DNA from: Gemmatimonadales bacterium
GTDB lineage: Bacteria > Gemmatimonadota > Gemmatimonadetes > Gemmatimonadales > GWC2-71-9
NCBI GenBank assembly: GCA_039794085.1
Contig: JBDIWC010000008.1
Coordinates: 44,845-108,844, forward strand
DNA: 64,000 bases
Reading direction: 5' to 3'
Positions 1 to 64,000 of the stretch are shown in pieces (within the stretch, counting starts at the first letter, position 1; the number at the start of each line of letters is the position of its first letter). The notes beneath the pieces were generated by a model. The model had not been told where the DNA came from and did no database searches. It was given only the letters and a program-made list of their open reading frames with translations. The translations under genes were made by a program, and so were the position numbers.

Positions 1-689
1 GAACAATCGCGCTCGCCGAGGTGAATCACCGTCCCATGCTGATCCCCGAGGATCTGGATCTCGACATGCCGGGGACGCTGCAGGTACTTCTCGACGTAGA
101 CATCGCCGTTGCCGAAGGCGCTGAGGGCCTCGTTCTGCGCCAGGCCGAAGAGCTGCAGGAAGTTGTCCTCGGACGAAGCGATCCGCATCCCCTTCCCTCC
201 CCCTCCCGCCGTGGCCTTGATGATGACGGGGAAGCCGATGTCCCGGGCCACGGCGAGCGCGTCCTCCGGATCCTGCATCACTCCGGGGGATCCCGGCACG
301 GTCGGGACGCCCGCCTCGGCGGCCAGGCGCCGCGCCGAAGCCTTGTCGCCCATCTGGCGGATCTGCTCTCCGGTCGGGCCGATGAACGTGATGTTCGATG
401 CGGCACAGGTATCGGCGAATTCGGCGTTCTCGGCGAGGAAACCATACCCCGGGTGAATGGCGTCGGCACCCGTGATTTCCGCGGCCGCGATGAGCCGGGG
501 GATCTTCAGGTAGGACAAGCGCGCCGGTGCCGGTCCGATGCACACGTCATCGTCCGCGAAGCGGACGTGCAACGATTCGCGGTCGGCCTCGGAATACACG
601 GCCACGGTCTGGATTCCCAGTTCCCGGCATGCGCGAATGACCCGCAGCGCGATTTCACCGCGGTTGGCGACGAGCACCTTCCGGAACAT
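1..689 (-). CDS. accC: Acetyl-CoA carboxylase biotin carboxylase subunit (3' end outside window)
   Basis: Manual translation from ATG at 689: [26 protein letters not shown]...[11 protein letters not shown]...GGGGKGMR...HLGERDCS; absent from ORF track because there is no stop in the window. Confidence 0.96.
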
Positions 690-691
690 GG

Positions 692-1864
692 TCAGCGCGC
701 GGGGTCGGAGGTTCGCTGCACCTCGCCGAGTCCATCACGGTCGGCCGAGGAGGCGGAATGGATGCCGGAGGCGCGGAGCGCGAACTCACTCGGATTGGTG
801 GAGTAGAACATGGCGCTTTCGTAGGTGATGACTCCGGTATTGTACCAGTTCATCAGGGATTGATCGAACGATTGCATCTGGTAGGAGACCATTCCCTCGG
901 CGATCAGGTCGGGAATGCTGAGCGTCTTCTGTACGTCCCGCAGGCTCTCCGAAACCGCCGCGGTGTTGATGAGTACCTCGGCTGCGGGGACCCGTCCGGT
1001 CCCGTCGGACCGAGGAACCAGCCGGAGACTGACGATGGCCGCCAGCGCGGTGGAGAGCAGCATCCGGATTTCCTGATGCTGGTGAGGCGGGTAGAAGGAC
1101 AGCACGCGGTTGATGGTCTGGGTGGCGTCGGTGGTGTGCAGGGTCGAGAACACGAGGTGCCCGGTATCGGCCGCCTTGAGAGCCGTGTCCAGGGTGTCGA
1201 GATCGCGGATCTCGCCCAGAAGGATCACATCGGGATCCTGCCGCAGCACGTGGCGAAGCGCCATGCTGAAGGACATGGTGTCGCTTCCCACTTCGCGTTG
1301 CGAAATGTTGGACAGCTGGTCCCGGTGCAGAAACTCGATCGGATCCTCGATGGTGATGACGTTGACCCGGCGATGCCGGTTCAGGTGATTGATCATCGCG
1401 GCCAGCGCCGTCGACTTCCCGCTGCCGGTCACCCCGGTGACCAGCACGAGGCCGCGGGGCTTGAGGGCGATCGTCTCCAGCACCTCGGGCAGATTCAGTT
1501 CGTGGATGGCCTTCACCTCATAGGGGATCGCCCGAAAGGCGAAGGCCAGGGTTCCGCGCTGCTGATAGATGTTGGTCCGGAACCGGCCGACCCCGGGGAC
1601 ACCGATCGCGAAGTCCGCCTCCTTCTTCTCGGAGAACTCCTTGATCTGCCGGGGCGTCATGATCTGCTCGGCGAGGGTCTTCAACTCCTCGGGACGCACC
1701 GGCGCCATGTCGAGGGAGCCAAGTTCCCCGTTAACGCGGACCGTGGGCGGACGGCCTACCTTGAGCAGGAGATCGCTTCCGCCCTGCTGCACCATCTGGG
1801 CGATCGCGCGCTTGAAGCTGAACGGGGGGAGTTCCAGTCCTTCGTCCGCGGGGAGGTCAGCCAT
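692..1864 (-). CDS. Type IV pilus retraction ATPase, PilT/PilU family
   Basis: Walker [17 protein letters not shown], Walker [10 protein letters not shown], His-box [16 protein letters not shown] motif degenerate (AVSESLRD), so PilU-like. Confidence 0.9.
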
Positions 1865-2378
1865 GGGGATCCACCCGATAGAGGACCTGGCCGAATTCGA
1901 CGGGTTGGGAATTCTCCACGCAGATCTCCCGGACCACCCCCCCGAGTTCGGCCTCGATCTCGTTCATGATCTTCATTGCCTCGATGATGCACACGGTCTG
2001 GCCCGGCGCGATGCGATGGCCGATCCGGACATAAGGATCCGCCCCCGGTTCCGGGGCCGAGTAGAACGTTCCCACCATCGGGGAGCGGATCTCCTTCAGG
2101 GGGGAGGGAGCCGGAGCGGTCTCCGCAGGCGCAGGCACCGGTGCGGTCGAGGCGGCCGGAGACACCGGTGGCGTTGGCAGCGGCGAGGCGAACGGTGTCG
2201 CCGCGGTGCGGGTGATGGTCACCCCCGTTCCGAACAACCCCTTCAACTCGATCGAGCCGATCTCCGGGGAATCCCGAAGCAGTTGGGCCAACCGGCGGAC
2301 GTCCTTGATGTCGATCCCCTTCGCCCCGGGAAGTCCCCGGAGGAGGTCGGCGAGTTGCTGCGTGTCCTCAGGCGTCAT
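1857..2378 (-). CDS. accB: Biotin carboxyl carrier protein
   Basis: SPMVGTFY, biotinylation motif EAMKIMNEI, Pro/Ala-rich linker. Confidence 0.95.
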   Translation of the reverse strand: MTPEDTQQLADLLRGLPGAKGIDIKDVRRLAQLLRDSPEIGSIELKGLFGTGVTITRTAATPFASPLPTPPVSPAASTAPVPAPAETAPAPSPLKEIRSPMVGTFYSAPEPGADPYVRIGHRIAPGQTVCIIEAMKIMNEIEAELGGVVREICVENSQPVEFGQVLYRVDPHG

Positions 2379-2463
2379 GCGCAGTCAATTTCCGGGCGAT
2401 GGCGTGCCTCACGAGACGTTGCCCTTGAGGCGCGCACAAGGTTGCAGGTGGGGTGCCCCGGCG

Positions 2464-3552
2464 TCAGTCCAGGACCATGAGGTCCGGGGCACCACGGGAG
2501 AGGCATCGGGGCCCCTCGGGGGTGAGGAAGATGTCGTCCTCCAATCTGACACCTCCCCAGCCCGGAAGATAGACCCCCGGCTCGATCGTCACCACTGCCC
2601 CCGCCGGGATCACCCCCGGGGCGGTCGGGGCCAGCCGCGGCGACTCATGCACTTCCAGCCCGATCCCATGGCCCAGGGCATGTCCGAAGGCATCGCCGAA
2701 CCCGGCCGATTCGAGCACTCCGCGCGCCAGGGCGTCGGCCTCCCGGCCGGTCATCCCGGGCCGGAGCCGGGTGCGGGCCGTGGCCTGGGCTTCCCGCACC
2801 GCGCCGTAGACTTCCCGTTGCCGATCGTCGGGCGGAGCCCCGACCACGACGGTGCGGGTCAGATCGGCACAATACCCACGGCATCGGCTTCCAAAGTCCA
2901 TCAGGACCAATTCTCCCGTCCCGATGACCCGGTCGGTCGTGCCGGCATGGGGGAGCGCACTCCGAGGTCCGGAGGCCACAATAGTCGGAAAGGGATGCCA
3001 CTCGCTTCCCCGTTCCCGGAGGGCCATTTCCAGGCGCGCCGCGACCGAGCGCTCGGTCTGGCCGGCATGAATCCCGGGGAGCACCGAGTCCAGCGCCGAC
3101 TCGGCGATCGTGATGGCCTCGGTGATGGCGGCCACCTCGCCGGGATCCTTGACCACGCGCATGGTTTCCACGAGATCCTGCACCGGTTCCAGAACGCACC
3201 CGCTCAGGGGAGCCAGCCGACGCCGGTCCCGCAGGGAGAGGCTCTCCTCCTCGATTCCGACCCGACCACCCTCGGGCACGACCGTCTGAATGAGGGAGAG
3301 GAGCCGATCCCACACGTTGCGACGCTCCACCACCACCTCGACGCCCGGACCCGTTTCCGCGGGGGCCTGTTCAGCATAGCGAAAATCGGTGATCAGCAGG
3401 GAGGTTTCGGGAGTGATCAGGCCGAGCCCCGCAGTTCCGGAAAAGCCGAGCAGGTAGCGGATATTGGGAAGGGAGGTGACGAGGAATCCCGCCAACCCGG
3501 TGCCGACGAGGTGGTCCTGGCAGGCGCGCAGTCGTGCCGCGTCAGCCGCCAC
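2464..3552 (-). CDS. Xaa-Pro aminopeptidase (M24B)
   Basis: TDFRY, DFGS...[39 protein letters not shown] start at 3552 overlapping aroQ end chosen. Confidence 0.9.
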
Positions 3553-3979
3553 CGAACCGCCGGTGGAGGGCGTGAAGTGCCGCCACGTAGCCATCGGCTC
3601 CGAGGCCCGAGACCACACCCACCGCCAGATCGGCCATCAGAGACCGGTGCCGCATCGGCTCCCGGGCGAAGACGTTGGACAAGTGGACTTCCACGAAAGG
3701 AATGCGCACGGCCAGGAGGGCATCCCGGATCGCCATGCTGGTGTGGGTGTACGCCCCCGCATTCAGGATCAGGGCATCGGCCGAGCCGGACAGCGCCTGG
3801 ATCCGATCCACCAACTCTCCTTCATGGTTCGACTGGCTGCAGGAGAGGGTGATTCCCAGAGGCTGGGCGGCCGCCCGGATTCCCGCCTCCAGATCCGCCA
3901 GGGTGGCCGCGCCGTACACCTCGGGTTCACGCACCCCGAGAAGATTGAGGTTGGGCCCGTGGATGACGGCGATGCGCAC
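3542..3979 (-). CDS. aroQ: Type II 3-dehydroquinate dehydratase
   Basis: [38 protein letters not shown]. Confidence 0.97.
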
Positions 3980-5949
3980 TATCGCTTGAGTCCCTTGAGC
4001 CAGTCGTTGAAATGCTGGAGATCTTCGCTGTCGGAGGCGGAAGGGGTGCCGGAGGGGGGGGCGACCACCGGCGGCCGGTCGCTGAAGAATTCATCGAAGG
4101 AGGGAGAGGTGCCTTCCCCCTCGTCCTGGGCGGCCGCAGGAGCGTTGGCATCCGAGGGGTCATCCCCAAAGACGGAATCGAGGCCGAAGTGTTTGTCCGC
4201 GGGCCGAGTCGGTTCTCCCTCCTTCGGCCGGTCCATGGCCGGGGGAGTGATGGCCAAGGGGGAGGTCGGTTCCCTCACGGCGAGAACACCGGCGAGAAAA
4301 TCGCCCAACGATTCCCCCCCCGTGCTGGATGCCGCGAACCGGGCCGGAGCGGGTTCGGCGGACGGAGTGTCATCCTCCGCGGCGGGGGGCGGAGTGAGGC
4401 GGCCGATGGCCTCCTGCAGCCGGGCATTCTCGGGATCACGGCGGGCCAGCTCGGTGTACACCGCCAGGGCAAGTTCGTCGTGGCCCTGCCGCAGGAAGAT
4501 CTCCGCCATGCTCTCGGTGACGACCAGCGCGTCCTCATCATCCTGGTCCTGGTCCGATGCCTCATCGCCGGGTTCCTCGAGCTCCTCGGCTGACATCTCC
4601 ATCAGGGCCAGTTCCGGGGTCTCCCCTCCCTCGGCATTTCCCTCCACCGTCCGGTCATGTGATTCCTCCGGCGGCTCCGCCGCCGCGAAGGACCGATCGC
4701 GCTCGGTGTCACTCGGGAGGGAGGTCTCGCTCACGGCGGGCGGGCCCTCGGGCCAGGTTTCCGGCCCCACTTCCTCCCGATGTTCGGGGAACCCGGTGTC
4801 GGTCGGATCCGGCAAGGGCAGTGCCGCGTCGACAACGCTGGCGGGGGTGTCGGGATCGTCAGGGATCCTCCCCGTCAACGGTTCGCCGTCCTCGGCCGGG
4901 ACGTCCGACTCCCCCGTTTCCGGGGGCAGCTCCGCCGGCGTCCAGGGATTGGCGGACAGATCGTCCTCCGCGTCCAGAAGCCGCAGAGTCCCCTCGTGCA
5001 GGTCGTCGGCATCCGGGGCCGGGACCTCTCCCGGTTCTGACTCGGCCACCAGGTCCACCCGAACCCCTGGCACCTCGGAGTCATCCTCGGAATCGGGAAT
5101 CGCCGACTCCGTCCGGGAGACCCACCCCGATTCGGCATTGGGCTCCGTCGTGTCGGCCTCCATCTCCGTCAGATCCTTCAAGGTGGGCACCACGTCGATG
5201 TCCATCGACGGGAGGGAGAGGCCATCCCCTTCCGAATCCGTTTCCCCATCCGGCGCGCCGGCCTCCTCGGCCGGTGCGGAGAGCGTCTCGCTGTCATTGG
5301 CGAGGGCGAATTCGTTCCTGGCGCCGGGGGAGGACCACTGCTCGTCGATGTGCAGGTCGAGGGGGTCGGTCTCGGTGTCCACCTCGACCAGCGGGAAGCG
5401 GTCGTCAGGGATCTCCCGGTCGACCTCGGATTCGATGAGGTTCACCAGGGGAAAGGCCGATTCCCCGAGTGTGGAGTCACTCGGAGAAGATGGCGGCCCC
5501 ATGTCCGAAACCGGAGGGGCATAGTCCGTGGCCGGAGCGGGCGGTGCCTTCGCCTGCAGTTCTGCGAGTCGTGCCGTTGCCTCATCGTCGGTCGGATCGG
5601 CCTCGAGGAGACGTCGCAAATGGAGGACGGCTTCCTGCGGTCGCCCGGACCGGAGGGAAATCTCGGCCAGACCCCGAAGGGCAATCAGGTTGAGGGAGTC
5701 GAAGGAGAGGACCAGAGCAAAGGCGGAGGCCGCCATCGTGTCGTCTCCGGCGGCCAGAGCGCACCGGCCGCGAACAATGTGCGCCGGGACATAATCCGGG
5801 TGATGGGCAAGACCCAGTTCGAGGGTCTGGAATGCCTCATCCAGCCGCCCGGCCTTGCGATATGCCTCGGCCAGAGGAGCAAAGGTAAGCCCCTGCATGT
5901 TCTCGAGCCACCGTCGTTCGAGCTTCTCGATTTCGCCTGGACTTGCCAT
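3979..5949 (-). CDS. TPR protein with long acidic disordered centre
   Basis: N-terminal TPRs ([12 protein letters not shown]...[12 protein letters not shown]), long D/E/P-rich linker, single C-terminal TPR-like motif [13 protein letters not shown]...[15 protein letters not shown] at 5949. Confidence 0.75.
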
Positions 5950-5986
5950 CCGCCGGTTTCCGTAAGTTGTTGTCAGTGCGACACTC

Positions 5987-6015
5987 AGACTAGCCCGATC
6001 GCCGGGCGGTGTCAA
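5987..6015 (-). promoter_or_regulatory. Sigma70-type promoter for TPR-aroQ-pepP-acc operon
   Basis: Minus strand TTGACA-17 nt-TAGTCT. Confidence 0.65.
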
Positions 6016-6035
6016 CGGGTGTGGACCAGGGATCC

Positions 6036-6064
6036 TTGAGGAAAGTCCCGGCCCTGCTTAAACT
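6036..6064 (+). promoter_or_regulatory. Sigma70-type promoter for ppiD/surA
   Basis: TTGAGG-17 nt-TAAACT, divergent from the previous promoter; AGGAG RBS downstream. Confidence 0.55.
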
Positions 6065-6106
6065 TATCGCCTTCATCTGCCACCGGATCAGGAGTGTCCG
6101 CCGATC

Positions 6107-7942
6107 ATGATGCAAGCGTTTCGAAACAGTGCCAAACCCATCGTGCTGATCCTGACCGTCTCGTTCTTCGGCTGGCTCGTTTTTGACCTGAGCGGCCTCA
6201 GTGGAGGGACAGGCCTGCTGACTCAGACCTCGGTCGGCAAGATCAATGGACGCACGATTGATGCCCGGCTCTTCCAGGAGGCCGTCCAGCAGGCCACGGA
6301 GGTGCAGCAACGTCAATCCCCAACACCACTTGGGGTATCTGACCAAGCCCAGATCCGGGACCAGGTGTGGGAGCAGTTCATTCAATCCACCATCCTGGAT
6401 GAGGAGTACCGCCGGAGGGGACTGCAAGTTTCGGCAAACGAGATCGCCGATGCAATACGAAACGTTCCCCCCCAGGAGATCCGAGCCGTCCCGACCTTTC
6501 AGACCGACGGCCAGTTCGACATGTCCAAGTACCAGGCCTGGCTCGGAACGACCGAGGGAATGAGTTATGTCCCGGTCCTGGAAGCCCGGTATCGCGACGA
6601 GATCCTCCGATCCAAACTGGTCCAGGACCTCATTTCCACGCTCTACGTGTCGGACGCTCAACTGTGGCAGCAGTACCGGGATGCCAACGACTCGATCTCC
6701 GTGGAGCTTGCCACCATCGACCCTCTCTCGGTCATCCCCGATACCGAGGCGCCGGTGACGGATAGCGAGGTCGAGAACTGGTTCCGCTCCCACCGGGATG
6801 ACTTCCGGCGCCAGAGAACGGCCTTTCTCAGCTTCATTGCCGTCGACAAGCAGGTCAACGCGTCCGACTCCGCCGCTGCATTGGCCAGGGCGGAGGCCCT
6901 CCGGGCGGAGATCCAGGGTGGAGCCCCGTTCGCGGAAGTCGCCCAGCGGGAATCGTCCGACACCGTTTCCGGCAGCCGCGGAGGTGATCTCGGCGAGTGG
7001 ACCCGGAACACCTTCGACCCCGCCTTCGAGGCGGCCGCCTTCCGGCTCCCGCTCAACACGGTTTCGGAGCCGGTCCTGACGCCGTTCGGCTATCACCTCA
7101 TCGAGATCACGAGCCGGAAGGGTGACACCATCTCCGGCCGGCACATTCTGGTCCCGATCGAGCTCGCCGGCTCCCACCGCGACCTGGTGGACGCTCGCGC
7201 CGACAGCCTGGAGTTGCTGGCCGCCGACCGGCTGGACCGGGCAGCACTCGATACCGCCTCCCGGGCTCTCGGGCTTCCCATCGTCGAAAGCGGGCCGGTC
7301 GTGGAGGGTGGCTTCGCTCCGGTGCACATCGACGCGACGATCTGGGCCTTCCAGGCCAAGCGGCATGAGCATAGCCCGGTTTTCGAGGCCCCCGCATCGT
7401 ACCTGGTCTACCGGGTAGACAGCCTCTGGCCGGCTGGCGTTCCCGCGCTGGGGGCCATCCGCGGGGAGGTGATTGCGGCGGTTCGAGCGGACAAGAAGAG
7501 GGCCCAGGCCCGGCGGTTGGCCGACTCCCTCGCAGCACGGGTTCGAGCAGGCACGACTCTCCGGGAGGCGGCAGCGGGACTCGGCGTTCCGGTCGAACCC
7601 CTGGGCCCCTTCACTCGGTACACCGCCCCGCTCCAGAGCGGACTGACCCTGGGAACGGCCTTCGGGTTGGAACCGGGGCAGACGAGTGGCACCATCGAAG
7701 AGAATGACCGTTTCTACCTGGTTCACGTCCGGGAACGATGGGCCGCCGACAGCAGCGCCTTTGCCAACTCCCTGGACAGCCTCCGCACCTCGACGTTGCA
7801 GACAGTTCGGCAGAATTATGTGCAGCGCTATTTTGCGGCCCTGCGATCCCAGGCCAAGCTCGCTGACTATCGGTCAGAGCTCTATCGGACGGCGGCTCAG
7901 AACGAGGCTCTCGCGCCCCCCGTTCCTCCTCCGGCCTATTGA
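6107..7942 (+). CDS. PpiD/SurA-family periplasmic chaperone / parvulin PPIase
   Basis: N-terminal TM, SurA_N-like region (VGKING...), parvulin motif FAEVAQRESSD...GGDLG...FEAAAF...SEPVLTPFGYHLI. Confidence 0.88.
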   Translation: MMQAFRNSAKPIVLILTVSFFGWLVFDLSGLSGGTGLLTQTSVGKINGRTIDARLFQEAVQQATEVQQRQSPTPLGVSDQAQIRDQVWEQFIQSTILDEEYRRRGLQVSANEIADAIRNVPPQEIRAVPTFQTDGQFDMSKYQAWLGTTEGMSYVPVLEARYRDEILRSKLVQDLISTLYVSDAQLWQQYRDANDSISVELATIDPLSVIPDTEAPVTDSEVENWFRSHRDDFRRQRTAFLSFIAVDKQVNASDSAAALARAEALRAEIQGGAPFAEVAQRESSDTVSGSRGGDLGEWTRNTFDPAFEAAAFRLPLNTVSEPVLTPFGYHLIEITSRKGDTISGRHILVPIELAGSHRDLVDARADSLELLAADRLDRAALDTASRALGLPIVESGPVVEGGFAPVHIDATIWAFQAKRHEHSPVFEAPASYLVYRVDSLWPAGVPALGAIRGEVIAAVRADKKRAQARRLADSLAARVRAGTTLREAAAGLGVPVEPLGPFTRYTAPLQSGLTLGTAFGLEPGQTSGTIEENDRFYLVHVRERWAADSSAFANSLDSLRTSTLQTVRQNYVQRYFAALRSQAKLADYRSELYRTAAQNEALAPPVPPPAY

Positions 7943-7967
7943 CGCCGGGCCGTCGGCCACCCATGCG

Positions 7968-8001
7968 AAACGCGGTGCCTGCAGGCACCGCGTTTTCTTT
8001 T
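7968..8001. terminator. Bidirectional intrinsic terminator between ppiD and tatA
   Basis: Perfect 28-bp palindrome AAACGCGGTGCCTGCAGGCACCGCGTTT (7968-7995) followed by T-run, between convergent genes. Confidence 0.85.
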
Positions 8002-8019
8002 CACCCCTCTCCCACCGAC

Positions 8020-8277
8020 CTATTGGGAGAGGCGCTTCGGCTCCCCGGAGGATGCGGGAGGCTGCTGCGAGGCGGCATCCATTTGCCTGCCCGGGGGAAG
8101 GTTTCGTTCCTCTCCCGTGCCGGTCACGGCGTTTTCCACGTCGCTGAAGCTCCTCTTGAACTCACGGATTCCCTTCCCGAACGACGCCCCGATCTCTGGA
8201 AGTCGCTTGGCCCCGAACACGAGCAACACGACCAGCAGGATGATCATGATCTCGCCGAAACCCAGATTTCCCAACAT
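8020..8277 (-). CDS. tatA: Twin-arginine translocase TatA/TatE subunit
   Basis: MLGNLGFGEIMIILLVVLLVFGAKRLPEIGASFGKGIREFK; GGAGG RBS before ATG 8277. Confidence 0.93.
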   Translation of the reverse strand: MLGNLGFGEIMIILLVVLLVFGAKRLPEIGASFGKGIREFKRSFSDVENAVTGTGEERNLPPGRQMDAASQQPPASSGEPKRLSQ

Positions 8278-8294
8278 GGTGTCCTCCTGCAAGC

Positions 8295-8567
8295 TTAGAA
8301 CAGCGATTTGGCGATCAGGTAGGCCAGAACCACCCCGATCAGGCTCAGCAGTGACACATCGACACCAGCCGGCCCCAGAGTGAAGTGTACCACAAGGAGA
8401 TCGACCGGAACAGGCCCGACTCCGAAGGTCACTCCGTAGGTAAAGAAATCCCGGGTGGGACTTTCCGGGAGGAATCGCCGGAGAAAGGCCGTCAGGAAGC
8501 CCCCCAGGACGAAGCCGGCCAGGAGGACCGACAGGTAGAATCGGGGTCGGCGGGGTCCGACAGCCAT
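8295..8567 (-). CDS. Small membrane protein, DUF4321-like
   Basis: Two hydrophobic segments around FGVGPVPVDLLVVHFTLG...VSLLSLIG; coupled to upstream gene. Confidence 0.65.
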   Translation of the reverse strand: MAVGPRRPRFYLSVLLAGFVLGGFLTAFLRRFLPESPTRDFFTYGVTFGVGPVPVDLLVVHFTLGPAGVDVSLLSLIGVVLAYLIAKSLF

Positions 8568-9559
8568 CAGCTCCTCCGTTCGAGAATGTAGCAGAGACTC
8601 GCCCGGAGCGTCTCCCGCGCGGGAGAGGGTGGCAGGACGGCCAATTCCGCCTCCGCCTCTTCCAGGAGGGCCTGGGCGCGGTCGCGTGCGTAGGCCAGCC
8701 CGCCGCGGTCGGCGACAATGCCAATCACCGCGCTCACCTGGTCGCCACGGGGATCGGGATTGGCGAAGAGTTCGTCGACCACCGCGCGCTCGCCCCGGGA
8801 CAGCCGGGGAAGGACATGGATGAGGGGGAGGGTGATCTTGTGCTCCCGAAGATCCAGGCCGGCGGGTTTCCCCGTGATGGTCGCATCGGAGGTGAAGTCG
8901 AGCAGGTCATCGACGATCTGGAAGGCACGGCCGAGCCGGTCCCCGAAGCGAGCCATGGCCTCGCGCCGCCCCGCGGGCGCGCCGAGCGCACCCACCTCAC
9001 AGGCACCGGAGACGAGGGAGGCCGTCTTCGACCGAATGAGGAGGTTGTAGTCCTCCTCGGTGAAGGCGAGAGGGTCGACGGCCAGGAGCTGCCGCATCTC
9101 CCCCACGGTCATCTCATTGGTCACCCGGGCCAGGACCTGGAGGGGGACAAGGTCGTCCAGGCGAACCAGTTCAATCACGGCCCGGGAGTAGAGATAGTCT
9201 CCCATGATCACCGAGACCTGGTGACTGAAGAGGGAGTTGATCGTGGGCATTCCGCGACGAAGCACGGAATGATCCACCGCATCGTCATGGACCAGCGTGG
9301 CCAGGTGAATCAGTTCCACCACCGCGGCAAGCCGCACGGCCGTGGCCGGATCGGTTCCCTCGCTCGCATCCCGTGAGAGGAGCACCAGGGTGGGGCGGAA
9401 CATCTTGCCCTGCATGCGGAGGAGGTGAGCATTGACTTCCACGATCAACCCGAAATCGGCCACGATGAGCTGGGAGAGCCTGTCCCGCACCTCATCGAGA
9501 CGCGATTCCAGTCCGGCCTGGATGTCACCGAGGGTGACCGGCGAGGTTCCGCTCGTCAT
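8567..9559 (-). CDS. Long-chain polyprenyl diphosphate synthase (IspB-like)
   Basis: GKMFRP, FARM HDDAVD..RRG, KTA, SARM FQIVDDLLD; small residue five before FARM. Confidence 0.92.
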   Translation of the reverse strand: MTSGTSPVTLGDIQAGLESRLDEVRDRLSQLIVADFGLIVEVNAHLLRMQGKMFRPTLVLLSRDASEGTDPATAVRLAAVVELIHLATLVHDDAVDHSVLRRGMPTINSLFSHQVSVIMGDYLYSRAVIELVRLDDLVPLQVLARVTNEMTVGEMRQLLAVDPLAFTEEDYNLLIRSKTASLVSGACEVGALGAPAGRREAMARFGDRLGRAFQIVDDLLDFTSDATITGKPAGLDLREHKITLPLIHVLPRLSRGERAVVDELFANPDPRGDQVSAVIGIVADRGGLAYARDRAQALLEEAEAELAVLPPSPARETLRASLCYILERRS

Positions 9560-11904
9560 CGTCCCCCTCCCAGGGCGTGGACCCGGGGCCCCAGATCGAG
9601 AAACCGGATGTCCACCGCCAGGGCTCGTTCGTACCAGGGCAACGCCTCCCCGCCGCGTTCCAGGGCCTCAAGGGACCGCCCCAGCCAATAGATCAGCCCG
9701 ATCTTCTCGTCATCCGATCCCGGCACGGACTCGATCGCCCGGCGCAGTACCGCCTCCGCAATGGCGTATCGCCCCTTCTCGTAGAAGGAGATCCCCAAGG
9801 CCTCCGAGGCCCGGAGGCGTCCTTCGGGAGAACGGAGAGCCTTCTGAAACTGGGCGATCGCCTCATCGAGCAGGCCCATCTCCTTGAAGGCGATTCCGAG
9901 GTCGTACTGGGCCTGGAAGTCCTCACTGTCGAGGTTCTCCTCGATTCCTCTCTTGAACTGGCTCAAGGTTTCGAGGAAGTCCTTGTCCTCATCGCCAACG
10001 GGTTCCTCCGCATCGACCCGCATCCGGGTATCCCGGGCCGGGACCGGATCCATGATGAGGGCGCCCAGGTCCACGAAATCGTTTCCGCCCGTCGGCTCGG
10101 CCGGTGCCAGGGGCGCCGCGGCCGGAGGAATGGGGCCGGAGGTGTCCGGAGAACGGGACGGGGAAGGCGCCTGCAGGGTGAGAATGGCTGCCTGGGCCAC
10201 GGCGTTCCCCGGATCGAGCTCCTCCACGCGCCGATAGACGGCCAACGCGTTCTCCGCCGCACCGATGCGCAGAAGGGCGTCGGCCAGACCGAGGTAGCTC
10301 CGCACCAGGAGAACGGGGTCACCGGAGTGATAGGCCAGCTCCACCCGCTTCTGGAATCGGGGGAGGTTGTCGGGTTCGAGAGTAATCAGGTCCCCCGCCA
10401 CCACCAGCGCCTCCTCCCACCGGGACGCCACCTCGTGCAGCCGGAGCAGGTCTTCCAGCACCTCGATTCCGCCCGGGTGGTTTCCCCGCTCCAGGAGGGC
10501 GGAGGCCTCTCGCCGCAGGGCGACCGGGTCGGATCGATCGAGGGCGGCTTCCACGAGGTCGGCGGCATCGAGGGACTCGAAGAGCGCCTCGTCGGTCCCG
10601 GGAACCGGCTCCCGCTCGACCGATGCCGTCTCCCGTCCCGAAATCTCCGGAGCCTCCGTCAACTCGAAATCATCACGGCCGGTGTCCGCGGCCCCGTCCC
10701 ATTCCCCGCCCACCTCGGACCACTCCTCCCCGGAGGGGGGAAGGATCACTTCCACTCCCCCCAGGTCACCGTCCACTTCCGAGACCCCGGGGAGATCGAC
10801 ATCCAGGGCCTCCGCGGCCAGCTCCACCGCAAGATCAGGCAGGGAGGAATCGGGCGCCCCCTCAAACTCAAGGAGTGGCTCGGGTTCGACCTGGTCGAGT
10901 TCGAGGGAGGGGAGATCCTGCGCATCGTGCGAGGGAGCAAAGTCGTGGTTGGTGACGAAATCCAGGGGCGCCGTGTCGACGACCTGTATCTCCTCGGCGG
11001 GCACCTCCCACTCGGGTCCCCGGGAGGTGGGGTCCTCCAGGGTCGTGGCATCGGGATCCTGGATGATCTCCACCTCATCGCCCGAGCCATCCCACCGCAG
11101 ATCACGCGAACCATCCAGATCGATTCCGGAATCCTCCGCGGCCCCCTCCCCGGACTCCACCACCTCTGTCGCCTCATTCTCGGGACCAACCTCCGCCCTC
11201 CGCGTCGGTACGATTCCTGGCACCCCCGACCCGGTATCGAGGAACACCAGCCCCGATCCCGCCAAACTCGGTGGGATGTCCTGCATTCCCCCGGTTTCGA
11301 TGGCCTCGGCCCGTTCCCGGGTTCGGCGGGCCCCCCGCACGTCACCCTGGACCTCGAGATGGGAGGCGAGCTTCTCCAACTGTTCCCTGGCCTCGTCGGT
11401 CCGGGAGGCCGCCCGGAGGAGCTCGCTCAGCATCAGTCGAATGTCGGGATTGCCCGAGAAGGTGTCGGCAAAGGCCTTCACCGACTGGAAGGCATCCTCG
11501 AGACGTCCCACCGAGTGCATCCGCTCCACATATTCGAGGAGGTTCCTCTTCGCCTCCGGAATGACATTCTTGCGGGAATGGAGCTGGGCGAGGCGGAGAT
11601 AGGTTTCGGTACGACCCGGGTTGACCCGGAGGATCTTGCCACAGAGAGCGATCGCGTTGTTGTAGAATCCCTGGTCCGCGTAGAGCTCCGCGGCCTGCTC
11701 ATAACCCCGGAGGGCGGCCGCCGAGTCCCCCGCCTTCATCTCGAGATCGCCCACCTTGTTGTACAGGCTCGGGTCCACGCTCTCGGACCCGGTGCCGAGT
11801 CCCTGGATGGCCCTGTGGTAGACCTCGATGGCTCGACGCCACTCCTCCCGTTGCTCAAACCGGCGGGCCTGTTCCTTGAGCTTGTCGAGATTCATCCGGG
11901 CCAC
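9556..11904 (-). CDS. Large TPR protein with acidic central linker
   Basis: N-terminal TPR array, D/E-rich linker, C-terminal TPRs incl. DFQAQYDLGIAFKEMGLLDEAIAQFQKA. Confidence 0.8.
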   Translation of the reverse strand: MARMNLDKLKEQARRFEQREEWRRAIEVYHRAIQGLGTGSESVDPSLYNKVGDLEMKAGDSAAALRGYEQAAELYADQGFYNNAIALCGKILRVNPGRTETYLRLAQLHSRKNVIPEAKRNLLEYVERMHSVGRLEDAFQSVKAFADTFSGNPDIRLMLSELLRAASRTDEAREQLEKLASHLEVQGDVRGARRTRERAEAIETGGMQDIPPSLAGSGLVFLDTGSGVPGIVPTRRAEVGPENEATEVVESGEGAAEDSGIDLDGSRDLRWDGSGDEVEIIQDPDATTLEDPTSRGPEWEVPAEEIQVVDTAPLDFVTNHDFAPSHDAQDLPSLELDQVEPEPLLEFEGAPDSSLPDLAVELAAEALDVDLPGVSEVDGDLGGVEVILPPSGEEWSEVGGEWDGAADTGRDDFELTEAPEISGRETASVEREPVPGTDEALFESLDAADLVEAALDRSDPVALRREASALLERGNHPGGIEVLEDLLRLHEVASRWEEALVVAGDLITLEPDNLPRFQKRVELAYHSGDPVLLVRSYLGLADALLRIGAAENALAVYRRVEELDPGNAVAQAAILTLQAPSPSRSPDTSGPIPPAAAPLAPAEPTGGNDFVDLGALIMDPVPARDTRMRVDAEEPVGDEDKDFLETLSQFKRGIEENLDSEDFQAQYDLGIAFKEMGLLDEAIAQFQKALRSPEGRLRASEALGISFYEKGRYAIAEAVLRRAIESVPGSDDEKIGLIYWLGRSLEALERGGEALPWYERALAVDIRFLDLGPRVHALGGGR

Positions 11905-11946
11905 GGGTCAGAGACGAAGGATGTGGTGAACCTGTTGCAACCTCGC

Positions 11947-11975
11947 AAGATAGATCCCCTCTCCGGGCCGGGCAA
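11947..11975 (-). promoter_or_regulatory. Sigma70-type promoter for TPR-ispB-DUF4321-tatA
   Basis: Minus strand TTGCCC-17 nt-TATCTT. Confidence 0.55.
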
Positions 11976-11979
11976 GCAA

Positions 11980-13512
11980 TTACCCCGCCGTCCGGGCCGG
12001 ATCCAGACGTCCCTCGGCAACCAGGGCCGCCAGCCGCTCCAGATCCACCCCGGGTGGCCGGTCCACCGTCAGCGGGGCTACACCACCAGGTCCTCGGACA
12101 AGGTCGAAGAGCCGGCGCACGCCGCGACCGGGCTGGAGCGGGCGCAGGATCTCCAACCCTTGGGCGCCGCAGAGAAACTCGGCCGCCACCACCAGCTGGG
12201 CGTTCGCCAGAACTCGGCGGGCCTTGAATGCGGCGGCCATTCCCATGGGCACAAAGTCCTCCTGGTTGGCATCGGTGGGGATCGAGCCGATGCTGGCCGG
12301 ATAGGACAAGGTTCTCGATTCGGCCACCAGGGAGGCCGCCGTGATCTGCACCATCATGAATCCCGAGGAGAGGCCGGCCGACGAGGTCAGGAAGGCGGGG
12401 AGCCCCTGACTCAGATCGGGGTTGACCAGCCGCTCGATGCGCCGCTCACTGATAGTCTGCAGGGTGGTCAGCGCGATGGTGACGAAGTCCATAGCCTGGG
12501 CCACCGGCTGGCCGTGGAAGTTGCCCCCCGACAGCACCTCGGACCCGAACACCAGGGGATTGTCGGTCGAGGCGTTGAGCTCGACCGACGCCACGCGGCG
12601 CGCGAACGTGATCGCATCCCACACGGCACCCAGCACCTGAGGAGTGCACCGGAGGCTGTAGGCATCCTGGACCCGGGAGTCGCCCTGACGATGGGACTCC
12701 CGGATGGGGCTGTCGTGGAGGAGGTCGCGCATCAGGCGGGCGGCGATCCCCTGCCCCTGGTGGGGGCGGGCCTCATGAATCCGGGGATCGAGCGGGGTCG
12801 GGGTCCCTCGCAGCGCCTCCAGGCTCATCGCCGCCGCCCCGATCGCGGAGCGCCACAGAACCTCCGCGTCGTGCACCAGGAGGGTGAGGACGGCGGTCTG
12901 GGCCTGAGTTCCGTTGATGAAGGCCAGACCCTCCTTGGGGCCGAACGTGAAGGGCTCCAGCCCGCATTCCTTCAGGACGAGGTGCGATGCGTCAACGGTG
13001 CCATCCGGCCGGGCGAGGGTGCCCTCCCCCATCAATGCCAGCGCCAGGTGGCTGAGAGGTGCCAGATCCCCGCTCGCCCCCACGCTGCCCTGTTCCGGCA
13101 CGACTGGGATCGCCCCGCTGTTGAGCAGCGCCACCAGCGCTTGCGCCAGCGCCGGGCGCACGCCACTGGTGGGTCGGAGCAGCACATTGGCGCGGAGGCA
13201 CATCATGGCCCGTACCACGTCCCGCGGGAGGGGAGTCCCCACGCCCGCCGCGTGACTGCGGATCAGGTTGGCCTGCAGCGCGGTCAGGTCGTCCGGACCG
13301 ATGCGGACATCCGCCAGCTTGCCGAATCCGGTGTTGATGCCGTACATGGTGTCGCCCCGGGCCACGGCTCGCTCCACGACGGCACGGGTGCCGGCCATGG
13401 CGTCGAGGGCCCGGGGGTCGATGTCGATCCGGAGATCCGGATTCCGGGCAATGCGGGTCAGGTCCTCAATGGACAGCGACAGGCCGGTCAGGCGAAGGGG
13501 GGTGTCGGTCAT
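11980..13512 (-). CDS. hutH: Histidine ammonia-lyase
   Basis: YGINTGFG, HAL-type NLIRSHAAG, MIO motif GSVGASGDL, VQDAYSLRC, SGGNFHG, NQEDFVPMG; ATG 13512. Confidence 0.92.
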   Translation of the reverse strand: MTDTPLRLTGLSLSIEDLTRIARNPDLRIDIDPRALDAMAGTRAVVERAVARGDTMYGINTGFGKLADVRIGPDDLTALQANLIRSHAAGVGTPLPRDVVRAMMCLRANVLLRPTSGVRPALAQALVALLNSGAIPVVPEQGSVGASGDLAPLSHLALALMGEGTLARPDGTVDASHLVLKECGLEPFTFGPKEGLAFINGTQAQTAVLTLLVHDAEVLWRSAIGAAAMSLEALRGTPTPLDPRIHEARPHQGQGIAARLMRDLLHDSPIRESHRQGDSRVQDAYSLRCTPQVLGAVWDAITFARRVASVELNASTDNPLVFGSEVLSGGNFHGQPVAQAMDFVTIALTTLQTISERRIERLVNPDLSQGLPAFLTSSAGLSSGFMMVQITAASLVAESRTLSYPASIGSIPTDANQEDFVPMGMAAAFKARRVLANAQLVVAAEFLCGAQGLEILRPLQPGRGVRRLFDLVRGPGGVAPLTVDRPPGVDLERLAALVAEGRLDPARTAG

Positions 13513-13518
13513 GGGCGG

Positions 13519-13547
13519 AAAGTGCGGGGCCCCGGGACCGGGGGCAA
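13519..13547 (-). promoter_or_regulatory. Candidate leaderless promoter for hutH
   Basis: TTGCCC-17 nt-CACTTT, 6 nt before ATG; no SD. Confidence 0.35.
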
Positions 13548-13599
13548 GGTCGGGGTCCTCCCCGGAGCGATGGCGCATGTGGCGATGTGTCAGGCGTCG

Positions 13600-16500
13600 C
13601 TACCGGACGGAGGTCTGGTTGTAGTCGAACTTGATGTCGGGAAGGTCGATCAGGTGGATCGAGAAGAAGAAGGAGAAATTGCCGTTGGCGTTCTGCGCGA
13701 AATTGAACGCGGCCTGCCAGTCGTGAAGATCCCGCTGGAGCCGGAAGATGTGGCTCTCGAACTTTCCGTCCGTCGCGTTGTAGTTGGTGTCCCAGGCCAC
13801 GGCCCAGAACGCGGTGGGGCTGAAGGTGGTGTTGAAACGGATGTTGCTCTTGGTGGGCTGACGAACCGACAGGGTGTCCCCCTTGAGTGGGGGGCGGCTT
13901 CGGTTGATGGTGACGTTGATCGTGGAGGAGAACCCCCGGCCGCTCGGGAACCGCCCGAAGTCGCGGGCGCTGGTGATGGGCGCCTGGAACGGGGCTCCGG
14001 CGTTCGGGCTCATCCCCGGCGGGACCGTGGGGCGGTTGGCGTCGGGGGCATCCCGGTCCGCGATACCGAACAGGGAGCCGATCCCGCGTAGAGTGCGCCC
14101 GGTGAGGGTGAAACTCGCGTTCACGCTCTGGAGGAACGGTTCGAAGCGCGAGCTGTCGAACCCGGCCACTCCACGCCAGAGGTCGTGTCCCAGAGTGAGG
14201 TCAAATCCGGGCAGCAGATCCGAGTCGAACCGGTTGGTGATGAACTGGGTGACCCACCCGTTCCGCCCCGGCTTCTTGGCCTGCTCGAAGTCGAACGTGA
14301 TTCCCGACGTGGAAATGCCGAGGAGCCGGAACTTCCGCTGGGTACGACTCGTGGTATCCCCGGGAGCGGGCCGTTCCTTCGCCTCGAAGTTCTGGGACAG
14401 GGAGAGCGTGAGGGTCGTGACCGCGGGACTCTCGCGCGTCACCACCTGCCCGGGGTTCGCGACCGCTTCGGCGAACTCCTGGGACACGGTGGCCGTGGGC
14501 GAATGATTGAACGAGAGAGAGGGCGCAATGCTGTGCCGGATCCGCTCAATCGGTCCAAACCCGGGAAAGAACCCGAAGAAGGTCGGGGCCGCGGCCAGAC
14601 TGAAGGAGAGCCGCTTCCCCTGCACCAGGTAGGCCCCTCCGGTCCGCTCGTTTCGGATGACGAAGGGTTGTCCCGCCAACTTGTTCGCGATCCCGACGGA
14701 CGGGGTGACCTTCCACGAGCTCCGGAGGAGGAGCGGGAGGTTGATCCCGGTGTCCCAGTTCAGGGTGGTCGCGAAGGTCCCGGTGGTCACTTGCTGGACG
14801 CTGATCGAGTCATCCGGCTCCGGGGTGGAGAGATCGGGGACCTTCCGAGTGACGGTGCGGGGGCTCCGTTCCTCCCGGTCCGCAATGTTGACCGCGTTCC
14901 GCCAATCAAAGGTTCCGATGCGGAGCGGTGTCATGATGTTGATCGTTGTGTTGCGGGTCGTGGCGCGAAACGTCAGGGAGTCCAGTTCTCCCACCGGGGT
15001 CGCCAGGGAGACGATTCCATCCCGCCGTGTCGTCGCATTGCTCAACCGGAACGTGGGAGACCAGGTCACCGACCCCCCGAGATCGATCGGATTGGGGTTG
15101 AGGGACAGTTCCGGAAAGTTGGTCCGCACCTCGCTGTCGTTCGGGCTCTGGCTCCGGGTGCCCCCGAGGGAGGCCGTCCCCCACCGGAATCGGCGATCGA
15201 GATTCATCGAGGAGCGGATGTTCTGGGTGTTGACGATCGGGTCGATGGCGTTGTTGTTCAGGACTCGGGTGTTGCTCGCGACATCGAGGTTGAGCGTCAA
15301 GCGCGTGGCCACCCCGAAGCTCTGCCGGTGGTTCCAGGCGATGCGCGTGTTTGACTCCCCGCTGCCGTCGATCTGTTTCAGCCGTGACCAGGAAAGGTTT
15401 CCCTCCAGAAACCGGTCGAGCCACCGGTACTGCCCCGCGACCTCGATTCGCGTGCTCCGGTTGGCCAGCCAATCGAAGGTCCCCACAAAATCGAAGTAGT
15501 CGCTGGCGGCCCAGTAATACCCCATGTTGGTGACCTGGCGATTGAAGTTCCGGGTGGGGCGCACGATGTCGTTGAAGCCGAACCGCGGCACCAGAATGCC
15601 GGAGCGACGTCCCTGCTTGGTATCCTGGAAGATGAAGGGGAGCCAGAGCACCGGCACATCCCGGATGTAGAGCACCGCGGGGCGCGCCACCATCGTGGAC
15701 TGCGAGACCCATTTCACCTCTTTCGCGGCGAAATGATAGTGCGATTCGGGGAGGTCGCAGCTGGTGATCTCCTTGGCGGCGGCATACAGGCGGCTCGAGA
15801 CCGAGTCGACGGCCAGGTTGCCCCGGATGAACCAGTTGGCGCCCTGCTGGTTGAAGGAGGTGAGGGCGTCGGACAAGACCCCGCGCTCGACACAGGTGTC
15901 GTAGCGCACCGTGTCCCCGATGGCCACCTGGTTGTTCTGGAAGAGTCGCGGTCCCCCGGTGGCGGTGAAGCGGCAGGCCGGGTCGTCGTACTCGATGATC
16001 TCCGCCTCCAGGATCGCTCCGCTTCGTTCCGTCATGGCCTGGCCCTGCAGCCGCAGCAGGCGGGTCCCGGCGTTCACCGACGCCGAATCGGCCATGTAGC
16101 GCGTCACCGCGAAGCCGGGCCGGGTAAGGAGACGTTGGAGAATGGAATCCCCGGGTCCGAAGCTCTTGCTCGGGCCGGTCGGGAGCCCCATGCGCTGGGC
16201 CGCGGCGGAATCCCGGGCCACCTGCGCCGCCCGGATGGAGTCCTGGGCGGTCATCGAATCGGGCACCACCCGGGTGGTGTCCTGTTGTGCTGTGGCGGAT
16301 CCGGAGGGGACCCCCATCAGGAGCACCAGGGCTCCCACCGCGGCCGCCACCCGCCGGCGCCGGTGAATCACCATCGCCCCGGCCACCCCGACCTCGTAGA
16401 GCAACAGCAGCGGGAGGGTCATGATCAACATGGAGAAGACATCGGGACCCGGAGAGAAGAAGGCCCCCCCCACGAAGGCGAGCACCATCCAGTAGCGCCG

Positions 16501-17091
16501 GAACCGGTGGAGAATCACCGGGGTCACCACGCCGAGCGCCGCCAGCGTGATGATGATGAGCGGCAGCTCGAAGGAGAGTCCCATGCCGAGCATGATCCGG
16601 ATGACGAAGCCGAAGTACTTGTCATACGTGATCATGGTGGTGAACGATCCCGCCTCGATGCTGAGGAGGACGCTGATGGCCTTGGGTACCACCAGCAGGA
16701 ACGAGAGCACCGCCCCGGTCAGAAAGAGCAGCAGCCCCGCAAAGAGACTGGGGACGATCGCCTTCTTTTCCTTCTCGTAGAGGGCCGGAGAGAGAAACGC
16801 CCACACCTGCCAGAGGATGACCGGAGACGCCAGCACCAGGCCGGTGATGAATCCCAGCTTGAGCACGATCATGACCGGTTCGGTCGGGCTCAGGACGGTC
16901 AGTTTCCCGTCGGGAAGGAACGGGGCGATCGGCCCCTTGAGAACGTCGATCAGATGCAACTGGTCGACGAGAAGGAGGCCCAGGCCAAACCCCGCCACCA
17001 CGGCCAGCAGCACCCTCAGAATGCGGGTGCGCAACTCCTCGAGGTGGTCGAGGAACGGCATCTCACCCTCGACAGCGGGAGGTCGGGACAT
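13600..17091 (-). CDS. TatC - LptD (LPS-assembly outer-membrane protein) fusion
   Basis: N-terminal part is TatC (MPFLDHLEELR, LSPTEP, WAFLSPALY..EKK, FELP, PDVFSM...LYE); C-terminal ~900 aa is LptD-like (ITSCDLPESHYHF, VPVLWLPF...RRSGILVP, alternating beta strands, LQRDLHDW); no in-frame stop between them. Confidence 0.85.
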   Translation of the reverse strand: MSRPPAVEGEMPFLDHLEELRTRILRVLLAVVAGFGLGLLLVDQLHLIDVLKGPIAPFLPDGKLTVLSPTEPVMIVLKLGFITGLVLASPVILWQVWAFLSPALYEKEKKAIVPSLFAGLLLFLTGAVLSFLLVVPKAISVLLSIEAGSFTTMITYDKYFGFVIRIMLGMGLSFELPLIIITLAALGVVTPVILHRFRRYWMVLAFVGGAFFSPGPDVFSMLIMTLPLLLLYEVGVAGAMVIHRRRRVAAAVGALVLLMGVPSGSATAQQDTTRVVPDSMTAQDSIRAAQVARDSAAAQRMGLPTGPSKSFGPGDSILQRLLTRPGFAVTRYMADSASVNAGTRLLRLQGQAMTERSGAILEAEIIEYDDPACRFTATGGPRLFQNNQVAIGDTVRYDTCVERGVLSDALTSFNQQGANWFIRGNLAVDSVSSRLYAAAKEITSCDLPESHYHFAAKEVKWVSQSTMVARPAVLYIRDVPVLWLPFIFQDTKQGRRSGILVPRFGFNDIVRPTRNFNRQVTNMGYYWAASDYFDFVGTFDWLANRSTRIEVAGQYRWLDRFLEGNLSWSRLKQIDGSGESNTRIAWNHRQSFGVATRLTLNLDVASNTRVLNNNAIDPIVNTQNIRSSMNLDRRFRWGTASLGGTRSQSPNDSEVRTNFPELSLNPNPIDLGGSVTWSPTFRLSNATTRRDGIVSLATPVGELDSLTFRATTRNTTINIMTPLRIGTFDWRNAVNIADREERSPRTVTRKVPDLSTPEPDDSISVQQVTTGTFATTLNWDTGINLPLLLRSSWKVTPSVGIANKLAGQPFVIRNERTGGAYLVQGKRLSFSLAAAPTFFGFFPGFGPIERIRHSIAPSLSFNHSPTATVSQEFAEAVANPGQVVTRESPAVTTLTLSLSQNFEAKERPAPGDTTSRTQRKFRLLGISTSGITFDFEQAKKPGRNGWVTQFITNRFDSDLLPGFDLTLGHDLWRGVAGFDSSRFEPFLQSVNASFTLTGRTLRGIGSLFGIADRDAPDANRPTVPPGMSPNAGAPFQAPITSARDFGRFPSGRGFSSTINVTINRSRPPLKGDTLSVRQPTKSNIRFNTTFSPTAFWAVAWDTNYNATDGKFESHIFRLQRDLHDWQAAFNFAQNANGNFSFFFSIHLIDLPDIKFDYNQTSVR

Positions 17092-17130
17092 GGCAGGCTC
17101 AGGCGCGCGGCCGGCCTCGGGCACCGCCGG

Positions 17131-17916
17131 TCAGGGCCGGAGAGCCGAGAGCCGGTCGCGGGCGAGGTTGGCTTCCGGTGCCCGGGGATAATTGCGAACA
17201 ACCGTCTGGTAGGCATCGCGGGCGGCCTCCAGGTCCTGCCTCAGTTCGGCGAGTTGGCCGATCTTGTACCACGCCGTGGGGGCTCGCTCCGAGGACGCAT
17301 ACCGCGTCGTGACCTCGCGGAAGTAATGGGCCGCGGAGTCGGGGTTCTCCACGGCGAAGGTTTCCCCCAGGGAGAGGAGCGCGAAGGGAACCTGTTCGCT
17401 GGTGGGCCAGGCCCGGAGGAAGTCGCGGAAGGCGGCACGGGCCGTCCCGAGGCTCCCGCGGAGGTGCATGGCCCGGGCGGCCTGGAACATTTCGTCCGCC
17501 GACGGGGTGGGGGCCGGGGCCAGACTGTCCCCGAGCAGCGAATCGGGTGTGGCCGGAGCCTGCAGTTGCTGCCCCCGGGTGTCCAGTTGCACCTTGAGCT
17601 CGGACAGGCGCCGCTGGCTCTGGCCGGTGAGCTCCTGGATCTGCAGCAGCTGCTGCTGGATGTTGAAGAGATCCTCCGCGAGCTCCCCCTTCGAGATGCG
17701 CACCGATTCCCGCACCGACCGCAGGGAGTCCATCACCGCCTCCTGGGTCCGGAGGATGGCGCCGATGTCAGCCGCATGCGCACTGTCGCGCCGCGCGGCC
17801 TCGGTGCGGAGGACGAGAACCTGGGTCTCGACCTTCCGCACCGCGCCGTTGGTGGCGCACCCGCCCAGCAGCAGGGCGCAGGCGCCACCGACCAGCAACC
17901 GACGTCCGCTCATCAC
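17131..17916 (-). CDS. cpoB: Tol-Pal cell division coordinator CpoB/YbgF (lipoprotein)
   Basis: Lipobox LGGC, coiled coil, C-terminal TPRs (AWYKIG...YQTVVRNYP..PEA); follows pal. Confidence 0.8.
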   Translation of the reverse strand: MMSGRRLLVGGACALLLGGCATNGAVRKVETQVLVLRTEAARRDSAHAADIGAILRTQEAVMDSLRSVRESVRISKGELAEDLFNIQQQLLQIQELTGQSQRRLSELKVQLDTRGQQLQAPATPDSLLGDSLAPAPTPSADEMFQAARAMHLRGSLGTARAAFRDFLRAWPTSEQVPFALLSLGETFAVENPDSAAHYFREVTTRYASSERAPTAWYKIGQLAELRQDLEAARDAYQTVVRNYPRAPEANLARDRLSALRP

Positions 17917-18473
17917 GGGGTGGGCCGGATGCTTTCCCGCCCGGCGAGGATCTCGAACTCCCCGCGACGGTTCATGGCCCAGGCCGATTCGTTCTGCCCC
18001 CGGTCGAGGGGCCGCTCCTCGCCAAAGGAGATGATGGTGATCCGGTCCTCGGCGATCCCCTTGGCCACGAGGTACCGCTTGGCCGAGGCCGCGCGCCGGT
18101 TCCCCAGCGCCAGGTTGTACTCATCCGATCCCCGGTCATCGGCGTGTCCGGCGATCCGGATCCGCAACTGGGGATAGGTCCGGAGCAGATCGGCCTTCCG
18201 GTCCAGCACCGCCTGATCCGCGGGACGAATGTCCGAGCGGTCGTAGTCGAAGTGCACCATCGCCGCAAGATCGTTGACCACCCGGGTCCGGAACGCTTCC
18301 AGTTCCGCCGCACTGTTGTCCGGGGCCGGGGGGGGCGGCGGCGGGGGGGGCGGCGGGGGGGGAGGGGGCGGGGGGGGAGGGGCCGGGGCGGGAACCACCT
18401 CGGGCTGCTTCTTGCCGCACGCTCCCGCTGTCAGTGCCATCAGGCCGAGCAGCAGTATCGTCCGCATCCGCAT
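17913..18473 (-). CDS. pal: Peptidoglycan-associated lipoprotein Pal with polyproline linker
   Basis: Lipobox AGAC, VHFDYD, GHADDRGSDEYNLALGNRRA, ISFGEERP, NRR. Confidence 0.93.
   Translation of the reverse strand: MRMRTILLLGLMALTAGACGKKQPEVVPAPAPPPPPPPPPPPPPPPPPPAPDNSAAELEAFRTRVVNDLAAMVHFDYDRSDIRPADQAVLDRKADLLRTYPQLRIRIAGHADDRGSDEYNLALGNRRAASAKRYLVAKGIAEDRITIISFGEERPLDRGQNESAWAMNRRGEFEILAGRESIRPTP
18327..18380. repeat. (CCN)18 tract encoding 18 consecutive prolines
   Basis: G-rich run on + strand containing several G7-G9 homopolymers. Confidence 0.95.
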
Positions 18474-18497
18474 TGCAAACTCCTCGTTGAAGTCATC

Positions 18498-19793
18498 CTA
18501 CCGTGGGCTCAAATATCGCGACCAGGACGGCAGCCGCGCCACTCCGGGTGTCGGGATCTGCCGCACCCGAAAAGTATCCAGATCGATCACATGCAACTGT
18601 CCCCGACCGGTCCGATCGGACACGAACACCAGATGCCGCCCGTCGGGCGCCCAACTCGGATCCTCGTTCCGCCCGCTGGACGAGAGCTGCCTCGCCTGCC
18701 GCCGGGCGATATCGAAGACCCAGATCTGCGGAGTCCGGGCGGTTTCCCGGTGAAATGCGACCGTGGTACCGTCCGGTGACCACTCGGGGGCATTGGAACT
18801 CCCCGTCCGTCCGAAATCGAACGGGACGAGCAACTCCTGCTGAGTGCCGTCGCTCGCCATGGCATAGATCTGCTGCCCCCCGGCACGCGTCGACACGAAC
18901 CCGATCCGGCGTCCGTCAGGAGAATACGCAGGCGAGAGATTATCCGCAAACGGTCCCGAGGTGAGGCGCTCGACGCAGCACATCTCACCCACATTGACCC
19001 GCACGAGGTTGGTGCCGCGTTCTCCCGACTGGGCAAACACCACGAAGCGACCGTCCGGGGAAAAAACCGGAGTGATGTTGGTCTGGCTGTCGGTGGTGGG
19101 CAGGGTGGCCCGGGACCCCGTGGCCAGGCGCTGCAGCACCACAGACCACCCGGACTCATGCAGGTGGACATAGGCGAACTGACTCCCGTCGGGCGACCAG
19201 GCCGGGCTGAGGGCCGTCTGCCCCCCGGGAGTCATGGGTGTGAGGCCGTACCCATCGCTGTCGATCCGAAAGATCCGGCCTCCGGAAACGAACAGGATCC
19301 GGCTGGCCGCGTACCCGGTGACCCCGGCCCCCCACTGGACGATCTCATCGGCCAGACGGTGAAGGCTCAGGCGGCTCTCTCCGGCTCCGGTCACATCGAG
19401 GGGTCTGGTGACTTCGACCCGGACCTCCCTCCGTTCCACGTCATGAAGCCGGACGTTCACCCCGCTCGCGGCCTCCCGCAGTTCCAGGACAAGGATCGCG
19501 CCCAGGGTCTGGTAGAGCGCGTAGTTGATGGAATCCACGGCGGGGGCGACGATAGTGGAGTCCGACCGGAGAGTGATGACCTCGAATCGATCCGAATAGT
19601 CCAGGTCCCGGGCAAGAATCGTCCGGAGGGAGTCAAGCCGCGGGATGGTGGGAAGAATCACGATGCCCGGACGAGCCCCGGGGCGATATTCGGTACCGAG
19701 AATGATCCGGTCCGGGGTCCGGGTCGTGTCCTGCCCGGCCAGGGGACCGGCCAGTCCGGCCAGGGCCGCCAGCAGGGGAAGGAACCGCCTCAC
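18498..19793 (-). CDS. tolB: Tol-Pal beta-propeller protein TolB
   Basis: Signal peptide, DLDYSDRF, HRLADEI, repeated PD40 motifs (PAWSPDG, PVFSPDG, PEWSPDG). Confidence 0.9.
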   Translation of the reverse strand: MRRFLPLLAALAGLAGPLAGQDTTRTPDRIILGTEYRPGARPGIVILPTIPRLDSLRTILARDLDYSDRFEVITLRSDSTIVAPAVDSINYALYQTLGAILVLELREAASGVNVRLHDVERREVRVEVTRPLDVTGAGESRLSLHRLADEIVQWGAGVTGYAASRILFVSGGRIFRIDSDGYGLTPMTPGGQTALSPAWSPDGSQFAYVHLHESGWSVVLQRLATGSRATLPTTDSQTNITPVFSPDGRFVVFAQSGERGTNLVRVNVGEMCCVERLTSGPFADNLSPAYSPDGRRIGFVSTRAGGQQIYAMASDGTQQELLVPFDFGRTGSSNAPEWSPDGTTVAFHRETARTPQIWVFDIARRQARQLSSSGRNEDPSWAPDGRHLVFVSDRTGRGQLHVIDLDTFRVRQIPTPGVARLPSWSRYLSPR

Positions 19794-20467
19794 GGTGTTG
19801 TCCTTGGCTTGAAGTAGAAGGTGATCGGGAGAGCGTCGGCTTCGAATCCCTCCGGGAGCGGCCCGAAGGCCCCCGCCAGGGCGGCCGCTTCGACGGCGCC
19901 CCGGGCCTCCAAGTCGAAGCTGTAATTCCGGGAGCTCCGGGTCACCTGGATCTCGCGGACCGTCCCGTCACGCAGAATGGTGAAACTGACGTCGGTTCGA
20001 AGAGCCGCATTGCTGACCGGACGGTCCCACCGCCGGAGGATCTGGGTCACGATGTTCTGGAGATACTCGGGAAAGGGAAACGCGAGTCCCTTCAAGTCCA
20101 CCGTGGCCACATCGGATCCGGTGCTCGGGGTTTCCCCCGGGAGCGGAGTTGCCGGGTTGGCCGTGGCGGGGGCGCGCTCCACCGGTTTCGGCGTCGCCTT
20201 GGCAGGTGGAGTCGGGGTCACCGGCTTGATTGCTGGCTTGGGGGGAGGGGCAACGCGCTCCACAGGCCGGGGGACCGCCTCGGCGGCGAGCCGGCGCTGG
20301 GTGGTCGGCGCCGGAGCCGCCGTGAGCTTGACGGCGTAGGTCTGCGGCAGAGGTTGCGACGCGGAAGCCGACCACAGGAGGGCCACCGCGGCCGCGGTGT
20401 GGATTCCCGTGGTCCAGAGGAGCCCCGCCATCAGCTGGCTCCGCTCGAGGGTCCCCTGCCCTGTCAT
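19790..20467 (-). CDS. TolA/TonB-family energy transducer
   Basis: N-terminal TM with His (TGIHTAAA), Pro-rich linker, TonB_C-like domain (FTILRDG...SSRNYSFD). Confidence 0.8.
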   Translation of the reverse strand: MTGQGTLERSQLMAGLLWTTGIHTAAAVALLWSASASQPLPQTYAVKLTAAPAPTTQRRLAAEAVPRPVERVAPPPKPAIKPVTPTPPAKATPKPVERAPATANPATPLPGETPSTGSDVATVDLKGLAFPFPEYLQNIVTQILRRWDRPVSNAALRTDVSFTILRDGTVREIQVTRSSRNYSFDLEARGAVEAAALAGAFGPLPEGFEADALPITFYFKPRTTP

Positions 20468-20898
20468 GGCAGCCGCTCATCCTCCGTCACCAGATTCACA
20501 TCCACCACTCCCGACTCCCGGATGGCAGCCAGCACCCGGACCACCTGCCCGTAGGCGGCACGCCCGTCGGCCCGGAGATAGACCCCATTGGACTGGCGGG
20601 AACGCGCGAGGGCCCCGAAGGTGGAGCGGAAGTCGTTGTAGGAGATCTCGGTGTCGTCCACGAAGATCGTCCCCCGGCGATCGATGCTGACGGTTACCCC
20701 CTCCCGCGGGGAGAGCGGACGCGCCTCGGCCCGAGGCAGCTGCACCTCCACACCGCCCTGCATGATCGGCGCGGTGATCATGAAGATGATGAGCAGCACG
20801 AAAGCCACGTCCACCAGGGACGTCACGTTGATGTCCGCCGAAGGGGTGAGCCCCCGTCTCCGGCCTCCCCCGAGGTGCCCCTGCCCGACGCCCGCCAT
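20464..20898 (-). CDS. tolR: TolR/ExbD
   Basis: INVTSLVDVAFVLLIIFMITAP, LRADGRAAYGQVV. Confidence 0.9.
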   Translation of the reverse strand: MAGVGQGHLGGGRRRGLTPSADINVTSLVDVAFVLLIIFMITAPIMQGGVEVQLPRAEARPLSPREGVTVSIDRRGTIFVDDTEISYNDFRSTFGALARSRQSNGVYLRADGRAAYGQVVRVLAAIRESGVVDVNLVTEDERLP

Positions 20899-21605
20899 CA
20901 GATCAGGCCCTCCCGGGCCATCCATCCGATGAGTTCATTCCCGAAACCCTCCAGCTCTCCCTCCAGGCGCGAGATCCGGCTCGCGAAATAGTTGTACGCC
21001 ATCACGGCGGGGATCGCCGCCGCCAGCCCGGCCACGGTGGTCACCAGGGCTTCCGCCACCCCGGGGGCCACGGCGGCCATGTTGCTCGACCCCCCCGTCG
21101 AGATCCCGATGAATGAACGCATCACCCCGAGCACCGTTCCCAGGAGACCGAGCAGGGGACTGACCGATCCAATGGTGGCCAGCCAGGTGATGTAGTGCGA
21201 TACATGGTCCCGTTCGGACGCCACCTCCTTGCCGAGCACCATCTTCAGGGCCTCGAGCTGGCTCTCCGACAGGGTGTGACGGGCCGTGTCCGCTTCGGTC
21301 AGCGCTCCGGGACGGAGCTCGGAGTAGAAGGTGATTCCCTCCCGGAAAAGGCGATTGTAGGGAGAGGGAGGAAGCTTCATGGCCGCCCGGTAGGCGTCAT
21401 TGAGACGGGGAGACCTCTCCAGTTCCTCGAAGAACCGCGTGGCCTGTCCCCCGAGACGCCTCATCTGCCACCATTTCCACCCGATCAAAAACCAGGAGGC
21501 GAAGGAGAACACCGCGATCGTGATCAATACGATCCGGGTCTCGGTGTTGGCGGTCAGAATGAGTTCCGCCGCGGACGACGGGAGCGGGCCTGGCGCCTGC
21601 AGCAT
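20898..21605 (-). CDS. tolQ: TolQ/ExbB proton channel
   Basis: LATIGSVSPLLGLLGTVLG, VAPGVAEALVTT..GLAAAIPA; start uncertain (21605 chosen). Confidence 0.88.
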   Translation of the reverse strand: MLQAPGPLPSSAAELILTANTETRIVLITIAVFSFASWFLIGWKWWQMRRLGGQATRFFEELERSPRLNDAYRAAMKLPPSPYNRLFREGITFYSELRPGALTEADTARHTLSESQLEALKMVLGKEVASERDHVSHYITWLATIGSVSPLLGLLGTVLGVMRSFIGISTGGSSNMAAVAPGVAEALVTTVAGLAAAIPAVMAYNYFASRISRLEGELEGFGNELIGWMAREGLI

Positions 21606-21726
21606 GGGCGGTCCTGGCGAAGGGTCCGGAACAACGACGAGTGCTGCCCGGTAAGATAGCATCACCCGGCCGGCATCCGGCACAGGCAACGTTGAACCCG
21701 TCCCGATCCACACGGCTCATGCCAAA

Positions 21727-21757
21727 CATCCCGATCCCCCTGAGGGGGACCGGGATG
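21727..21757 (-). terminator. Stem-loop downstream of LysM gene
   Basis: Minus strand CATCCCGGTCCCCC-TCA-GGGGGATCGGGATG followed by TTT. Confidence 0.6.
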
Positions 21758-21780
21758 AGGACGTGCGCACCCAGGTGACT

Positions 21781-22872
21781 TCAGCTGGGCAGCTTGGCGA
21801 CCTGCCGAGCCAGGGTCTGCGGAGGGATGTCCGGGGAAACGACATGGAGCAGGAGGAGGGTGGCGGACCGACTCCGGACATGGACCACCTGACCCACCGC
21901 CATCAGTTCGTCAATGGTGTCCGCCGCACGAATGCGAGGTCCCGCTTCCCGGCGAATCTCGAAAAGGTCTCCCTCGGCCACTCCGGCGTCCCGGCCGATG
22001 TCGATGAAGAGCACGTTCTGGAGGTGCTTGAGGACGCGGAGCTCCCGCCCTCCGATGACCCGTCCCTCGATGCCATTCTCGACGGGAGCCGCCCGTGACG
22101 ATCCCGGTCCGGGGAAACGCCCCGCCGGCAGGACCACCTGACCATTCTCGATGGCGCCGTACATGGCCACCACCTCTGCCACGTACTGATCGTTGTTCGT
22201 TCCCGTGACCCGGGCAAGACCGGTGGGAACGACGATGTCCCCGTACCCTCGCTCGGCGACTTCCAGGCGGGCCACCACCAGGGAATCCCCCGGTGCATAG
22301 GTGGCGCCATCCGGAGGGCGAATCCCGACGATGGAGTGAAGCGTGATGGTCCCGCGATTCGAAATCGACCGGATCTGCGGCGGGGTGACCGGGCCGAGGA
22401 GCCGTCCCAGGGGAAGCCGCTCCCCTTCGGTCAGGAATCCGGAGGAGAAGAACTCACCGGGCCGGAGAGGGCGGTATTCATCGTCGATCGCCACCCGAAG
22501 CGAGATGTCGGAGGAGGTGGGGCGACGCTGTTGCCAGAAGGGGACCCCGTCAACCGGGGCCTCTTCGGTCCGGACGGCCTGAACCTCGTCGCCCGGCGCA
22601 TCCGGTACGGCGGAGGGTTGGTCTCCGCCCGGGACCAGGCGCAGCACTTCGCCGGGATAAATCCAGTGCGGATCCTCCACGATATCCGTGTTGAGCCGAA
22701 AGATCTGGGGCCAGAGGAAGGGGTCGCCCAGATACCGACCGGCGAGGTCCCACAGGGTGTCCCCCCGACGCACGGTGTGCGTGGCGGGAATGTCCTGCGC
22801 CGCGGCAGGAGTGGCCGCGACCATGGCCACTCCCACTCCCAGCGCGATCAGACTAGAACGGCAGATCGTCAT
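21781..22872 (-). CDS. LysM-domain secreted protein, TsaP-like
   Basis: Signal peptide ending AAA-Q; LysM HTVRRGDTLWDLAGRYLGDPFLWPQI...DPHWIYPG; C-terminal FIDIGRDAGVAEGD beta domain. Confidence 0.8.
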   Translation of the reverse strand: MTICRSSLIALGVGVAMVAATPAAAQDIPATHTVRRGDTLWDLAGRYLGDPFLWPQIFRLNTDIVEDPHWIYPGEVLRLVPGGDQPSAVPDAPGDEVQAVRTEEAPVDGVPFWQQRRPTSSDISLRVAIDDEYRPLRPGEFFSSGFLTEGERLPLGRLLGPVTPPQIRSISNRGTITLHSIVGIRPPDGATYAPGDSLVVARLEVAERGYGDIVVPTGLARVTGTNNDQYVAEVVAMYGAIENGQVVLPAGRFPGPGSSRAAPVENGIEGRVIGGRELRVLKHLQNVLFIDIGRDAGVAEGDLFEIRREAGPRIRAADTIDELMAVGQVVHVRSRSATLLLLHVVSPDIPPQTLARQVAKLPS

Positions 22873-23326
22873 CCTCGGCATCCAGTGCCTCCGGGAAATC
22901 GTCGAACGACTCGTCCTTCCGGGCGGGGGTTGTCGCCATGCGAGGTGACGAACCCGCATCACTCCCCCCATCAGCGCCCCCCCGACCGGAGAGAAGGATC
23001 AACTCCCGGGCGATGATCTCCGTCGTGTACCGGGTCTGGCCTTCGCGATCCTGCCACGACCGGTACTCGATGCTCCCCTCGACGTAGATCTTGTCGCCCT
23101 TCTTGCAGTACTTCTCCACGATGTCGGCCAGGCCCGACCCCTTGTTGTTCCAGAAGATGATCCGGTGCCACTCGGTTTTTTCCTGGCGTTCACCATTCTG
23201 GTTCTTCCATTGCCGGCTGGTGGCCAGCGACAGGTTCGCCACCTTGGAACCTGTTGAAGTAGTGCGGACTTCGGGATCCGCCCCCAAATTGCCAATAAGG
23301 GTGGCTTTGTTCAGACTGCGGCTCAT
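22853..23326 (-). CDS. ssb: Single-stranded DNA-binding protein
   Basis: LNKATLIGNLGADPE, KTEWH, acidic tail DDDLPF; GGAGG RBS. Confidence 0.97.
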   Translation of the reverse strand: MSRSLNKATLIGNLGADPEVRTTSTGSKVANLSLATSRQWKNQNGERQEKTEWHRIIFWNNKGSGLADIVEKYCKKGDKIYVEGSIEYRSWQDREGQTRYTTEIIARELILLSGRGGADGGSDAGSSPRMATTPARKDESFDDFPEALDAEDDDLPF

Positions 23327-23377
23327 GGTGTCCTCCAGGGTGGAAAACTGGGTCAGAACAGCTTGGGACCCGAACAC

Positions 23378-23405
23378 AGTATAGCGTTCTAAGTTATTTT
23401 GTCAA
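23378..23405 (-). promoter_or_regulatory. Near-consensus sigma70 promoter of ssb
   Basis: TTGACA-16 nt-TATACT in an AT-rich patch. Confidence 0.75.
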
Positions 23406-23431
23406 CCAAAGATACGCCATCCGGACCGAAT

Positions 23432-23893
23432 CTACGCGTGCCCTTCCAGCACCCTGCGGAGGACCAGAGCATCCTCTGTCGGATGATCATAGTAGGCACG
23501 TCGCATGCCAACCCTTTCGAACCCGTTGCGTTGGTACAACACAACGGCGGTTCGGTTCGACTCCCGCACCTCGAGATAGATCTCCCGCGACCCGGCCGCC
23601 TCCAGCCGTGACACCCCCTCCTCCAGGAGGGCCTGTCCCACACCCGCGCCACGGGAGGCGGGATCGACGGCAAGGTTCAAGATCTCGCTCGTGCCGGAGA
23701 TGTCGCGGGCCAGGAGGTAACCCAGGATCCCCTCCCTCCCGACGGCCCCGAGGGCCACGAGATGCCCCCCTTCGGCGAGGAGTTCCACGAAGCTTCTCTC
23801 GCTCCAGGGATCGGAGAAACTCCGACGTTCGATGACCGCCACCTCCGGCAGGTCACGTCGCGACAGATCACGGATGCGGAAAGGGTCGCCCAT
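23432..23893 (-). CDS. rimI: Ribosomal protein S18 alanine N-acetyltransferase
   Basis: FSDPWS, EILNLAV..RGAGVG, LEVRESN..A..LY..GF..RRAYY..EDAL. Confidence 0.9.
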   Translation of the reverse strand: MGDPFRIRDLSRRDLPEVAVIERRSFSDPWSERSFVELLAEGGHLVALGAVGREGILGYLLARDISGTSEILNLAVDPASRGAGVGQALLEEGVSRLEAAGSREIYLEVRESNRTAVVLYQRNGFERVGMRRAYYDHPTEDALVLRRVLEGHA

Positions 23894-24602
23894 GGCTCTC
23901 CTCCCATCGAACCTGGGCCTCGGCCGGGCGACCGTACTGGGGCTCCCAGACGGACGGATCATGGACGGTCAGCAAGGCCCCCGGAACGCGGTCGAGCTCG
24001 AGCAGGTCCGCGGCATTCCCCTCACCCTCCACGACACTTTCGACCGCCGGCCATCCCTCTCCACATCCTCCCACACCAGTTCCCCCGATGCTGTTCGCAA
24101 AGGCGCCCGCTCCGGTCAGTCCATCGCACCCCGACTCGCGGAGCAGAACGGCCGCGGTCGTCACGGTCGGAGAGGCGAGCACCGCGAACTCGTCACCCGG
24201 CCCGAACCGGTAATCGCCGGCGTAGAGTTCCCCTCGCAGCGCGGATCGAACAGCCCGTACCCGAAAAGACCCCGTCCGCTCCCGCGATCGTGCGAGGTGC
24301 CAGGCATCCAGCAGAAGGAGGGAGGCCACTCGCAGCGGATGGTTGGTCCCGGCCAGGAGCGCCTTGGCCACACTGGCACCCACCCGCAATCCCGTGAAGC
24401 TCCCCGGACCATCCGCCACCCGCACCTCGCCAATCATGGCACGATCGGCCCCGATCGCCTCGAGGGTCTGATCCAGGAGGGACAGGATTCCCTTGCCATG
24501 GATCCGCGCCCCGTCGGCGGTCCGGACCTCGGAGGCCCCGCCCGGCTGGCGTGCCGCCACGGAGAGCCGGTCTGTTGCCGTATGAAGCGCCACCGTGATC
24601 AT
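23868..24602 (-). CDS. tsaB: t6A biosynthesis protein TsaB
   Basis: ALHTAT, GPGSFTGLRVG, A.RGELY, EPQYGR; ATG 24602 overlaps tsaE stop. Confidence 0.85.
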   Translation of the reverse strand: MITVALHTATDRLSVAARQPGGASEVRTADGARIHGKGILSLLDQTLEAIGADRAMIGEVRVADGPGSFTGLRVGASVAKALLAGTNHPLRVASLLLLDAWHLARSRERTGSFRVRAVRSALRGELYAGDYRFGPGDEFAVLASPTVTTAAVLLRESGCDGLTGAGAFANSIGGTGVGGCGEGWPAVESVVEGEGNAADLLELDRVPGALLTVHDPSVWEPQYGRPAEAQVRWEESHGRPFPHP

Positions 24603-25036
24603 GTCACCTCCACCGCTCTTCGGTCGGGATCGTCGACGTGCGACAGCCGGATCGTGTGCGTGGGACCGGGAACCCACCCCACTCCCCGTTCCGGCCACTC
24701 CACCAGAACGGCCCGGGCGTGTGCCATCGTCTCCCACTCCAGTTCGGATGCCTCCTCGGGATCGCGCAGGCGATAGCAATCGAGGTGGTAGACGGGTGCG
24801 CCTCCACCCGAACCGGGATAGCGGTGCACCAGGGTGTACGTGGGCGAGGACCCCCAGCCGGTCCCCTCCCCCATCGGCGATTCCACTCCGAGGCCTTCGA
24901 GAAGGGCGCGGGCGAGGGTCGTTTTCCCCGCGCCGAGATCTCCGACCAGCCACACAACACTGCCGGCGGGGAGATCGCGACCGGTGTCCCTCCCCCAGCG
25001 CCGCAGTTCCTCTTCGGTCAGGTGCGGCTCGGTCAT
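24599..25036 (-). CDS. tsaE: t6A biosynthesis ATPase TsaE
   Basis: [27 protein letters not shown]. Confidence 0.93.
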
Positions 25037-27105
25037 CGCCGGTGGCGCCCCCCCCCTCCGCCGCCCATGCTCCGGGCGGGACGTTGGGTCGCCCACGGCC
25101 GCGGTCGGTCCGGGGCATCGAGGGCCCGGAGATCATTCAGCTGATCGCGCAGGAGGGCCGCGACCTCGAACTCCAGATTGAGGGCGGCCTCCTTCATTTC
25201 CTGTTCGAGGGCGGCCATCGCGGCGGCCCGCTGGGCTGGATCGCGGAGGTTGGGAGCGGGCGTGCTCCGGGCCGCCGCCCGGCCGAGCCGGGCATCCGCC
25301 ACGGGGGTCGAGCGCCGGACCTGATCGAGGGACTTCACGATCGAGGTCGGCGTGATCCCGTGCTGCCGGTTCCATTCCTCCTGTCGCGCCCGGCGCCGAT
25401 CCATTTCGGCCATTGCGCGCTCCATCGACCCCGTGATCCTGTCGGCATACAGGATGGCACGACCATGGATATGACGGGCCGCCCGGCCGACCGTTTGGAT
25501 CAGGGATCGTTCCGATCGGAGGAACCCCTCGGTGTCCGCGTCGAGAATCGCCACGAGGGACACCTCCGGGAGGTCGAGTCCCTCCCGGAGGAGGTTGATA
25601 CCCACGAGCACGTCGAAGTCGCCGAGCCGGAGGGAGCGGAGGATCTCCACGCGCTCGATGGCGTCGATGTCGGAATGGAGATACCGAACCCGCACGCCGG
25701 CTTGCTGGAGAAAATCGGTCAGATCCTCGGACATCCGCTTGGTCAGGGTCGTCACGAGGACCCGCTCCTGCTGAACGACACGCGCGCGAATCTCGCCGAG
25801 GAGATCGTCCACCTGGCCGCGCACCGGGCGCACCTCCACGGGGGGATCCACCAGCCCGGTCGGCCGGATGATCTGCTCCACGACCTCGCCACCGGAGAGC
25901 CGGAGCTCGAGATCTCCGGGCGTGGCCGAGACATTGATCACCTGAGGGACGAGGGCGAGAAATTCGTCGAAGGTCTGGGGTCGGTTGTCGAGTGCCGAGG
26001 GCAGGCGGAACCCGTACTCGACCAGGGTCAGTTTCCGTGCCCGGTCCCCATTGTACATCCCGCCAATCTGTGGGAGAGTGACGTGAGATTCGTCCACCAC
26101 CACCACGTACTCCGGGGGCATGTAGTCCAGGAGACAGGCCGGTCGCTCCCCCTCGGCCCGGCCGGTCAGATGCCGAGAGTAGTTTTCCACTCCCGGGCAG
26201 GTGCCGATCTCCAGCAACATCTCCAGATCGAAGGTCGTGCGCGCCTCCAGGCGTTGCGCCTCGAGCAGCTTCCCCGCCCCGCGGAGCTCGGTCAGGCGCT
26301 CCCGCAGCTCCGCCCGGATCAACCCCACGGCCCGCTCCACGGCGGGTCGTTCGGTCACGAAGTGCGTGGCCGGAAGGATCCCGCACCGATCCAGCTGGGC
26401 GATCGTGGTGCCCGTGAGGGGGTCGATCTTGCTGATCCGTTCCACCGAGTCGCCCCACAGCTCGATGCGGACGGCCTGGTCCTCGTAGGCGGGAAAGATC
26501 TCCACCGTGTCGCCGCGCACGCGAAAGGTTCCCCGCTCCAGGCTCATGTCGTTCCGGTGGTACTGGATCGCGATCAGGTCCCCCAGGATCGCATCGCGCC
26601 CGCGTTCCTCCCCGACCGTCACGACGGTCATGAGGCTGCGGTAGGAGATCGGATCCCCGAGCCCGTAGATGGCGCTCACCGTGGCCACGATCACCACATC
26701 CTCCCGCTCCATGAGACTCGACGTGGCGCGTAGCCGCAGCCGCTGGATGTCCTCGTTGATGGAGGCATCCTTCTCGATGTAGAGGTCGGTGGAGGGAACG
26801 TAGGCCTCGGGTTGGTAATAGTCGTAGTAGGAGACGAAATACTCGACCGCGTTGCCGGGGAGAAACTGTTTGAGTTCCCCGTAGAGCTGCGCGGCGAGCG
26901 TCTTGTTGTGGGAGAGGACCAGGGTGGGTCGGCCATACCGGGCGATGGTGTGGGCGAGGGTCATCGTCTTGCCGGATCCGGTGACCCCCAGCAAGGTCTG
27001 ATACCGGTCACCCCGAGCCAGTCCCCGGGAGAGGGCTTCGATGGCCGCGGGCTGGTCGCCGGCGGGTTGGAAGGGGGCCTCGATCCGGAACGCCTGGGTT
27101 GCCAT
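25033..27105 (-). CDS. uvrB: Excinuclease ABC subunit B
   Basis: [33 protein letters not shown]-terminal UVR domain. Confidence 0.98.
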
Positions 27106-27112
27106 GGCGGAG

Positions 27113-27118
27113 AATATA
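27113..27118 (-). promoter_or_regulatory. Candidate leaderless -10 element for uvrB
   Basis: TATATT 7 nt before ATG, no SD. Confidence 0.45.
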
Positions 27119-27159
27119 ACGGGGAGATCTCGGTATTTCTTCGGGACACGGAGGACGGG

Positions 27160-27573
27160 TCAGCCGGCCCCCGCAAGCTCCAGCAGGGCCCTCCACTGGT
27201 CGCGGGACACGGGGACCACCGAGAGCCGGCCCTGTCGGACGAGACCGAGGTTGGCACACCGCGGATCCGCCTTGACGTCCGCGAGGGAAACCGGGCGGGG
27301 CAACGGTGCCCCCGCCGCGATGTCCACGACCGTCGCCTTCGGATCCTCCCCGGCCGGGTCGGTATACGGGGGAGAGGAGACCCGTGCCAGCCCCACGATC
27401 CGGCGCTCCGATCCGGTGTGATAGATCATCAGCTCATCGCCGGGTTGCATGGATCGCAGGTGGGTGCGCGCCACCGGGTTGGCGATGCCATCCCACCGGG
27501 TCATGCCCTCACGGGCCAGATCGGCGAACGAGAAGGTGCCCGGCTCCGTCTTCAGAATCCAATACTGGGTCAT
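27160..27573 (-). CDS. EVE domain protein
   Basis: YWILKTEP..FSFADL, WDGIAN..AR, YHTG, RLSVVPV...W. Confidence 0.9.
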   Translation of the reverse strand: MTQYWILKTEPGTFSFADLAREGMTRWDGIANPVARTHLRSMQPGDELMIYHTGSERRIVGLARVSSPPYTDPAGEDPKATVVDIAAGAPLPRPVSLADVKADPRCANLGLVRQGRLSVVPVSRDQWRALLELAGAG

Positions 27574-27594
27574 GGCATCCTCGCGGTGGTCGGG

Positions 27595-29760
27595 TCAGAC
27601 CCCGATCGGGGCTTCGCGGCGCTCCACTTCGTGCACGCCCTTCACCTTCCGCACGGCCTTGAGCACCTTGGCAAGGTGGGGGAGGTTCTCCACCTCCACG
27701 AAGATGGTTCCGAAGGCCGACCCATCCTTGGTGTGGAGATCGGCGCCGCGGATGTTGGTGCCGGTGGTGCTGATCGCCTGCAGGATGTCGGCGTAGAGAC
27801 CGCGCCGGTCCACGGCGTTGAGGAGGAGGCGCACGGCGAACGACTCGCCCTCGACCTCGCGCCAGTCGATCTCGACCCGGCGATCGGGGTCATCCAGCGC
27901 CAGGAGGTTGGGGCAGTCGGCGCGATGGATCGAGATGCCCCGGCCCTGCGTCACATAGCCGACGACGGGGTCGCCGGGGACCGGCTGGCAGCACTGGGCG
28001 TATCGCACCATCAGTCCGCTCACCCCCTCGATCCGAATCCCCCGGCCGAGCCGGAACCGATCGAGCATCCGTCCGAACACGGTGGGTTTCGGCTCCGCCA
28101 CCTGCTCCGGTGTGAGGTCGGGATAGAGGGCGCGCATGACCTGTCCCAGCGCCAGGTCACCGCGGCCCACGGCGATCTCCAGCGCCTGGGCGTCCTCGAG
28201 GTTCAGGGCGGGTGCCGCCTGGTCCAGGGCCCCCTGACCCGGTGGCGCCAGCCGGCGGCGCCGGACCTCCCGGGCCAGAATCTCCTTCCCGAGCTGGAGG
28301 CTCTGCGATTCCTCGGCCATGCGCACCCACTGCTTGATCTTGTGCCGCGCCCGGGCGGTGGTGACGTGAGCCAGCCAATCCCGGCTCGGGCGCGGAGTCG
28401 TTCCGGTGAGGATCTCCACCGTGTCCCCATTACGCAACTCGCGGTGCAGCGGGGCGATCCGCCCGTTCACCTTGGCCCCCTGGCATCGCAGACCCACCTC
28501 GGTGTGAACATGGAAGGCGAAGTCGATGGCCGTGGCACCCTTCGGGAGCCGCTTGACATCCCCCTGCGGGGTGAACACGAAGATCTCGTCCTGGTACAGA
28601 TCCACCTTGAGGAACTCGAGGAACTCCTCCGGGGTATGGGTGTCCTGCTGCAGCTCGAGGAGCTGGCGGAACCATCCCAGATGCCGGTCCAGCTCGTCAT
28701 CCTCGGCATCGGCCTTGTAGAGCCAGTGGGCCGCAATGCCGTATTCCGCGGTCCGGTGCATTTCCCGAGTCCGGATCTGCACCTCGAACAGGTGGCCGCT
28801 CGGCCCGAAGATGGTCGTGTGCAGGGACTGATATCCGTTCGACTTGGGACTGGCGATGTAGTCCTTGATCCGCTCCTGCAGCGGAGTCCACCGGTGATGG
28901 ATCAGTCCCAGCACCTGGTAGCATTCGGCCACCGTGGGCACGATCACCCGCACGGCCATCATGTCGTAGATCTCTTCGAAGGGCGTGTTCCGCTTCCGCA
29001 TCTTCTGATAGATCGACCAGAGATGTTTGGGGCGACCGGTCACCTCCGCGGAAATCCCCTCCCGCTCGAGTTCCGCCTGCAGCGGTGTCTGGAGGGTCCG
29101 GACCAGTTCCTCCCGTTCGGCACGCCGGGCCGCCACCTGGCGGGCCAGCTGGACGTAGTCCTCCGGTTCCAGGAACTTGAAGGCCAGATCCTCCAGATCC
29201 GCCTTGATCCCCGCCATTCCGAACCGGTGAGCGAGGGGGGCGTAGATCTCCCGCGTTTCCAGGGCGATCCGTTCCCGGCGTTCGGGCGTCAGGTGCTGCA
29301 GGGTCCGCATGTTGTGGAGCCGGTCGGCCAGCTTGATGATGATGACCCGCGCATCCTTCGCGATCGACAGCAGAAGCTTCCGGTAGTTCTCCACCTGGCG
29401 CTCGGCGGTGGATCGGAAGGTGAGGTGTGAGATCTTGGTGAGGCCATCCACCAGGCCCGCCACCTCGGCCCCGAACTCCTGGGCCAGGTCCTCCGCCCCG
29501 ACGTCGGAATCCTCCACCACGTCGTGCAGGAGCGCCGCCGCGATGGACGTGGCATCGGGCAACTGTTCCACCAGGATACTGGCCACCGCGATCGAGTGGG
29601 AGATGAAATCCTCCCCGCTCATCCGTTTCTGGCCCCGGTGGGCACTCGCGCTGAAGGCCAGAGCCCGGTCGATCAGGTCCAGATCCACCCGCACATTATG
29701 CCGGGCCAGGAGCTCCCGGAATTCGATCGCCTGGGGGTGATCCAGTATCGCGTCGGTCAC
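27595..29760 (-). CDS. relA: Bifunctional (p)ppGpp synthetase/hydrolase
   Basis: Intact HD motif LLHDVVED, KLADRLHNMRT, RPKH, YQSLHT, EVQIRT, TGS, CC.PVPGD, ACT domain. Confidence 0.95.
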   Translation of the reverse strand: MTDAILDHPQAIEFRELLARHNVRVDLDLIDRALAFSASAHRGQKRMSGEDFISHSIAVASILVEQLPDATSIAAALLHDVVEDSDVGAEDLAQEFGAEVAGLVDGLTKISHLTFRSTAERQVENYRKLLLSIAKDARVIIIKLADRLHNMRTLQHLTPERRERIALETREIYAPLAHRFGMAGIKADLEDLAFKFLEPEDYVQLARQVAARRAEREELVRTLQTPLQAELEREGISAEVTGRPKHLWSIYQKMRKRNTPFEEIYDMMAVRVIVPTVAECYQVLGLIHHRWTPLQERIKDYIASPKSNGYQSLHTTIFGPSGHLFEVQIRTREMHRTAEYGIAAHWLYKADAEDDELDRHLGWFRQLLELQQDTHTPEEFLEFLKVDLYQDEIFVFTPQGDVKRLPKGATAIDFAFHVHTEVGLRCQGAKVNGRIAPLHRELRNGDTVEILTGTTPRPSRDWLAHVTTARARHKIKQWVRMAEESQSLQLGKEILAREVRRRRLAPPGQGALDQAAPALNLEDAQALEIAVGRGDLALGQVMRALYPDLTPEQVAEPKPTVFGRMLDRFRLGRGIRIEGVSGLMVRYAQCCQPVPGDPVVGYVTQGRGISIHRADCPNLLALDDPDRRVEIDWREVEGESFAVRLLLNAVDRRGLYADILQAISTTGTNIRGADLHTKDGSAFGTIFVEVENLPHLAKVLKAVRKVKGVHEVERREAPIGV

Positions 29761-30455
29761 AGCAACCCCGCCGCGGCAAAGCTGGTGTAGCAGTCCCCCG
29801 CCACGATGATGTGGTCCTGCACCGGAACGTCGAGGAGTTGTCCCGCGGCCACCAGCTGGCGGGTCACGATCTGGTCCTCCGCCGAGGGAGTGGGATCCCC
29901 GCTCGGATGATTGTGGACCAGAATGACCCCGGCGGCGGCTTCGGCGAGCACCGGCCGAAACACCTCGCGAGGGTGCACCAGGGAACTGTTCAGCAAACCA
30001 CGTGTCACCAGGATCTCCCGCAGTATCTGACTCTGGCTGTCAAGTGCCAGCACGCGAAACTCCTCCACCGTGAGGTCACGGAGTTGCGGCCCCACCCACC
30101 GGACCACATCCGCCGGGCTCCGCACCCGCCGCACCGGGGGCAGGACCTCCTCGGTCATCCGCCGACCGATTTCCAGGGCGGCCAGCAACCGCGCCGCCTT
30201 GGCGGGCCCGACCCCGGGTGACCGCAACAACTCGGCCGGAGGACGGGCGCCCAGTCGCCGGAGGGACCCTCCGGTGGAGGCGAGCAGGCGGGCGGACACC
30301 TGGAGGGCGTCCCGGCCCACGCCGCCGGTTCCTACAAGGATTGCCAGAAGTTCCGTTGCCGTCAATGCAGCCGGCCCGAGACGCCAGAGGCGTTCCCGGG
30401 GCCGGTCGGCCGGCCGGTCGGCCAGACTGTCAGGAGTGTCCGCGTGGAGGCCCAT
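29757..30455 (-). CDS. radC: RadC/JAB domain protein
   Basis: RPRERL, ELLAILVGTG, VHPREVF, HNHPSGDPTPSAED, DHII. Confidence 0.93.
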   Translation of the reverse strand: MGLHADTPDSLADRPADRPRERLWRLGPAALTATELLAILVGTGGVGRDALQVSARLLASTGGSLRRLGARPPAELLRSPGVGPAKAARLLAALEIGRRMTEEVLPPVRRVRSPADVVRWVGPQLRDLTVEEFRVLALDSQSQILREILVTRGLLNSSLVHPREVFRPVLAEAAAGVILVHNHPSGDPTPSAEDQIVTRQLVAAGQLLDVPVQDHIIVAGDCYTSFAAAGLL

Positions 30456-30527
30456 CCCCAACTCTATCCGAGTCAGGGTGGAGACGCGGATCCTTTCACC
30501 GCAGGACGGATGATCCCGACGAGGGAC

Positions 30528-33676
<3,149 letters not shown>

Positions 33677-33680
<4 letters not shown>

Positions 33681-34249
33681 GCCTCATCTTCCCGATAGAG
33701 CCGATGGGTGGCGATGTACTCCGCCACGGCATCGGGAACCCAGTACCGTATCGACCGTCCGGCGCGCACCCGGGCCCGGATCGCCGTCGAGGAAATGTCA
33801 ATGGCGGGGACCTCGACAGGGTCGAAGCTCCCCGGAACGGTCCTCCCGTTCCGAGCGAACACCACCACCCGGGACACCCGAGACCGGATCACCTCCGGCT
33901 CCCTCCAGGTCTCGAAGTCCGCGGCGGCATCGGCCCCGAGCAGAAGTACCCACTCGGTTCCGGGCTCCGCCTGCGTGAGCAGAGCGAGGGTGTCCACCGT
34001 GTAGGAGGGACCGGGGCGGTCCAACTCCGTCCGATCGATCCGCAACTGGGGGTGCCCTCGCACCGCCGACTCCAACATGGCCGCGCGATGTTCTCCCGAG
34101 GCGGCGTGCCGTCCCTCCTTCAGGGGCTGGTGCCGCGCCACCAGGAGCCGGACATGATCGAGCCCGATCCGGTCCGCCAGCGTTTGCGCCACGATCAGGT
34201 GGCCGTGGTGGATCGGGTCGAACGATCCCCCGAAGATCCCGGTCGCCAC
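33677..34249 (-). CDS. nadD: Nicotinate-nucleotide adenylyltransferase
   Basis: [31 protein letters not shown] 34249. Confidence 0.94.
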
Positions 34250-34250
34250 G

Positions 34251-35048
34251 TCAGGGGGTGACCAACCGGGGGGGAACCGAACAGGCCCCTCCCACCCCGG
34301 GTGCTCCGGCGTGCTGGCGGAGAAGATAGTCGCAGGTTTCGCGCAGATCCTCCTCATACCCGAGTCTGTCGTAGGTCTCGACCATCTTGATCAGCGCCTG
34401 CGGAGCGATGGACGTCCGGGGATACTCGGACACCAGGTTGCGCAGCGCCAGGAGGGCACTGTCCCACGCCTTGAACCGGAGATAGAACAGGGCCGTCTTG
34501 AACTCCTTGAAGGCGAACTTTTCGTTGAGATCGGCGATCCGCATCGAGGCGATCCGCGCCGCGTCCGTCCCCGGGTATCGCTCCGTGACCTCGCGGTAGA
34601 TACTCATCGCCGTCGCCCCGTAGGTGGGATCGAGTTCCGGCCGACGCCAGAGCCCGGCATAGGCATCCCCGGCTCGCAACAACGCCTGGGGAGCGAGGGT
34701 GTGACCGGGAGTTTCGTCGGCCAGGCGGCGGAACGCCCTGACGGCCAGGAGGTTCTCGCGCCGGGCAAGCTGGATTTCGGCAAGGAAGAAGCTGGCCTCC
34801 ACCAAGCGGGGATCGGTGGAGGGCAACTGGATCTGTGCCACCTGGAACGCGGTCGCCGCCTTCGCCCATTTTCCGGTCCGATAGAGCTGCACGGCACGGA
34901 GCCAGGACGAATCGGCCTGGGACGCGGTCACGTCGCTCGAAGCCAGGACCGGGTCCAGAACGCCCGGTCTCCCTCCTCCTCCAAAGCAGGACGCCCCACT
35001 GAGCAGGAGGGCGAGAGACAGGACAACGACCTCGGAACGACGGGTCAC
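34251..35048 (-). CDS. bamD: Outer membrane protein assembly factor BamD
   Basis: Lipoprotein-like signal (GASC), TPRs, PELDPT, KEFKTALFYLR..AWDSA...YP.T..APQAL. Confidence 0.8.
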   Translation of the reverse strand: MTRRSEVVVLSLALLLSGASCFGGGGRPGVLDPVLASSDVTASQADSSWLRAVQLYRTGKWAKAATAFQVAQIQLPSTDPRLVEASFFLAEIQLARRENLLAVRAFRRLADETPGHTLAPQALLRAGDAYAGLWRRPELDPTYGATAMSIYREVTERYPGTDAARIASMRIADLNEKFAFKEFKTALFYLRFKAWDSALLALRNLVSEYPRTSIAPQALIKMVETYDRLGYEEDLRETCDYLLRQHAGAPGVGGACSVPPRLVTP

Positions 35049-35992
35049 GTCCCGCTCTTCCCGCCGGGTCGCGACGTCCCCGTGTCGGGACGGAGGGCGG
35101 CCATCCTCTCCCATGCCATTGTCGTCACGCTGTCCAATCCATCCTCCCCGATGCTGCCGTGATCCAGGACCCATTGCCAGGCCAGAAGCGCCCCCAGGAC
35201 GTCACCCTGCCTCAACCGCGCGTCCCCCACTCCCACCCGGGCCCGCCGACCGGGAGCCCCGAGCGAGTCGGTCCGGAGGACCGTACGGAACCAGGTTTCC
35301 GCCACCTGAGGCTGGTCCGCGTCGAGGGCATCCATTCCGAGCCGTAGTCCGCAGGACGTCAGACCGTCTCGGGCGGCTGCGCGCGCCTCCACGCTCCGGG
35401 TCCTCCGCAGCGCCACCGCATAGCTCTGGGTCGCGGCGTCGCACGCGGTGGTTTCCCGGAGCGCGTTTCCCCACGCCAGGAGGAGGGAGTCGACCAGCCG
35501 AGGATTCCCCGCCGCGCCGAGTGCCGCCGGGATCAAGACAACCGATTCACTCACCCCGAGTGTCCCTCCCCGTACCACGGTCAGCGAGGCGATTCCGACC
35601 GGTCGCTCCGGTGCGAGGCGCCGCAGCACGAGGATCGCCTCCCGTGCGGAGGTGAGGTCGGCCGGACGCTCGCGCAGGGCAGCCCGCACGATGCGCTCAA
35701 TCCCGATGACGGCCTCCCCGGTGCGCTCGGGATCGGCGCTTGCCAGCTCCTGGAACGCCACGGTGGCCATCCGGTACTGGTCGGCCGCGAGAGCCGCCGC
35801 CCCGGCCTTGGCCCAGACCGTGGCGACCGGCCGCGACTGGGCGGCCATCTGATACTCCGCGCTGGCAGCCCCAAACCGGCCCTCCAGATAGGCGGCGTCC
35901 CCCAGCCGCTCATGATCGGCGGTCGTCCCTTCGCACCCGGTCACCCCCCATGCACAGACCGACACCAGCACCAGCCCAGCTCGTGTCCTCAT
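35045..35992 (-). CDS. Hypothetical TPR-like lipoprotein
   Basis: Lipobox VTGC, helical repeats; coupled to neighbours by overlapping stop/start. Confidence 0.65.
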   Translation of the reverse strand: MRTRAGLVLVSVCAWGVTGCEGTTADHERLGDAAYLEGRFGAASAEYQMAAQSRPVATVWAKAGAAALAADQYRMATVAFQELASADPERTGEAVIGIERIVRAALRERPADLTSAREAILVLRRLAPERPVGIASLTVVRGGTLGVSESVVLIPAALGAAGNPRLVDSLLLAWGNALRETTACDAATQSYAVALRRTRSVEARAAARDGLTSCGLRLGMDALDADQPQVAETWFRTVLRTDSLGAPGRRARVGVGDARLRQGDVLGALLAWQWVLDHGSIGEDGLDSVTTMAWERMAALRPDTGTSRPGGKSGT

Positions 35993-36702
35993 CACCCCTC
36001 GATCCGGCCAGCCATGGCGAGGTAGGCGGACACGCGGGCATGGCCGGGGCGTTTGGAGAGGCACTCCTTCCAGATGTCCCGCGCACCGCCAGGATCGCCT
36101 GAAAGGTAACGGGCCAGCCCGAGAGACGCCTGGGCATCGAGAAAATCGGGGTTGGCGTCGACAATGCGCTCCAGCTCATCCCGGGCCGCGAGCGCCTGGC
36201 CCGCCTCGAGGAGGAGCCGGGCCAGCCGGTAGCGAAGGTCATGGAATCCCGGGCCCAGCTCCACGGCCCGGCGCAGCTGCTCCACCGCCTGGCGGAGCGC
36301 TCCCGCGCTGGCATACGCCTGGCCCAGGGCGGCGTGCTGGTTGGCAAGGGCCGAGGCCACCGGAGCGCTGAATCCTTCCACGCGATCGGGGGGGTGATGG
36401 GACGCGGCGGTGCGGAAGGCCTCTTCGGCCTCGTCCGACCGGCCCATTTCGTTCAGGACGATCCCCCGGTGGACGTGGGCCTCCAGATACCGGGGGTTGA
36501 TGGCCAGGGCGGCATCGAAGGCTTCCACCGCCCGGTCATGATGACCCAGCATCGACCGCGAGAGGCCCAGGAGGTGGTACACGTCGGCGAAGGCCTGCCC
36601 CTCGCCGAGAAGTTCCTCCAGAAAGTGAGCCGCCCCATAATAGTCCTGCACCGCAAATCGCTCACGGGCCTGGGACAGACGATGTTCAACACTGATGTCC
36701 AT
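35992..36702 (-). CDS. TPR protein
   Basis: Multiple TPRs (FADVYHLLG, INPRYLEAHVHRG, PGFHDLRYRLA, NPDFLDAQASLG). Confidence 0.85.
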   Translation of the reverse strand: MDISVEHRLSQARERFAVQDYYGAAHFLEELLGEGQAFADVYHLLGLSRSMLGHHDRAVEAFDAALAINPRYLEAHVHRGIVLNEMGRSDEAEEAFRTAASHHPPDRVEGFSAPVASALANQHAALGQAYASAGALRQAVEQLRRAVELGPGFHDLRYRLARLLLEAGQALAARDELERIVDANPDFLDAQASLGLARYLSGDPGGARDIWKECLSKRPGHARVSAYLAMAGRIEG

Positions 36703-37654
36703 AGGTCTCCTGAAACCACGCAGCGAAACGCGCCACCCCGTCCTCCAGCGGGACTCGGGGCCGAAAGCCCAGTTCGGCGGCGGCACGGGACAGATCGGCG
36801 GCCGTGCGTTCCACATCCCCAGCCGGAAGGGGCGACCAGATCACGACCGGGGTCACGCCAAGGACCCGGGCCAGCGTCGTGAGGAGCGTCAGGACGGGCA
36901 CCGGGTTGCTCCCCCCCAAATTGTAATATCGCACCCCAGGTGATGCCGTGGCGGTCCATTCCATCGCCGACAGGACCCCCGCAACGATGTCACTGATGTA
37001 AGTATAGTCGCGGGCCTGACTTCCGTCGCCGAACAACGTGACGGGCTCCCTGGCGGCCAGGCGCCGAGCAAAGGTCTGCAGGGCCAGATCAGGCCTCTGG
37101 CGTGGTCCGATCACGGTAAAGAAACGCAGTGCGGCCACGCGAACCCCGACATGCGGGGCCAGTGACTCCAGCATCAACTCGGCACTCCGTTTGGAGGCGG
37201 CGTAGGGGGAGATCGGGTGTGCCGCCGCGGCATCCTCCCGGAACGGACTCGGGGTCGCGTTGCCATACACGGAGGAACTCGAGGCAAAGACGAGCCGGGT
37301 GGCCGCGCGGCGGCGCATCGCTTCCACCACAGACAGGGTGCCCGTCACATTCGTCCGAGCGTACCCCATGGGATCGCGGAGAGAAGGTCGTACTCCGGGA
37401 CGGGCCGCGAGGTGGATCACTGTGGTGTCCCCTTCGATGAGCTCCGTCAGGAGATCGGTGTCGAGGATGTCGCCCTCAACCATCCGGTACCGGGGGTGCG
37501 ACAGAAAGGCGGACAGGTTCCGCAGCTTGATGGCCCGGTCATAGAAGGGGTCAAAATTGTCGAGCCCGATGACGTCGTGCCCCTGCTCCAACGCGGTTTC
37601 CGCCAGATGGGAGCCCAGGAACCCGGCCGCTCCGGTCACCAGGAGCCGCGTCAC
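36686..37654 (-). CDS. NAD-dependent epimerase (UDP-glucuronate 4-epimerase-like)
   Basis: [45 protein letters not shown]. Confidence 0.85.
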
Positions 37655-38586
37655 GGAGCAGGATGGCCCTGGAAGAAGGCGATGGTGCGCTGCAGTCCTT
37701 CCTCCAACTGCACCGTGGGCTCCCACCCCAGAATCGTGGACGCGTGGGTGATGTCCGGCTGCCGCACCGTGGGATCATCGACCGGGAGCGGTTCCTCCCG
37801 AATGGGAGAGGACGACCCGGTCAGGCGGAGCACCAGGGCGGCGAGTTCCCGGATGGTGAACTCGTTGGGGTTCCCGATGTTGGTCGGGTCGACTCGTTCG
37901 CTGTGGAAGAGGCGGGTGATCCCGTCCACCAGGTCGCTGACGAAGCAGAAGGACCGGGTCTGGGAGCCGGAGCCATACATGGTCAGGGGCTCGCCTCGGA
38001 GTGCCTGCACGATGAAATTGGACACCACACGACCGTCTTGCTCCCGCATCCGTGGTCCATAGGTGTTGAAGATCCGGACGATCCGCGTTTCGACACCATG
38101 GGCCCGGTGATAGGCCATGGTCATGGCTTCGGCAAACCGCTTGGCTTCGTCATACACTCCCCGAGGCCCTACCGGGTTGACGTTGCCCCAATAGGTCTCG
38201 GGCTGGGGGTGGACCTTGGGGTCCCCATACACTTCCGAGGTCGAGGCGAGGAGAAAGCGGGCCCCTGCGGCGCGAGCCAATCCGAGAGCATTGTGGGTAC
38301 CGAGGCTCCCCACCTTCAGGGTCTGGATCGGGTACCGGAGATAGTCCACCGGGCTCGCGGGGGAAGCGAAGTGGAGCACTCCATCGAGCGGTTCCGGAAC
38401 GGTGAGGTGGGTCGTCACATCCTGCTGGATGAGCCGAAACCTGTCATGGCCCGCCAGGTGGGCGACATTCTCGGGACGTCCGGTCAGAAAGTTGTCCACA
38501 CCGATGACCGTGTGTCCATCGGCCAGGAAGCGGTCCGTCAAGTGGGATCCGAGGAAGCCGGCGGCCCCGGTGATGAGGACCCTCAT
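37651..38586 (-). CDS. uxs: UDP-glucuronate decarboxylase (UDP-xylose synthase)
   Basis: [49 protein letters not shown]. Confidence 0.88.
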
Positions 38587-39890
38587 GCCCCCCCCCTCCC
38601 CACGCCCAGGTATCGAAACCCGTGCCGGGCCATCCGGTCCGGAGAGTAGAGATTGCGGCCATCCACGATGCAGGGGGTCTCGAGAAGATCGCGGAGGCGC
38701 TCGAAGTCGGGGTTCCGATACATCAGCCACTCGGTCACGATCACCAGGGCCGACGCCCCGCGAGCGGCCTCATACGGATCGGTGTGGTAGGTGATCCGGT
38801 CCCCGAAGTGAACGCCAAAGGTGTCCAGGGCCTTGGGGTCGTGCACATGGACGCCTGCCCCGGCCTCCAGCAGACTCTCCACCAGCGGAATGGCCGGACT
38901 CTCCCGCACATCGTCCGTGCCCGCCTTGAAGCTGAGTCCCCACACGGCGACCCGTCGTCCCGCCAGATCGGGGCCGAGGGCCACCCGCACTTTCCGGAAC
39001 AGCATGCCCTTCTGGTGCCGGTTGACCGATTCCACCGCTTCCAGGAGGGAGGGGGTGATGCCCGCCTCTCGCGCCGTTCCGATCAGGGCACGAACGTCCT
39101 TCGGAAAGCAGGACCCGCCGTACCCCGGGCCGGGAAAGAGAAAGGAGCTGCCGATACGGGAATCGGTGGCCATGCCATGCCGCACCAGGGAGACGTCCGC
39201 GCCCACCCGTTCGCAGATCTCCGCCACCTGGTTCATGAAGGAGATCCGGGCGGCCAACATCGCATTGGCGGCATACTTGGTGATTTCGGCGGAACAGATG
39301 TCCATGAACAGGATCGGATTCCCGGTCCGCACGAACGGAGCATAGAGCTCTCCCATGATGTCGCGGGCTTCGTCCGAATCCACCCCGATCACGACACGAT
39401 CGGGCTTCATGAAATCATCCACCGCCGCCCCCTCCTTCAGAAACTCGGGATTGGAGCACACGCTGAACGACACATCGGTTTCGGCGGCGATCGCCTCCCG
39501 CACGCGGGCGGCGGTGCCGACCGGCACGGTCGACTTGGTGACCACCACGGTCGGTTCCCGCATGTGGCGGCCGATGGCCCGGGCCACCGCCAGGACGTGC
39601 TGCAGGTCGGCCGATCCGTCCTCCTGGGGAGGCGTTCCCACCGCGATGAAGATTACCCGGGCGTGGCGGACCGCCAGGCCCACGTCACTGGTGAACCGGA
39701 GGCGGCCGTCCGCCAGGTTCTGGCGCACCAGCGGCTCCAGCCCCGGCTCATAGATGGGAATGTCCCCGGCTGTCAGCCGCGTTACCTTCGCCTCGTCGAT
39801 GTCGGCGCAGATGACGTCGTTGCCGGTCTCGGCGAAGCACGCCCCGGCCACCAGACCAACATATCCCGTTCCCACCACGGCGAGGCGCAT
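38583..39890 (-). CDS. ugd: UDP-glucose 6-dehydrogenase
   Basis: [33 protein letters not shown]. Confidence 0.9.
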
Positions 39891-39894
39891 CCGA

Positions 39895-41181
39895 TCACCG
39901 TACCGTCGCGAGGGCGTTCCGGGTGTCGACCACCAGGCGCGCCCGGGTCCGCACCAGGTCATAGTCGATCGCCGAATGATCGGTGACGATCATCACGCAG
40001 TCCGCGGCCGCCAAGGCATCCGCCGTGAGGGGGATCGAGGCCAGATCGTGCCCATCCTCCCGGAACTGCGGCACATAGGGATCATGGTACTGAACCCGGG
40101 CTCCCTGCCCCTCCAGCAGGCGGATGATGTCGAGGGCGGGACTCTCCCGGAGATCCTCGATGTCCCGCTTGTAGGCCACCCCCAGAATGAGAACCGTGGA
40201 CCCCCGGACGGGACGGCCTCGGGAGTTGAGGGCATCCCCCACCTTGCGGACCCAGAACACCGGCATCTCCGTGTTGACCTCGCCGGCCAGGTCGATGAAG
40301 CGGGTTTTGTAGTTGAGGCCCCGCATCTTCCACGCGAGGTAATGCGGATCGATCGGAATGCAGTGCCCGCCCAGTCCCGGTCCCGGAAGGAACTTCATGA
40401 AGCCGAACGGCTTGGTGGCCGCCGCCTCGATGACCTCCCAGACGTTCACGCCGAGCTTGTCGCACACGATCGCCATCTCGTTGGCGAGGCCGATGTTCAC
40501 GCTGCGGAAGGTGTTCTCCAGCAGCTTGACGAGTTCCGCGGCCTCGGTGGTCGTCACCGGCACCAGCGTGTCGATGGCCGGCTGATAGAGCGCCATGACG
40601 ACGCGGGTGCAATCCTCGGTGATTCCGCCCACGACCTTGGGCGTGTTCCGCGTTCCGTACACCGGATTTCCCGGGTCGACGCGTTCGGGAGAAAAGGCGA
40701 GAAAGAAATCCTTCCCCACCACCAAGCCGGTGCTCTCGAGGGCGGGCAACAGGATCTCGCGGGTGGTCCCGGGGTACGTCGTGCTTTCCAGGATCACCGC
40801 CTGTCCCCGGCGGAGGATCTTCTTCACCGCGTCGGTCGCCGCGACGATGTAGCTGACGTCCGGATCCTTGAACTTGGAGAGAGGAGTGGGGACGCAGATC
40901 GACACCACATCGGCCTCCGCCAACCGGGCCGGATCGGTCGTGGCGGAAAATCGGCCCGCCTTCACCACGGCCTGGAGCGCGGAATCGGAAACATCCTTGA
41001 CGTGGGAATGTCCCCGGTTGAGGCCCTCCACGACGCCCGGATGGATGTCATACCCCAGCACCCGATACCCCGCCTGCGCGAGTTCCACCGCCAGGGGAAG
41101 CCCCACGTACCCCAGTCCGATGATGCCAAACAGCGCTTCGCGTCGCTCCGCCAGACCAACCAGATCATCCGCAACCGACAT
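39895..41181 (-). CDS. UDP-GlcNAc 6-dehydrogenase (WbpA-like)
   Basis: GLGYVGLPLA, ESTTYPGTT, SPERVDPGN, GPGLGGHCIPIDP. Confidence 0.85.
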   Translation of the reverse strand: MSVADDLVGLAERREALFGIIGLGYVGLPLAVELAQAGYRVLGYDIHPGVVEGLNRGHSHVKDVSDSALQAVVKAGRFSATTDPARLAEADVVSICVPTPLSKFKDPDVSYIVAATDAVKKILRRGQAVILESTTYPGTTREILLPALESTGLVVGKDFFLAFSPERVDPGNPVYGTRNTPKVVGGITEDCTRVVMALYQPAIDTLVPVTTTEAAELVKLLENTFRSVNIGLANEMAIVCDKLGVNVWEVIEAAATKPFGFMKFLPGPGLGGHCIPIDPHYLAWKMRGLNYKTRFIDLAGEVNTEMPVFWVRKVGDALNSRGRPVRGSTVLILGVAYKRDIEDLRESPALDIIRLLEGQGARVQYHDPYVPQFREDGHDLASIPLTADALAAADCVMIVTDHSAIDYDLVRTRARLVVDTRNALATVR

Positions 41182-42195
41182 CTAATCTTCCTCCACCTGA
41201 ACCGGTGAACCATCCTGAGACAACGAACGGGTGGCCGCCTCCAGCACCCGGACGACACGAACGCCATCCGCCGCATCGGCTCGAGCCACCTCCTCACCCC
41301 TCACCACCCCGACAAAGTGGCTGAACTGAACCGACAGGGGCTCCACATTCGACACCCGGGGAATGAAGATGTCCCCCTCCCGGATCGCCAGACTCTCCCC
41401 GAAGGACCGATAGTCCGGGGGACGGTCCACCCCCTTGTCATAGATTCGAAGCTTCTCCCGGGGGGCCATGTCATCGAACACCGCCATCTGCCGGGATCCC
41501 ACCACCGTGAATCGCCGTTCCTTGTGGGGGTCGAGCCACGACATCTGCGCGTGTGCCACAGTCCCCGACCGGAAGGTCATGGCCAGGAACACCACATCCT
41601 CGATACCGGGCTGCAGGAAGGAACTCCCCTGCGCCGCCACCCGTATCGGCATCTCCCCCAGCAGGTACAGTGCCACGGACACATCATGCGGGCCAAAACT
41701 CCACAGCGCGTTCTCGTCGGGACGAACCTGGCCCAGATTCACCCGCTGGGAATAGAGATAGTACACGTCACCCAATGTTCCCTCTGCAATGAGGGTCTTG
41801 AGACGGTCCACGACAGGGTGGTATTCCAGCAAGTGCCCCACCAAGAGCGGCACCCCGCTCCGTGAAGCAGTCTCGGCCAACCGCTCGGCATCCGCCACCG
41901 TCAGCGCGAACGGCTTCTCCACGAGGGTCGGGATGCCCGCCGCGATCGTCTGCTGCGCAAGGGGCGCATGGGTTCGGGCGGGAGTGGCCACGATCACCGC
42001 CTCCACCACTCCCAGAAGCGCCTCGAGGGACTCGGTGACCATCACCCCGGGATACTGCCGCTGCAACCGCTCCCGAATCACGGGATCGGTCTCACACACG
42101 CCAGCCAGTTCGGCCGCGGGATGGCTCGCCACGGTGCGGACGTGGTTCCGTCCCCATGCGCCCGCTCCCACGACCCCCACTCTCACGCGGCTCAC
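41182..42195 (-). CDS. Gfo/Idh/MocA oxidoreductase (WbpB-like 3-dehydrogenase)
   Basis: GAGAWG, VEKP, ENALWSFGPHD, SWLDPHK; GTG 42195; context. Confidence 0.8.
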   Translation of the reverse strand: MSRVRVGVVGAGAWGRNHVRTVASHPAAELAGVCETDPVIRERLQRQYPGVMVTESLEALLGVVEAVIVATPARTHAPLAQQTIAAGIPTLVEKPFALTVADAERLAETASRSGVPLLVGHLLEYHPVVDRLKTLIAEGTLGDVYYLYSQRVNLGQVRPDENALWSFGPHDVSVALYLLGEMPIRVAAQGSSFLQPGIEDVVFLAMTFRSGTVAHAQMSWLDPHKERRFTVVGSRQMAVFDDMAPREKLRIYDKGVDRPPDYRSFGESLAIREGDIFIPRVSNVEPLSVQFSHFVGVVRGEEVARADAADGVRVVRVLEAATRSLSQDGSPVQVEED

Positions 42196-43307
42196 CGGAC
42201 CGCCTCGGCGAGGGCGTGCACCACGGCCTCGCGCTGATCCGAAGACAGCTCGGGATACACCGGCAGCGACAGCACCTCGGTCATCGCCTGCTCGGTCCGG
42301 GGCAGGCTCCCCGCGCGATACCCCAGCTCGGCGAAACAGGGCTGGAGATGCAGGGCGGTCGGGTAATAGACCGCACACCCGATCCCGGCGGCCCGGAGAC
42401 GAGCCTGCACCGCGTCCCGATCGCGGACCCGAATGGTGTACTGATGGAAGATGTGCTCGTTCGCGGGGTCGGTGACCGGGGGCACCACCCCGGGAACCGA
42501 GGCCAGGGCGGCGGAATACGCCTCCGCGTGAGCGCGCCGCGCCGCGCTCCAGGAGGCGAGATGGGGCAGCTTGGCCAGGAGGACCGCCGCCTGCAGGGTG
42601 TCGAGGCGGCTGTTGATTCCCACTTCCTCGTGGTGATACTGCTTGGCCCCGCCGTGAAGCCGGAGACGGCCGAGCCGTTCCGCCAAGCCCAGGTCCTGGG
42701 TTACCATCATCCCCCCATCCCCGTAACCACCGAGGTTCTTGCTGGGGAAAAAGGAGAAGGCCCCGACCCACCCCAGCTCACCCGCCATCCGCCACGTTCC
42801 CTGAACCTGGCGCCGGGCCCCGATGGCCTGAGCGGCATCCTCGATGACGGCCACTTCATGCGCCTGGGCGAGGGGCAGGATGCGCTCCATCGACGCCATT
42901 TGACCGAACAGATGGACCACCACGATGGCCCGCGTGCGCGGAGTGATGGCCTGGGCCACCGCATCGGGGTCGAGATTGAAGGTGTCGGGATCGATGTCCA
43001 CGAACACCGGCGTGCCGCCGGCGTTGGCGATGGCCCCGGCGGTGGCAAAAAAGGTGAAGGCCGGGGTGATCACCTCGTCGCCCGGGCGGAGGCCCAAGGC
43101 CTTCAGCGGGAGAAGGAGTGCGTCCGTGCCGGAGGCGCAGGCCACGCCGGCTCGTGCGGCCGACAGTTCGGCAATGCGACGCTCCAGGTCCCCCACCTCG
43201 GGTCCCATGATGAACTGCTGACGCTCTATCACCTGCAGGATGCGCGGAACCACGTCATCCCGAATCGTCTCGAACTGGGCGCGGAGATCGAGGAGAGGAA
43301 CGTTCAC
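42192..43307 (-). CDS. DegT/DnrJ aminotransferase (WbpE-like)
   Basis: SGTDAL, EDAAQA, SFFPSKNLGGYGDGG, NSRLDTLQAA. Confidence 0.9.
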   Translation of the reverse strand: MNVPLLDLRAQFETIRDDVVPRILQVIERQQFIMGPEVGDLERRIAELSAARAGVACASGTDALLLPLKALGLRPGDEVITPAFTFFATAGAIANAGGTPVFVDIDPDTFNLDPDAVAQAITPRTRAIVVVHLFGQMASMERILPLAQAHEVAVIEDAAQAIGARRQVQGTWRMAGELGWVGAFSFFPSKNLGGYGDGGMMVTQDLGLAERLGRLRLHGGAKQYHHEEVGINSRLDTLQAAVLLAKLPHLASWSAARRAHAEAYSAALASVPGVVPPVTDPANEHIFHQYTIRVRDRDAVQARLRAAGIGCAVYYPTALHLQPCFAELGYRAGSLPRTEQAMTEVLSLPVYPELSSDQREAVVHALAEAVR

Positions 43308-43418
43308 GGACTCACCATCGGGAGGGGGGGGCACCGGTGCCACAGCGCCCGTCCAGGAACCGGGGAGAGGCATCCTCAAACGGGCGGCTCGGTATCTCGT
43401 AAATCATGGCAAGAGGGA

Positions 43419-43448
43419 AACTTAACCGCACTCATCCCCGCTCGGCAA
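43419..43448 (-). promoter_or_regulatory. Candidate internal promoter upstream of wbpE-like gene
   Basis: TTGCCG-18 nt-TAAGTT at the only sizeable gap in the cluster. Confidence 0.4.
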
Positions 43449-44028
43449 TCAGGCCAGGCCCGTCCCCCCCCTCCTCCCGCCGATAGTCGAGACCACACTC
43501 GGAGCACCGTCCCCGTCCGGTCTGGTCCACCTCGGGCCCGAGCCGGACCCCACACCGGCACATCCACCCGATGCGACGAGCCGGCACTCCGACCACCAGG
43601 GCGTGAGGGGGGACATCCTGAGCCACCACCGCCCCGGCCCCGACGAAGGCGTATTCCCCCAGGGTGGTCCCGCAGACGATCGTGGCATTGGCACCGATCG
43701 TGGCCCCCCGGCGCACCAGGGTACGCCGGTATTCTCCCCGGCGCGACACATGGCTCCGGGGGTTCATGACATTGGTGAAGACACAGCTGGGACCGCAGAA
43801 CACGTCATCCTCCAGTTCCACTCCTTCATAGATGGAGACATTGTTCTGGATCTTGACGTTGGCTCCGATGCGGGTTCCGGGCATGACCACCACGTTCTGC
43901 CCGAGGTTGCACCGGGGCCCGATGACGGCTCCGGGCATGATGTGGCAGAAGTGCCAGATCCGGGTTCCCTCGCCGATCTCGGCCCCCTCATCCACATATG
44001 CCGACTCGTGCGCTCTGTATGCTGTCAT
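43432..44028 (-). CDS. Hexapeptide-repeat N-acetyltransferase (WbpD-like)
   Basis: [34 protein letters not shown]-terminal WMCRCG...CSECG. Confidence 0.88.
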
Positions 44029-44992
44029 CGCGGATCCTCATCCTCCTGAAGGGAACCGGGCCGGCCTTGCGCCGTGATCACCCGTACTTCCAGCTCGAGG
44101 CGAACCCCGAACCGCTCCCACACCTGCTGTCGCGCCCTGCCGATCAGGGCCACCACATCGTGCGCCGTCCCGCCGCCGGTATTGACGAAATAATTGGCAT
44201 GCATCCGCGACACCTCGATCGCCCCGCACCGATGTCCCTTGAGCCCGGCCGCCTCGATCAACTGGCCCGCCGTCCGTTTTCCGCCCTCGGTTGTATGGGC
44301 CGGATTGCGGAACACGCTTCCACAACAGGGCTGATTGAACGGGGTGCCCTCCTGTCGCCAGGAGAAGAGTTCGGAGACGCGCGCCTCGAGAAGGGCGGGA
44401 TCCTCCTTGGCCAGAGCTACCTCCGTGTCCACGACGATCGCATCCCCCAATCCGCTGGTCCGGTAGCCAAACGTCAGATCACGGCGGAGGATCACCTGGT
44501 CCTCACCCCGGACCGGATCGATCACCGTCACCGAGTGGACAACCGAAGCCCAGTCCCCTCCGTGGCATCCCGCGTTCATGTACACGCCACCCCCGACGGT
44601 ACCGGGGACACCGACCATCATGTGCAGACCGGACCAGCCCGCCGCCGCGGTCCGCCGGGCTGCCAGCGGAGCGGGGGCACCCGCCCCGAGCCTCCAGAGT
44701 CCGGCGGCACCGGGAGTGATCGCATCCATTCCCTTCCCCATCCGAATCACGAGGGCCGTCATCCCCTCGTCGGGAAGCAGCACGTTGGAGCCGAGCCCGA
44801 GAGGGAAAATCCTCACCCCCCGTTCCGTGGCACGCCGCACCGCGACCGCCACGTCCTCCGGGGTGGCCGGATGCAACACGGTCGCGGGTCCTCCGATGCG
44901 GTACGTACTGTATCGCCCGAGCGATGCGACGGACCGCACCTCCCCCCGGACCTCTGCCTGCAGCGCACGGACGAAGGCGGGGTCCCGCGCGG

Positions 44993-44996
<4 letters not shown>
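44025..44996 (-). CDS. murB: UDP-N-acetylenolpyruvoylglucosamine reductase
   Basis: [48 protein letters not shown]. Confidence 0.93.
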
Positions 44997-50248
<5,252 letters not shown>

Positions 50249-50250
50249 TC

Positions 50251-50445
50251 ATGGCGCGGATTTGCGAAGTATGCGGCAAGGGCCCGATCACGGGCAATAA
50301 TGTGAGCCACGCCAACAACCGGACCCGGCGGCGTTGGTATCCCAACCTGCAGAGCTTTCGGACCATGGTGAATGGCGCCCCGCGCCGGATCCGGGTCTGC
50401 ACACAGTGCATCAAGGGCGGCAAGGTGGCCAAAGCCGCATCCTGA
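50251..50445 (+). CDS. rpmB: 50S ribosomal protein L28
   Basis: [34 protein letters not shown]. Confidence 0.97.
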
Positions 50446-50514
50446 CGGGGCGTCCTCCGGAGCCATCGCACGGTGGCGGCTCGGGGGTCCGGGATTCCGG
50501 GACAGTGGCTGTGA

Positions 50515-50540
50515 AAAAGGGGACCGGAAGGTCCCCTTTT
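50515..50540. terminator. Bidirectional terminator between rpmB and rplQ
   Basis: AAAAGGGGACC-GGAA-GGTCCCCTTTT. Confidence 0.85.
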
Positions 50541-50570
50541 CTGCGTTCCGCGGGAACCGAGGATCCCCGG

Positions 50571-50927
50571 TCACTCGGAGAGCAACTCGATCCGGGCGGT
50601 TTCCGCGCCATCTCCGACCCGGTGCCCGATCTTCAGGATCCGGGTGTAACCACCGGGCCGGGATGCGAATCGGGGTCCGATCTCGGAAAAGAGCCGGGAG
50701 AGGACGTCCCGGTCGTGGATGCGGCGCCCCACCAGTCGCCGGGCATGGAGATCCCCGCGGCGTGCCAGGGTGATGAGCCGCTCCGCGAACGGACGGAGCT
50801 CCTTCGCCTTGGCCGTGGTCGTCACGATGCCCCCATGGGCGAAGAGACTCGTGGCCAGGTTGTTGAGCAGCGCCTTCTTGTGGCTGCTGGTCCGGGAGAG
50901 TTGTCGCCCCTTTACACGATGCCGCAT
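50571..50927 (-). CDS. rplQ: 50S ribosomal protein L17
   Basis: MRHR, TTTAKAKELR, RPGGYTRI, GDGA. Confidence 0.97.
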   Translation of the reverse strand: MRHRVKGRQLSRTSSHKKALLNNLATSLFAHGGIVTTTAKAKELRPFAERLITLARRGDLHARRLVGRRIHDRDVLSRLFSEIGPRFASRPGGYTRILKIGHRVGDGAETARIELLSE

Positions 50928-50928
50928 G

Positions 50929-51984
50929 TCAGGTGGTCTCCTCGTCGTCCGTCTTCACGGTGACGCCCGGCGGGGTACCCGGGTTCACGATGTACAGGGC
51001 GTCGTCGGTTTCCTCAAAAACCATTCCGAGATTAAGGCCCTCGGTCGCAAGGAGCTCGCTGATCTCGGCCATCGCCTTCTCGCCGACATTCTTGACCTTG
51101 AGCAGCTCCTCCTCGCGGAACTGCACCAGGTCGCGCAGCACCCGGACATCGGAATTCTTGAGCGAATTGAGCGACCGCATCGACAACCCGAATTCATCGA
51201 TGGTGATCCCGAGTCGTTCCCGCACCGCGGGGGTGACGGTGGGTCGTACCACCTCCTCCGGCCGGGCCGGAGGTACCTTGCCAAACTCGACGAAATAGCG
51301 GAAATGCTCGCGAGCCAGAGCGGCGGCGTAAGCAATCGCGTCCTCGGGCGTCACGGTGCCGTTGGTTTCGATGGCAATGGCGAGCCGGTCGTAGTCGGTT
51401 CGCTGCCCCACCCGGGTCTCGTTCACGGTGAAGTTGGCGCGGACCACGGGGTTGTAGATCGAATCGATCCGGATCACGTCCACGGGGAGGGACCGGTCGA
51501 TGGGATGCATTTCGGCCTCGACGTACCCGCGCCCCTTGTTGACGTACAGCTCCATGGAGATGTCCCGATCATCCTGCAGAGTAAAGAGCAGATGATCGGG
51601 GTTGACGACACGGACGGCGGCCTGGCCCTGGATGTCCCGGGCAAACACGGCGCCGGCACTGTCACGGCGGATGTGCAGGGTCACTTCGTCCACATCTTCG
51701 TCGAGGACCAGGGTCAGCGCCTTGAGCCGCTGCACGATCTGGTGCACGTCCTCCAGCACGCCGGTCACGGTCTGGTGTTCATGAACCACCCCGTCGAGGC
51801 GGAAAGCCCACACGGAAGTTCCGCGCAGGGAGGAGAGAAGAAGCCGCCGCAGGGCGTTGCCCAGGGTGTGACCGAAGCCTCTCTCCAGCGGCTGGAGCCG
51901 GAATTCGGCGGCGTTGGGGTTGTCCTCCCGCTTGACCATCTCGACGAGATGGGGGCGAACGAGTCCGCTCAGGTCGATGCTCAT
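50929..51984 (-). CDS. rpoA: RNA polymerase subunit alpha
   Basis: PLERGFGHTLGNALRR, GRGYV, RVGQRTDYD, alpha-CTD. Confidence 0.97.
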   Translation of the reverse strand: MSIDLSGLVRPHLVEMVKREDNPNAAEFRLQPLERGFGHTLGNALRRLLLSSLRGTSVWAFRLDGVVHEHQTVTGVLEDVHQIVQRLKALTLVLDEDVDEVTLHIRRDSAGAVFARDIQGQAAVRVVNPDHLLFTLQDDRDISMELYVNKGRGYVEAEMHPIDRSLPVDVIRIDSIYNPVVRANFTVNETRVGQRTDYDRLAIAIETNGTVTPEDAIAYAAALAREHFRYFVEFGKVPPARPEEVVRPTVTPAVRERLGITIDEFGLSMRSLNSLKNSDVRVLRDLVQFREEELLKVKNVGEKAMAEISELLATEGLNLGMVFEETDDALYIVNPGTPPGVTVKTDDEETT

Positions 51985-52001
51985 CAGGTTTCGGTCCCTC
52001 G

Positions 52002-52640
52002 TTACTTGGAGTAGAGCTCGACGATCAGCTGCTCCTGGGCATTGACCGGGATCGCCTCGCGCACGGGCAGCTCGGTCACCCGGCCGGCCGCTTTCTCGGC
52101 ATCCACGGAGAGCCAGGGGAGCGGGGCGCCGCGAGCGGCGCTCTCCCGTGCGAGCTTGATGGTCAACAGATCCCGGCTCTCCGGAGCCACGCGCACTTCC
52201 TCGCCGACCTGAACATGGGCGGAGGGGATGTCGAGCCGTCGTCCGTTGACCTGCACATGGCCGTGCATCACGAGCTGGCGCGCGGCCTTTCGGCTCGTGG
52301 CAAAACCCATCCGGTAGACCAGATTGTCGAGCCGGGTCTCGAGCGCCACCAGCAGGTTGGTACCCTTCATGCCCGGGAGGTGCGAGGCCTCGTCGAACGT
52401 GTTCCGGAACTGCTTCTCGGACACGCCGTACATGCGCTTGACCTTCTGCTTTTCCCGGAGCTGCCGGGCGTATTCGGACTGCTTGCGGGGACGCCCTCCG
52501 CCGGCCTGGCCATGCTGGCCGGGAGCGTAGCCTCTCCGATCAACGGCGCATTTTTCGGTGAGACACCGGGTGCCCTTGAGAAAAAGCTTCGTGCCTTCAC
52601 GCCGGCAGAGGCGGCAGGAGGGTCCAGTATAGCGTGACAT
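52002..52640 (-). CDS. rpsD: 30S ribosomal protein S4
   Basis: CRLCRREG, LETRLDN, IVELYSK. Confidence 0.97.
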   Translation of the reverse strand: MSRYTGPSCRLCRREGTKLFLKGTRCLTEKCAVDRRGYAPGQHGQAGGGRPRKQSEYARQLREKQKVKRMYGVSEKQFRNTFDEASHLPGMKGTNLLVALETRLDNLVYRMGFATSRKAARQLVMHGHVQVNGRRLDIPSAHVQVGEEVRVAPESRDLLTIKLARESAARGAPLPWLSVDAEKAAGRVTELPVREAIPVNAQEQLIVELYSK

Positions 52641-52643
52641 CGG

Positions 52644-53036
52644 TTACACCCGCCGCTTCTTGGGAGGCCGGCACCCGTTGTGCGGGATCGGCGTGACATC
52701 CTTGATCGAAGCCACCTTGAGACCCACCGAGGCCAGAGCCTGAATGGCCGACTCGCGCCCCGACCCGGGACCGCGCACCAGGACGTGCACCCGGCGCACT
52801 CCCATGCCGAACGCCTCCCGGCCGCAGTTTTCCGCCGCCACCGTGGCCGCGAAGGGCGTGGACTTCTTGGATCCCTTGAAGCCGGCCTTTCCGGCCGTGC
52901 CCCACGCCACGGTGTTCCCCTTCACATCGGTGATGGTGATGATCACGTTGTTAAACGTGGCGCTGATATGGGCCACGCCCTCCGATTCGACCACGCGCTT
53001 GGATCGCTTGCCGCCCGACTTGGCTGGTGTGCTCAT
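52644..53036 (-). CDS. rpsK: 30S ribosomal protein S11
   Basis: [33 protein letters not shown]. Confidence 0.97.
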
Positions 53037-53038
53037 GG

Positions 53039-53419
53039 CTACTTCTTCGTCACTTTCTTCTTGCCGGCGATGGCCCGGCGCGGACCCTTCTTGGTCCGGG
53101 CGTTGGTGTGAGTCCGCTGGCCGCGCACCGGCAACCCTCTCCGGTGGCGCATGCCCCGGTAGGTTCCGATGTCCATCAGCCGCTTGATGTTCATGGCGAT
53201 TTCGGTGCGCAGAGTGCCCTCAACCCGGGCCGAGCGCTCAATCCATTGCCGAAGCCGGGCCACCTCGGCGTCCGAGAGATCCCGCACCCGGGTGTCGGGG
53301 TTGACGCCCGATTCCGCCAGGAGCTTCTGCGAGGTGGGAAGCCCGATGCCGAAGATGTAGGTCAGCGCGATTTCCACGCGCTTTTCCCGGGGGAGATCCA
53401 CTCCTGCGATGCGCGCCAT
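53039..53419 (-). CDS. rpsM: 30S ribosomal protein S13
   Basis: [29 protein letters not shown]. Confidence 0.97.
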
Positions 53420-53421
53420 GA

Positions 53422-53538
53422 TTAGCCCTGCCGTTGCTTGTGCTTGGGATTGCGTTTGCAGATCACCCGCACAACGCCGGCCCGCCGGATCACCCGGCAG
53501 TGCTCGCAGATCGGCTTCACACTGGTCCGTACCTTCAC
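53422..53538 (-). CDS. rpmJ: 50S ribosomal protein L36
   Basis: GTG start; [18 protein letters not shown]...[14 protein letters not shown]. Confidence 0.96.
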
Positions 53539-53578
53539 GTCTGCTCCGATGGCCCAAAAGGTTCTTGAAAAGCTTCGG

Positions 53579-53607
53579 AATATAGGAGTGGCCCCCCGCT
53601 GACGCAA
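53579..53607 (-). promoter_or_regulatory. Sigma70-type promoter for rpmJ/alpha operon
   Basis: TTGCGT-17 nt-TATATT. Confidence 0.6.
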
Positions 53608-53613
53608 GGGAAC

Positions 53614-54036
53614 TCAGTCCAGCAACCGTACCTCTGTCAGAATCCACCTCCCGCCGTCCTCCCGGTACCCCAGCAACACTCGCTGGGTCCGCACTTCCTG
53701 GGTTCCCCGCTCCCGGAACGACCGGCGCAGTTCCACGTATCCCCTGCCTTCACCGGTCTCCCGGGCCGAGACGACCCGGACCTCCACCTCGACGCTCCCC
53801 CGGAGGAACGACTGGAGTGTCGCCACGGCCTGTCCAGGGGGCATCGCTGGGGACGACCGCGACCCCGGAAGCTGAACCTGTACCCCCGTGGCTCCCCCCA
53901 GCATCGCCCCCAGCCGGTGACCTGCCCAGGCCCGCCGAGCGTCGGCGGCCACGGCGGCCAGTCGCTCCTGGCCATGAACCGGGATCCCCGGGGTGCCCCC
54001 CAGGAGGACAGCGACCAGGGCGGTGCGCATCAGCAT
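53614..54036 (-). CDS. Hypothetical exported protein (possible NTF2-like fold)
   Basis: Signal-like N-terminus, helices then beta strands ending WILTEVR; start overlaps pyrF stop. Confidence 0.55.
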
Positions 54037-54713
54037 CGGGCCTCCTCGGCGAAATCCCGAAACGCCGAGCGAGGGTCCGGCGCAGACAGGATGGGCCGTC
54101 CCACCACGAGGTGGCTCGCCCCACGGGCCACGGCAACAGTCGGGGTGGCAATCCTCGTCTGGTCCCCTGCCCCGTCTCCCGCGCGCCGGATCCCCGGCAC
54201 CACGAGCCAGGGACCGGGCCCGAATTTTTCCCGAATCCCCCCGACCTCCGCCGCTGAGCAGACCACGCCCCGGAGCCCCGCGTCCAGCGCCAAGGTCGCA
54301 AGTCGCAGCACCTCCCCCTGGAGATCGGGCGTCTCGCGTCCCAGGATCCGGCCGAAATCCGACACGCCGTGCGAGGTCAGAACCGTCACCCCGACCACAT
54401 CGAGCCCTTCTCCCCCCGCGCGTGCCGCACCCTCCAACATGGCGGTGCCACCCAAGGCGTGCACCGTCGCCATCCGCACTCCGAGAGCCCGGGCGGATTC
54501 GATGGTTTTCTCGACGGTGTGGGGGATGTCGTGCCACTTGCAATCGAGAAACACCTGGAGGCCCCGCTCCACGAGAGAGCGGACAAAGGTCCCGTCGGCC
54601 CCGGTCAGGAGAACCGGCCCCACTTTCACCCAGCGGAGTTCGGGTATCCGGTCGAGGAGCCGGAGCGCTGCCTCCGGCGAGGGGAGATCCAGAGCCAGAA
54701 TGACCTCAGCCAT
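54030..54713 (-). CDS. pyrF: Orotidine-5'-phosphate decarboxylase
   Basis: LALD, KVG, DCKWHDIPHT, VTVLTS, PGIR, VVGRPI. Confidence 0.95.
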   Translation of the reverse strand: MAEVILALDLPSPEAALRLLDRIPELRWVKVGPVLLTGADGTFVRSLVERGLQVFLDCKWHDIPHTVEKTIESARALGVRMATVHALGGTAMLEGAARAGGEGLDVVGVTVLTSHGVSDFGRILGRETPDLQGEVLRLATLALDAGLRGVVCSAAEVGGIREKFGPGPWLVVPGIRRAGDGAGDQTRIATPTVAVARGASHLVVGRPILSAPDPRSAFRDFAEEARC

Positions 54714-55605
54714 GCTGCATCTCCCACAGCCCCTCCCGCATCAGGGTACGCACGATCTTCTCGGGGAGACGGGGCGCGGCCAAGGCCCCCGTCCCGATGG
54801 CCACAAGATCCGCTCCGGCCTGGAGATAGGCGCGCACGTCGGCGGCAGATCGAATGCCTCCACAGCCGAGGATCACCCCGTGGGAACCGAATCGTTCCCG
54901 GACCCGTCTCACGGCGGCGAGACCCATGGGCAGAAGGGCCGGACCGCTCACCCCGCCGAACCCGTTCCCGAGACGGGGGCCACCCCGTGATCCTCCGATC
55001 CATCCCGGCATTGTATTGACCAGGGAGACTCCCGCCGCGCCGGCCTCCCGGGCCGCCACGGCCAATTCCGGGAGGTTGGGCGTGGCCGGAGAGAGCTTGG
55101 CCAGGATCGGCAGATGCGTCACCCGGGCGCACCCGGTCACGATACGGTGGACCGCGTCGAGGTCGGCCCCGAACTCGAGCCCCCCCGCAGCCGTGTTGGG
55201 GCAGGAAAGGTTGAGTTCCAGGGCGGTGAGTCCCTCGAGCCGGCTCACTCCCTCGACCACGGCCGCGTACTCCTCTTCGGTAAACCCGACCACGTTCACA
55301 AGAACCCGGGTCTCCCCGCACACCGCGATCATGGCGGGGAGATCGACCGCGAGAGCCTCCTCCAGACCGGGGTTGGCGAGTCCCACCGAATTGAGCATCC
55401 CGCCCCGGAATTCAGTGACCCGCGGAGGGAGATTACCCTGTCGGGGCTCCCGGGACACCGCCTTGGAGATCACTCCCCCCAGGGCGGACAGATCCACAGT
55501 CCCCGCGAGTTCCCTGGCATATCCCGCAGTCCCTGCGGCCAGCAGCAACGGGTTCCGAAATGGGGCGGAGAGAACGTGGCGCGACAGGAGTTCACCCCCC
55601 GTCAC
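54706..55605 (-). CDS. pyrD: Dihydroorotate dehydrogenase, family 1
   Basis: NSVGLANPG, ELNLSCPN, KLSP, GGVSGPA, GCGGI. Confidence 0.9.
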   Translation of the reverse strand: MTGGELLSRHVLSAPFRNPLLLAAGTAGYARELAGTVDLSALGGVISKAVSREPRQGNLPPRVTEFRGGMLNSVGLANPGLEEALAVDLPAMIAVCGETRVLVNVVGFTEEEYAAVVEGVSRLEGLTALELNLSCPNTAAGGLEFGADLDAVHRIVTGCARVTHLPILAKLSPATPNLPELAVAAREAGAAGVSLVNTMPGWIGGSRGGPRLGNGFGGVSGPALLPMGLAAVRRVRERFGSHGVILGCGGIRSAADVRAYLQAGADLVAIGTGALAAPRLPEKIVRTLMREGLWEMQHG

Positions 55606-56846
55606 GGCGAGAGACCACCGGAGGTGGCGGGTCCCATGGCCCCGGTCCGCCGCTCGTATTCGGACAGATAGGCCACGATCGCATCGGCCATGGAGCGGGC
55701 CAGAGCCCTCTGCGAGGCGGGAGTGGTGAGAAGCCGGCCATCCTGGGGGTTGGTGCTGAAGCCCATTTCAATCAGGGCCGCCGGGCGCCGAGCGGTGTTG
55801 AGCACAATGTAGTTTCCGGCGCGCACCCCTCGATCCTCCCCGGGGTGCACCCGACCCAGGTGCTCCTGCACCAGGGTCGCGAACCGGGCCGACTCCCTCA
55901 GGTGCTCGTTCATCTGGAGATCCTTCAGGATGAAGTCGATCCCGCGGACCGTCTCCTCCTCGCTGGGCCGCTCAAATCGCACGGCGTCGTTCTCCATCCG
56001 AGCCACCCGCGCGGCATCCTCGGTTTTCGCTTCACCGAGGAAGTAGGTTTCGAATCCCCGGACCTGCTGGTATCCAGGACGCCGCCGGAGCGAATTGACG
56101 TGCAGGCTGACGAAAAGATCGCAGTCCTCGGTGCAGGAACGCCCTCGGTGTCGCAGATCAATGAGGGTATCGGTGGTTCGGGTCATCCGCACCCGCACTC
56201 CCCGGGCCTGGAGTTCCTCCCGCAGGAGGAGCCCGACCGCGAGGGTCACGTGCTTCTCGGTCACTCCGCGGGGAAACTGGAGCCCCGGGTTCCCGGGGTC
56301 GATCCCCCCGTGTCCGGGGTCGATCGTCACGGAGTGCCGTCGCACGAGCCCGCCGGCCGGGTTCACCGGAGCACCCCCCGCCGCCGCGGTGTGTGCCACC
56401 ACGGACGGAGGGGCCGCGGGCGTCCGGTCGACAAGCCGTCCTGCGCTGTCGTCCCAGGAGAACCGGGCTCCCAGGCGGGAGGGGAGGATCTCGCCGGCAA
56501 ACTGAAGCGGGAGAAAAAGCGTGTCTCCGCGCATGACAGCGCTCGCCGAGATCGGCACCGGATCCGAACCATGCATCACCATCGGCACCCCCAGCAGGAA
56601 CCGGAACGGCTCGGGCCCTATCCGGAACTCCACCCAGGCTCCCCGGAACTCGGGGCTCACTCCCAGAGCACGCAGGAAGGGCGACGCGGGGATCATCGGT
56701 CCCGATCCCGGGTCGCTCCGGACCATGATCCGGGTTTCCCCGCGGGCGGTCCTCACCACTACCGCGTCCGGTGCCGGGGCGGCAGCCAGCGGCGCCACGG
56801 CACCGAGCAGGATCAGAAGACCCCCGGCCGGCTTCCACCGCCTCAT
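55602..56846 (-). CDS. N-acetylmuramoyl-L-alanine amidase (Amidase_3)
   Basis: Signal peptide; IDPGHGG, EK, FVSLHVNS, LIEMGFSTN. Confidence 0.92.
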   Translation of the reverse strand: MRRWKPAGGLLILLGAVAPLAAAPAPDAVVVRTARGETRIMVRSDPGSGPMIPASPFLRALGVSPEFRGAWVEFRIGPEPFRFLLGVPMVMHGSDPVPISASAVMRGDTLFLPLQFAGEILPSRLGARFSWDDSAGRLVDRTPAAPPSVVAHTAAAGGAPVNPAGGLVRRHSVTIDPGHGGIDPGNPGLQFPRGVTEKHVTLAVGLLLREELQARGVRVRMTRTTDTLIDLRHRGRSCTEDCDLFVSLHVNSLRRRPGYQQVRGFETYFLGEAKTEDAARVARMENDAVRFERPSEEETVRGIDFILKDLQMNEHLRESARFATLVQEHLGRVHPGEDRGVRAGNYIVLNTARRPAALIEMGFSTNPQDGRLLTTPASQRALARSMADAIVAYLSEYERRTGAMGPATSGGLSP

Positions 56847-57340
56847 TCGCGCCCCCGGCGCGCCGAGGCCATGGCCCGCGCGACGTCACGATCGGCGATT
56901 CGTGCCTTGAGAGCCTGCCGTTTGTCGTGGAGTTTCTTTCCGCGTCCCAGGGCGAGGACGACCTTGGCCCGTCCCCGCCGGAAATAGAGCTCGAGAGGGA
57001 CGAGGGCGAGGCCCTTCTGCTCCACCGCACCGATCATCCGCTCGATCTCCCGCCGATGCAGCAGGAGTTTGCGGGACCTCTCCGGTGCGTGATTCCAGCG
57101 GTTGCCCTGCTCATAGGGGGTGACGTGCATCCCCTCCAGCCAGACCTCGCCGCGTGCCAGGCGGGCAAAGGCCCCCTTGATCGAGGCTTTTCCAGCCCGG
57201 AGGGACTTCACCTCCGTCCCCGTCAGAACCACGCCCGCCTCCCAGGTGTCGAGCACCTCGTAGTCGTGCGTTGCGCGGGGATTCCGGGCCACGGAGATCC
57301 TCTCATCGGGCGCATCCTCAGGGGACGATTTAGCTGCCAT
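56843..57340 (-). CDS. smpB: SsrA-binding protein
   Basis: EAGVVLTGTEVKSLR, RKLLLHRREI, GKKLHDKR. Confidence 0.97.
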   Translation of the reverse strand: MAAKSSPEDAPDERISVARNPRATHDYEVLDTWEAGVVLTGTEVKSLRAGKASIKGAFARLARGEVWLEGMHVTPYEQGNRWNHAPERSRKLLLHRREIERMIGAVEQKGLALVPLELYFRRGRAKVVLALGRGKKLHDKRQALKARIADRDVARAMASARRGRE

Positions 57341-57358
57341 AACTCACCATCGCTGCAA

Positions 57359-57425
57359 AAGATAGGCCCGTGGAACAGGGGAGGCAACGTGCGACTTGAC
57401 GCCGAGCCTCGGGGTACGGTAGGTT
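57359..57425. promoter_or_regulatory. Divergent promoters for smpB (-) and tRNA-Leu (+)
   Basis: Minus TTGCCT-17-TATCTT (57359-57387); plus TTGACG-18-TAGGTT (57396-57425). Confidence 0.6.
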
Positions 57426-57434
57426 TGCCCTCCC

Positions 57435-57519
<85 letters not shown>

Positions 57520-57540
57520 GTTTCTCGGCTCAGATGCACC

Positions 57541-57571
57541 AACGCGGGTCCGGACCTCGGACCCGCGTTTT
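57541..57571. terminator. Terminator hairpin between tRNA-Leu and Rrf2 gene
   Basis: AACGCGGGTCCG-GACCT-CGGACCCGCGTT then T-rich. Confidence 0.8.
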
Positions 57572-57609
57572 GCGTCTTTCCCCTGAGCCCCGCCCGAGAA
57601 GAGACTGTC

Positions 57610-58059
57610 CTACGTGGTGGACGCCTGGACAAGATCGTGGACACGGGTCTCTTCCTCCAGGAGAGTGGCGAGCGACACCGAGGAGAGGAAGTCGTCGATC
57701 CGTTGCTGGAGCGCCGCCCACACCGGCCGAATGGAGCACCCGGCGTCCGGGTGGCAGCGCTCCTCGTCAACCGGGTGGGTGGTGCAGCCCGGTTCGAAGG
57801 TCGTACGATCGGCGGCGGTCATGATGTCGCACACGGTGATCTCTTCGGGGGGCCGGGCAAGGGTGTATCCACCCCGTGCGCCCCGCACGCTCGCCACGAG
57901 GCCCCCCCGCCGTAGCCGCAGGAGGATCTGCTCCACATAGTCGGCCGGGAGATTCTCCGTCGCTGCGATCTCCCGGGCCGAGACCGGGCCCTCCCCCCCG
58001 CGCCGGGCGAGGTGGATGGAGATGATGAGACTGTACTCGGTCAGTGTGGTCACGCGCAT
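57610..58059 (-). CDS. Rrf2-family regulator (IscR-like, three Cys)
   Basis: YVEQILLRLRRGGLVASVRGARGGYTLARPPEEI; C..C..C cluster followed by IRPVW. Confidence 0.9.
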   Translation of the reverse strand: MRVTTLTEYSLIISIHLARRGGEGPVSAREIAATENLPADYVEQILLRLRRGGLVASVRGARGGYTLARPPEEITVCDIMTAADRTTFEPGCTTHPVDEERCHPDAGCSIRPVWAALQQRIDDFLSSVSLATLLEEETRVHDLVQASTT

Positions 58060-58065
58060 GAGGGC

Positions 58066-58095
58066 AATATGGCCCCGGGGGCATAGCGGGGACAA
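58066..58095 (-). promoter_or_regulatory. Candidate leaderless promoter for Rrf2 gene
   Basis: TTGTCC-18 nt-CATATT, 6 nt before ATG; no SD. Confidence 0.45.
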
Positions 58096-58125
58096 GTTCC
58101 CGCCCCGCAACGCCCCCCCCCCGCC

Positions 58126-59529
58126 TCAGTCCCGCTGGCCGGGGACGCCGAGTTCGGTCATGGCCCGCAGATCGAGCACGGTGTCCATCTCCGCCTCGGT
58201 GAGAAGCTTCTTCCGCACCACCAGCTCCCGCACCGTCAGACCGGTGGCGATCGCTTCCTTGGCCAGTCGGGCGGCCTCGGTGTATCCGATCTTCGGCGCC
58301 AGGGCGGTGACCAGGGCCGGACTCCGCTCCAGCCAATGGGCACACTGGGCCTCATCGGCCTGGATCCCCCGGATGCAGCGGGTGTCGAAGATCCGCATGG
58401 CGTTGGCGAGAATCTGGGAGGCGAACACGATGTTGTGGGTGATGACCGGCATCATCACGTTGAGCTGAAGCTGTCCCGCCTCCGCGGCCATCGCCACCGT
58501 CGTGTCCAATCCGAGCGCCTGATAGCAGACCTGATTCACCATCTCGGCGATCGAGGGATTCACCTTGCCGGGCATGATGCTGGAGCCGGGCTGCACTTCC
58601 GGCAGCAGGATCTCCGCCAGTCCGGTTCGGGGGCCGCTGGCCAGGAGCCGAATGTCGTTCGCGATCTTGTTGAGGTCGAGCGTCAGCGCCCGGAGAGCAC
58701 CGCTGTAACTGGCGATGTCGCCCATCGATTGCATCAACTGAATCCGGTCCTCGGCCACGCGCAGATCAAGGCCCGTGACCTCCCGAAGCGCCTCCACCAT
58801 CAGCTCGGGATAGGCCGGCTCGGCGTTGAGCCCGGTGCCCACCGCGGTGCCGCCGATGTTCATGACCCGCAGCCAGTCCGCCGCCTCGGCCACCTTGGCC
58901 CGATGCCGCGCGATCGTCCGGCTGTAGGCCATGAACTCCTGGCCGAGACGGATCGGCGTGGCATCCTGCAGATGGGTCCGGCCCGACTTCACGATGTTGT
59001 CGAACGCCGCTCCGCGCTCCGCCAGCGCCCCGGCAAGCCCCTCCATCGCGGCGAGCAGCGCCGGGTGGGCCGCCAGCGTCGCGAGGCGCATCGCCGTGGG
59101 GATCACATCGTTGGTGCTCTGGGCCATGTTGACGTGATCATTCGGGTGGATCGGGCGGTACCCGCCGCGCGGCTCCCCGAGGATCTCGTTGGCGCGGTTG
59201 GCCAGGACCTCGTTGCAGTTCATGTTGTGGCTGGTTCCCGCTCCCGCCTGGTAGACGTCCACCATGAACTGGTCCCGGTGCGCTCCCCCCAGTACCTCAT
59301 CGGCGGCCTGGATGATCGCGTCTGCAAGCGATGCCTCCAGGCGACCCGTCGTCCGATGCACCACCGCGGCCGATCGCTTGATCCAGACCACGGCGTCCAC
59401 GAACGCCGGCAAGGGACGGAGTCCGGAGATGGGGAAGTTCTCGATGGCCCGGACCGTCTGGATGCCGTACAGCGCATCCATCGGAACCGGCTTCTCTCCC
59501 AGGGGGTCCTTCTCGATTCGCATGCTCAT
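58126..59529 (-). CDS. aspA: Aspartate ammonia-lyase
   Basis: QAGAGTSHNMN (aspartase-type rather than FumC QTGSGT), GRTHLQDA, GSSIMPGKVNP. Confidence 0.82.
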   Translation of the reverse strand: MSMRIEKDPLGEKPVPMDALYGIQTVRAIENFPISGLRPLPAFVDAVVWIKRSAAVVHRTTGRLEASLADAIIQAADEVLGGAHRDQFMVDVYQAGAGTSHNMNCNEVLANRANEILGEPRGGYRPIHPNDHVNMAQSTNDVIPTAMRLATLAAHPALLAAMEGLAGALAERGAAFDNIVKSGRTHLQDATPIRLGQEFMAYSRTIARHRAKVAEAADWLRVMNIGGTAVGTGLNAEPAYPELMVEALREVTGLDLRVAEDRIQLMQSMGDIASYSGALRALTLDLNKIANDIRLLASGPRTGLAEILLPEVQPGSSIMPGKVNPSIAEMVNQVCYQALGLDTTVAMAAEAGQLQLNVMMPVITHNIVFASQILANAMRIFDTRCIRGIQADEAQCAHWLERSPALVTALAPKIGYTEAARLAKEAIATGLTVRELVVRKKLLTEAEMDTVLDLRAMTELGVPGQRD

Positions 59530-59623
59530 GGGTTGCCTTCACACGGGGTTGCGTCGATTCGTGTCCGGGGCGAATCGCACGGGTGAGTTGTCTCCGCGCC
59601 GCCGACACCGCGGCATTCCGGGC

Positions 59624-60259
59624 TCAGAGGCCGGCCAGAAAGGGGTTGTCCCTCCGTTCGGTCCCGATGGTCGTGGGTGGCCCATGACCGGGGAGGACGG
59701 AGGTGTCATCGGGGAGCGTCAGCAGCTCCCGCGCAATGCTCGCGAGGAGAGTGCCGAGGTCCCCCCCCGGAAGATCGGTGCGCCCGATCGAGCCCGCAAA
59801 AAGCACGTCTCCCGCGAGCACCACCCCCTCACCCACGAAGACCACATGCCCCGGAGCGTGGCCCGGCGTGTGCCGTACGGCAAACGCGTGGCTGCCCACC
59901 CGCACTCTGTCGCCCGCGGCCAGATCATGGTCGGGAACCGGCAACACCGGCGCATCCAACCCGAACCAGGTCGCCTGCCGGGGGACGGCCTCGTAGAGGG
60001 GACGGTCCGCGGGATGGAGCCGGATCGGGGCTCCCGTGGCCGCGGCCACCGTGCCCACGCCCAGGACGTGATCGATGTGGGCATGGGTGAGCCAGATCTC
60101 GGTGATGCGCCATCCGCGTCTCTCGGCCTCGCGCAGGAAGCGCTCCCCCTCCTCGCCCGGATCCACGATCACCGCCTCCCGGGTCTCCCCGTCGCCGAGA
60201 AGGTAGCAGTTCTGCACGAACTGCCCATTGGGGATCGTGACGATCTCCAGATCAGGCAC
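59624..60259 (-). CDS. MBL-fold metallo-hydrolase (glyoxalase II/YcbL-like)
   Basis: THAHIDH, TPGHAPG, GDVLF.GSIGRTDLPGG, PGHG. Confidence 0.92.
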   Translation of the reverse strand: MPDLEIVTIPNGQFVQNCYLLGDGETREAVIVDPGEEGERFLREAERRGWRITEIWLTHAHIDHVLGVGTVAAATGAPIRLHPADRPLYEAVPRQATWFGLDAPVLPVPDHDLAAGDRVRVGSHAFAVRHTPGHAPGHVVFVGEGVVLAGDVLFAGSIGRTDLPGGDLGTLLASIARELLTLPDDTSVLPGHGPPTTIGTERRDNPFLAGL

Positions 60260-61208
60260 GCCCGGCAGACTTGCGCTCGGCCAGGTGCTTCTCCACCGCG
60301 ATCACGGCGGTGGTGGCGTCCCCCACGGCCGTCGTGACCTGGCGAGTCAGCTGGGATCGCAGATCTCCCGCCGCGTACAGACCGGGCACCGAGGTCATCA
60401 TCCGTTCGTTGGTGATCACGTACCCCCCGGCGTCGTGCTCGTAGTGCTCCTTGATGAGCCCGCTGTTCGGATTGAACCCGATGAAGATGAAGCACCCGGT
60501 GACCGCGAGGGAGCGCTCGTCGCCCGTCACGGTGTCGGCCAGGCGGAGCTCCTTGAGGCCGGTGGGGTCCCCCAGGAGTTCCAGCACCCTGGTGTTCCAC
60601 ACCACCTCGATCTTTGGATTCTCGAAGGCCCGTTCCTGGAGCATCTTCGAGGCTCGGAAGGAGTCGCGCCGGTGGAGGATGTAGACCTTCTTGGCGTACT
60701 TGGTCAGGTAGGTCGCTTCCTCCACGGCGGCGTCCCCTCCCCCGACCACCGCGATGGTTTCCCCCTTGAAAAACGCCCCGTCACAGACGGCACAATAGGA
60801 CACCCCGCGTCCGGCAAACTCCACTTCGCCCGGGACCCCGAGCTTGGTCGGGGTGCCCCCGGCCGTCAGGATCACGGTCGGGGCGCGATACACCCCGCCT
60901 TCCGAGACCCGGACCTCAAAGGTTCCATCGGGCATCCGGTGGATGCCCTCGACATTCTCCTGCCGGATATCCGCGCCGAAGGCCTTGGCATGTTCGGTCA
61001 TCTTCTCGGCGAGGTCGGGACCCAGAATGCTCATAAACCCCGGATAATCCTCGATTCTTTCCGTATTCAGCAGCTCGCCCCCCGGGATGCCCCGTTCCAG
61101 CAGGACCGCGTTGAGCATGCCGCGGCCGGCGTACATCGCGGCACAGAGTCCCGCGGGTCCGGCCCCGACCACGATGACATCCAGGTCCTTGTCGTTCACG
61201 TCCGCCAT
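60252..61208 (-). CDS. trxB: Thioredoxin-disulfide reductase
   Basis: GAGPAG, GVSYCAVCDG, GGGDAAVEEA, HRRD, AAGD; ATG 61208. Confidence 0.95.
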   Translation of the reverse strand: MADVNDKDLDVIVVGAGPAGLCAAMYAGRGMLNAVLLERGIPGGELLNTERIEDYPGFMSILGPDLAEKMTEHAKAFGADIRQENVEGIHRMPDGTFEVRVSEGGVYRAPTVILTAGGTPTKLGVPGEVEFAGRGVSYCAVCDGAFFKGETIAVVGGGDAAVEEATYLTKYAKKVYILHRRDSFRASKMLQERAFENPKIEVVWNTRVLELLGDPTGLKELRLADTVTGDERSLAVTGCFIFIGFNPNSGLIKEHYEHDAGGYVITNERMMTSVPGLYAAGDLRSQLTRQVTTAVGDATTAVIAVEKHLAERKSAGRA

Positions 61209-61314
61209 GGTTCCTTCCCTGTGCTCGGGACGGGTTTCCCCCGTCGTTCGGACTAACACGGCTTCGGTTCGTTCCCGGTTCCATTTCCGGGACGACCCTT
61301 CGTGCCTGCTGCCA

Positions 61315-62169
61315 TCAGGCGGCGCCTGCCCCCGGGATTCCGGTGTCCCGTGCCCGATCCATCGCGTCCAGCCAGGCCCGAGGCACATCCTGCGACCCGA
61401 TCAGCGCATGCCCCCCCGCGCCCGGTCCATCCCCGTGCCAGTCGCTCCCCCCGGACACCAACAGACCAAGCTCCGTGGAGCAGCGCTCGATGCGCTGGCG
61501 AACCTCGGGAGAATGGGACGGATGCGCCGCCTCGATCCCGTCGACTCCGTGGGCTTTCAGGTGTACCATCGCCGCCCGGGTGGCCCGTTGACCCAGGTGG
61601 GCAGCCACAGCAAGAGCACCCACCTCGTGGAGCAGCGTCGTCACCTCGTCGAGAGCAGGAAGCCGCTTGTCGATGCAGGCGGGGCGGCCACGACCGAGGT
61701 ATTTCTGAAACGCCTCCTCCACCGAGGAGACCACCCCCATGCTGACCAGGGCGCGGGCCACGTGTGGCCTTCCCAACGCGGCCGTCCCCGCCTCGGCCCG
61801 GATCTTCTCCTCCGAGAGGGGCACACCAAGATGCCCCAGGGCGCGCACCATCGCGCCAACCCGGCGCAGCCGGTCCTCCCGGCACCGGGTCAGGAAGCTC
61901 TCAACGGCCGTCATCTCGGGATGGAGAAAATAACCCAGAAGGTGCAATTCTCCCCAGGGCGCCGCGACCGAGAACTCACACCCTCCGATGGTCCGGACGC
62001 CGAGGCGCTCGCCGGCGGCACACGCCTCTGTCACCCCATCGAGAGTGTCATGGTCGGTGAGGGCGATCGCCTCGAGACCCGCCGCCGCCGCCCGGGCGAC
62101 CACCTCGGCCGGAGAAAGGAGCCCGTCCGAAGCCACCGAGTGCAGGTGCAGATCGATGAAGCGGGTCAG
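61315..62169 (-). CDS. PHP-domain phosphoesterase (TrpH/YciV-like), probable CTG start
   Basis: IDLHLHS..SDG, ALTDHDT, E, HLLGY, GRPHVA, AH, GGSDWHG; first motif lies upstream of the ORF-track GTG. Confidence 0.85.
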   Translation of the reverse strand: MTRFIDLHLHSVASDGLLSPAEVVARAAAAGLEAIALTDHDTLDGVTEACAAGERLGVRTIGGCEFSVAAPWGELHLLGYFLHPEMTAVESFLTRCREDRLRRVGAMVRALGHLGVPLSEEKIRAEAGTAALGRPHVARALVSMGVVSSVEEAFQKYLGRGRPACIDKRLPALDEVTTLLHEVGALAVAAHLGQRATRAAMVHLKAHGVDGIEAAHPSHSPEVRQRIERCSTELGLLVSGGSDWHGDGPGAGGHALIGSQDVPRAWLDAMDRARDTGIPGAGAA

Positions 62170-62432
62170 CGTTGGTACCCCAGTTCAGGCGACGTCCAGC
62201 TCGGCTGGGATCGGGCGAAGAGCATCCTCAATTCCTCCTCGGGCAGCTCGGCAAGGGACGCCGATCGCGACTTGGTTTTTCGGGGTGAGTAGCGGGAAAT
62301 CCGTTGAACCCGCGCCTTCCCGAGTCCGCTGGTGAACAGCACGCCAAACTCATCCTTGGTGTACTGGGTGTTGCGACCGGTCGAGGTCACGGTCCACACC
62401 TCGTCCCCCACCTGGATGGTCCGATTCGACAT
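62166..62432 (-). CDS. Small hypothetical protein
   Basis: GGAGG RBS before ATG 62432; non-shadow composition; stop overlaps next gene start. Confidence 0.65.
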   Translation of the reverse strand: MSNRTIQVGDEVWTVTSTGRNTQYTKDEFGVLFTSGLGKARVQRISRYSPRKTKSRSASLAELPEEELRMLFARSQPSWTSPELGYQR

Positions 62433-62436
62433 CGAG

Positions 62437-62748
62437 TCAACCTCCTGTTGCGTCTGCCACATGAACTCCGCCGGGGGGCACCTCGTCCCACCAGGATTCC
62501 TCCCTCAGCGCGCCGCACCGGGTCAGCCCGTCCTCGGCAGCCGCCGTGGCGGGAGAAACCTTCCCGTGCAGAGCCACCCGATCCCGACCCGTCCCTTCGA
62601 CGAACTCCAGCCAGGCCCCACCCTCCCCGCGAAACAACCACGCGTGCCATCCGGCGCCTTCCACGCTCCGGCGGAAGGCCTCCCAGGCGGCGAGATACTC
62701 CGGGACCTGGTCCACGACGCGACGACGCATGCGGAGGATCCGGCCCAT
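62437..62748 (-). CDS. Small hypothetical protein
   Basis: Fills gap between E2 and next gene; GAGG before ATG; Trp-rich alpha/beta pattern. Confidence 0.55.
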   Translation of the reverse strand: MGRILRMRRRVVDQVPEYLAAWEAFRRSVEGAGWHAWLFRGEGGAWLEFVEGTGRDRVALHGKVSPATAAAEDGLTRCGALREESWWDEVPPGGVHVADATGG

Positions 62749-62754
62749 GGGACC

Positions 62755-64000
62755 TCAGACGGCCGCGTCGGAAAACTCCTGCACCCCGCGCTTCACATCG
62801 GCCAGGAATCGATCCGCATCGGCACCATCCACGATCCGGTGGTCGTAGGACATGGCGAGCATGCCCAGGGTCCGGATGCCGAGGGAGTCGGTCCCGTCGG
62901 CGGCGCGCACCACGGCCGGTCGTTTCTCGATCGCGCCGATGGCGAGGATGGCGGACTGGGGCTGGTTGATGATGGGGAGCCCCACATAGGACCCGAACAC
63001 ACCGGGATTGGTGATGGTGAAGGTCCCCTTCTGGACCTCGTCCGGTGAGAGGCGCTTGCCCCGGGCCCGTTCGCCCAGGTCGTTGATCGCCCGGGCGATG
63101 CCGAGGAGGCTGAGTTCGTCGGCGTGGCGGATGACCGGGACGATGAGGCCCCAGTCCAGCGCCACCGCGATCCCGACATTGATGTCGCGCCGGTAGATGG
63201 TGCTTTCACCGGACACGGCGGCATTCACCACCGGATGCAGGCGCAGAGTGTCCGCCACGACCTTCGTGATGAAGGCAAGAAACGTGAGATTGACTCCGCG
63301 CTCCGCGTAGGACGCCTTGGCCCCGGCTCGGAGCTGGGCCACCCGGGTGTAGTCCACTTCCATGAGGCTCGCCACGTGGGCGGAGACCCGGCGTGACATG
63401 ATCATGTGATCGGCGGTCAGCTTCCGGATCCGGGACCACGGCTCCACCCGGTCTCCCTCCCAGGGGTCCACCTGCGGCGCCGCGACCGCCGGCACCGGCG
63501 CGGGAGCCGCGGGGGCCGCGGGGGCCGCGGGAGCCGATGGCGCCGGCACGGCGGCTGCGGGGGACGGGGGGGACGGGGGGGACGGGGCCCGTGCCGCGGG
63601 AGCGGGCGCCTGCTCGAGGAAGGTGAGCACGTCCTGCTTGGTGACCCGGCCCGCAATCCCCGATCCCGGAATGGCGCCGAGATCGAGATTGTGCTCGGCC
63701 ACCATCTTTCGCACCAGAGGGGTCGATTTCCGCTGCAACCGTTCCTCGGCCGACTCGGGACCTCCATTGGTGTCGCGCGACGCGTGAGCGGGCGTCGGAG
63801 CCGGACTCGCGGGCGCAGGGGCCGTCGCTTTCGTCGGAGCCGGTGCCGGGGCCGCGGGGGCGGGCTCCGGCGACGGTGCGGGCGTCGGAGCGGCGGGAGC
63901 CTCCGCGCTCACCGCGGCCCCGGCCTCGGTTTCGATCCGTGCCACCACCCTCTGAACTGCCACAGTCTCCCCTTCCTTCACCAGCACTTCGGCCAGCACA
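62755..64000 (-). CDS. 2-oxoacid dehydrogenase E2 dihydrolipoamide acyltransferase (5' end outside window)
   Basis: End of lipoyl domain, E3-binding STPLVRK...GSGIAGRVTKQD, GTFTITNPG, catalytic YDHRIVDG. Confidence 0.93.
   Translation of the reverse strand, partial: VLAEVLVKEGETVAVQRVVARIETEAGAAVSAEAPAAPTPAPSPEPAPAAPAPAPTKATAPAPASPAPTPAHASRDTNGGPESAEERLQRKSTPLVRKMVAEHNLDLGAIPGSGIAGRVTKQDVLTFLEQAPAPAARAPSPPSPPSPAAAVPAPSAPAAPAAPAAPAPVPAVAAPQVDPWEGDRVEPWSRIRKLTADHMIMSRRVSAHVASLMEVDYTRVAQLRAGAKASYAERGVNLTFLAFITKVVADTLRLHPVVNAAVSGESTIYRRDINVGIAVALDWGLIVPVIRHADELSLLGIARAINDLGERARGKRLSPDEVQKGTFTITNPGVFGSYVGLPIINQPQSAILAIGAIEKRPAVVRAADGTDSLGIRTLGMLAMSYDHRIVDGADADRFLADVKRGVQEFSDAAV

Follow-up and report, generated by a model that had tools for sequence, protein, structure and literature searches.

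A predicted general O-glycosylation system of the Bacteroidota type in a Gemmatimonadota lineage

Proteins predicted to be exported in a Gemmatimonadales bacterium are enriched in D-[S/T]-[AILVMT], the sequon of Bacteroidota O-glycosylation, and this enrichment quite probably marks a general O-glycosylation of the Bacteroidota type in the periplasm. The presence of such a general system in this Gemmatimonadota lineage, as predicted from sequence, is very probable, because the enrichment, its specificity, the conservation of sites in PpiD and the glycans modelled on Asp-preceded sites in a species of the same order all argue for it. Hundreds of envelope proteins are likely, on this prediction, to be glycosylated in this bacterium, and Gemmatimonadota are likely to be an added member of an already known type of O-glycosylation.

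According to the text of a 2025 review (PMC12871550), sequon-directed O-glycosylation is unique to Bacteroidota, with Fibrobacterota suggested as well. The same text gives B. fragilis, T. forsythia, P. gingivalis and P. intermedia as examples, reports a preference for L/I/V/T/A/S/M at position +1, and counts the core flippase, OTase and ligase among the components still to be discovered; it names Fibrobacterota, but not Gemmatimonadota. A preprint of July 2026 still calls the OTase unidentified (10.64898/2026.07.27.740950). Extension to Gemmatimonadota would move the origin of the system towards the FCB ancestor and, if true, would explain two orphan glycans of a published RC-dLH structure. 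The search for the missing enzymes would also be reduced to two genes of the GT-C type, one of which has a human disease gene as a relative.

Results

Sequons in the exported proteins of the window

The window is a stretch of 64,000 nucleotides of the genome under study (G000). Its relevant features are the following.

6107..7942, plus strand: ppiD (SurA_N and Rotamase), a chaperone anchored in the inner membrane, 9 sequons
13600..17124, minus strand: fusion of tatC and lptD in one open frame, whose TatC part has 0 sequons and whose LptD part has 12
16204..16281, minus strand: cluster of four sequons (DTT, DSM, DSI, DSA), residues 282-305 of the open frame, in the LptD moiety
17131..17916, minus strand: cpoB-like lipoprotein, 5 sequons in 261 aa versus 0.7 expected
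17913..18473, minus strand: pal, an exported lipoprotein of the OmpA family, 0 sequons in 168 aa
18498..19793, minus strand: tolB, 4 sequons in 431 aa, all at residues 22-87

The gene identities in this interval were consistent with Pfam/NCBIfam matches, LptD being the C-terminal portion of a single TatC-LptD open frame. In PpiD (611 aa), the sequons lie at residues 195, 254, 285, 340, 366, 382, 438, 473 and 557. Eight of the 12 sequons of the LptD moiety fall within residues 282-440 of the fused frame, and the cluster of four comes directly after an internal signal-peptide-like segment with a putative cleavage site.

Taken together, PpiD, LptD, CpoB and TolB contain 30 sites in 2127 residues, whereas their own composition predicts 8.0. 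The cytoplasmic controls CarB (3 sequons), SecA (2), UvrB (2) and RelA (1) contain 8 sites, with 8.6 expected on the same basis. The counts made by hand in the initial annotation were reproduced for all eight proteins. Its sample of four exported proteins was nevertheless selective: two exported proteins within the interval or bordering on it, Pal (168 aa) and a TolA/TonB-like protein (190 aa), have no sequon and had been left uncounted. The claimed enrichment of exported proteins is real genome-wide, but its size had been put too high, at about 6-fold versus about 1.7-fold for the genome.

The enrichment extends to the whole exported proteome

Gene calls and export classes were derived from in-house heuristics, in place of Prodigal or SignalP. 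With these classes, 1281 sites were present in 622 predicted exported proteins and 1156 in 1440 cytoplasmic proteins, corresponding to 5.6 and 2.7 per 1000 aa and to observed/expected (O/E) values of 1.81 and 1.05, respectively. The composition-corrected exported/cytoplasmic ratio for the whole proteome was 1.71 (95% CI 1.53-1.90), roughly half of what the four proteins chosen by hand had shown. Shuffling of the exported set yielded 717 ± 25 sites (200 shuffles, maximum 774), and shuffling within 15-residue blocks 737 ± 28 (100 shuffles, maximum 808). When the top 10% of proteins were dropped, O/E was 1.39 for the exported set versus 0.75 for the cytoplasmic one. The enrichment thus survived correction for both overall and local composition, and was not due to either of them or to a small number of repeat-rich proteins.

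The effect was specific for the motif. Control motifs stayed at or below expectation (ratios of 0.86 for E-[ST]-h and 0.99 for [ST]-D-h; D-[ST] followed by other residues behaved likewise), indicating that Asp is needed at position -1 and that its replacement by Glu abolishes the enrichment. Most of the signal was carried by the D-S form (exported/cytoplasmic ratio 2.37), and DSL, DSA and DST ranked as the top 3 among 4342 tripeptides. The enrichment after D-S was 3.5 for L, 2.4 for A, 2.3 for T, 2.0 for V, 1.9 for I, 1.7 for M and 1.3 for S; none of the remaining 13 residues exceeded 1 (D-S-F, 0.65). N-glycosylation was rejected, as N-x-S/T had an O/E of about 1.0 and STT3 was not found in the genome.

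These properties resemble those of the Bacteroidota system, in which the sequon and the preference at +1 are alike, Glu is likewise not accepted for Asp, and the motif signal is similarly limited to non-cytoplasmic proteins. Lipoproteins (2.15) and N-anchored proteins (2.07) gave the highest values here, and barrel-like proteins, a heuristic class of 20, gave 0.85. Lipoproteins and inner-membrane-anchored proteins are also the strongest classes in Bacteroidota; the glycoproteins of P. gingivalis are mostly lipoproteins or inner-membrane proteins, with a bias against barrels (PMC8729774). The Ser bias was stronger in the Gemmatimonadota genome than in Bacteroidota, and differed also from Fibrobacterota, where D-S and D-T were equally enriched. 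Among 20 two-helix proteins, periplasmic loops (25 observed/14.6 expected) and cytoplasmic tails (37/25.4) showed no separation.

In a high-GC non-FCB set (Pseudomonadota/Myxococcota), there was no enrichment (ratio 1.03, CI 0.76-1.38). The ratio was 1.20 (CI 0.89-1.59) in 52 Bacteroidota loci, a weak positive control, and 0.76 (CI 0.42-1.63) in one Latescibacterota genome carrying enzymes of the FCB clade described below. Seven named Gemmatimonadota loci, with only 3 exported proteins, had no power, and the other orders of Gemmatimonadota were represented by PpiD alone.

PpiD sites are conserved within the order

The first seven of the nine PpiD sites retained the motif in 23-26 of the 29 orthologues from the same order, and the motif was found at these seven columns in 0/29 Pseudomonadota and 0/9 other non-FCB orthologues. 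Observed/expected sites in PpiD amounted to 243/52.8 in the same order (30 proteins), 38/16.8 in other orders (10) and 36/14.5 in the other class (8), to 43/10.7 in Fibrobacterota (6) and 43/21.6 in Bacteroidota (12). In non-FCB phyla, they amounted to 69/51.8 in Pseudomonadota (29/30), 8/7.2 in Myxococcota (6/7) and 1/3.5 in Verrucomicrobiota (2).

Glycans on Asp-preceded residues in a same-order species

In the cryo-EM structure of the RC-dLH complex of Gemmatimonas phototrophica (PDB 7o0u), O-glycans were modelled on Thr108 of PufC and Ser331 of PufM, with a Bacteroidota-type Man(Rha)-GlcA core as in heparinase II of Pedobacter heparinus; the sugar assignment relied on map fit of the Pedobacter template, without MS coverage (PMC8849296). 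We noted that chain 7o0u_C reads D107-T108-L109, a canonical sequon, and chain 7o0u_M D330-S331-F332, an extended motif, D-S-F itself being unenriched in G000. Both published glycosylated sites of this species (2/2) are therefore Asp-preceded Ser/Thr, a link with the sequon that is not drawn in the text of PMC8849296, where neither the motif nor Bacteroidota appears. The initial annotation knew of no description of an equivalent system in this lineage; glycans had already been seen in the phylum (PMC8849296), on two sites of one complex as opposed to the proteome-wide motif signal found here.

In a relative genome (G153) with PufM and PufC identical to the 7o0u chains, the ratio calculated over 400 kb was 2.46 (CI 1.61-3.66) for D-S-h; the full motif gave only 1.34 (CI 0.97-1.80), and D-T-h 0.65. 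No match to pufLM was found in the Gemmatimonadales genome under study.

Other explanations for the motif

The motif might be a structural or compositional habit of exported proteins (helix N-caps, strand starts, linkers), the sites being mostly unmodified. Such a habit could account for Asp285 of PpiD, which is conserved throughout the family (28/29 Pseudomonadota), for the greater density of sites close to mature N-termini (about 8 versus 4 per 1000), and for the fact that about 55% of the sites in the exported set (709/1281) are expected by chance. Yet block shuffles did not give the observed count, high-GC non-FCB proteomes had no enrichment, and a species of the same order has glycans modelled at sites of this kind. 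A shared helix-cap origin, raised in the initial annotation, fits poorly because none of the 38 non-FCB PpiD orthologues, of the same fold, has the motif in any of the seven conserved columns. We consider this explanation very unlikely.

It is most unlikely, in our view, that the motif reflects another periplasmic modification, a narrow glycosylation of few proteins or the relic of a lost system. The strong Ser bias, unlike the equality of D-S and D-T in Fibrobacterota, and the fact that the literature searched reports only two glycosylated sites for the phylum would agree with one or other of these options. Against them, the enrichment is broad, persisting without the top 10% of proteins, and exceeds in the bacterium's own order what the Bacteroidota sample shows; the candidate genes for a general system are also intact, with their catalytic residues kept.

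Candidate transferases

We regard the following protein, a GT-C of the FCB clade, as the best candidate for the transferase of the general O-glycosylation system, an assignment that is somewhat favoured by its features, its activity being predicted.

G000:C1:43897-46179: TMEM260-like GT-C (DUF2723, PF11028), 760 aa, single copy in its genome

The protein scored 147 bits against PF11028 (cut-off 24.2) and matched human TMEM260 with an E value of 2.5e-16 (2.3e-49 with a profile). PF11028 matches numbered one in its own genome, and were found in 300/301 Gemmatimonadota, 201/201 members of a Bacteroidota order, 49/51 in the phylum of a Fibrobacterales genome and 2/101 in that of a Proteobacteria genome. 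The family is not restricted to FCB, since divergent members occur in 38/61 Myxococcota, without motif enrichment. In a tree, the proteins of Gemmatimonadota, Bacteroidota, Fibrobacterota, Zixibacteria and Latescibacterota formed one clade (SH-like support 100, 48/70 rows). The co-distribution of motif and enzyme rests on few independent contrasts, because kin share traits.

Human TMEM260 (PDB 9rql) is a proven protein O-mannosyltransferase, which recognises a long Pro/Gly sequon in IPT domains and for whose activity D52, H67, R355 and D441 matter. In the alignment, these residues correspond to D44, H59, R416 and D509 of the bacterial protein, and TMEM260 R264/Y267 to R312-x-x-Y315, by spacing only. 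Among 97 homologues, 93-97 retained each of these equivalents of donor-binding and catalytic residues. PF11028, the GT-C fold and the four aligned residues are thus common to both proteins; the bacterial clade differs by a W preceding the first Asp, an R-E/D-R-D-Y motif and a Ser at the position of E466. The predicted model (pLDDT 94.7) had a GT-C fold, and Foldseek matched it to PglB, STT3, AglB and ArnT, TMEM260 being absent among the matches listed.

Neither PMT (PF02366) nor STT3 was found in this genome (94.7% complete), and an actinobacterial-type PMT was rejected as the transferase for this reason. A search for TMTC gave no match in the genome, nor in control sequences. A polysaccharide cluster on contig C7 comprises three weak PMT_2 matches and one Wzy_C; another Wzy_C lies on C48.

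It is also possible, though doubtful, that within the same glycosylation system the link to protein is made by a YfhO-like GT-C (PF09586; G000:C16:1743-4121) and the TMEM260-like protein performs another step. YfhO has been predicted to be the Bacteroidota OTase on the basis of its similarity to PMT, its conservation, its predicted essentiality and its topology (10.64898/2026.07.27.740950). In the genome under study it lies within a GT2-GT4-flippase-like-YfhO-DPM1-like operon, adjoining the DPM1-like gene, which the DUF2723 gene does not. The outer-glycan locus typical of the Bacteroidota system is of the LFG type, with metG, wzx and a conserved pair of GTs. In Gemmatimonadota loci, a flippase-like gene is beside YfhO in 15/18 and a DPM1-like gene close to it in 9/18. 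Like DUF2723, YfhO is present in both Gemmatimonadota (18/18) and Bacteroidota (194/201 in the order mentioned above), and is thus nearly as widespread; the 7 genomes in which it was missed all have DUF2723, though misses are expected with the low-scoring YfhO model. The family is, however, common outside FCB, with profile matches in B. subtilis and L. lactis and relatives in Chloroflexota, Planctomycetota, Verrucomicrobiota and Myxococcota, and no relative acting on a protein acceptor was found for it, unlike for the TMEM260-like protein. P. gingivalis, said to be without YfhO, lists a putative YfhO/PMT protein (PGN_1968), so that, both families being listed there, it fails to discriminate between them.

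Proposed pathway and sugar supply

With the TMEM260-like GT-C as the preferred transferase, a DPM1-like GT2 (G000:C16:994-1746) would load mannose onto polyprenyl phosphate, and the mannosyl polyprenyl phosphate would then be flipped. The TMEM260-like protein would transfer the mannose, with inversion, onto the Ser/Thr hydroxyl, D509 possibly serving as the base and the clade-specific R414 reading the Asp at -1. The YfhO-like GT-C, next to this GT2, may add or ligate outer sugars.

A wider proposal, for which we see the balance as even, is that D-S/T O-glycosylation is ancestral to the whole FCB group, its TMEM260/DUF2723 clade being the initiating, sequon-reading O-mannosyltransferase, with an invariant Arg recognising Asp, and YfhO acting in a second periplasmic step. 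The deoxyhexose of Gemmatimonadota would perhaps be D-rhamnose made by Gmd/Rmd, and photosystem subunits derived from Proteobacteria would have gained sequons after their transfer.

Searches for RmlC gave no match in 4 of the 5 genomes examined, G000 and G153 among them, and there is therefore no canonical source for the L-rhamnose of the core. This differs from the Bacteroidota system, as does the conservation of Gmd/Rmd. Three genes of the window may supply sugars for the glycan.

38583..39890, minus strand: UDP-glucose 6-dehydrogenase-like gene, a possible source of glucuronic acid, with a putative link to the protein glycan
48240..49190, minus strand: Rmd-like reductase, whose best solved matches make GDP-D-rhamnose, a possible source of deoxyhexose, with a similarly putative link
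49187..50149, minus strand: GDP-mannose 4,6-dehydratase (gmd), found beside the rmd-like gene in 12/17 relative loci

Sequon enrichment in exported proteins

The initial annotation had read the abundance of D-[S/T]-[A/I/L/V/M/T], the Bacteroidota O-glycosylation sequon, in exported proteins of the window as a possible sign of a general O-glycosylation system of the Bacteroidota kind. This reading is supported by the specificity of the enrichment, by the controls and by the conservation of the motif in PpiD. The gene names held, and every manual count was reproduced: PpiD, the LptD moiety, CpoB and TolB together carry 30 sequons versus 8.0 expected from their own composition, and the cytoplasmic controls CarB, SecA, UvrB and RelA carry 8 versus 8.6. 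Pal and the TolA-like protein of the same operon have 0 each, so the four-protein sample was a favourable one. The window (66-68% GC) lies on contig C8 of a 4.16-Mb assembly that is 94.7% complete. Its reading frames include:

9556-11904 (-), 782-aa protein with TPR repeats (its only family match) at each end, flanking a long acidic region
13600-17124 (-), TatC and LptD_2 domains in one open frame, with a signal-peptide-like segment between them

Across the genome, 3463 genes were called with a self-trained model and export classes were assigned by hydrophobicity and cleavage-site rules. In a first pass, observed/expected (O/E) sequon values were 1.54 for signal-peptide proteins (n = 278), 2.04 for lipoproteins (n = 91), 2.04 for N-anchored proteins (n = 126) and 1.12 for cytoplasmic proteins (n = 1518); DSL, DSA and DST were the top three among 4342 tripeptides. 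A more sensitive classifier put 622 proteins in the exported set, with 1281 sites versus 709 expected, and 1440 in the cytoplasmic set, with 1156 versus 1097. The enrichment is thus confirmed proteome-wide, with a composition-corrected exported/cytoplasmic ratio of 1.71 (bootstrap CI 1.53-1.90), an effect smaller than in the sample first counted. It was carried more by D-S (2.37) than by D-T (1.19) and was absent from the control motifs E-[ST]-h (0.86), [ST]-D-h (0.99) and D-[ST]-other (0.87), h being a residue of the +1 set. It also survived shuffling of the exported set (717 ± 25 sites for whole proteins, 737 ± 28 for 15-residue blocks), and O/E remained 1.39 after removal of the top 10% of proteins. 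The residues above expectation after D-S (L, A, T, V, I, M, S) are the +1 residues of measured Bacteroidota glycosites (PMC12871550). Enrichment was highest in lipoproteins and N-anchored proteins and absent from barrel-like proteins (37 sites versus 44 expected, n = 20), the same bias as in P. gingivalis glycoproteins (PMC8729774). Among 20 proteins, it did not separate loops from tails. Sequon-rich proteins include the two densest carriers and a lipoprotein:

G000:C16:9833-11332 (-), 19 sites in 478 aa
G000:C41:26769-31169 (+), 22 sites in 1445 aa
L032:2254-3501 (+), on G000:C1, Big_5 Ig-like lipoprotein (415 aa, 13 sequons); purN/purH-like genes separate it from the DUF2723 gene, which lies 5.4 kb downstream

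Other lineages and PpiD orthologues

Control samples, each named after the genome at its centre, went through the identical pipeline.

Sequons by lineage: exported/cytoplasmic ratio (CI; sample); PpiD sequons, O/E
Same order: 1.34 (0.97-1.80), D-S 2.46 (1.61-3.66; phototrophic genome G153, block L488-L507); 243/52.8 (30 genomes, own included)
Other Gemmatimonadota orders: -; 38/16.8
Other class: -; 36/14.5
Fibrobacterota: 1.90 (1.36-2.65); 43/10.7
Bacteroidota: 1.20 (0.89-1.59; 52 loci, weak as positive control); 43/21.6
Zixibacteria: 1.47 (0.79-2.49; one genome); 3/1.4 (one protein)
Latescibacterota: 0.76 (0.42-1.63; one genome); 4/1.5 (one protein)
Pseudomonadota: 1.02 (400 kb, 14 genomes); 69/51.8 (29 of 30 genomes)
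Myxococcota: 0.87 (400 kb, 16 genomes); 8/7.2 (6 of 7)
PVC: 0.73 (six loci); -
Verrucomicrobiota: -; 1/3.5
Eisenbacteria: -; 1/1.0 (one protein)
Deltaproteobacteria: -; 2/1.1 (one protein)

Non-FCB bacteria of high GC showed no enrichment: Pseudomonadota and Myxococcota at GC ≥60% gave 1.03 (CI 0.76-1.38; 69 exported proteins). The Fibrobacterota value agrees with what a review states of that phylum (PMC12871550). The Latescibacterota deficit is due to five barrel-like proteins (7 sites versus 29 expected); N-anchored proteins of that genome had 12 versus 5.

Of the nine PpiD sequons, seven persist in 23-26 of the 29 same-order orthologues, with S and T swapped and +1 residues exchanged (site 254 is DSA, DTA, DSV or DSI); those at 473 and 557 are private. 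At the seven conserved columns the motif is missing from all 29 Pseudomonadota and all 9 other non-FCB proteins. This pattern suggests selection on the motif class and not a requirement of the fold.

Modelled O-glycans in Gemmatimonas phototrophica

PufM and PufC of G153 are identical to the G. phototrophica chains of PDB 7o0u, in which O-glycans were modelled on PufC Thr108 and PufM Ser331, at sites without MS coverage and with sugars assigned by map fit; their core appears to be the one known from heparinase II of Pedobacter heparinus, made of mannose, glucuronic acid and rhamnose (PMC8849296). The glycosylated residues lie in D107-T108-L109 and D330-S331-F332, and the extended sequon includes F at +1 (PMC8729774). 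A term search of the available text found neither "motif" nor "Bacteroid" in PMC8849296, and no mention of glycans in that of PMC12817894. The PufC D-T-L sits in a six-residue stretch absent from the aligned PufC of 8wdu. PufM C-terminal tails carry 3-4 additional sequons in all three phototrophic genomes found (L375, L376, L377). PufC of these loci also has a C-terminal tail with several sequons; the aligned 8wdu PufC tail has none.

A candidate protein-linking transferase

The core protein-linking transferase (OTase), the flippase and the ligase are described as undiscovered, and homologues of eukaryotic O-mannosylation have been suggested (PMC12871550). We offer a testable answer to the open question of which transferase links sugar to protein. 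The genome has one DUF2723 (PF11028) gene (G000:C1:43897-46179, 760 aa). Its sole match among PDB sequences is human TMEM260, which is proven to O-mannosylate proteins and has distant homologues in bacteria (PMC10214176). D52, H67 and R355 of TMEM260 and its catalytic base, D441 (10.64898/2026.03.17.711096), align to D44, H59, R416 and D509; R312 and Y315 correspond by spacing to R264 and Y267. The AlphaFold model (pLDDT 94.7) matched GT-C enzymes; TMEM260 was absent among the structural matches listed.

The family occurs in 300 of 301 Gemmatimonadota genomes (including the unpublished G172, on which the claim does not depend), 49 of 51 Fibrobacterota, 201 of 201 genomes of one Bacteroidota order, 2 of 101 Pseudomonadota and, at lower scores, 38 of 61 Myxococcota; among 14 control genomes, B. 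thetaiotaomicron alone had it. In a midpoint-rooted FastTree of 70 rows (sequences truncated to 700 aa; rows <380 aa and 30 of the 45 Bacteroidia rows omitted), 48 rows form one clade, here the FCB clade (support 100), divided largely by phylum, in which our protein groups with named Gemmatimonadota rows. Most of its Atlas neighbours also belong to Gemmatimonadota, the phylum of the host. The clade also contains one unclassified row and, beside Prevotella, a Sphaerochaetaceae-labelled one (L193), probably a binning error. Among the 80 loci listed as pattern matches, W-D-x-x-E is common to all FCB-clade members and R-E/D-R-D-Y and G-D-N-D to nearly all, and DPM1-like genes lie near DUF2723 in two of the 80 (48-54% identity). 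R414 adjoins residues whose TMEM260 counterparts contact the +1 position; the clade rows that align at this site have Arg, and 0 of 22 outside rows do. At the position of TMEM260 E466, which touches the -1 residue there, the bacterial clade mostly has Ser. Judging from the alignment, these clade-specific residues may read the sequon Asp. Published supplement rows list the enzyme itself among the glycoproteins measured in P. gingivalis and P. intermedia. Directly upstream of ppiD on one chromosome of Latescibacterota are two DUF2723 genes of the FCB clade (L143:6809-17644).

A possible, less probable OTase is the YfhO-like GT-C (G000:C16:1743-4121), a family predicted in this role in a preprint (10.64898/2026.07.27.740950). 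The same operon encodes a GT4, two GT2 proteins, one of them DPM1-like (so labelled from motifs, with no curated model above its own cut-off), and a flippase-like LPG_synthase_TM protein. YfhO was detected in all 18 Gemmatimonadota searched and, for the Bacteroidota order, in 194 of 201 genomes. It is not confined to the FCB group, however, and is present as well in B. subtilis, L. lactis and several other phyla. We rank DUF2723 first, as a candidate with somewhat better than even chances, because its characterised relative carries out this reaction on proteins and because its clade tracks the motif. Since a two-step model requires two periplasmic transferases, both may act. In one Planctomycetota (G342) and two Anaerolineae genomes (G320, G332), divergent DUF2723 matches number 6-11 and YfhO-like ones 10-12 per genome, which suggests expanded GT-C systems of a different kind.

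No statement on a general O-glycosylation system in Gemmatimonadota, or on bacterial TMEM260/DUF2723 as this transferase, was found in the literature searched, a coverage outside which most subscription papers lie; the phylum may already appear in a review's tree-wide plot of this enrichment (Fig. 2A of PMC12871550).

Possible sugar supply

RmlC was not found in our genome, two close relatives or the complete G153, and was present in one of five genomes searched. Genes for Gmd and an Rmd-like reductase lie in the window; 16 of 20 Gemmatimonadota have them, and they are neighbours in 12 of 17 loci. From this gene content, the core deoxyhexose could be D-rhamnose; the two genes could equally serve LPS or exopolysaccharide. 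They lie in a nucleotide-sugar block around carB:

36686-50149 (-), gmd, rmd-like, two NDP-sugar dehydrogenases, aminotransferase, acetyltransferase, epimerases

In several relatives, ppiD and the rmd-like gene share a contig, ~25-48 kb apart.

Follow-up and report, generated by a model that had tools for sequence, protein, structure and literature searches.

A TatC-LptD fusion in Gemmatimonadales with an internal signal peptide and a predicted signal peptidase I site

Introduction

Flavivirus polyproteins carry internal signals that are cut by the ER signal peptidase, freeing separate proteins. Among bacteria, the nearest precedent for the locus described here is arguably FbcH of Bradyrhizobium japonicum, a cytochrome b-c1 precursor that is reportedly processed into two proteins. 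Extended forms of TatC occur in haloarchaea, namely a TatCt with 14 transmembrane (TM) segments and a TatCx with 10, according to the accessible sections of one review (PMC13673990). In Bacteroidetes, a Q-rule has been described: Gln occupies the +1 position of signal peptidase I substrates, and these bacteria also have a glutaminyl cyclase (accessible sections of PMC5837995). No account of a TatC-LptD fusion turned up in a literature search that covered mostly non-subscription journals and main texts, and in the accessible sections of PMC13673990 LptD and Gemmatimonad both had 0 occurrences. Here, we analyzed a 64,000-nucleotide stretch of Gemmatimonadales DNA (the window) in which tatC and lptD form one ORF.

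Results

A single frame runs without interruption from 17091 to 13600 on the minus strand and encodes a full TatC and LptD, confirming the ORF of ~1160 aa described in the initial annotation. The main features of the locus and its surroundings are as follows.

13600 to 17091, minus strand: tatC-lptD fused ORF, 1163 aa (single open frame and Pfam matches)
16369 to 17061, minus strand: TatC moiety, residues 11-241, six hydrophobic segments (profile matches, alignment)
13603 to 16194, minus strand: conserved LptD moiety, residues 300-1163 (profile and structure-sequence likeness)
8020 to 8277, minus strand: tatA-family gene, the genome's only PF02416 match (context)
17131 to 21713, minus strand: tolQ-tolR-tolA/tonB-tolB-pal-cpoB, upstream of the fused ORF (context; ORFs, profile matches)

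The ORF may instead start at Met11 (17061). Its halves are the genome's sole TatC and sole LptD, so both must work, in different membranes. Among the alternatives first proposed was a stop-loss or assembly error; both, the stop-loss taken as a recent event confined to a single strain, are refuted. A contig from run X2, which derives from the same sample as the possible source, matches 16009-17300 with 0 differences. Contigs from runs X4 and X5, belonging to another study, span 13500-17300 in a single piece with 212 substitutions, the sole length change inside the ORF being a 12-nt in-frame loss (14442-14459). Synonymous changes relative to genome G001 far exceeded amino acid changes in both halves and the junction (19:1, 7:1, 135:25). 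Both Pfam families were present in 120/120 homologs among the matches listed (182 in all), in a search that admitted only proteins of 639-2036 aa and was thus unable to reveal split forms. At the genome level, 82/90 members of the same family carried the fusion, compared with 0/40 genomes outside the order; the prospect raised earlier, that all relatives would have separate genes, is not the case.

The TatC half matched PF00902 at residues 15-227 (203.6 bits, cut-off 25.1) and TIGR00945 (195.9 bits, cut-off 132.7). Alignment to 9dzz indicated that the equivalents of E. coli TatC residues H12, F94, E103, E170, and D211 are all kept, and in an alignment of 57 sequences F99, E108, and E175 were present in 57/57, D217 in 55/57, and H16 in 53/57 (4 gaps). 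When a distant TatC was used as query against longer proteins, the 26 matches comprised 10 TatC-LptD_2 fusions and 16 extended TatCs lacking LptD.

The LptD half, whose jellyroll and barrel fold is predicted from profile matches, matched LptD_2 (PF19838; 123.8 bits, cut-off 22.5), with the best stretch at residues 468-669. It resembled the LptD of PDB 7omm (E 2.8e-5) and Atlas LptD clusters (0.99), and the PF03968 check of its N-terminal jellyroll gave a weak match (E 0.16). E. coli-type LptD forms disulfides between cysteines of the N-domain and the barrel. Here, Cys occurs only at 373, 400, and 445, which departs from that pattern, and 0/110 full-length homologs had Cys in the last 450 aa. 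Self-comparison of the alignment yielded nothing. As for partners, LptE and LptC are present in the genome, an LptB-like gene was putatively assigned by reading of the sequence, and a candidate LptA was proposed by position, having no Pfam match; the LptA profiles PF03968 and PF13100 found no match in this 94.7% complete genome. The idea that LptD replaces LptA was dropped because lptC and the lptB-like gene flank a gene for a secreted protein of 499 aa.

The linker between the halves reads as an internal signal, with each element at the position originally assigned to it.

16351 to 16365, minus strand: HRRRR, basic stretch that follows TM6 and belongs to TatC itself; it acts as the n-region of the internal signal (3-8 K/R, median 5, in 118 junctions)
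16309 to 16350, minus strand: short hydrophobic h-region, residues 248-261, seventh segment (hydropathy)
16288 to 16308, minus strand: c-region PSGSATA, residues 262-268, whose final A-T-A is the predicted signal peptidase I site (A268 96%, A266 68%)
16285 to 16287, minus strand: Gln269, predicted new N-terminus and pyroglutamate candidate (invariant in 57/57; genome-wide +1 Gln bias)
16195 to 16284, minus strand: variable spacer rich in D-(S/T)-(A/I/L/V/M/T), at 271, 278, 284, and 294 (motif counts)

Conservation across the linker is concentrated at the predicted cut: most columns had a majority residue at 25-70%, A268 reached 96%, and Q269 was invariant (57 sequences). Small-x-[AGS]|Q occurred in 116/118 distinct junctions when a 12-residue window was placed at a fixed position past the h-region, compared with 42/118 in the next window downstream, and when the site was picked blind to the +1 position, Gln still stood there in 104/118 junctions. 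By heuristic signal calls, the linker has the basic n-region, short h-region, and small residues at -3 and -1 of Sec/signal peptidase I substrates, placed at residues 243-268 behind six TM segments instead of at the N-terminus. Its best 19-mer hydropathy (1.77) is close to that of the genome's N-terminal signals (1.64; TatC TM3, 2.35), as is the distance from h-region end to cut (8 vs. 7 residues). Among the genome's N-terminal signal peptidase I substrates, 284/542 had Gln at +1, a 6.8-fold enrichment, and the genome encodes signal peptidase I and a glutaminyl cyclase of the PF05096 type; the internal site thus matches the genome's own substrates. A lipobox Cys, as in signal peptidase II signals, was found in 0/118 junctions. 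A scan for other internal-signal polyproteins returned 2/42 multi-TM proteins with long tails, one being the fusion itself and the other presumably a transhydrogenase beta lacking a basic cluster, indicating that such polyproteins are no genome-wide habit.

These comparisons suggest that the ORF encodes a natural polyprotein that signal peptidase I cleaves to yield TatC and LptD (probability roughly 0.8). The cut into TatC with a seventh helix and free LptD, as first proposed, is thus well supported by comparison of sequences; the assignment of the Arg-rich n-region to the LptD signal did not hold, as this is TatC's own tail, found also in the TatC of unfused relatives and of Aquifex.

That tail also bears on the proposal that the linker, with its many Arg residues, acts as a twin-arginine signal and binds TatC in cis, sending LptD through Tat or regulating TatC. 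Arg pairs do occur in nearly all junctions, as this would require, whereas S/T-R-R-x-hydrophobic-hydrophobic was found in 0/118 and a TatFind-like pattern in 5/118, and such a tail is a general feature of TatC proteins. Tat routing is also disfavored because Sec exports beta-barrels in an unfolded state. We consider this reading very improbable.

A different possibility is that the protein stays uncleaved across the envelope, the seventh helix being a lasting anchor from which LptD in the outer membrane is tethered to TatC through a spacer rich in glycosylation motifs. Across 118 junctions, the spacers contained 315 such D-(S/T)-(A/I/L/V/M/T) motifs (23 in shuffles). With 19-49 residues, the spacer together with the jellyroll could bridge some of the periplasm; the fusion is also ancient and persists in most family genomes, and uncleaved FbcH precursor reportedly stayed functional. 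An anchor, however, offers no reason for conserved small residues at -3/-1 and Gln at +1 in a hypervariable linker, and the seventh segment is signal-like, not TM-like. Moreover, spacer length is not conserved, the same kind of spacer is found in unfused LptD, and the fusion has split repeatedly. The tether suggested in the initial annotation is therefore unlikely. It is similarly doubtful that an uncut, or slowly or conditionally cut, precursor might link Tat export sites to LPS insertion sites beside Tol-Pal through a glycosylated spacer.

Another reading is internal restart. Here, LptD would be translated on its own from a start codon lying in frame within TM6 or the linker, its signal then being N-terminal, with the full-length product minor or also cut. 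The junction has one start-like codon preceded by a Shine-Dalgarno (SD) match.

16384 to 16395, minus strand: GAGGT, 4 nt, and GTG (Val236), not conserved (sequence reading)

This GTG would give a normal LptD precursor, some in-frame ATG, GTG, or TTG lies between the LYE motif and the h-region in 28/31 fused loci, and the conserved A-x-A|Q would also be expected after a restart. On the other hand, GAGGT derives from TatC's conserved Y-E-V codons, and start-like codons with an SD match of at least 4 nt occurred in 5/31 loci, no excess over the 15% per-codon background. An ATG was present in the junction in 5/31 loci, and 3/31 had no start-like codon at all. Met240 (16374), the restart originally proposed, lacks an SD and is not conserved (Met in that region in 18/118 proteins). 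Since no stop codon intervenes, ribosomes from the tatC start would still make the full chain. Overall, restart is an improbable source of LptD.

Outside the order, tatC and lptD were adjacent and separate in 12/12 loci read, and in the sister family all 13 adjacent loci had the tatC-lptD order, 5/13 with a stop and an in-frame GTG start, one substitution short of fusion. Unfused tatC and lptD overlap or abut at stop and start, and the TatC of unfused relatives retains a longer acidic tail. The LptD tree requires at least 11 changes between fused and unfused states, all forced by starred branches, with 4 fusions and 7 splits in the simplest history, for a sample deliberately enriched for unfused family members and with gain and loss not separable on every branch; a mixture-model tree of 56 rows gave 8 changes. 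Within the fused family, re-split or TatC-less LptDs (G165, G127, G009, G014, G097, G191) begin with the same kind of signal, and by sequence the re-split ones reuse it, now at the N-terminus. G050, suggested as fused by frame length, is actually split, and G010 and G131, interrupted at contig ends, were left unscored.

Discussion

Under the polyprotein reading, TatC's first helix would target the ribosome and SecYEG would insert the six TatC helices, as in standard membrane-protein biogenesis. The basic tail would stay cytoplasmic, and the short seventh segment would insert N-in/C-out and so start moving the ~895-residue LptD chain across the membrane. LepB would cut after Ala268, and the freed Gln269 would probably be cyclised to pyroglutamate, as in most of the genome's exported proteins. 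Released LptD would pass to BAM and LptE, and TatC would either keep a ~25-residue extra helix or be stripped of it by a signal-peptide peptidase. Mechanistically, the process is probably ordinary.

The fusion probably arose when a stop loss or frameshift joined ancestral tatC and lptD genes that were translationally coupled, with LptD's former export signal becoming the linker; in the fused family, the acidic tail of TatC was then shortened. Given this earlier coupling, fusion would be largely neutral, and because cleavage would restore the two usual proteins, the fused state would be close to neutral; by its distribution it has switched repeatedly. Fixing 1:1 synthesis, the motive first suggested, is weak, since unfused genes are already coupled and fusion was lost repeatedly. 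Retention in 82/90 family genomes could nevertheless mean benefit.

If correct, this is a natural bacterial polyprotein with products bound for different membranes, and it would show that an outer-membrane barrel of 900 residues placed after a six-helix membrane protein can be exported co-translationally and released by SecYEG and LepB. The fusion would lend itself directly to work on internal signal peptides and on how barrels are targeted via the SRP route, and two envelope genes that have joined and separated several times via a retained signal would offer a clear example of reversible, near-neutral gene fusion. Named database entries among the matches listed label the fused proteins TatC, so LptD is hidden in the annotation of a common soil lineage.

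Compared with known systems, TatC-LptD resembles FbcH in being a single bacterial ORF with two complete proteins, a polytopic inner-membrane protein, and an internal signal-like linker with A-x-A. The two halves of FbcH are subunits of the same inner-membrane complex, whereas TatC and LptD belong to unrelated machines; as the second half is an outer-membrane barrel, cutting of TatC-LptD is probably obligatory. The TatC-LptD fusion also arose and reverted several times. Flavivirus polyproteins differ in their eukaryotic/viral setting, with no outer membrane. The coupled tatC/lptD genes of other Gemmatimonadota share gene order, proteins, and, within the order, the +1 Gln signal type, but have a stop, a separate start, and a longer acidic TatC tail. 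Haloarchaeal TatC likewise tolerates C-terminal membrane extensions, which in the accessible sections of PMC13673990 are TatC duplications or extra helices with no cleavable exported passenger. Finally, the source genome shares +1 Gln and a cyclase, here of the PF05096 type, with the Q-rule of PMC5837995, whose accessible sections do not mention Gemmatimonadota; here, the rule serves as a marker for the internal site.

Organization of the fused gene

TatC and LptD are encoded in the window by a single open reading frame. The TatC Pfam model was matched full-length by residues 15–227 (profile search), and the C-terminal part matched LptD_2 above the Pfam cut-off, with NCBIfam concordant. The intervening linker, an internal signal-like segment, reads as the initial annotation gave it. 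The genome measures 4.16 Mb at 94.7% completeness; searched across it by tblastn, each half was found at this single locus.

17091–13600, minus strand: fused tatC-lptD, 1163 codons open
Upstream, same strand: tolQ-tolR-tolA/tonB-tolB-pal-cpoB
Downstream: hutH
8020–8277, 5 kb downstream of the fused gene: tatA-family gene, the genome's sole TatA/B-family match

A lone TatA/B-family match at this completeness suggests a two-component TatAC system. Assembly error, one explanation offered initially for the fusion, is excluded because a contig from the same sample showed 0 differences across 16009–17300, and contigs from another study carried the entire stretch in one piece without an indel near the junction.

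Judged from their sequences, both halves look functional. Synonymous-only versus amino-acid codon changes against a same-genus genome were 19:1 in TatC, 7:1 in residues 241–295 and 135:25 in LptD. The TatC half retains the equivalents of E. coli H12, F94, E103, E170 and D211; F94 and E103 are given as the twin-arginine binding site in PMC13673990. The LptD half is similar to PDB 7omm and to Gemmatimonadota LptD clusters. It lacks barrel cysteines (region 13603–14950), and none of 110 full-length LptD homologs has a Cys in the last 450 residues, so E. coli-type barrel disulfides are absent. Its Lpt partners in the genome are LptC, LptE, an LptB-like gene and an LptA candidate by position:

Contig C16, 9833–11332, minus strand: secreted protein of 499 aa, flanked by lptC and the lptB-like gene

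The first 476 aa of this protein had no Pfam match, and it is likely a long, divergent LptA.

The linker carries a conserved signal-peptidase motif

We surveyed the linkers of 121 proteins (118 distinct junctions), which run from 3–8 basic residues through a short hydrophobic stretch to small-x-[A/G/S]|Q. This motif fell inside a fixed 12-residue window in 116/118 junctions, compared with 42/118 in the next window. Ala occupied −1 in 108 and −3 in 89 of the 118, −2 was unconstrained, and no junction had a lipobox. When the site was chosen blind to +1, Gln followed in 104/118. The cleavage motif that the initial annotation had pointed to is conserved: when 57 of the proteins were aligned without anchoring, Q269, the residue after the predicted cut, was invariant (57/57) and A268 reached 96%, with most neighbouring columns variable (mostly 25–70% majority). 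In hydropathy and spacing the linker resembled the genome's N-terminal signals (255 compared), and its hydropathy lay far under that of TatC TM3.

Heuristic gene calling across the genome gave 3,223 genes with 542 signal-like N-termini; in 284 of the latter, Gln comes right after a site, a 6.8-fold excess over background. The linker pattern matters because the genome's own signals share this habit, and a +1 Gln is meaningful only if a free N-terminus arises there. The genome encodes a glutaminyl cyclase (PF05096; contig C39, 19730–20476) and one signal peptidase I. The bias parallels the Bacteroidetes Q-rule (PMC5837995); together with the cyclase, it amounts to a Q-rule beyond Bacteroidota.

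We consider it probable (roughly 0.8) that the fusion is a polyprotein cut by signal peptidase I. Sec would insert the chain co-translationally, LptD would be exported behind the seventh segment, LepB would cut after Ala268, and the new N-terminus would be capped as pyroglutamate. Translation of LptD from its own start in or near the linker is unlikely: the window has GAGGT four bases ahead of a GTG at Val236, but among 31 of 32 fused loci (near-identical L002 omitted) a start-like codon with an SD match occurred in just 5, not above background, and 3 had no start-like codon at all. An uncleaved tether between TatC and LptD is compatible with the geometry, yet it is improbable, since it leaves both the conserved cleavage motif and the repeated splits described below unexplained. 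It is very doubtful that the Arg-rich linker serves TatC in cis as a Tat signal, since the linkers lack a twin-arginine motif. HRRRR is instead TatC's own post-TM6 tail, because fusions of genus g29 keep the acidic tail whole and the window's family has it cut back to the basic cluster; Aquifex TatC also has a basic tail after TM6.

Downstream of the predicted cut lies a further recurrent feature:

16195–16284, minus strand: motif-rich LptD spacer after the Gln

Spacers contained 315 D-(S/T)-(A/I/L/V/M/T) motifs across 118 proteins, versus 23 in shuffles; PMC8550257 gives this as the Bacteroidota O-glycosylation motif. This density would fit a periplasmic location, and is equally compatible with a cut and an uncut precursor. 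The motif is also modestly enriched in the genome's secreted proteins (observed/expected 1.47 vs 1.09), together hinting at possible Bacteroidota-type O-glycosylation in Gemmatimonadota.

Distribution and history of the fusion

A homolog search with residues 150–450, whose length filter keeps out split forms, gave 182 matches. Among the matches listed, all 120 had both domains, and those bearing a taxon name were Gemmatimonadales/Gemmatimonadota. TatC was matched in 90 of 92 same-family genomes. The two genes are fused in 82 of these 90 (two unpublished, G086 and G203): 74 by an open frame of at least 1,100 aa and 8 by DNA reading, of which 7 reach a contig end, one shortly past the +1 Gln. 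The genes are adjacent yet split in G012, G079, G127 and G165. In G009, G014, G097 and G191, LptD lies away from any TatC and tatC is located elsewhere.

In a phylum sample, a long TatC frame occurred in 0/40 genomes outside the order (maximum 451 aa; unpublished G243 included) and in 2/29 of family f2; a separate search gave a third f2 fusion. A separate lptD directly follows tatC in all 12 outside-order loci read and all 13 adjacent loci of the sister family f3, so adjacency is ancestral. The stop and start mostly overlap or abut. Fixing 1:1 synthesis, the motive initially proposed, is thus a weak reason for fusion, the ancestral genes being already coupled. At five of these 13 f3 loci (L028, L105, L108, L109, L110), the lptD GTG comes right after the tatC stop and in the same frame, leaving fusion one substitution away. 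Stop read-through at these loci would yield a fused product.

The fusion is reversible. On an LptD tree (72 rows, LG+G4, quick search, rooted with six outside-order genomes), at least 11 fused/unfused changes were found, all 11 forced by branches with SH-aLRT of at least 95, and 8 were required on 56 rows under a mixture model; because unfused representatives of the window's family were deliberately over-sampled, the counts tally the events found and do not measure rates. Read most simply, the tree gives four fusions (the ancestor of the window's family, g29, genome G074 and protein P0124) and seven splits, some of which could instead be retained ancestral states. G009 and G014 have no tatC between cpoB and lptD, and their LptD N-terminus is a signal of the same build. 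A second, stand-alone tatC occurs at L035 (G035), L053 (G075), L067 (G113) and L071 (G184), with G075 carrying both it and a fusion. The tatC located elsewhere in G009, G014, G097 and G191 likewise suggests that a replacement tatC permitted loss of the fused TatC half. A near-neutral fusion that is rarely reversed is the simpler explanation; because most of the family retains the fusion, there is room for a benefit, e.g., in targeting a very large barrel co-translationally.

Comparison with known systems

We found no description of a TatC-LptD fusion in the literature searched, which covered mainly abstracts, few of them from subscription journals, and included passages of PMC9360617 and PMC13673990. 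In P0141, a Candidatus Brocadia protein named TatC, the TatC part is followed by one further hydrophobic segment and a PF04773 domain, with no A-x-A|Q site. Bradyrhizobium FbcH is a precedent for the working principle; the TatC-LptD products differ from it in being bound for different membranes and machines.
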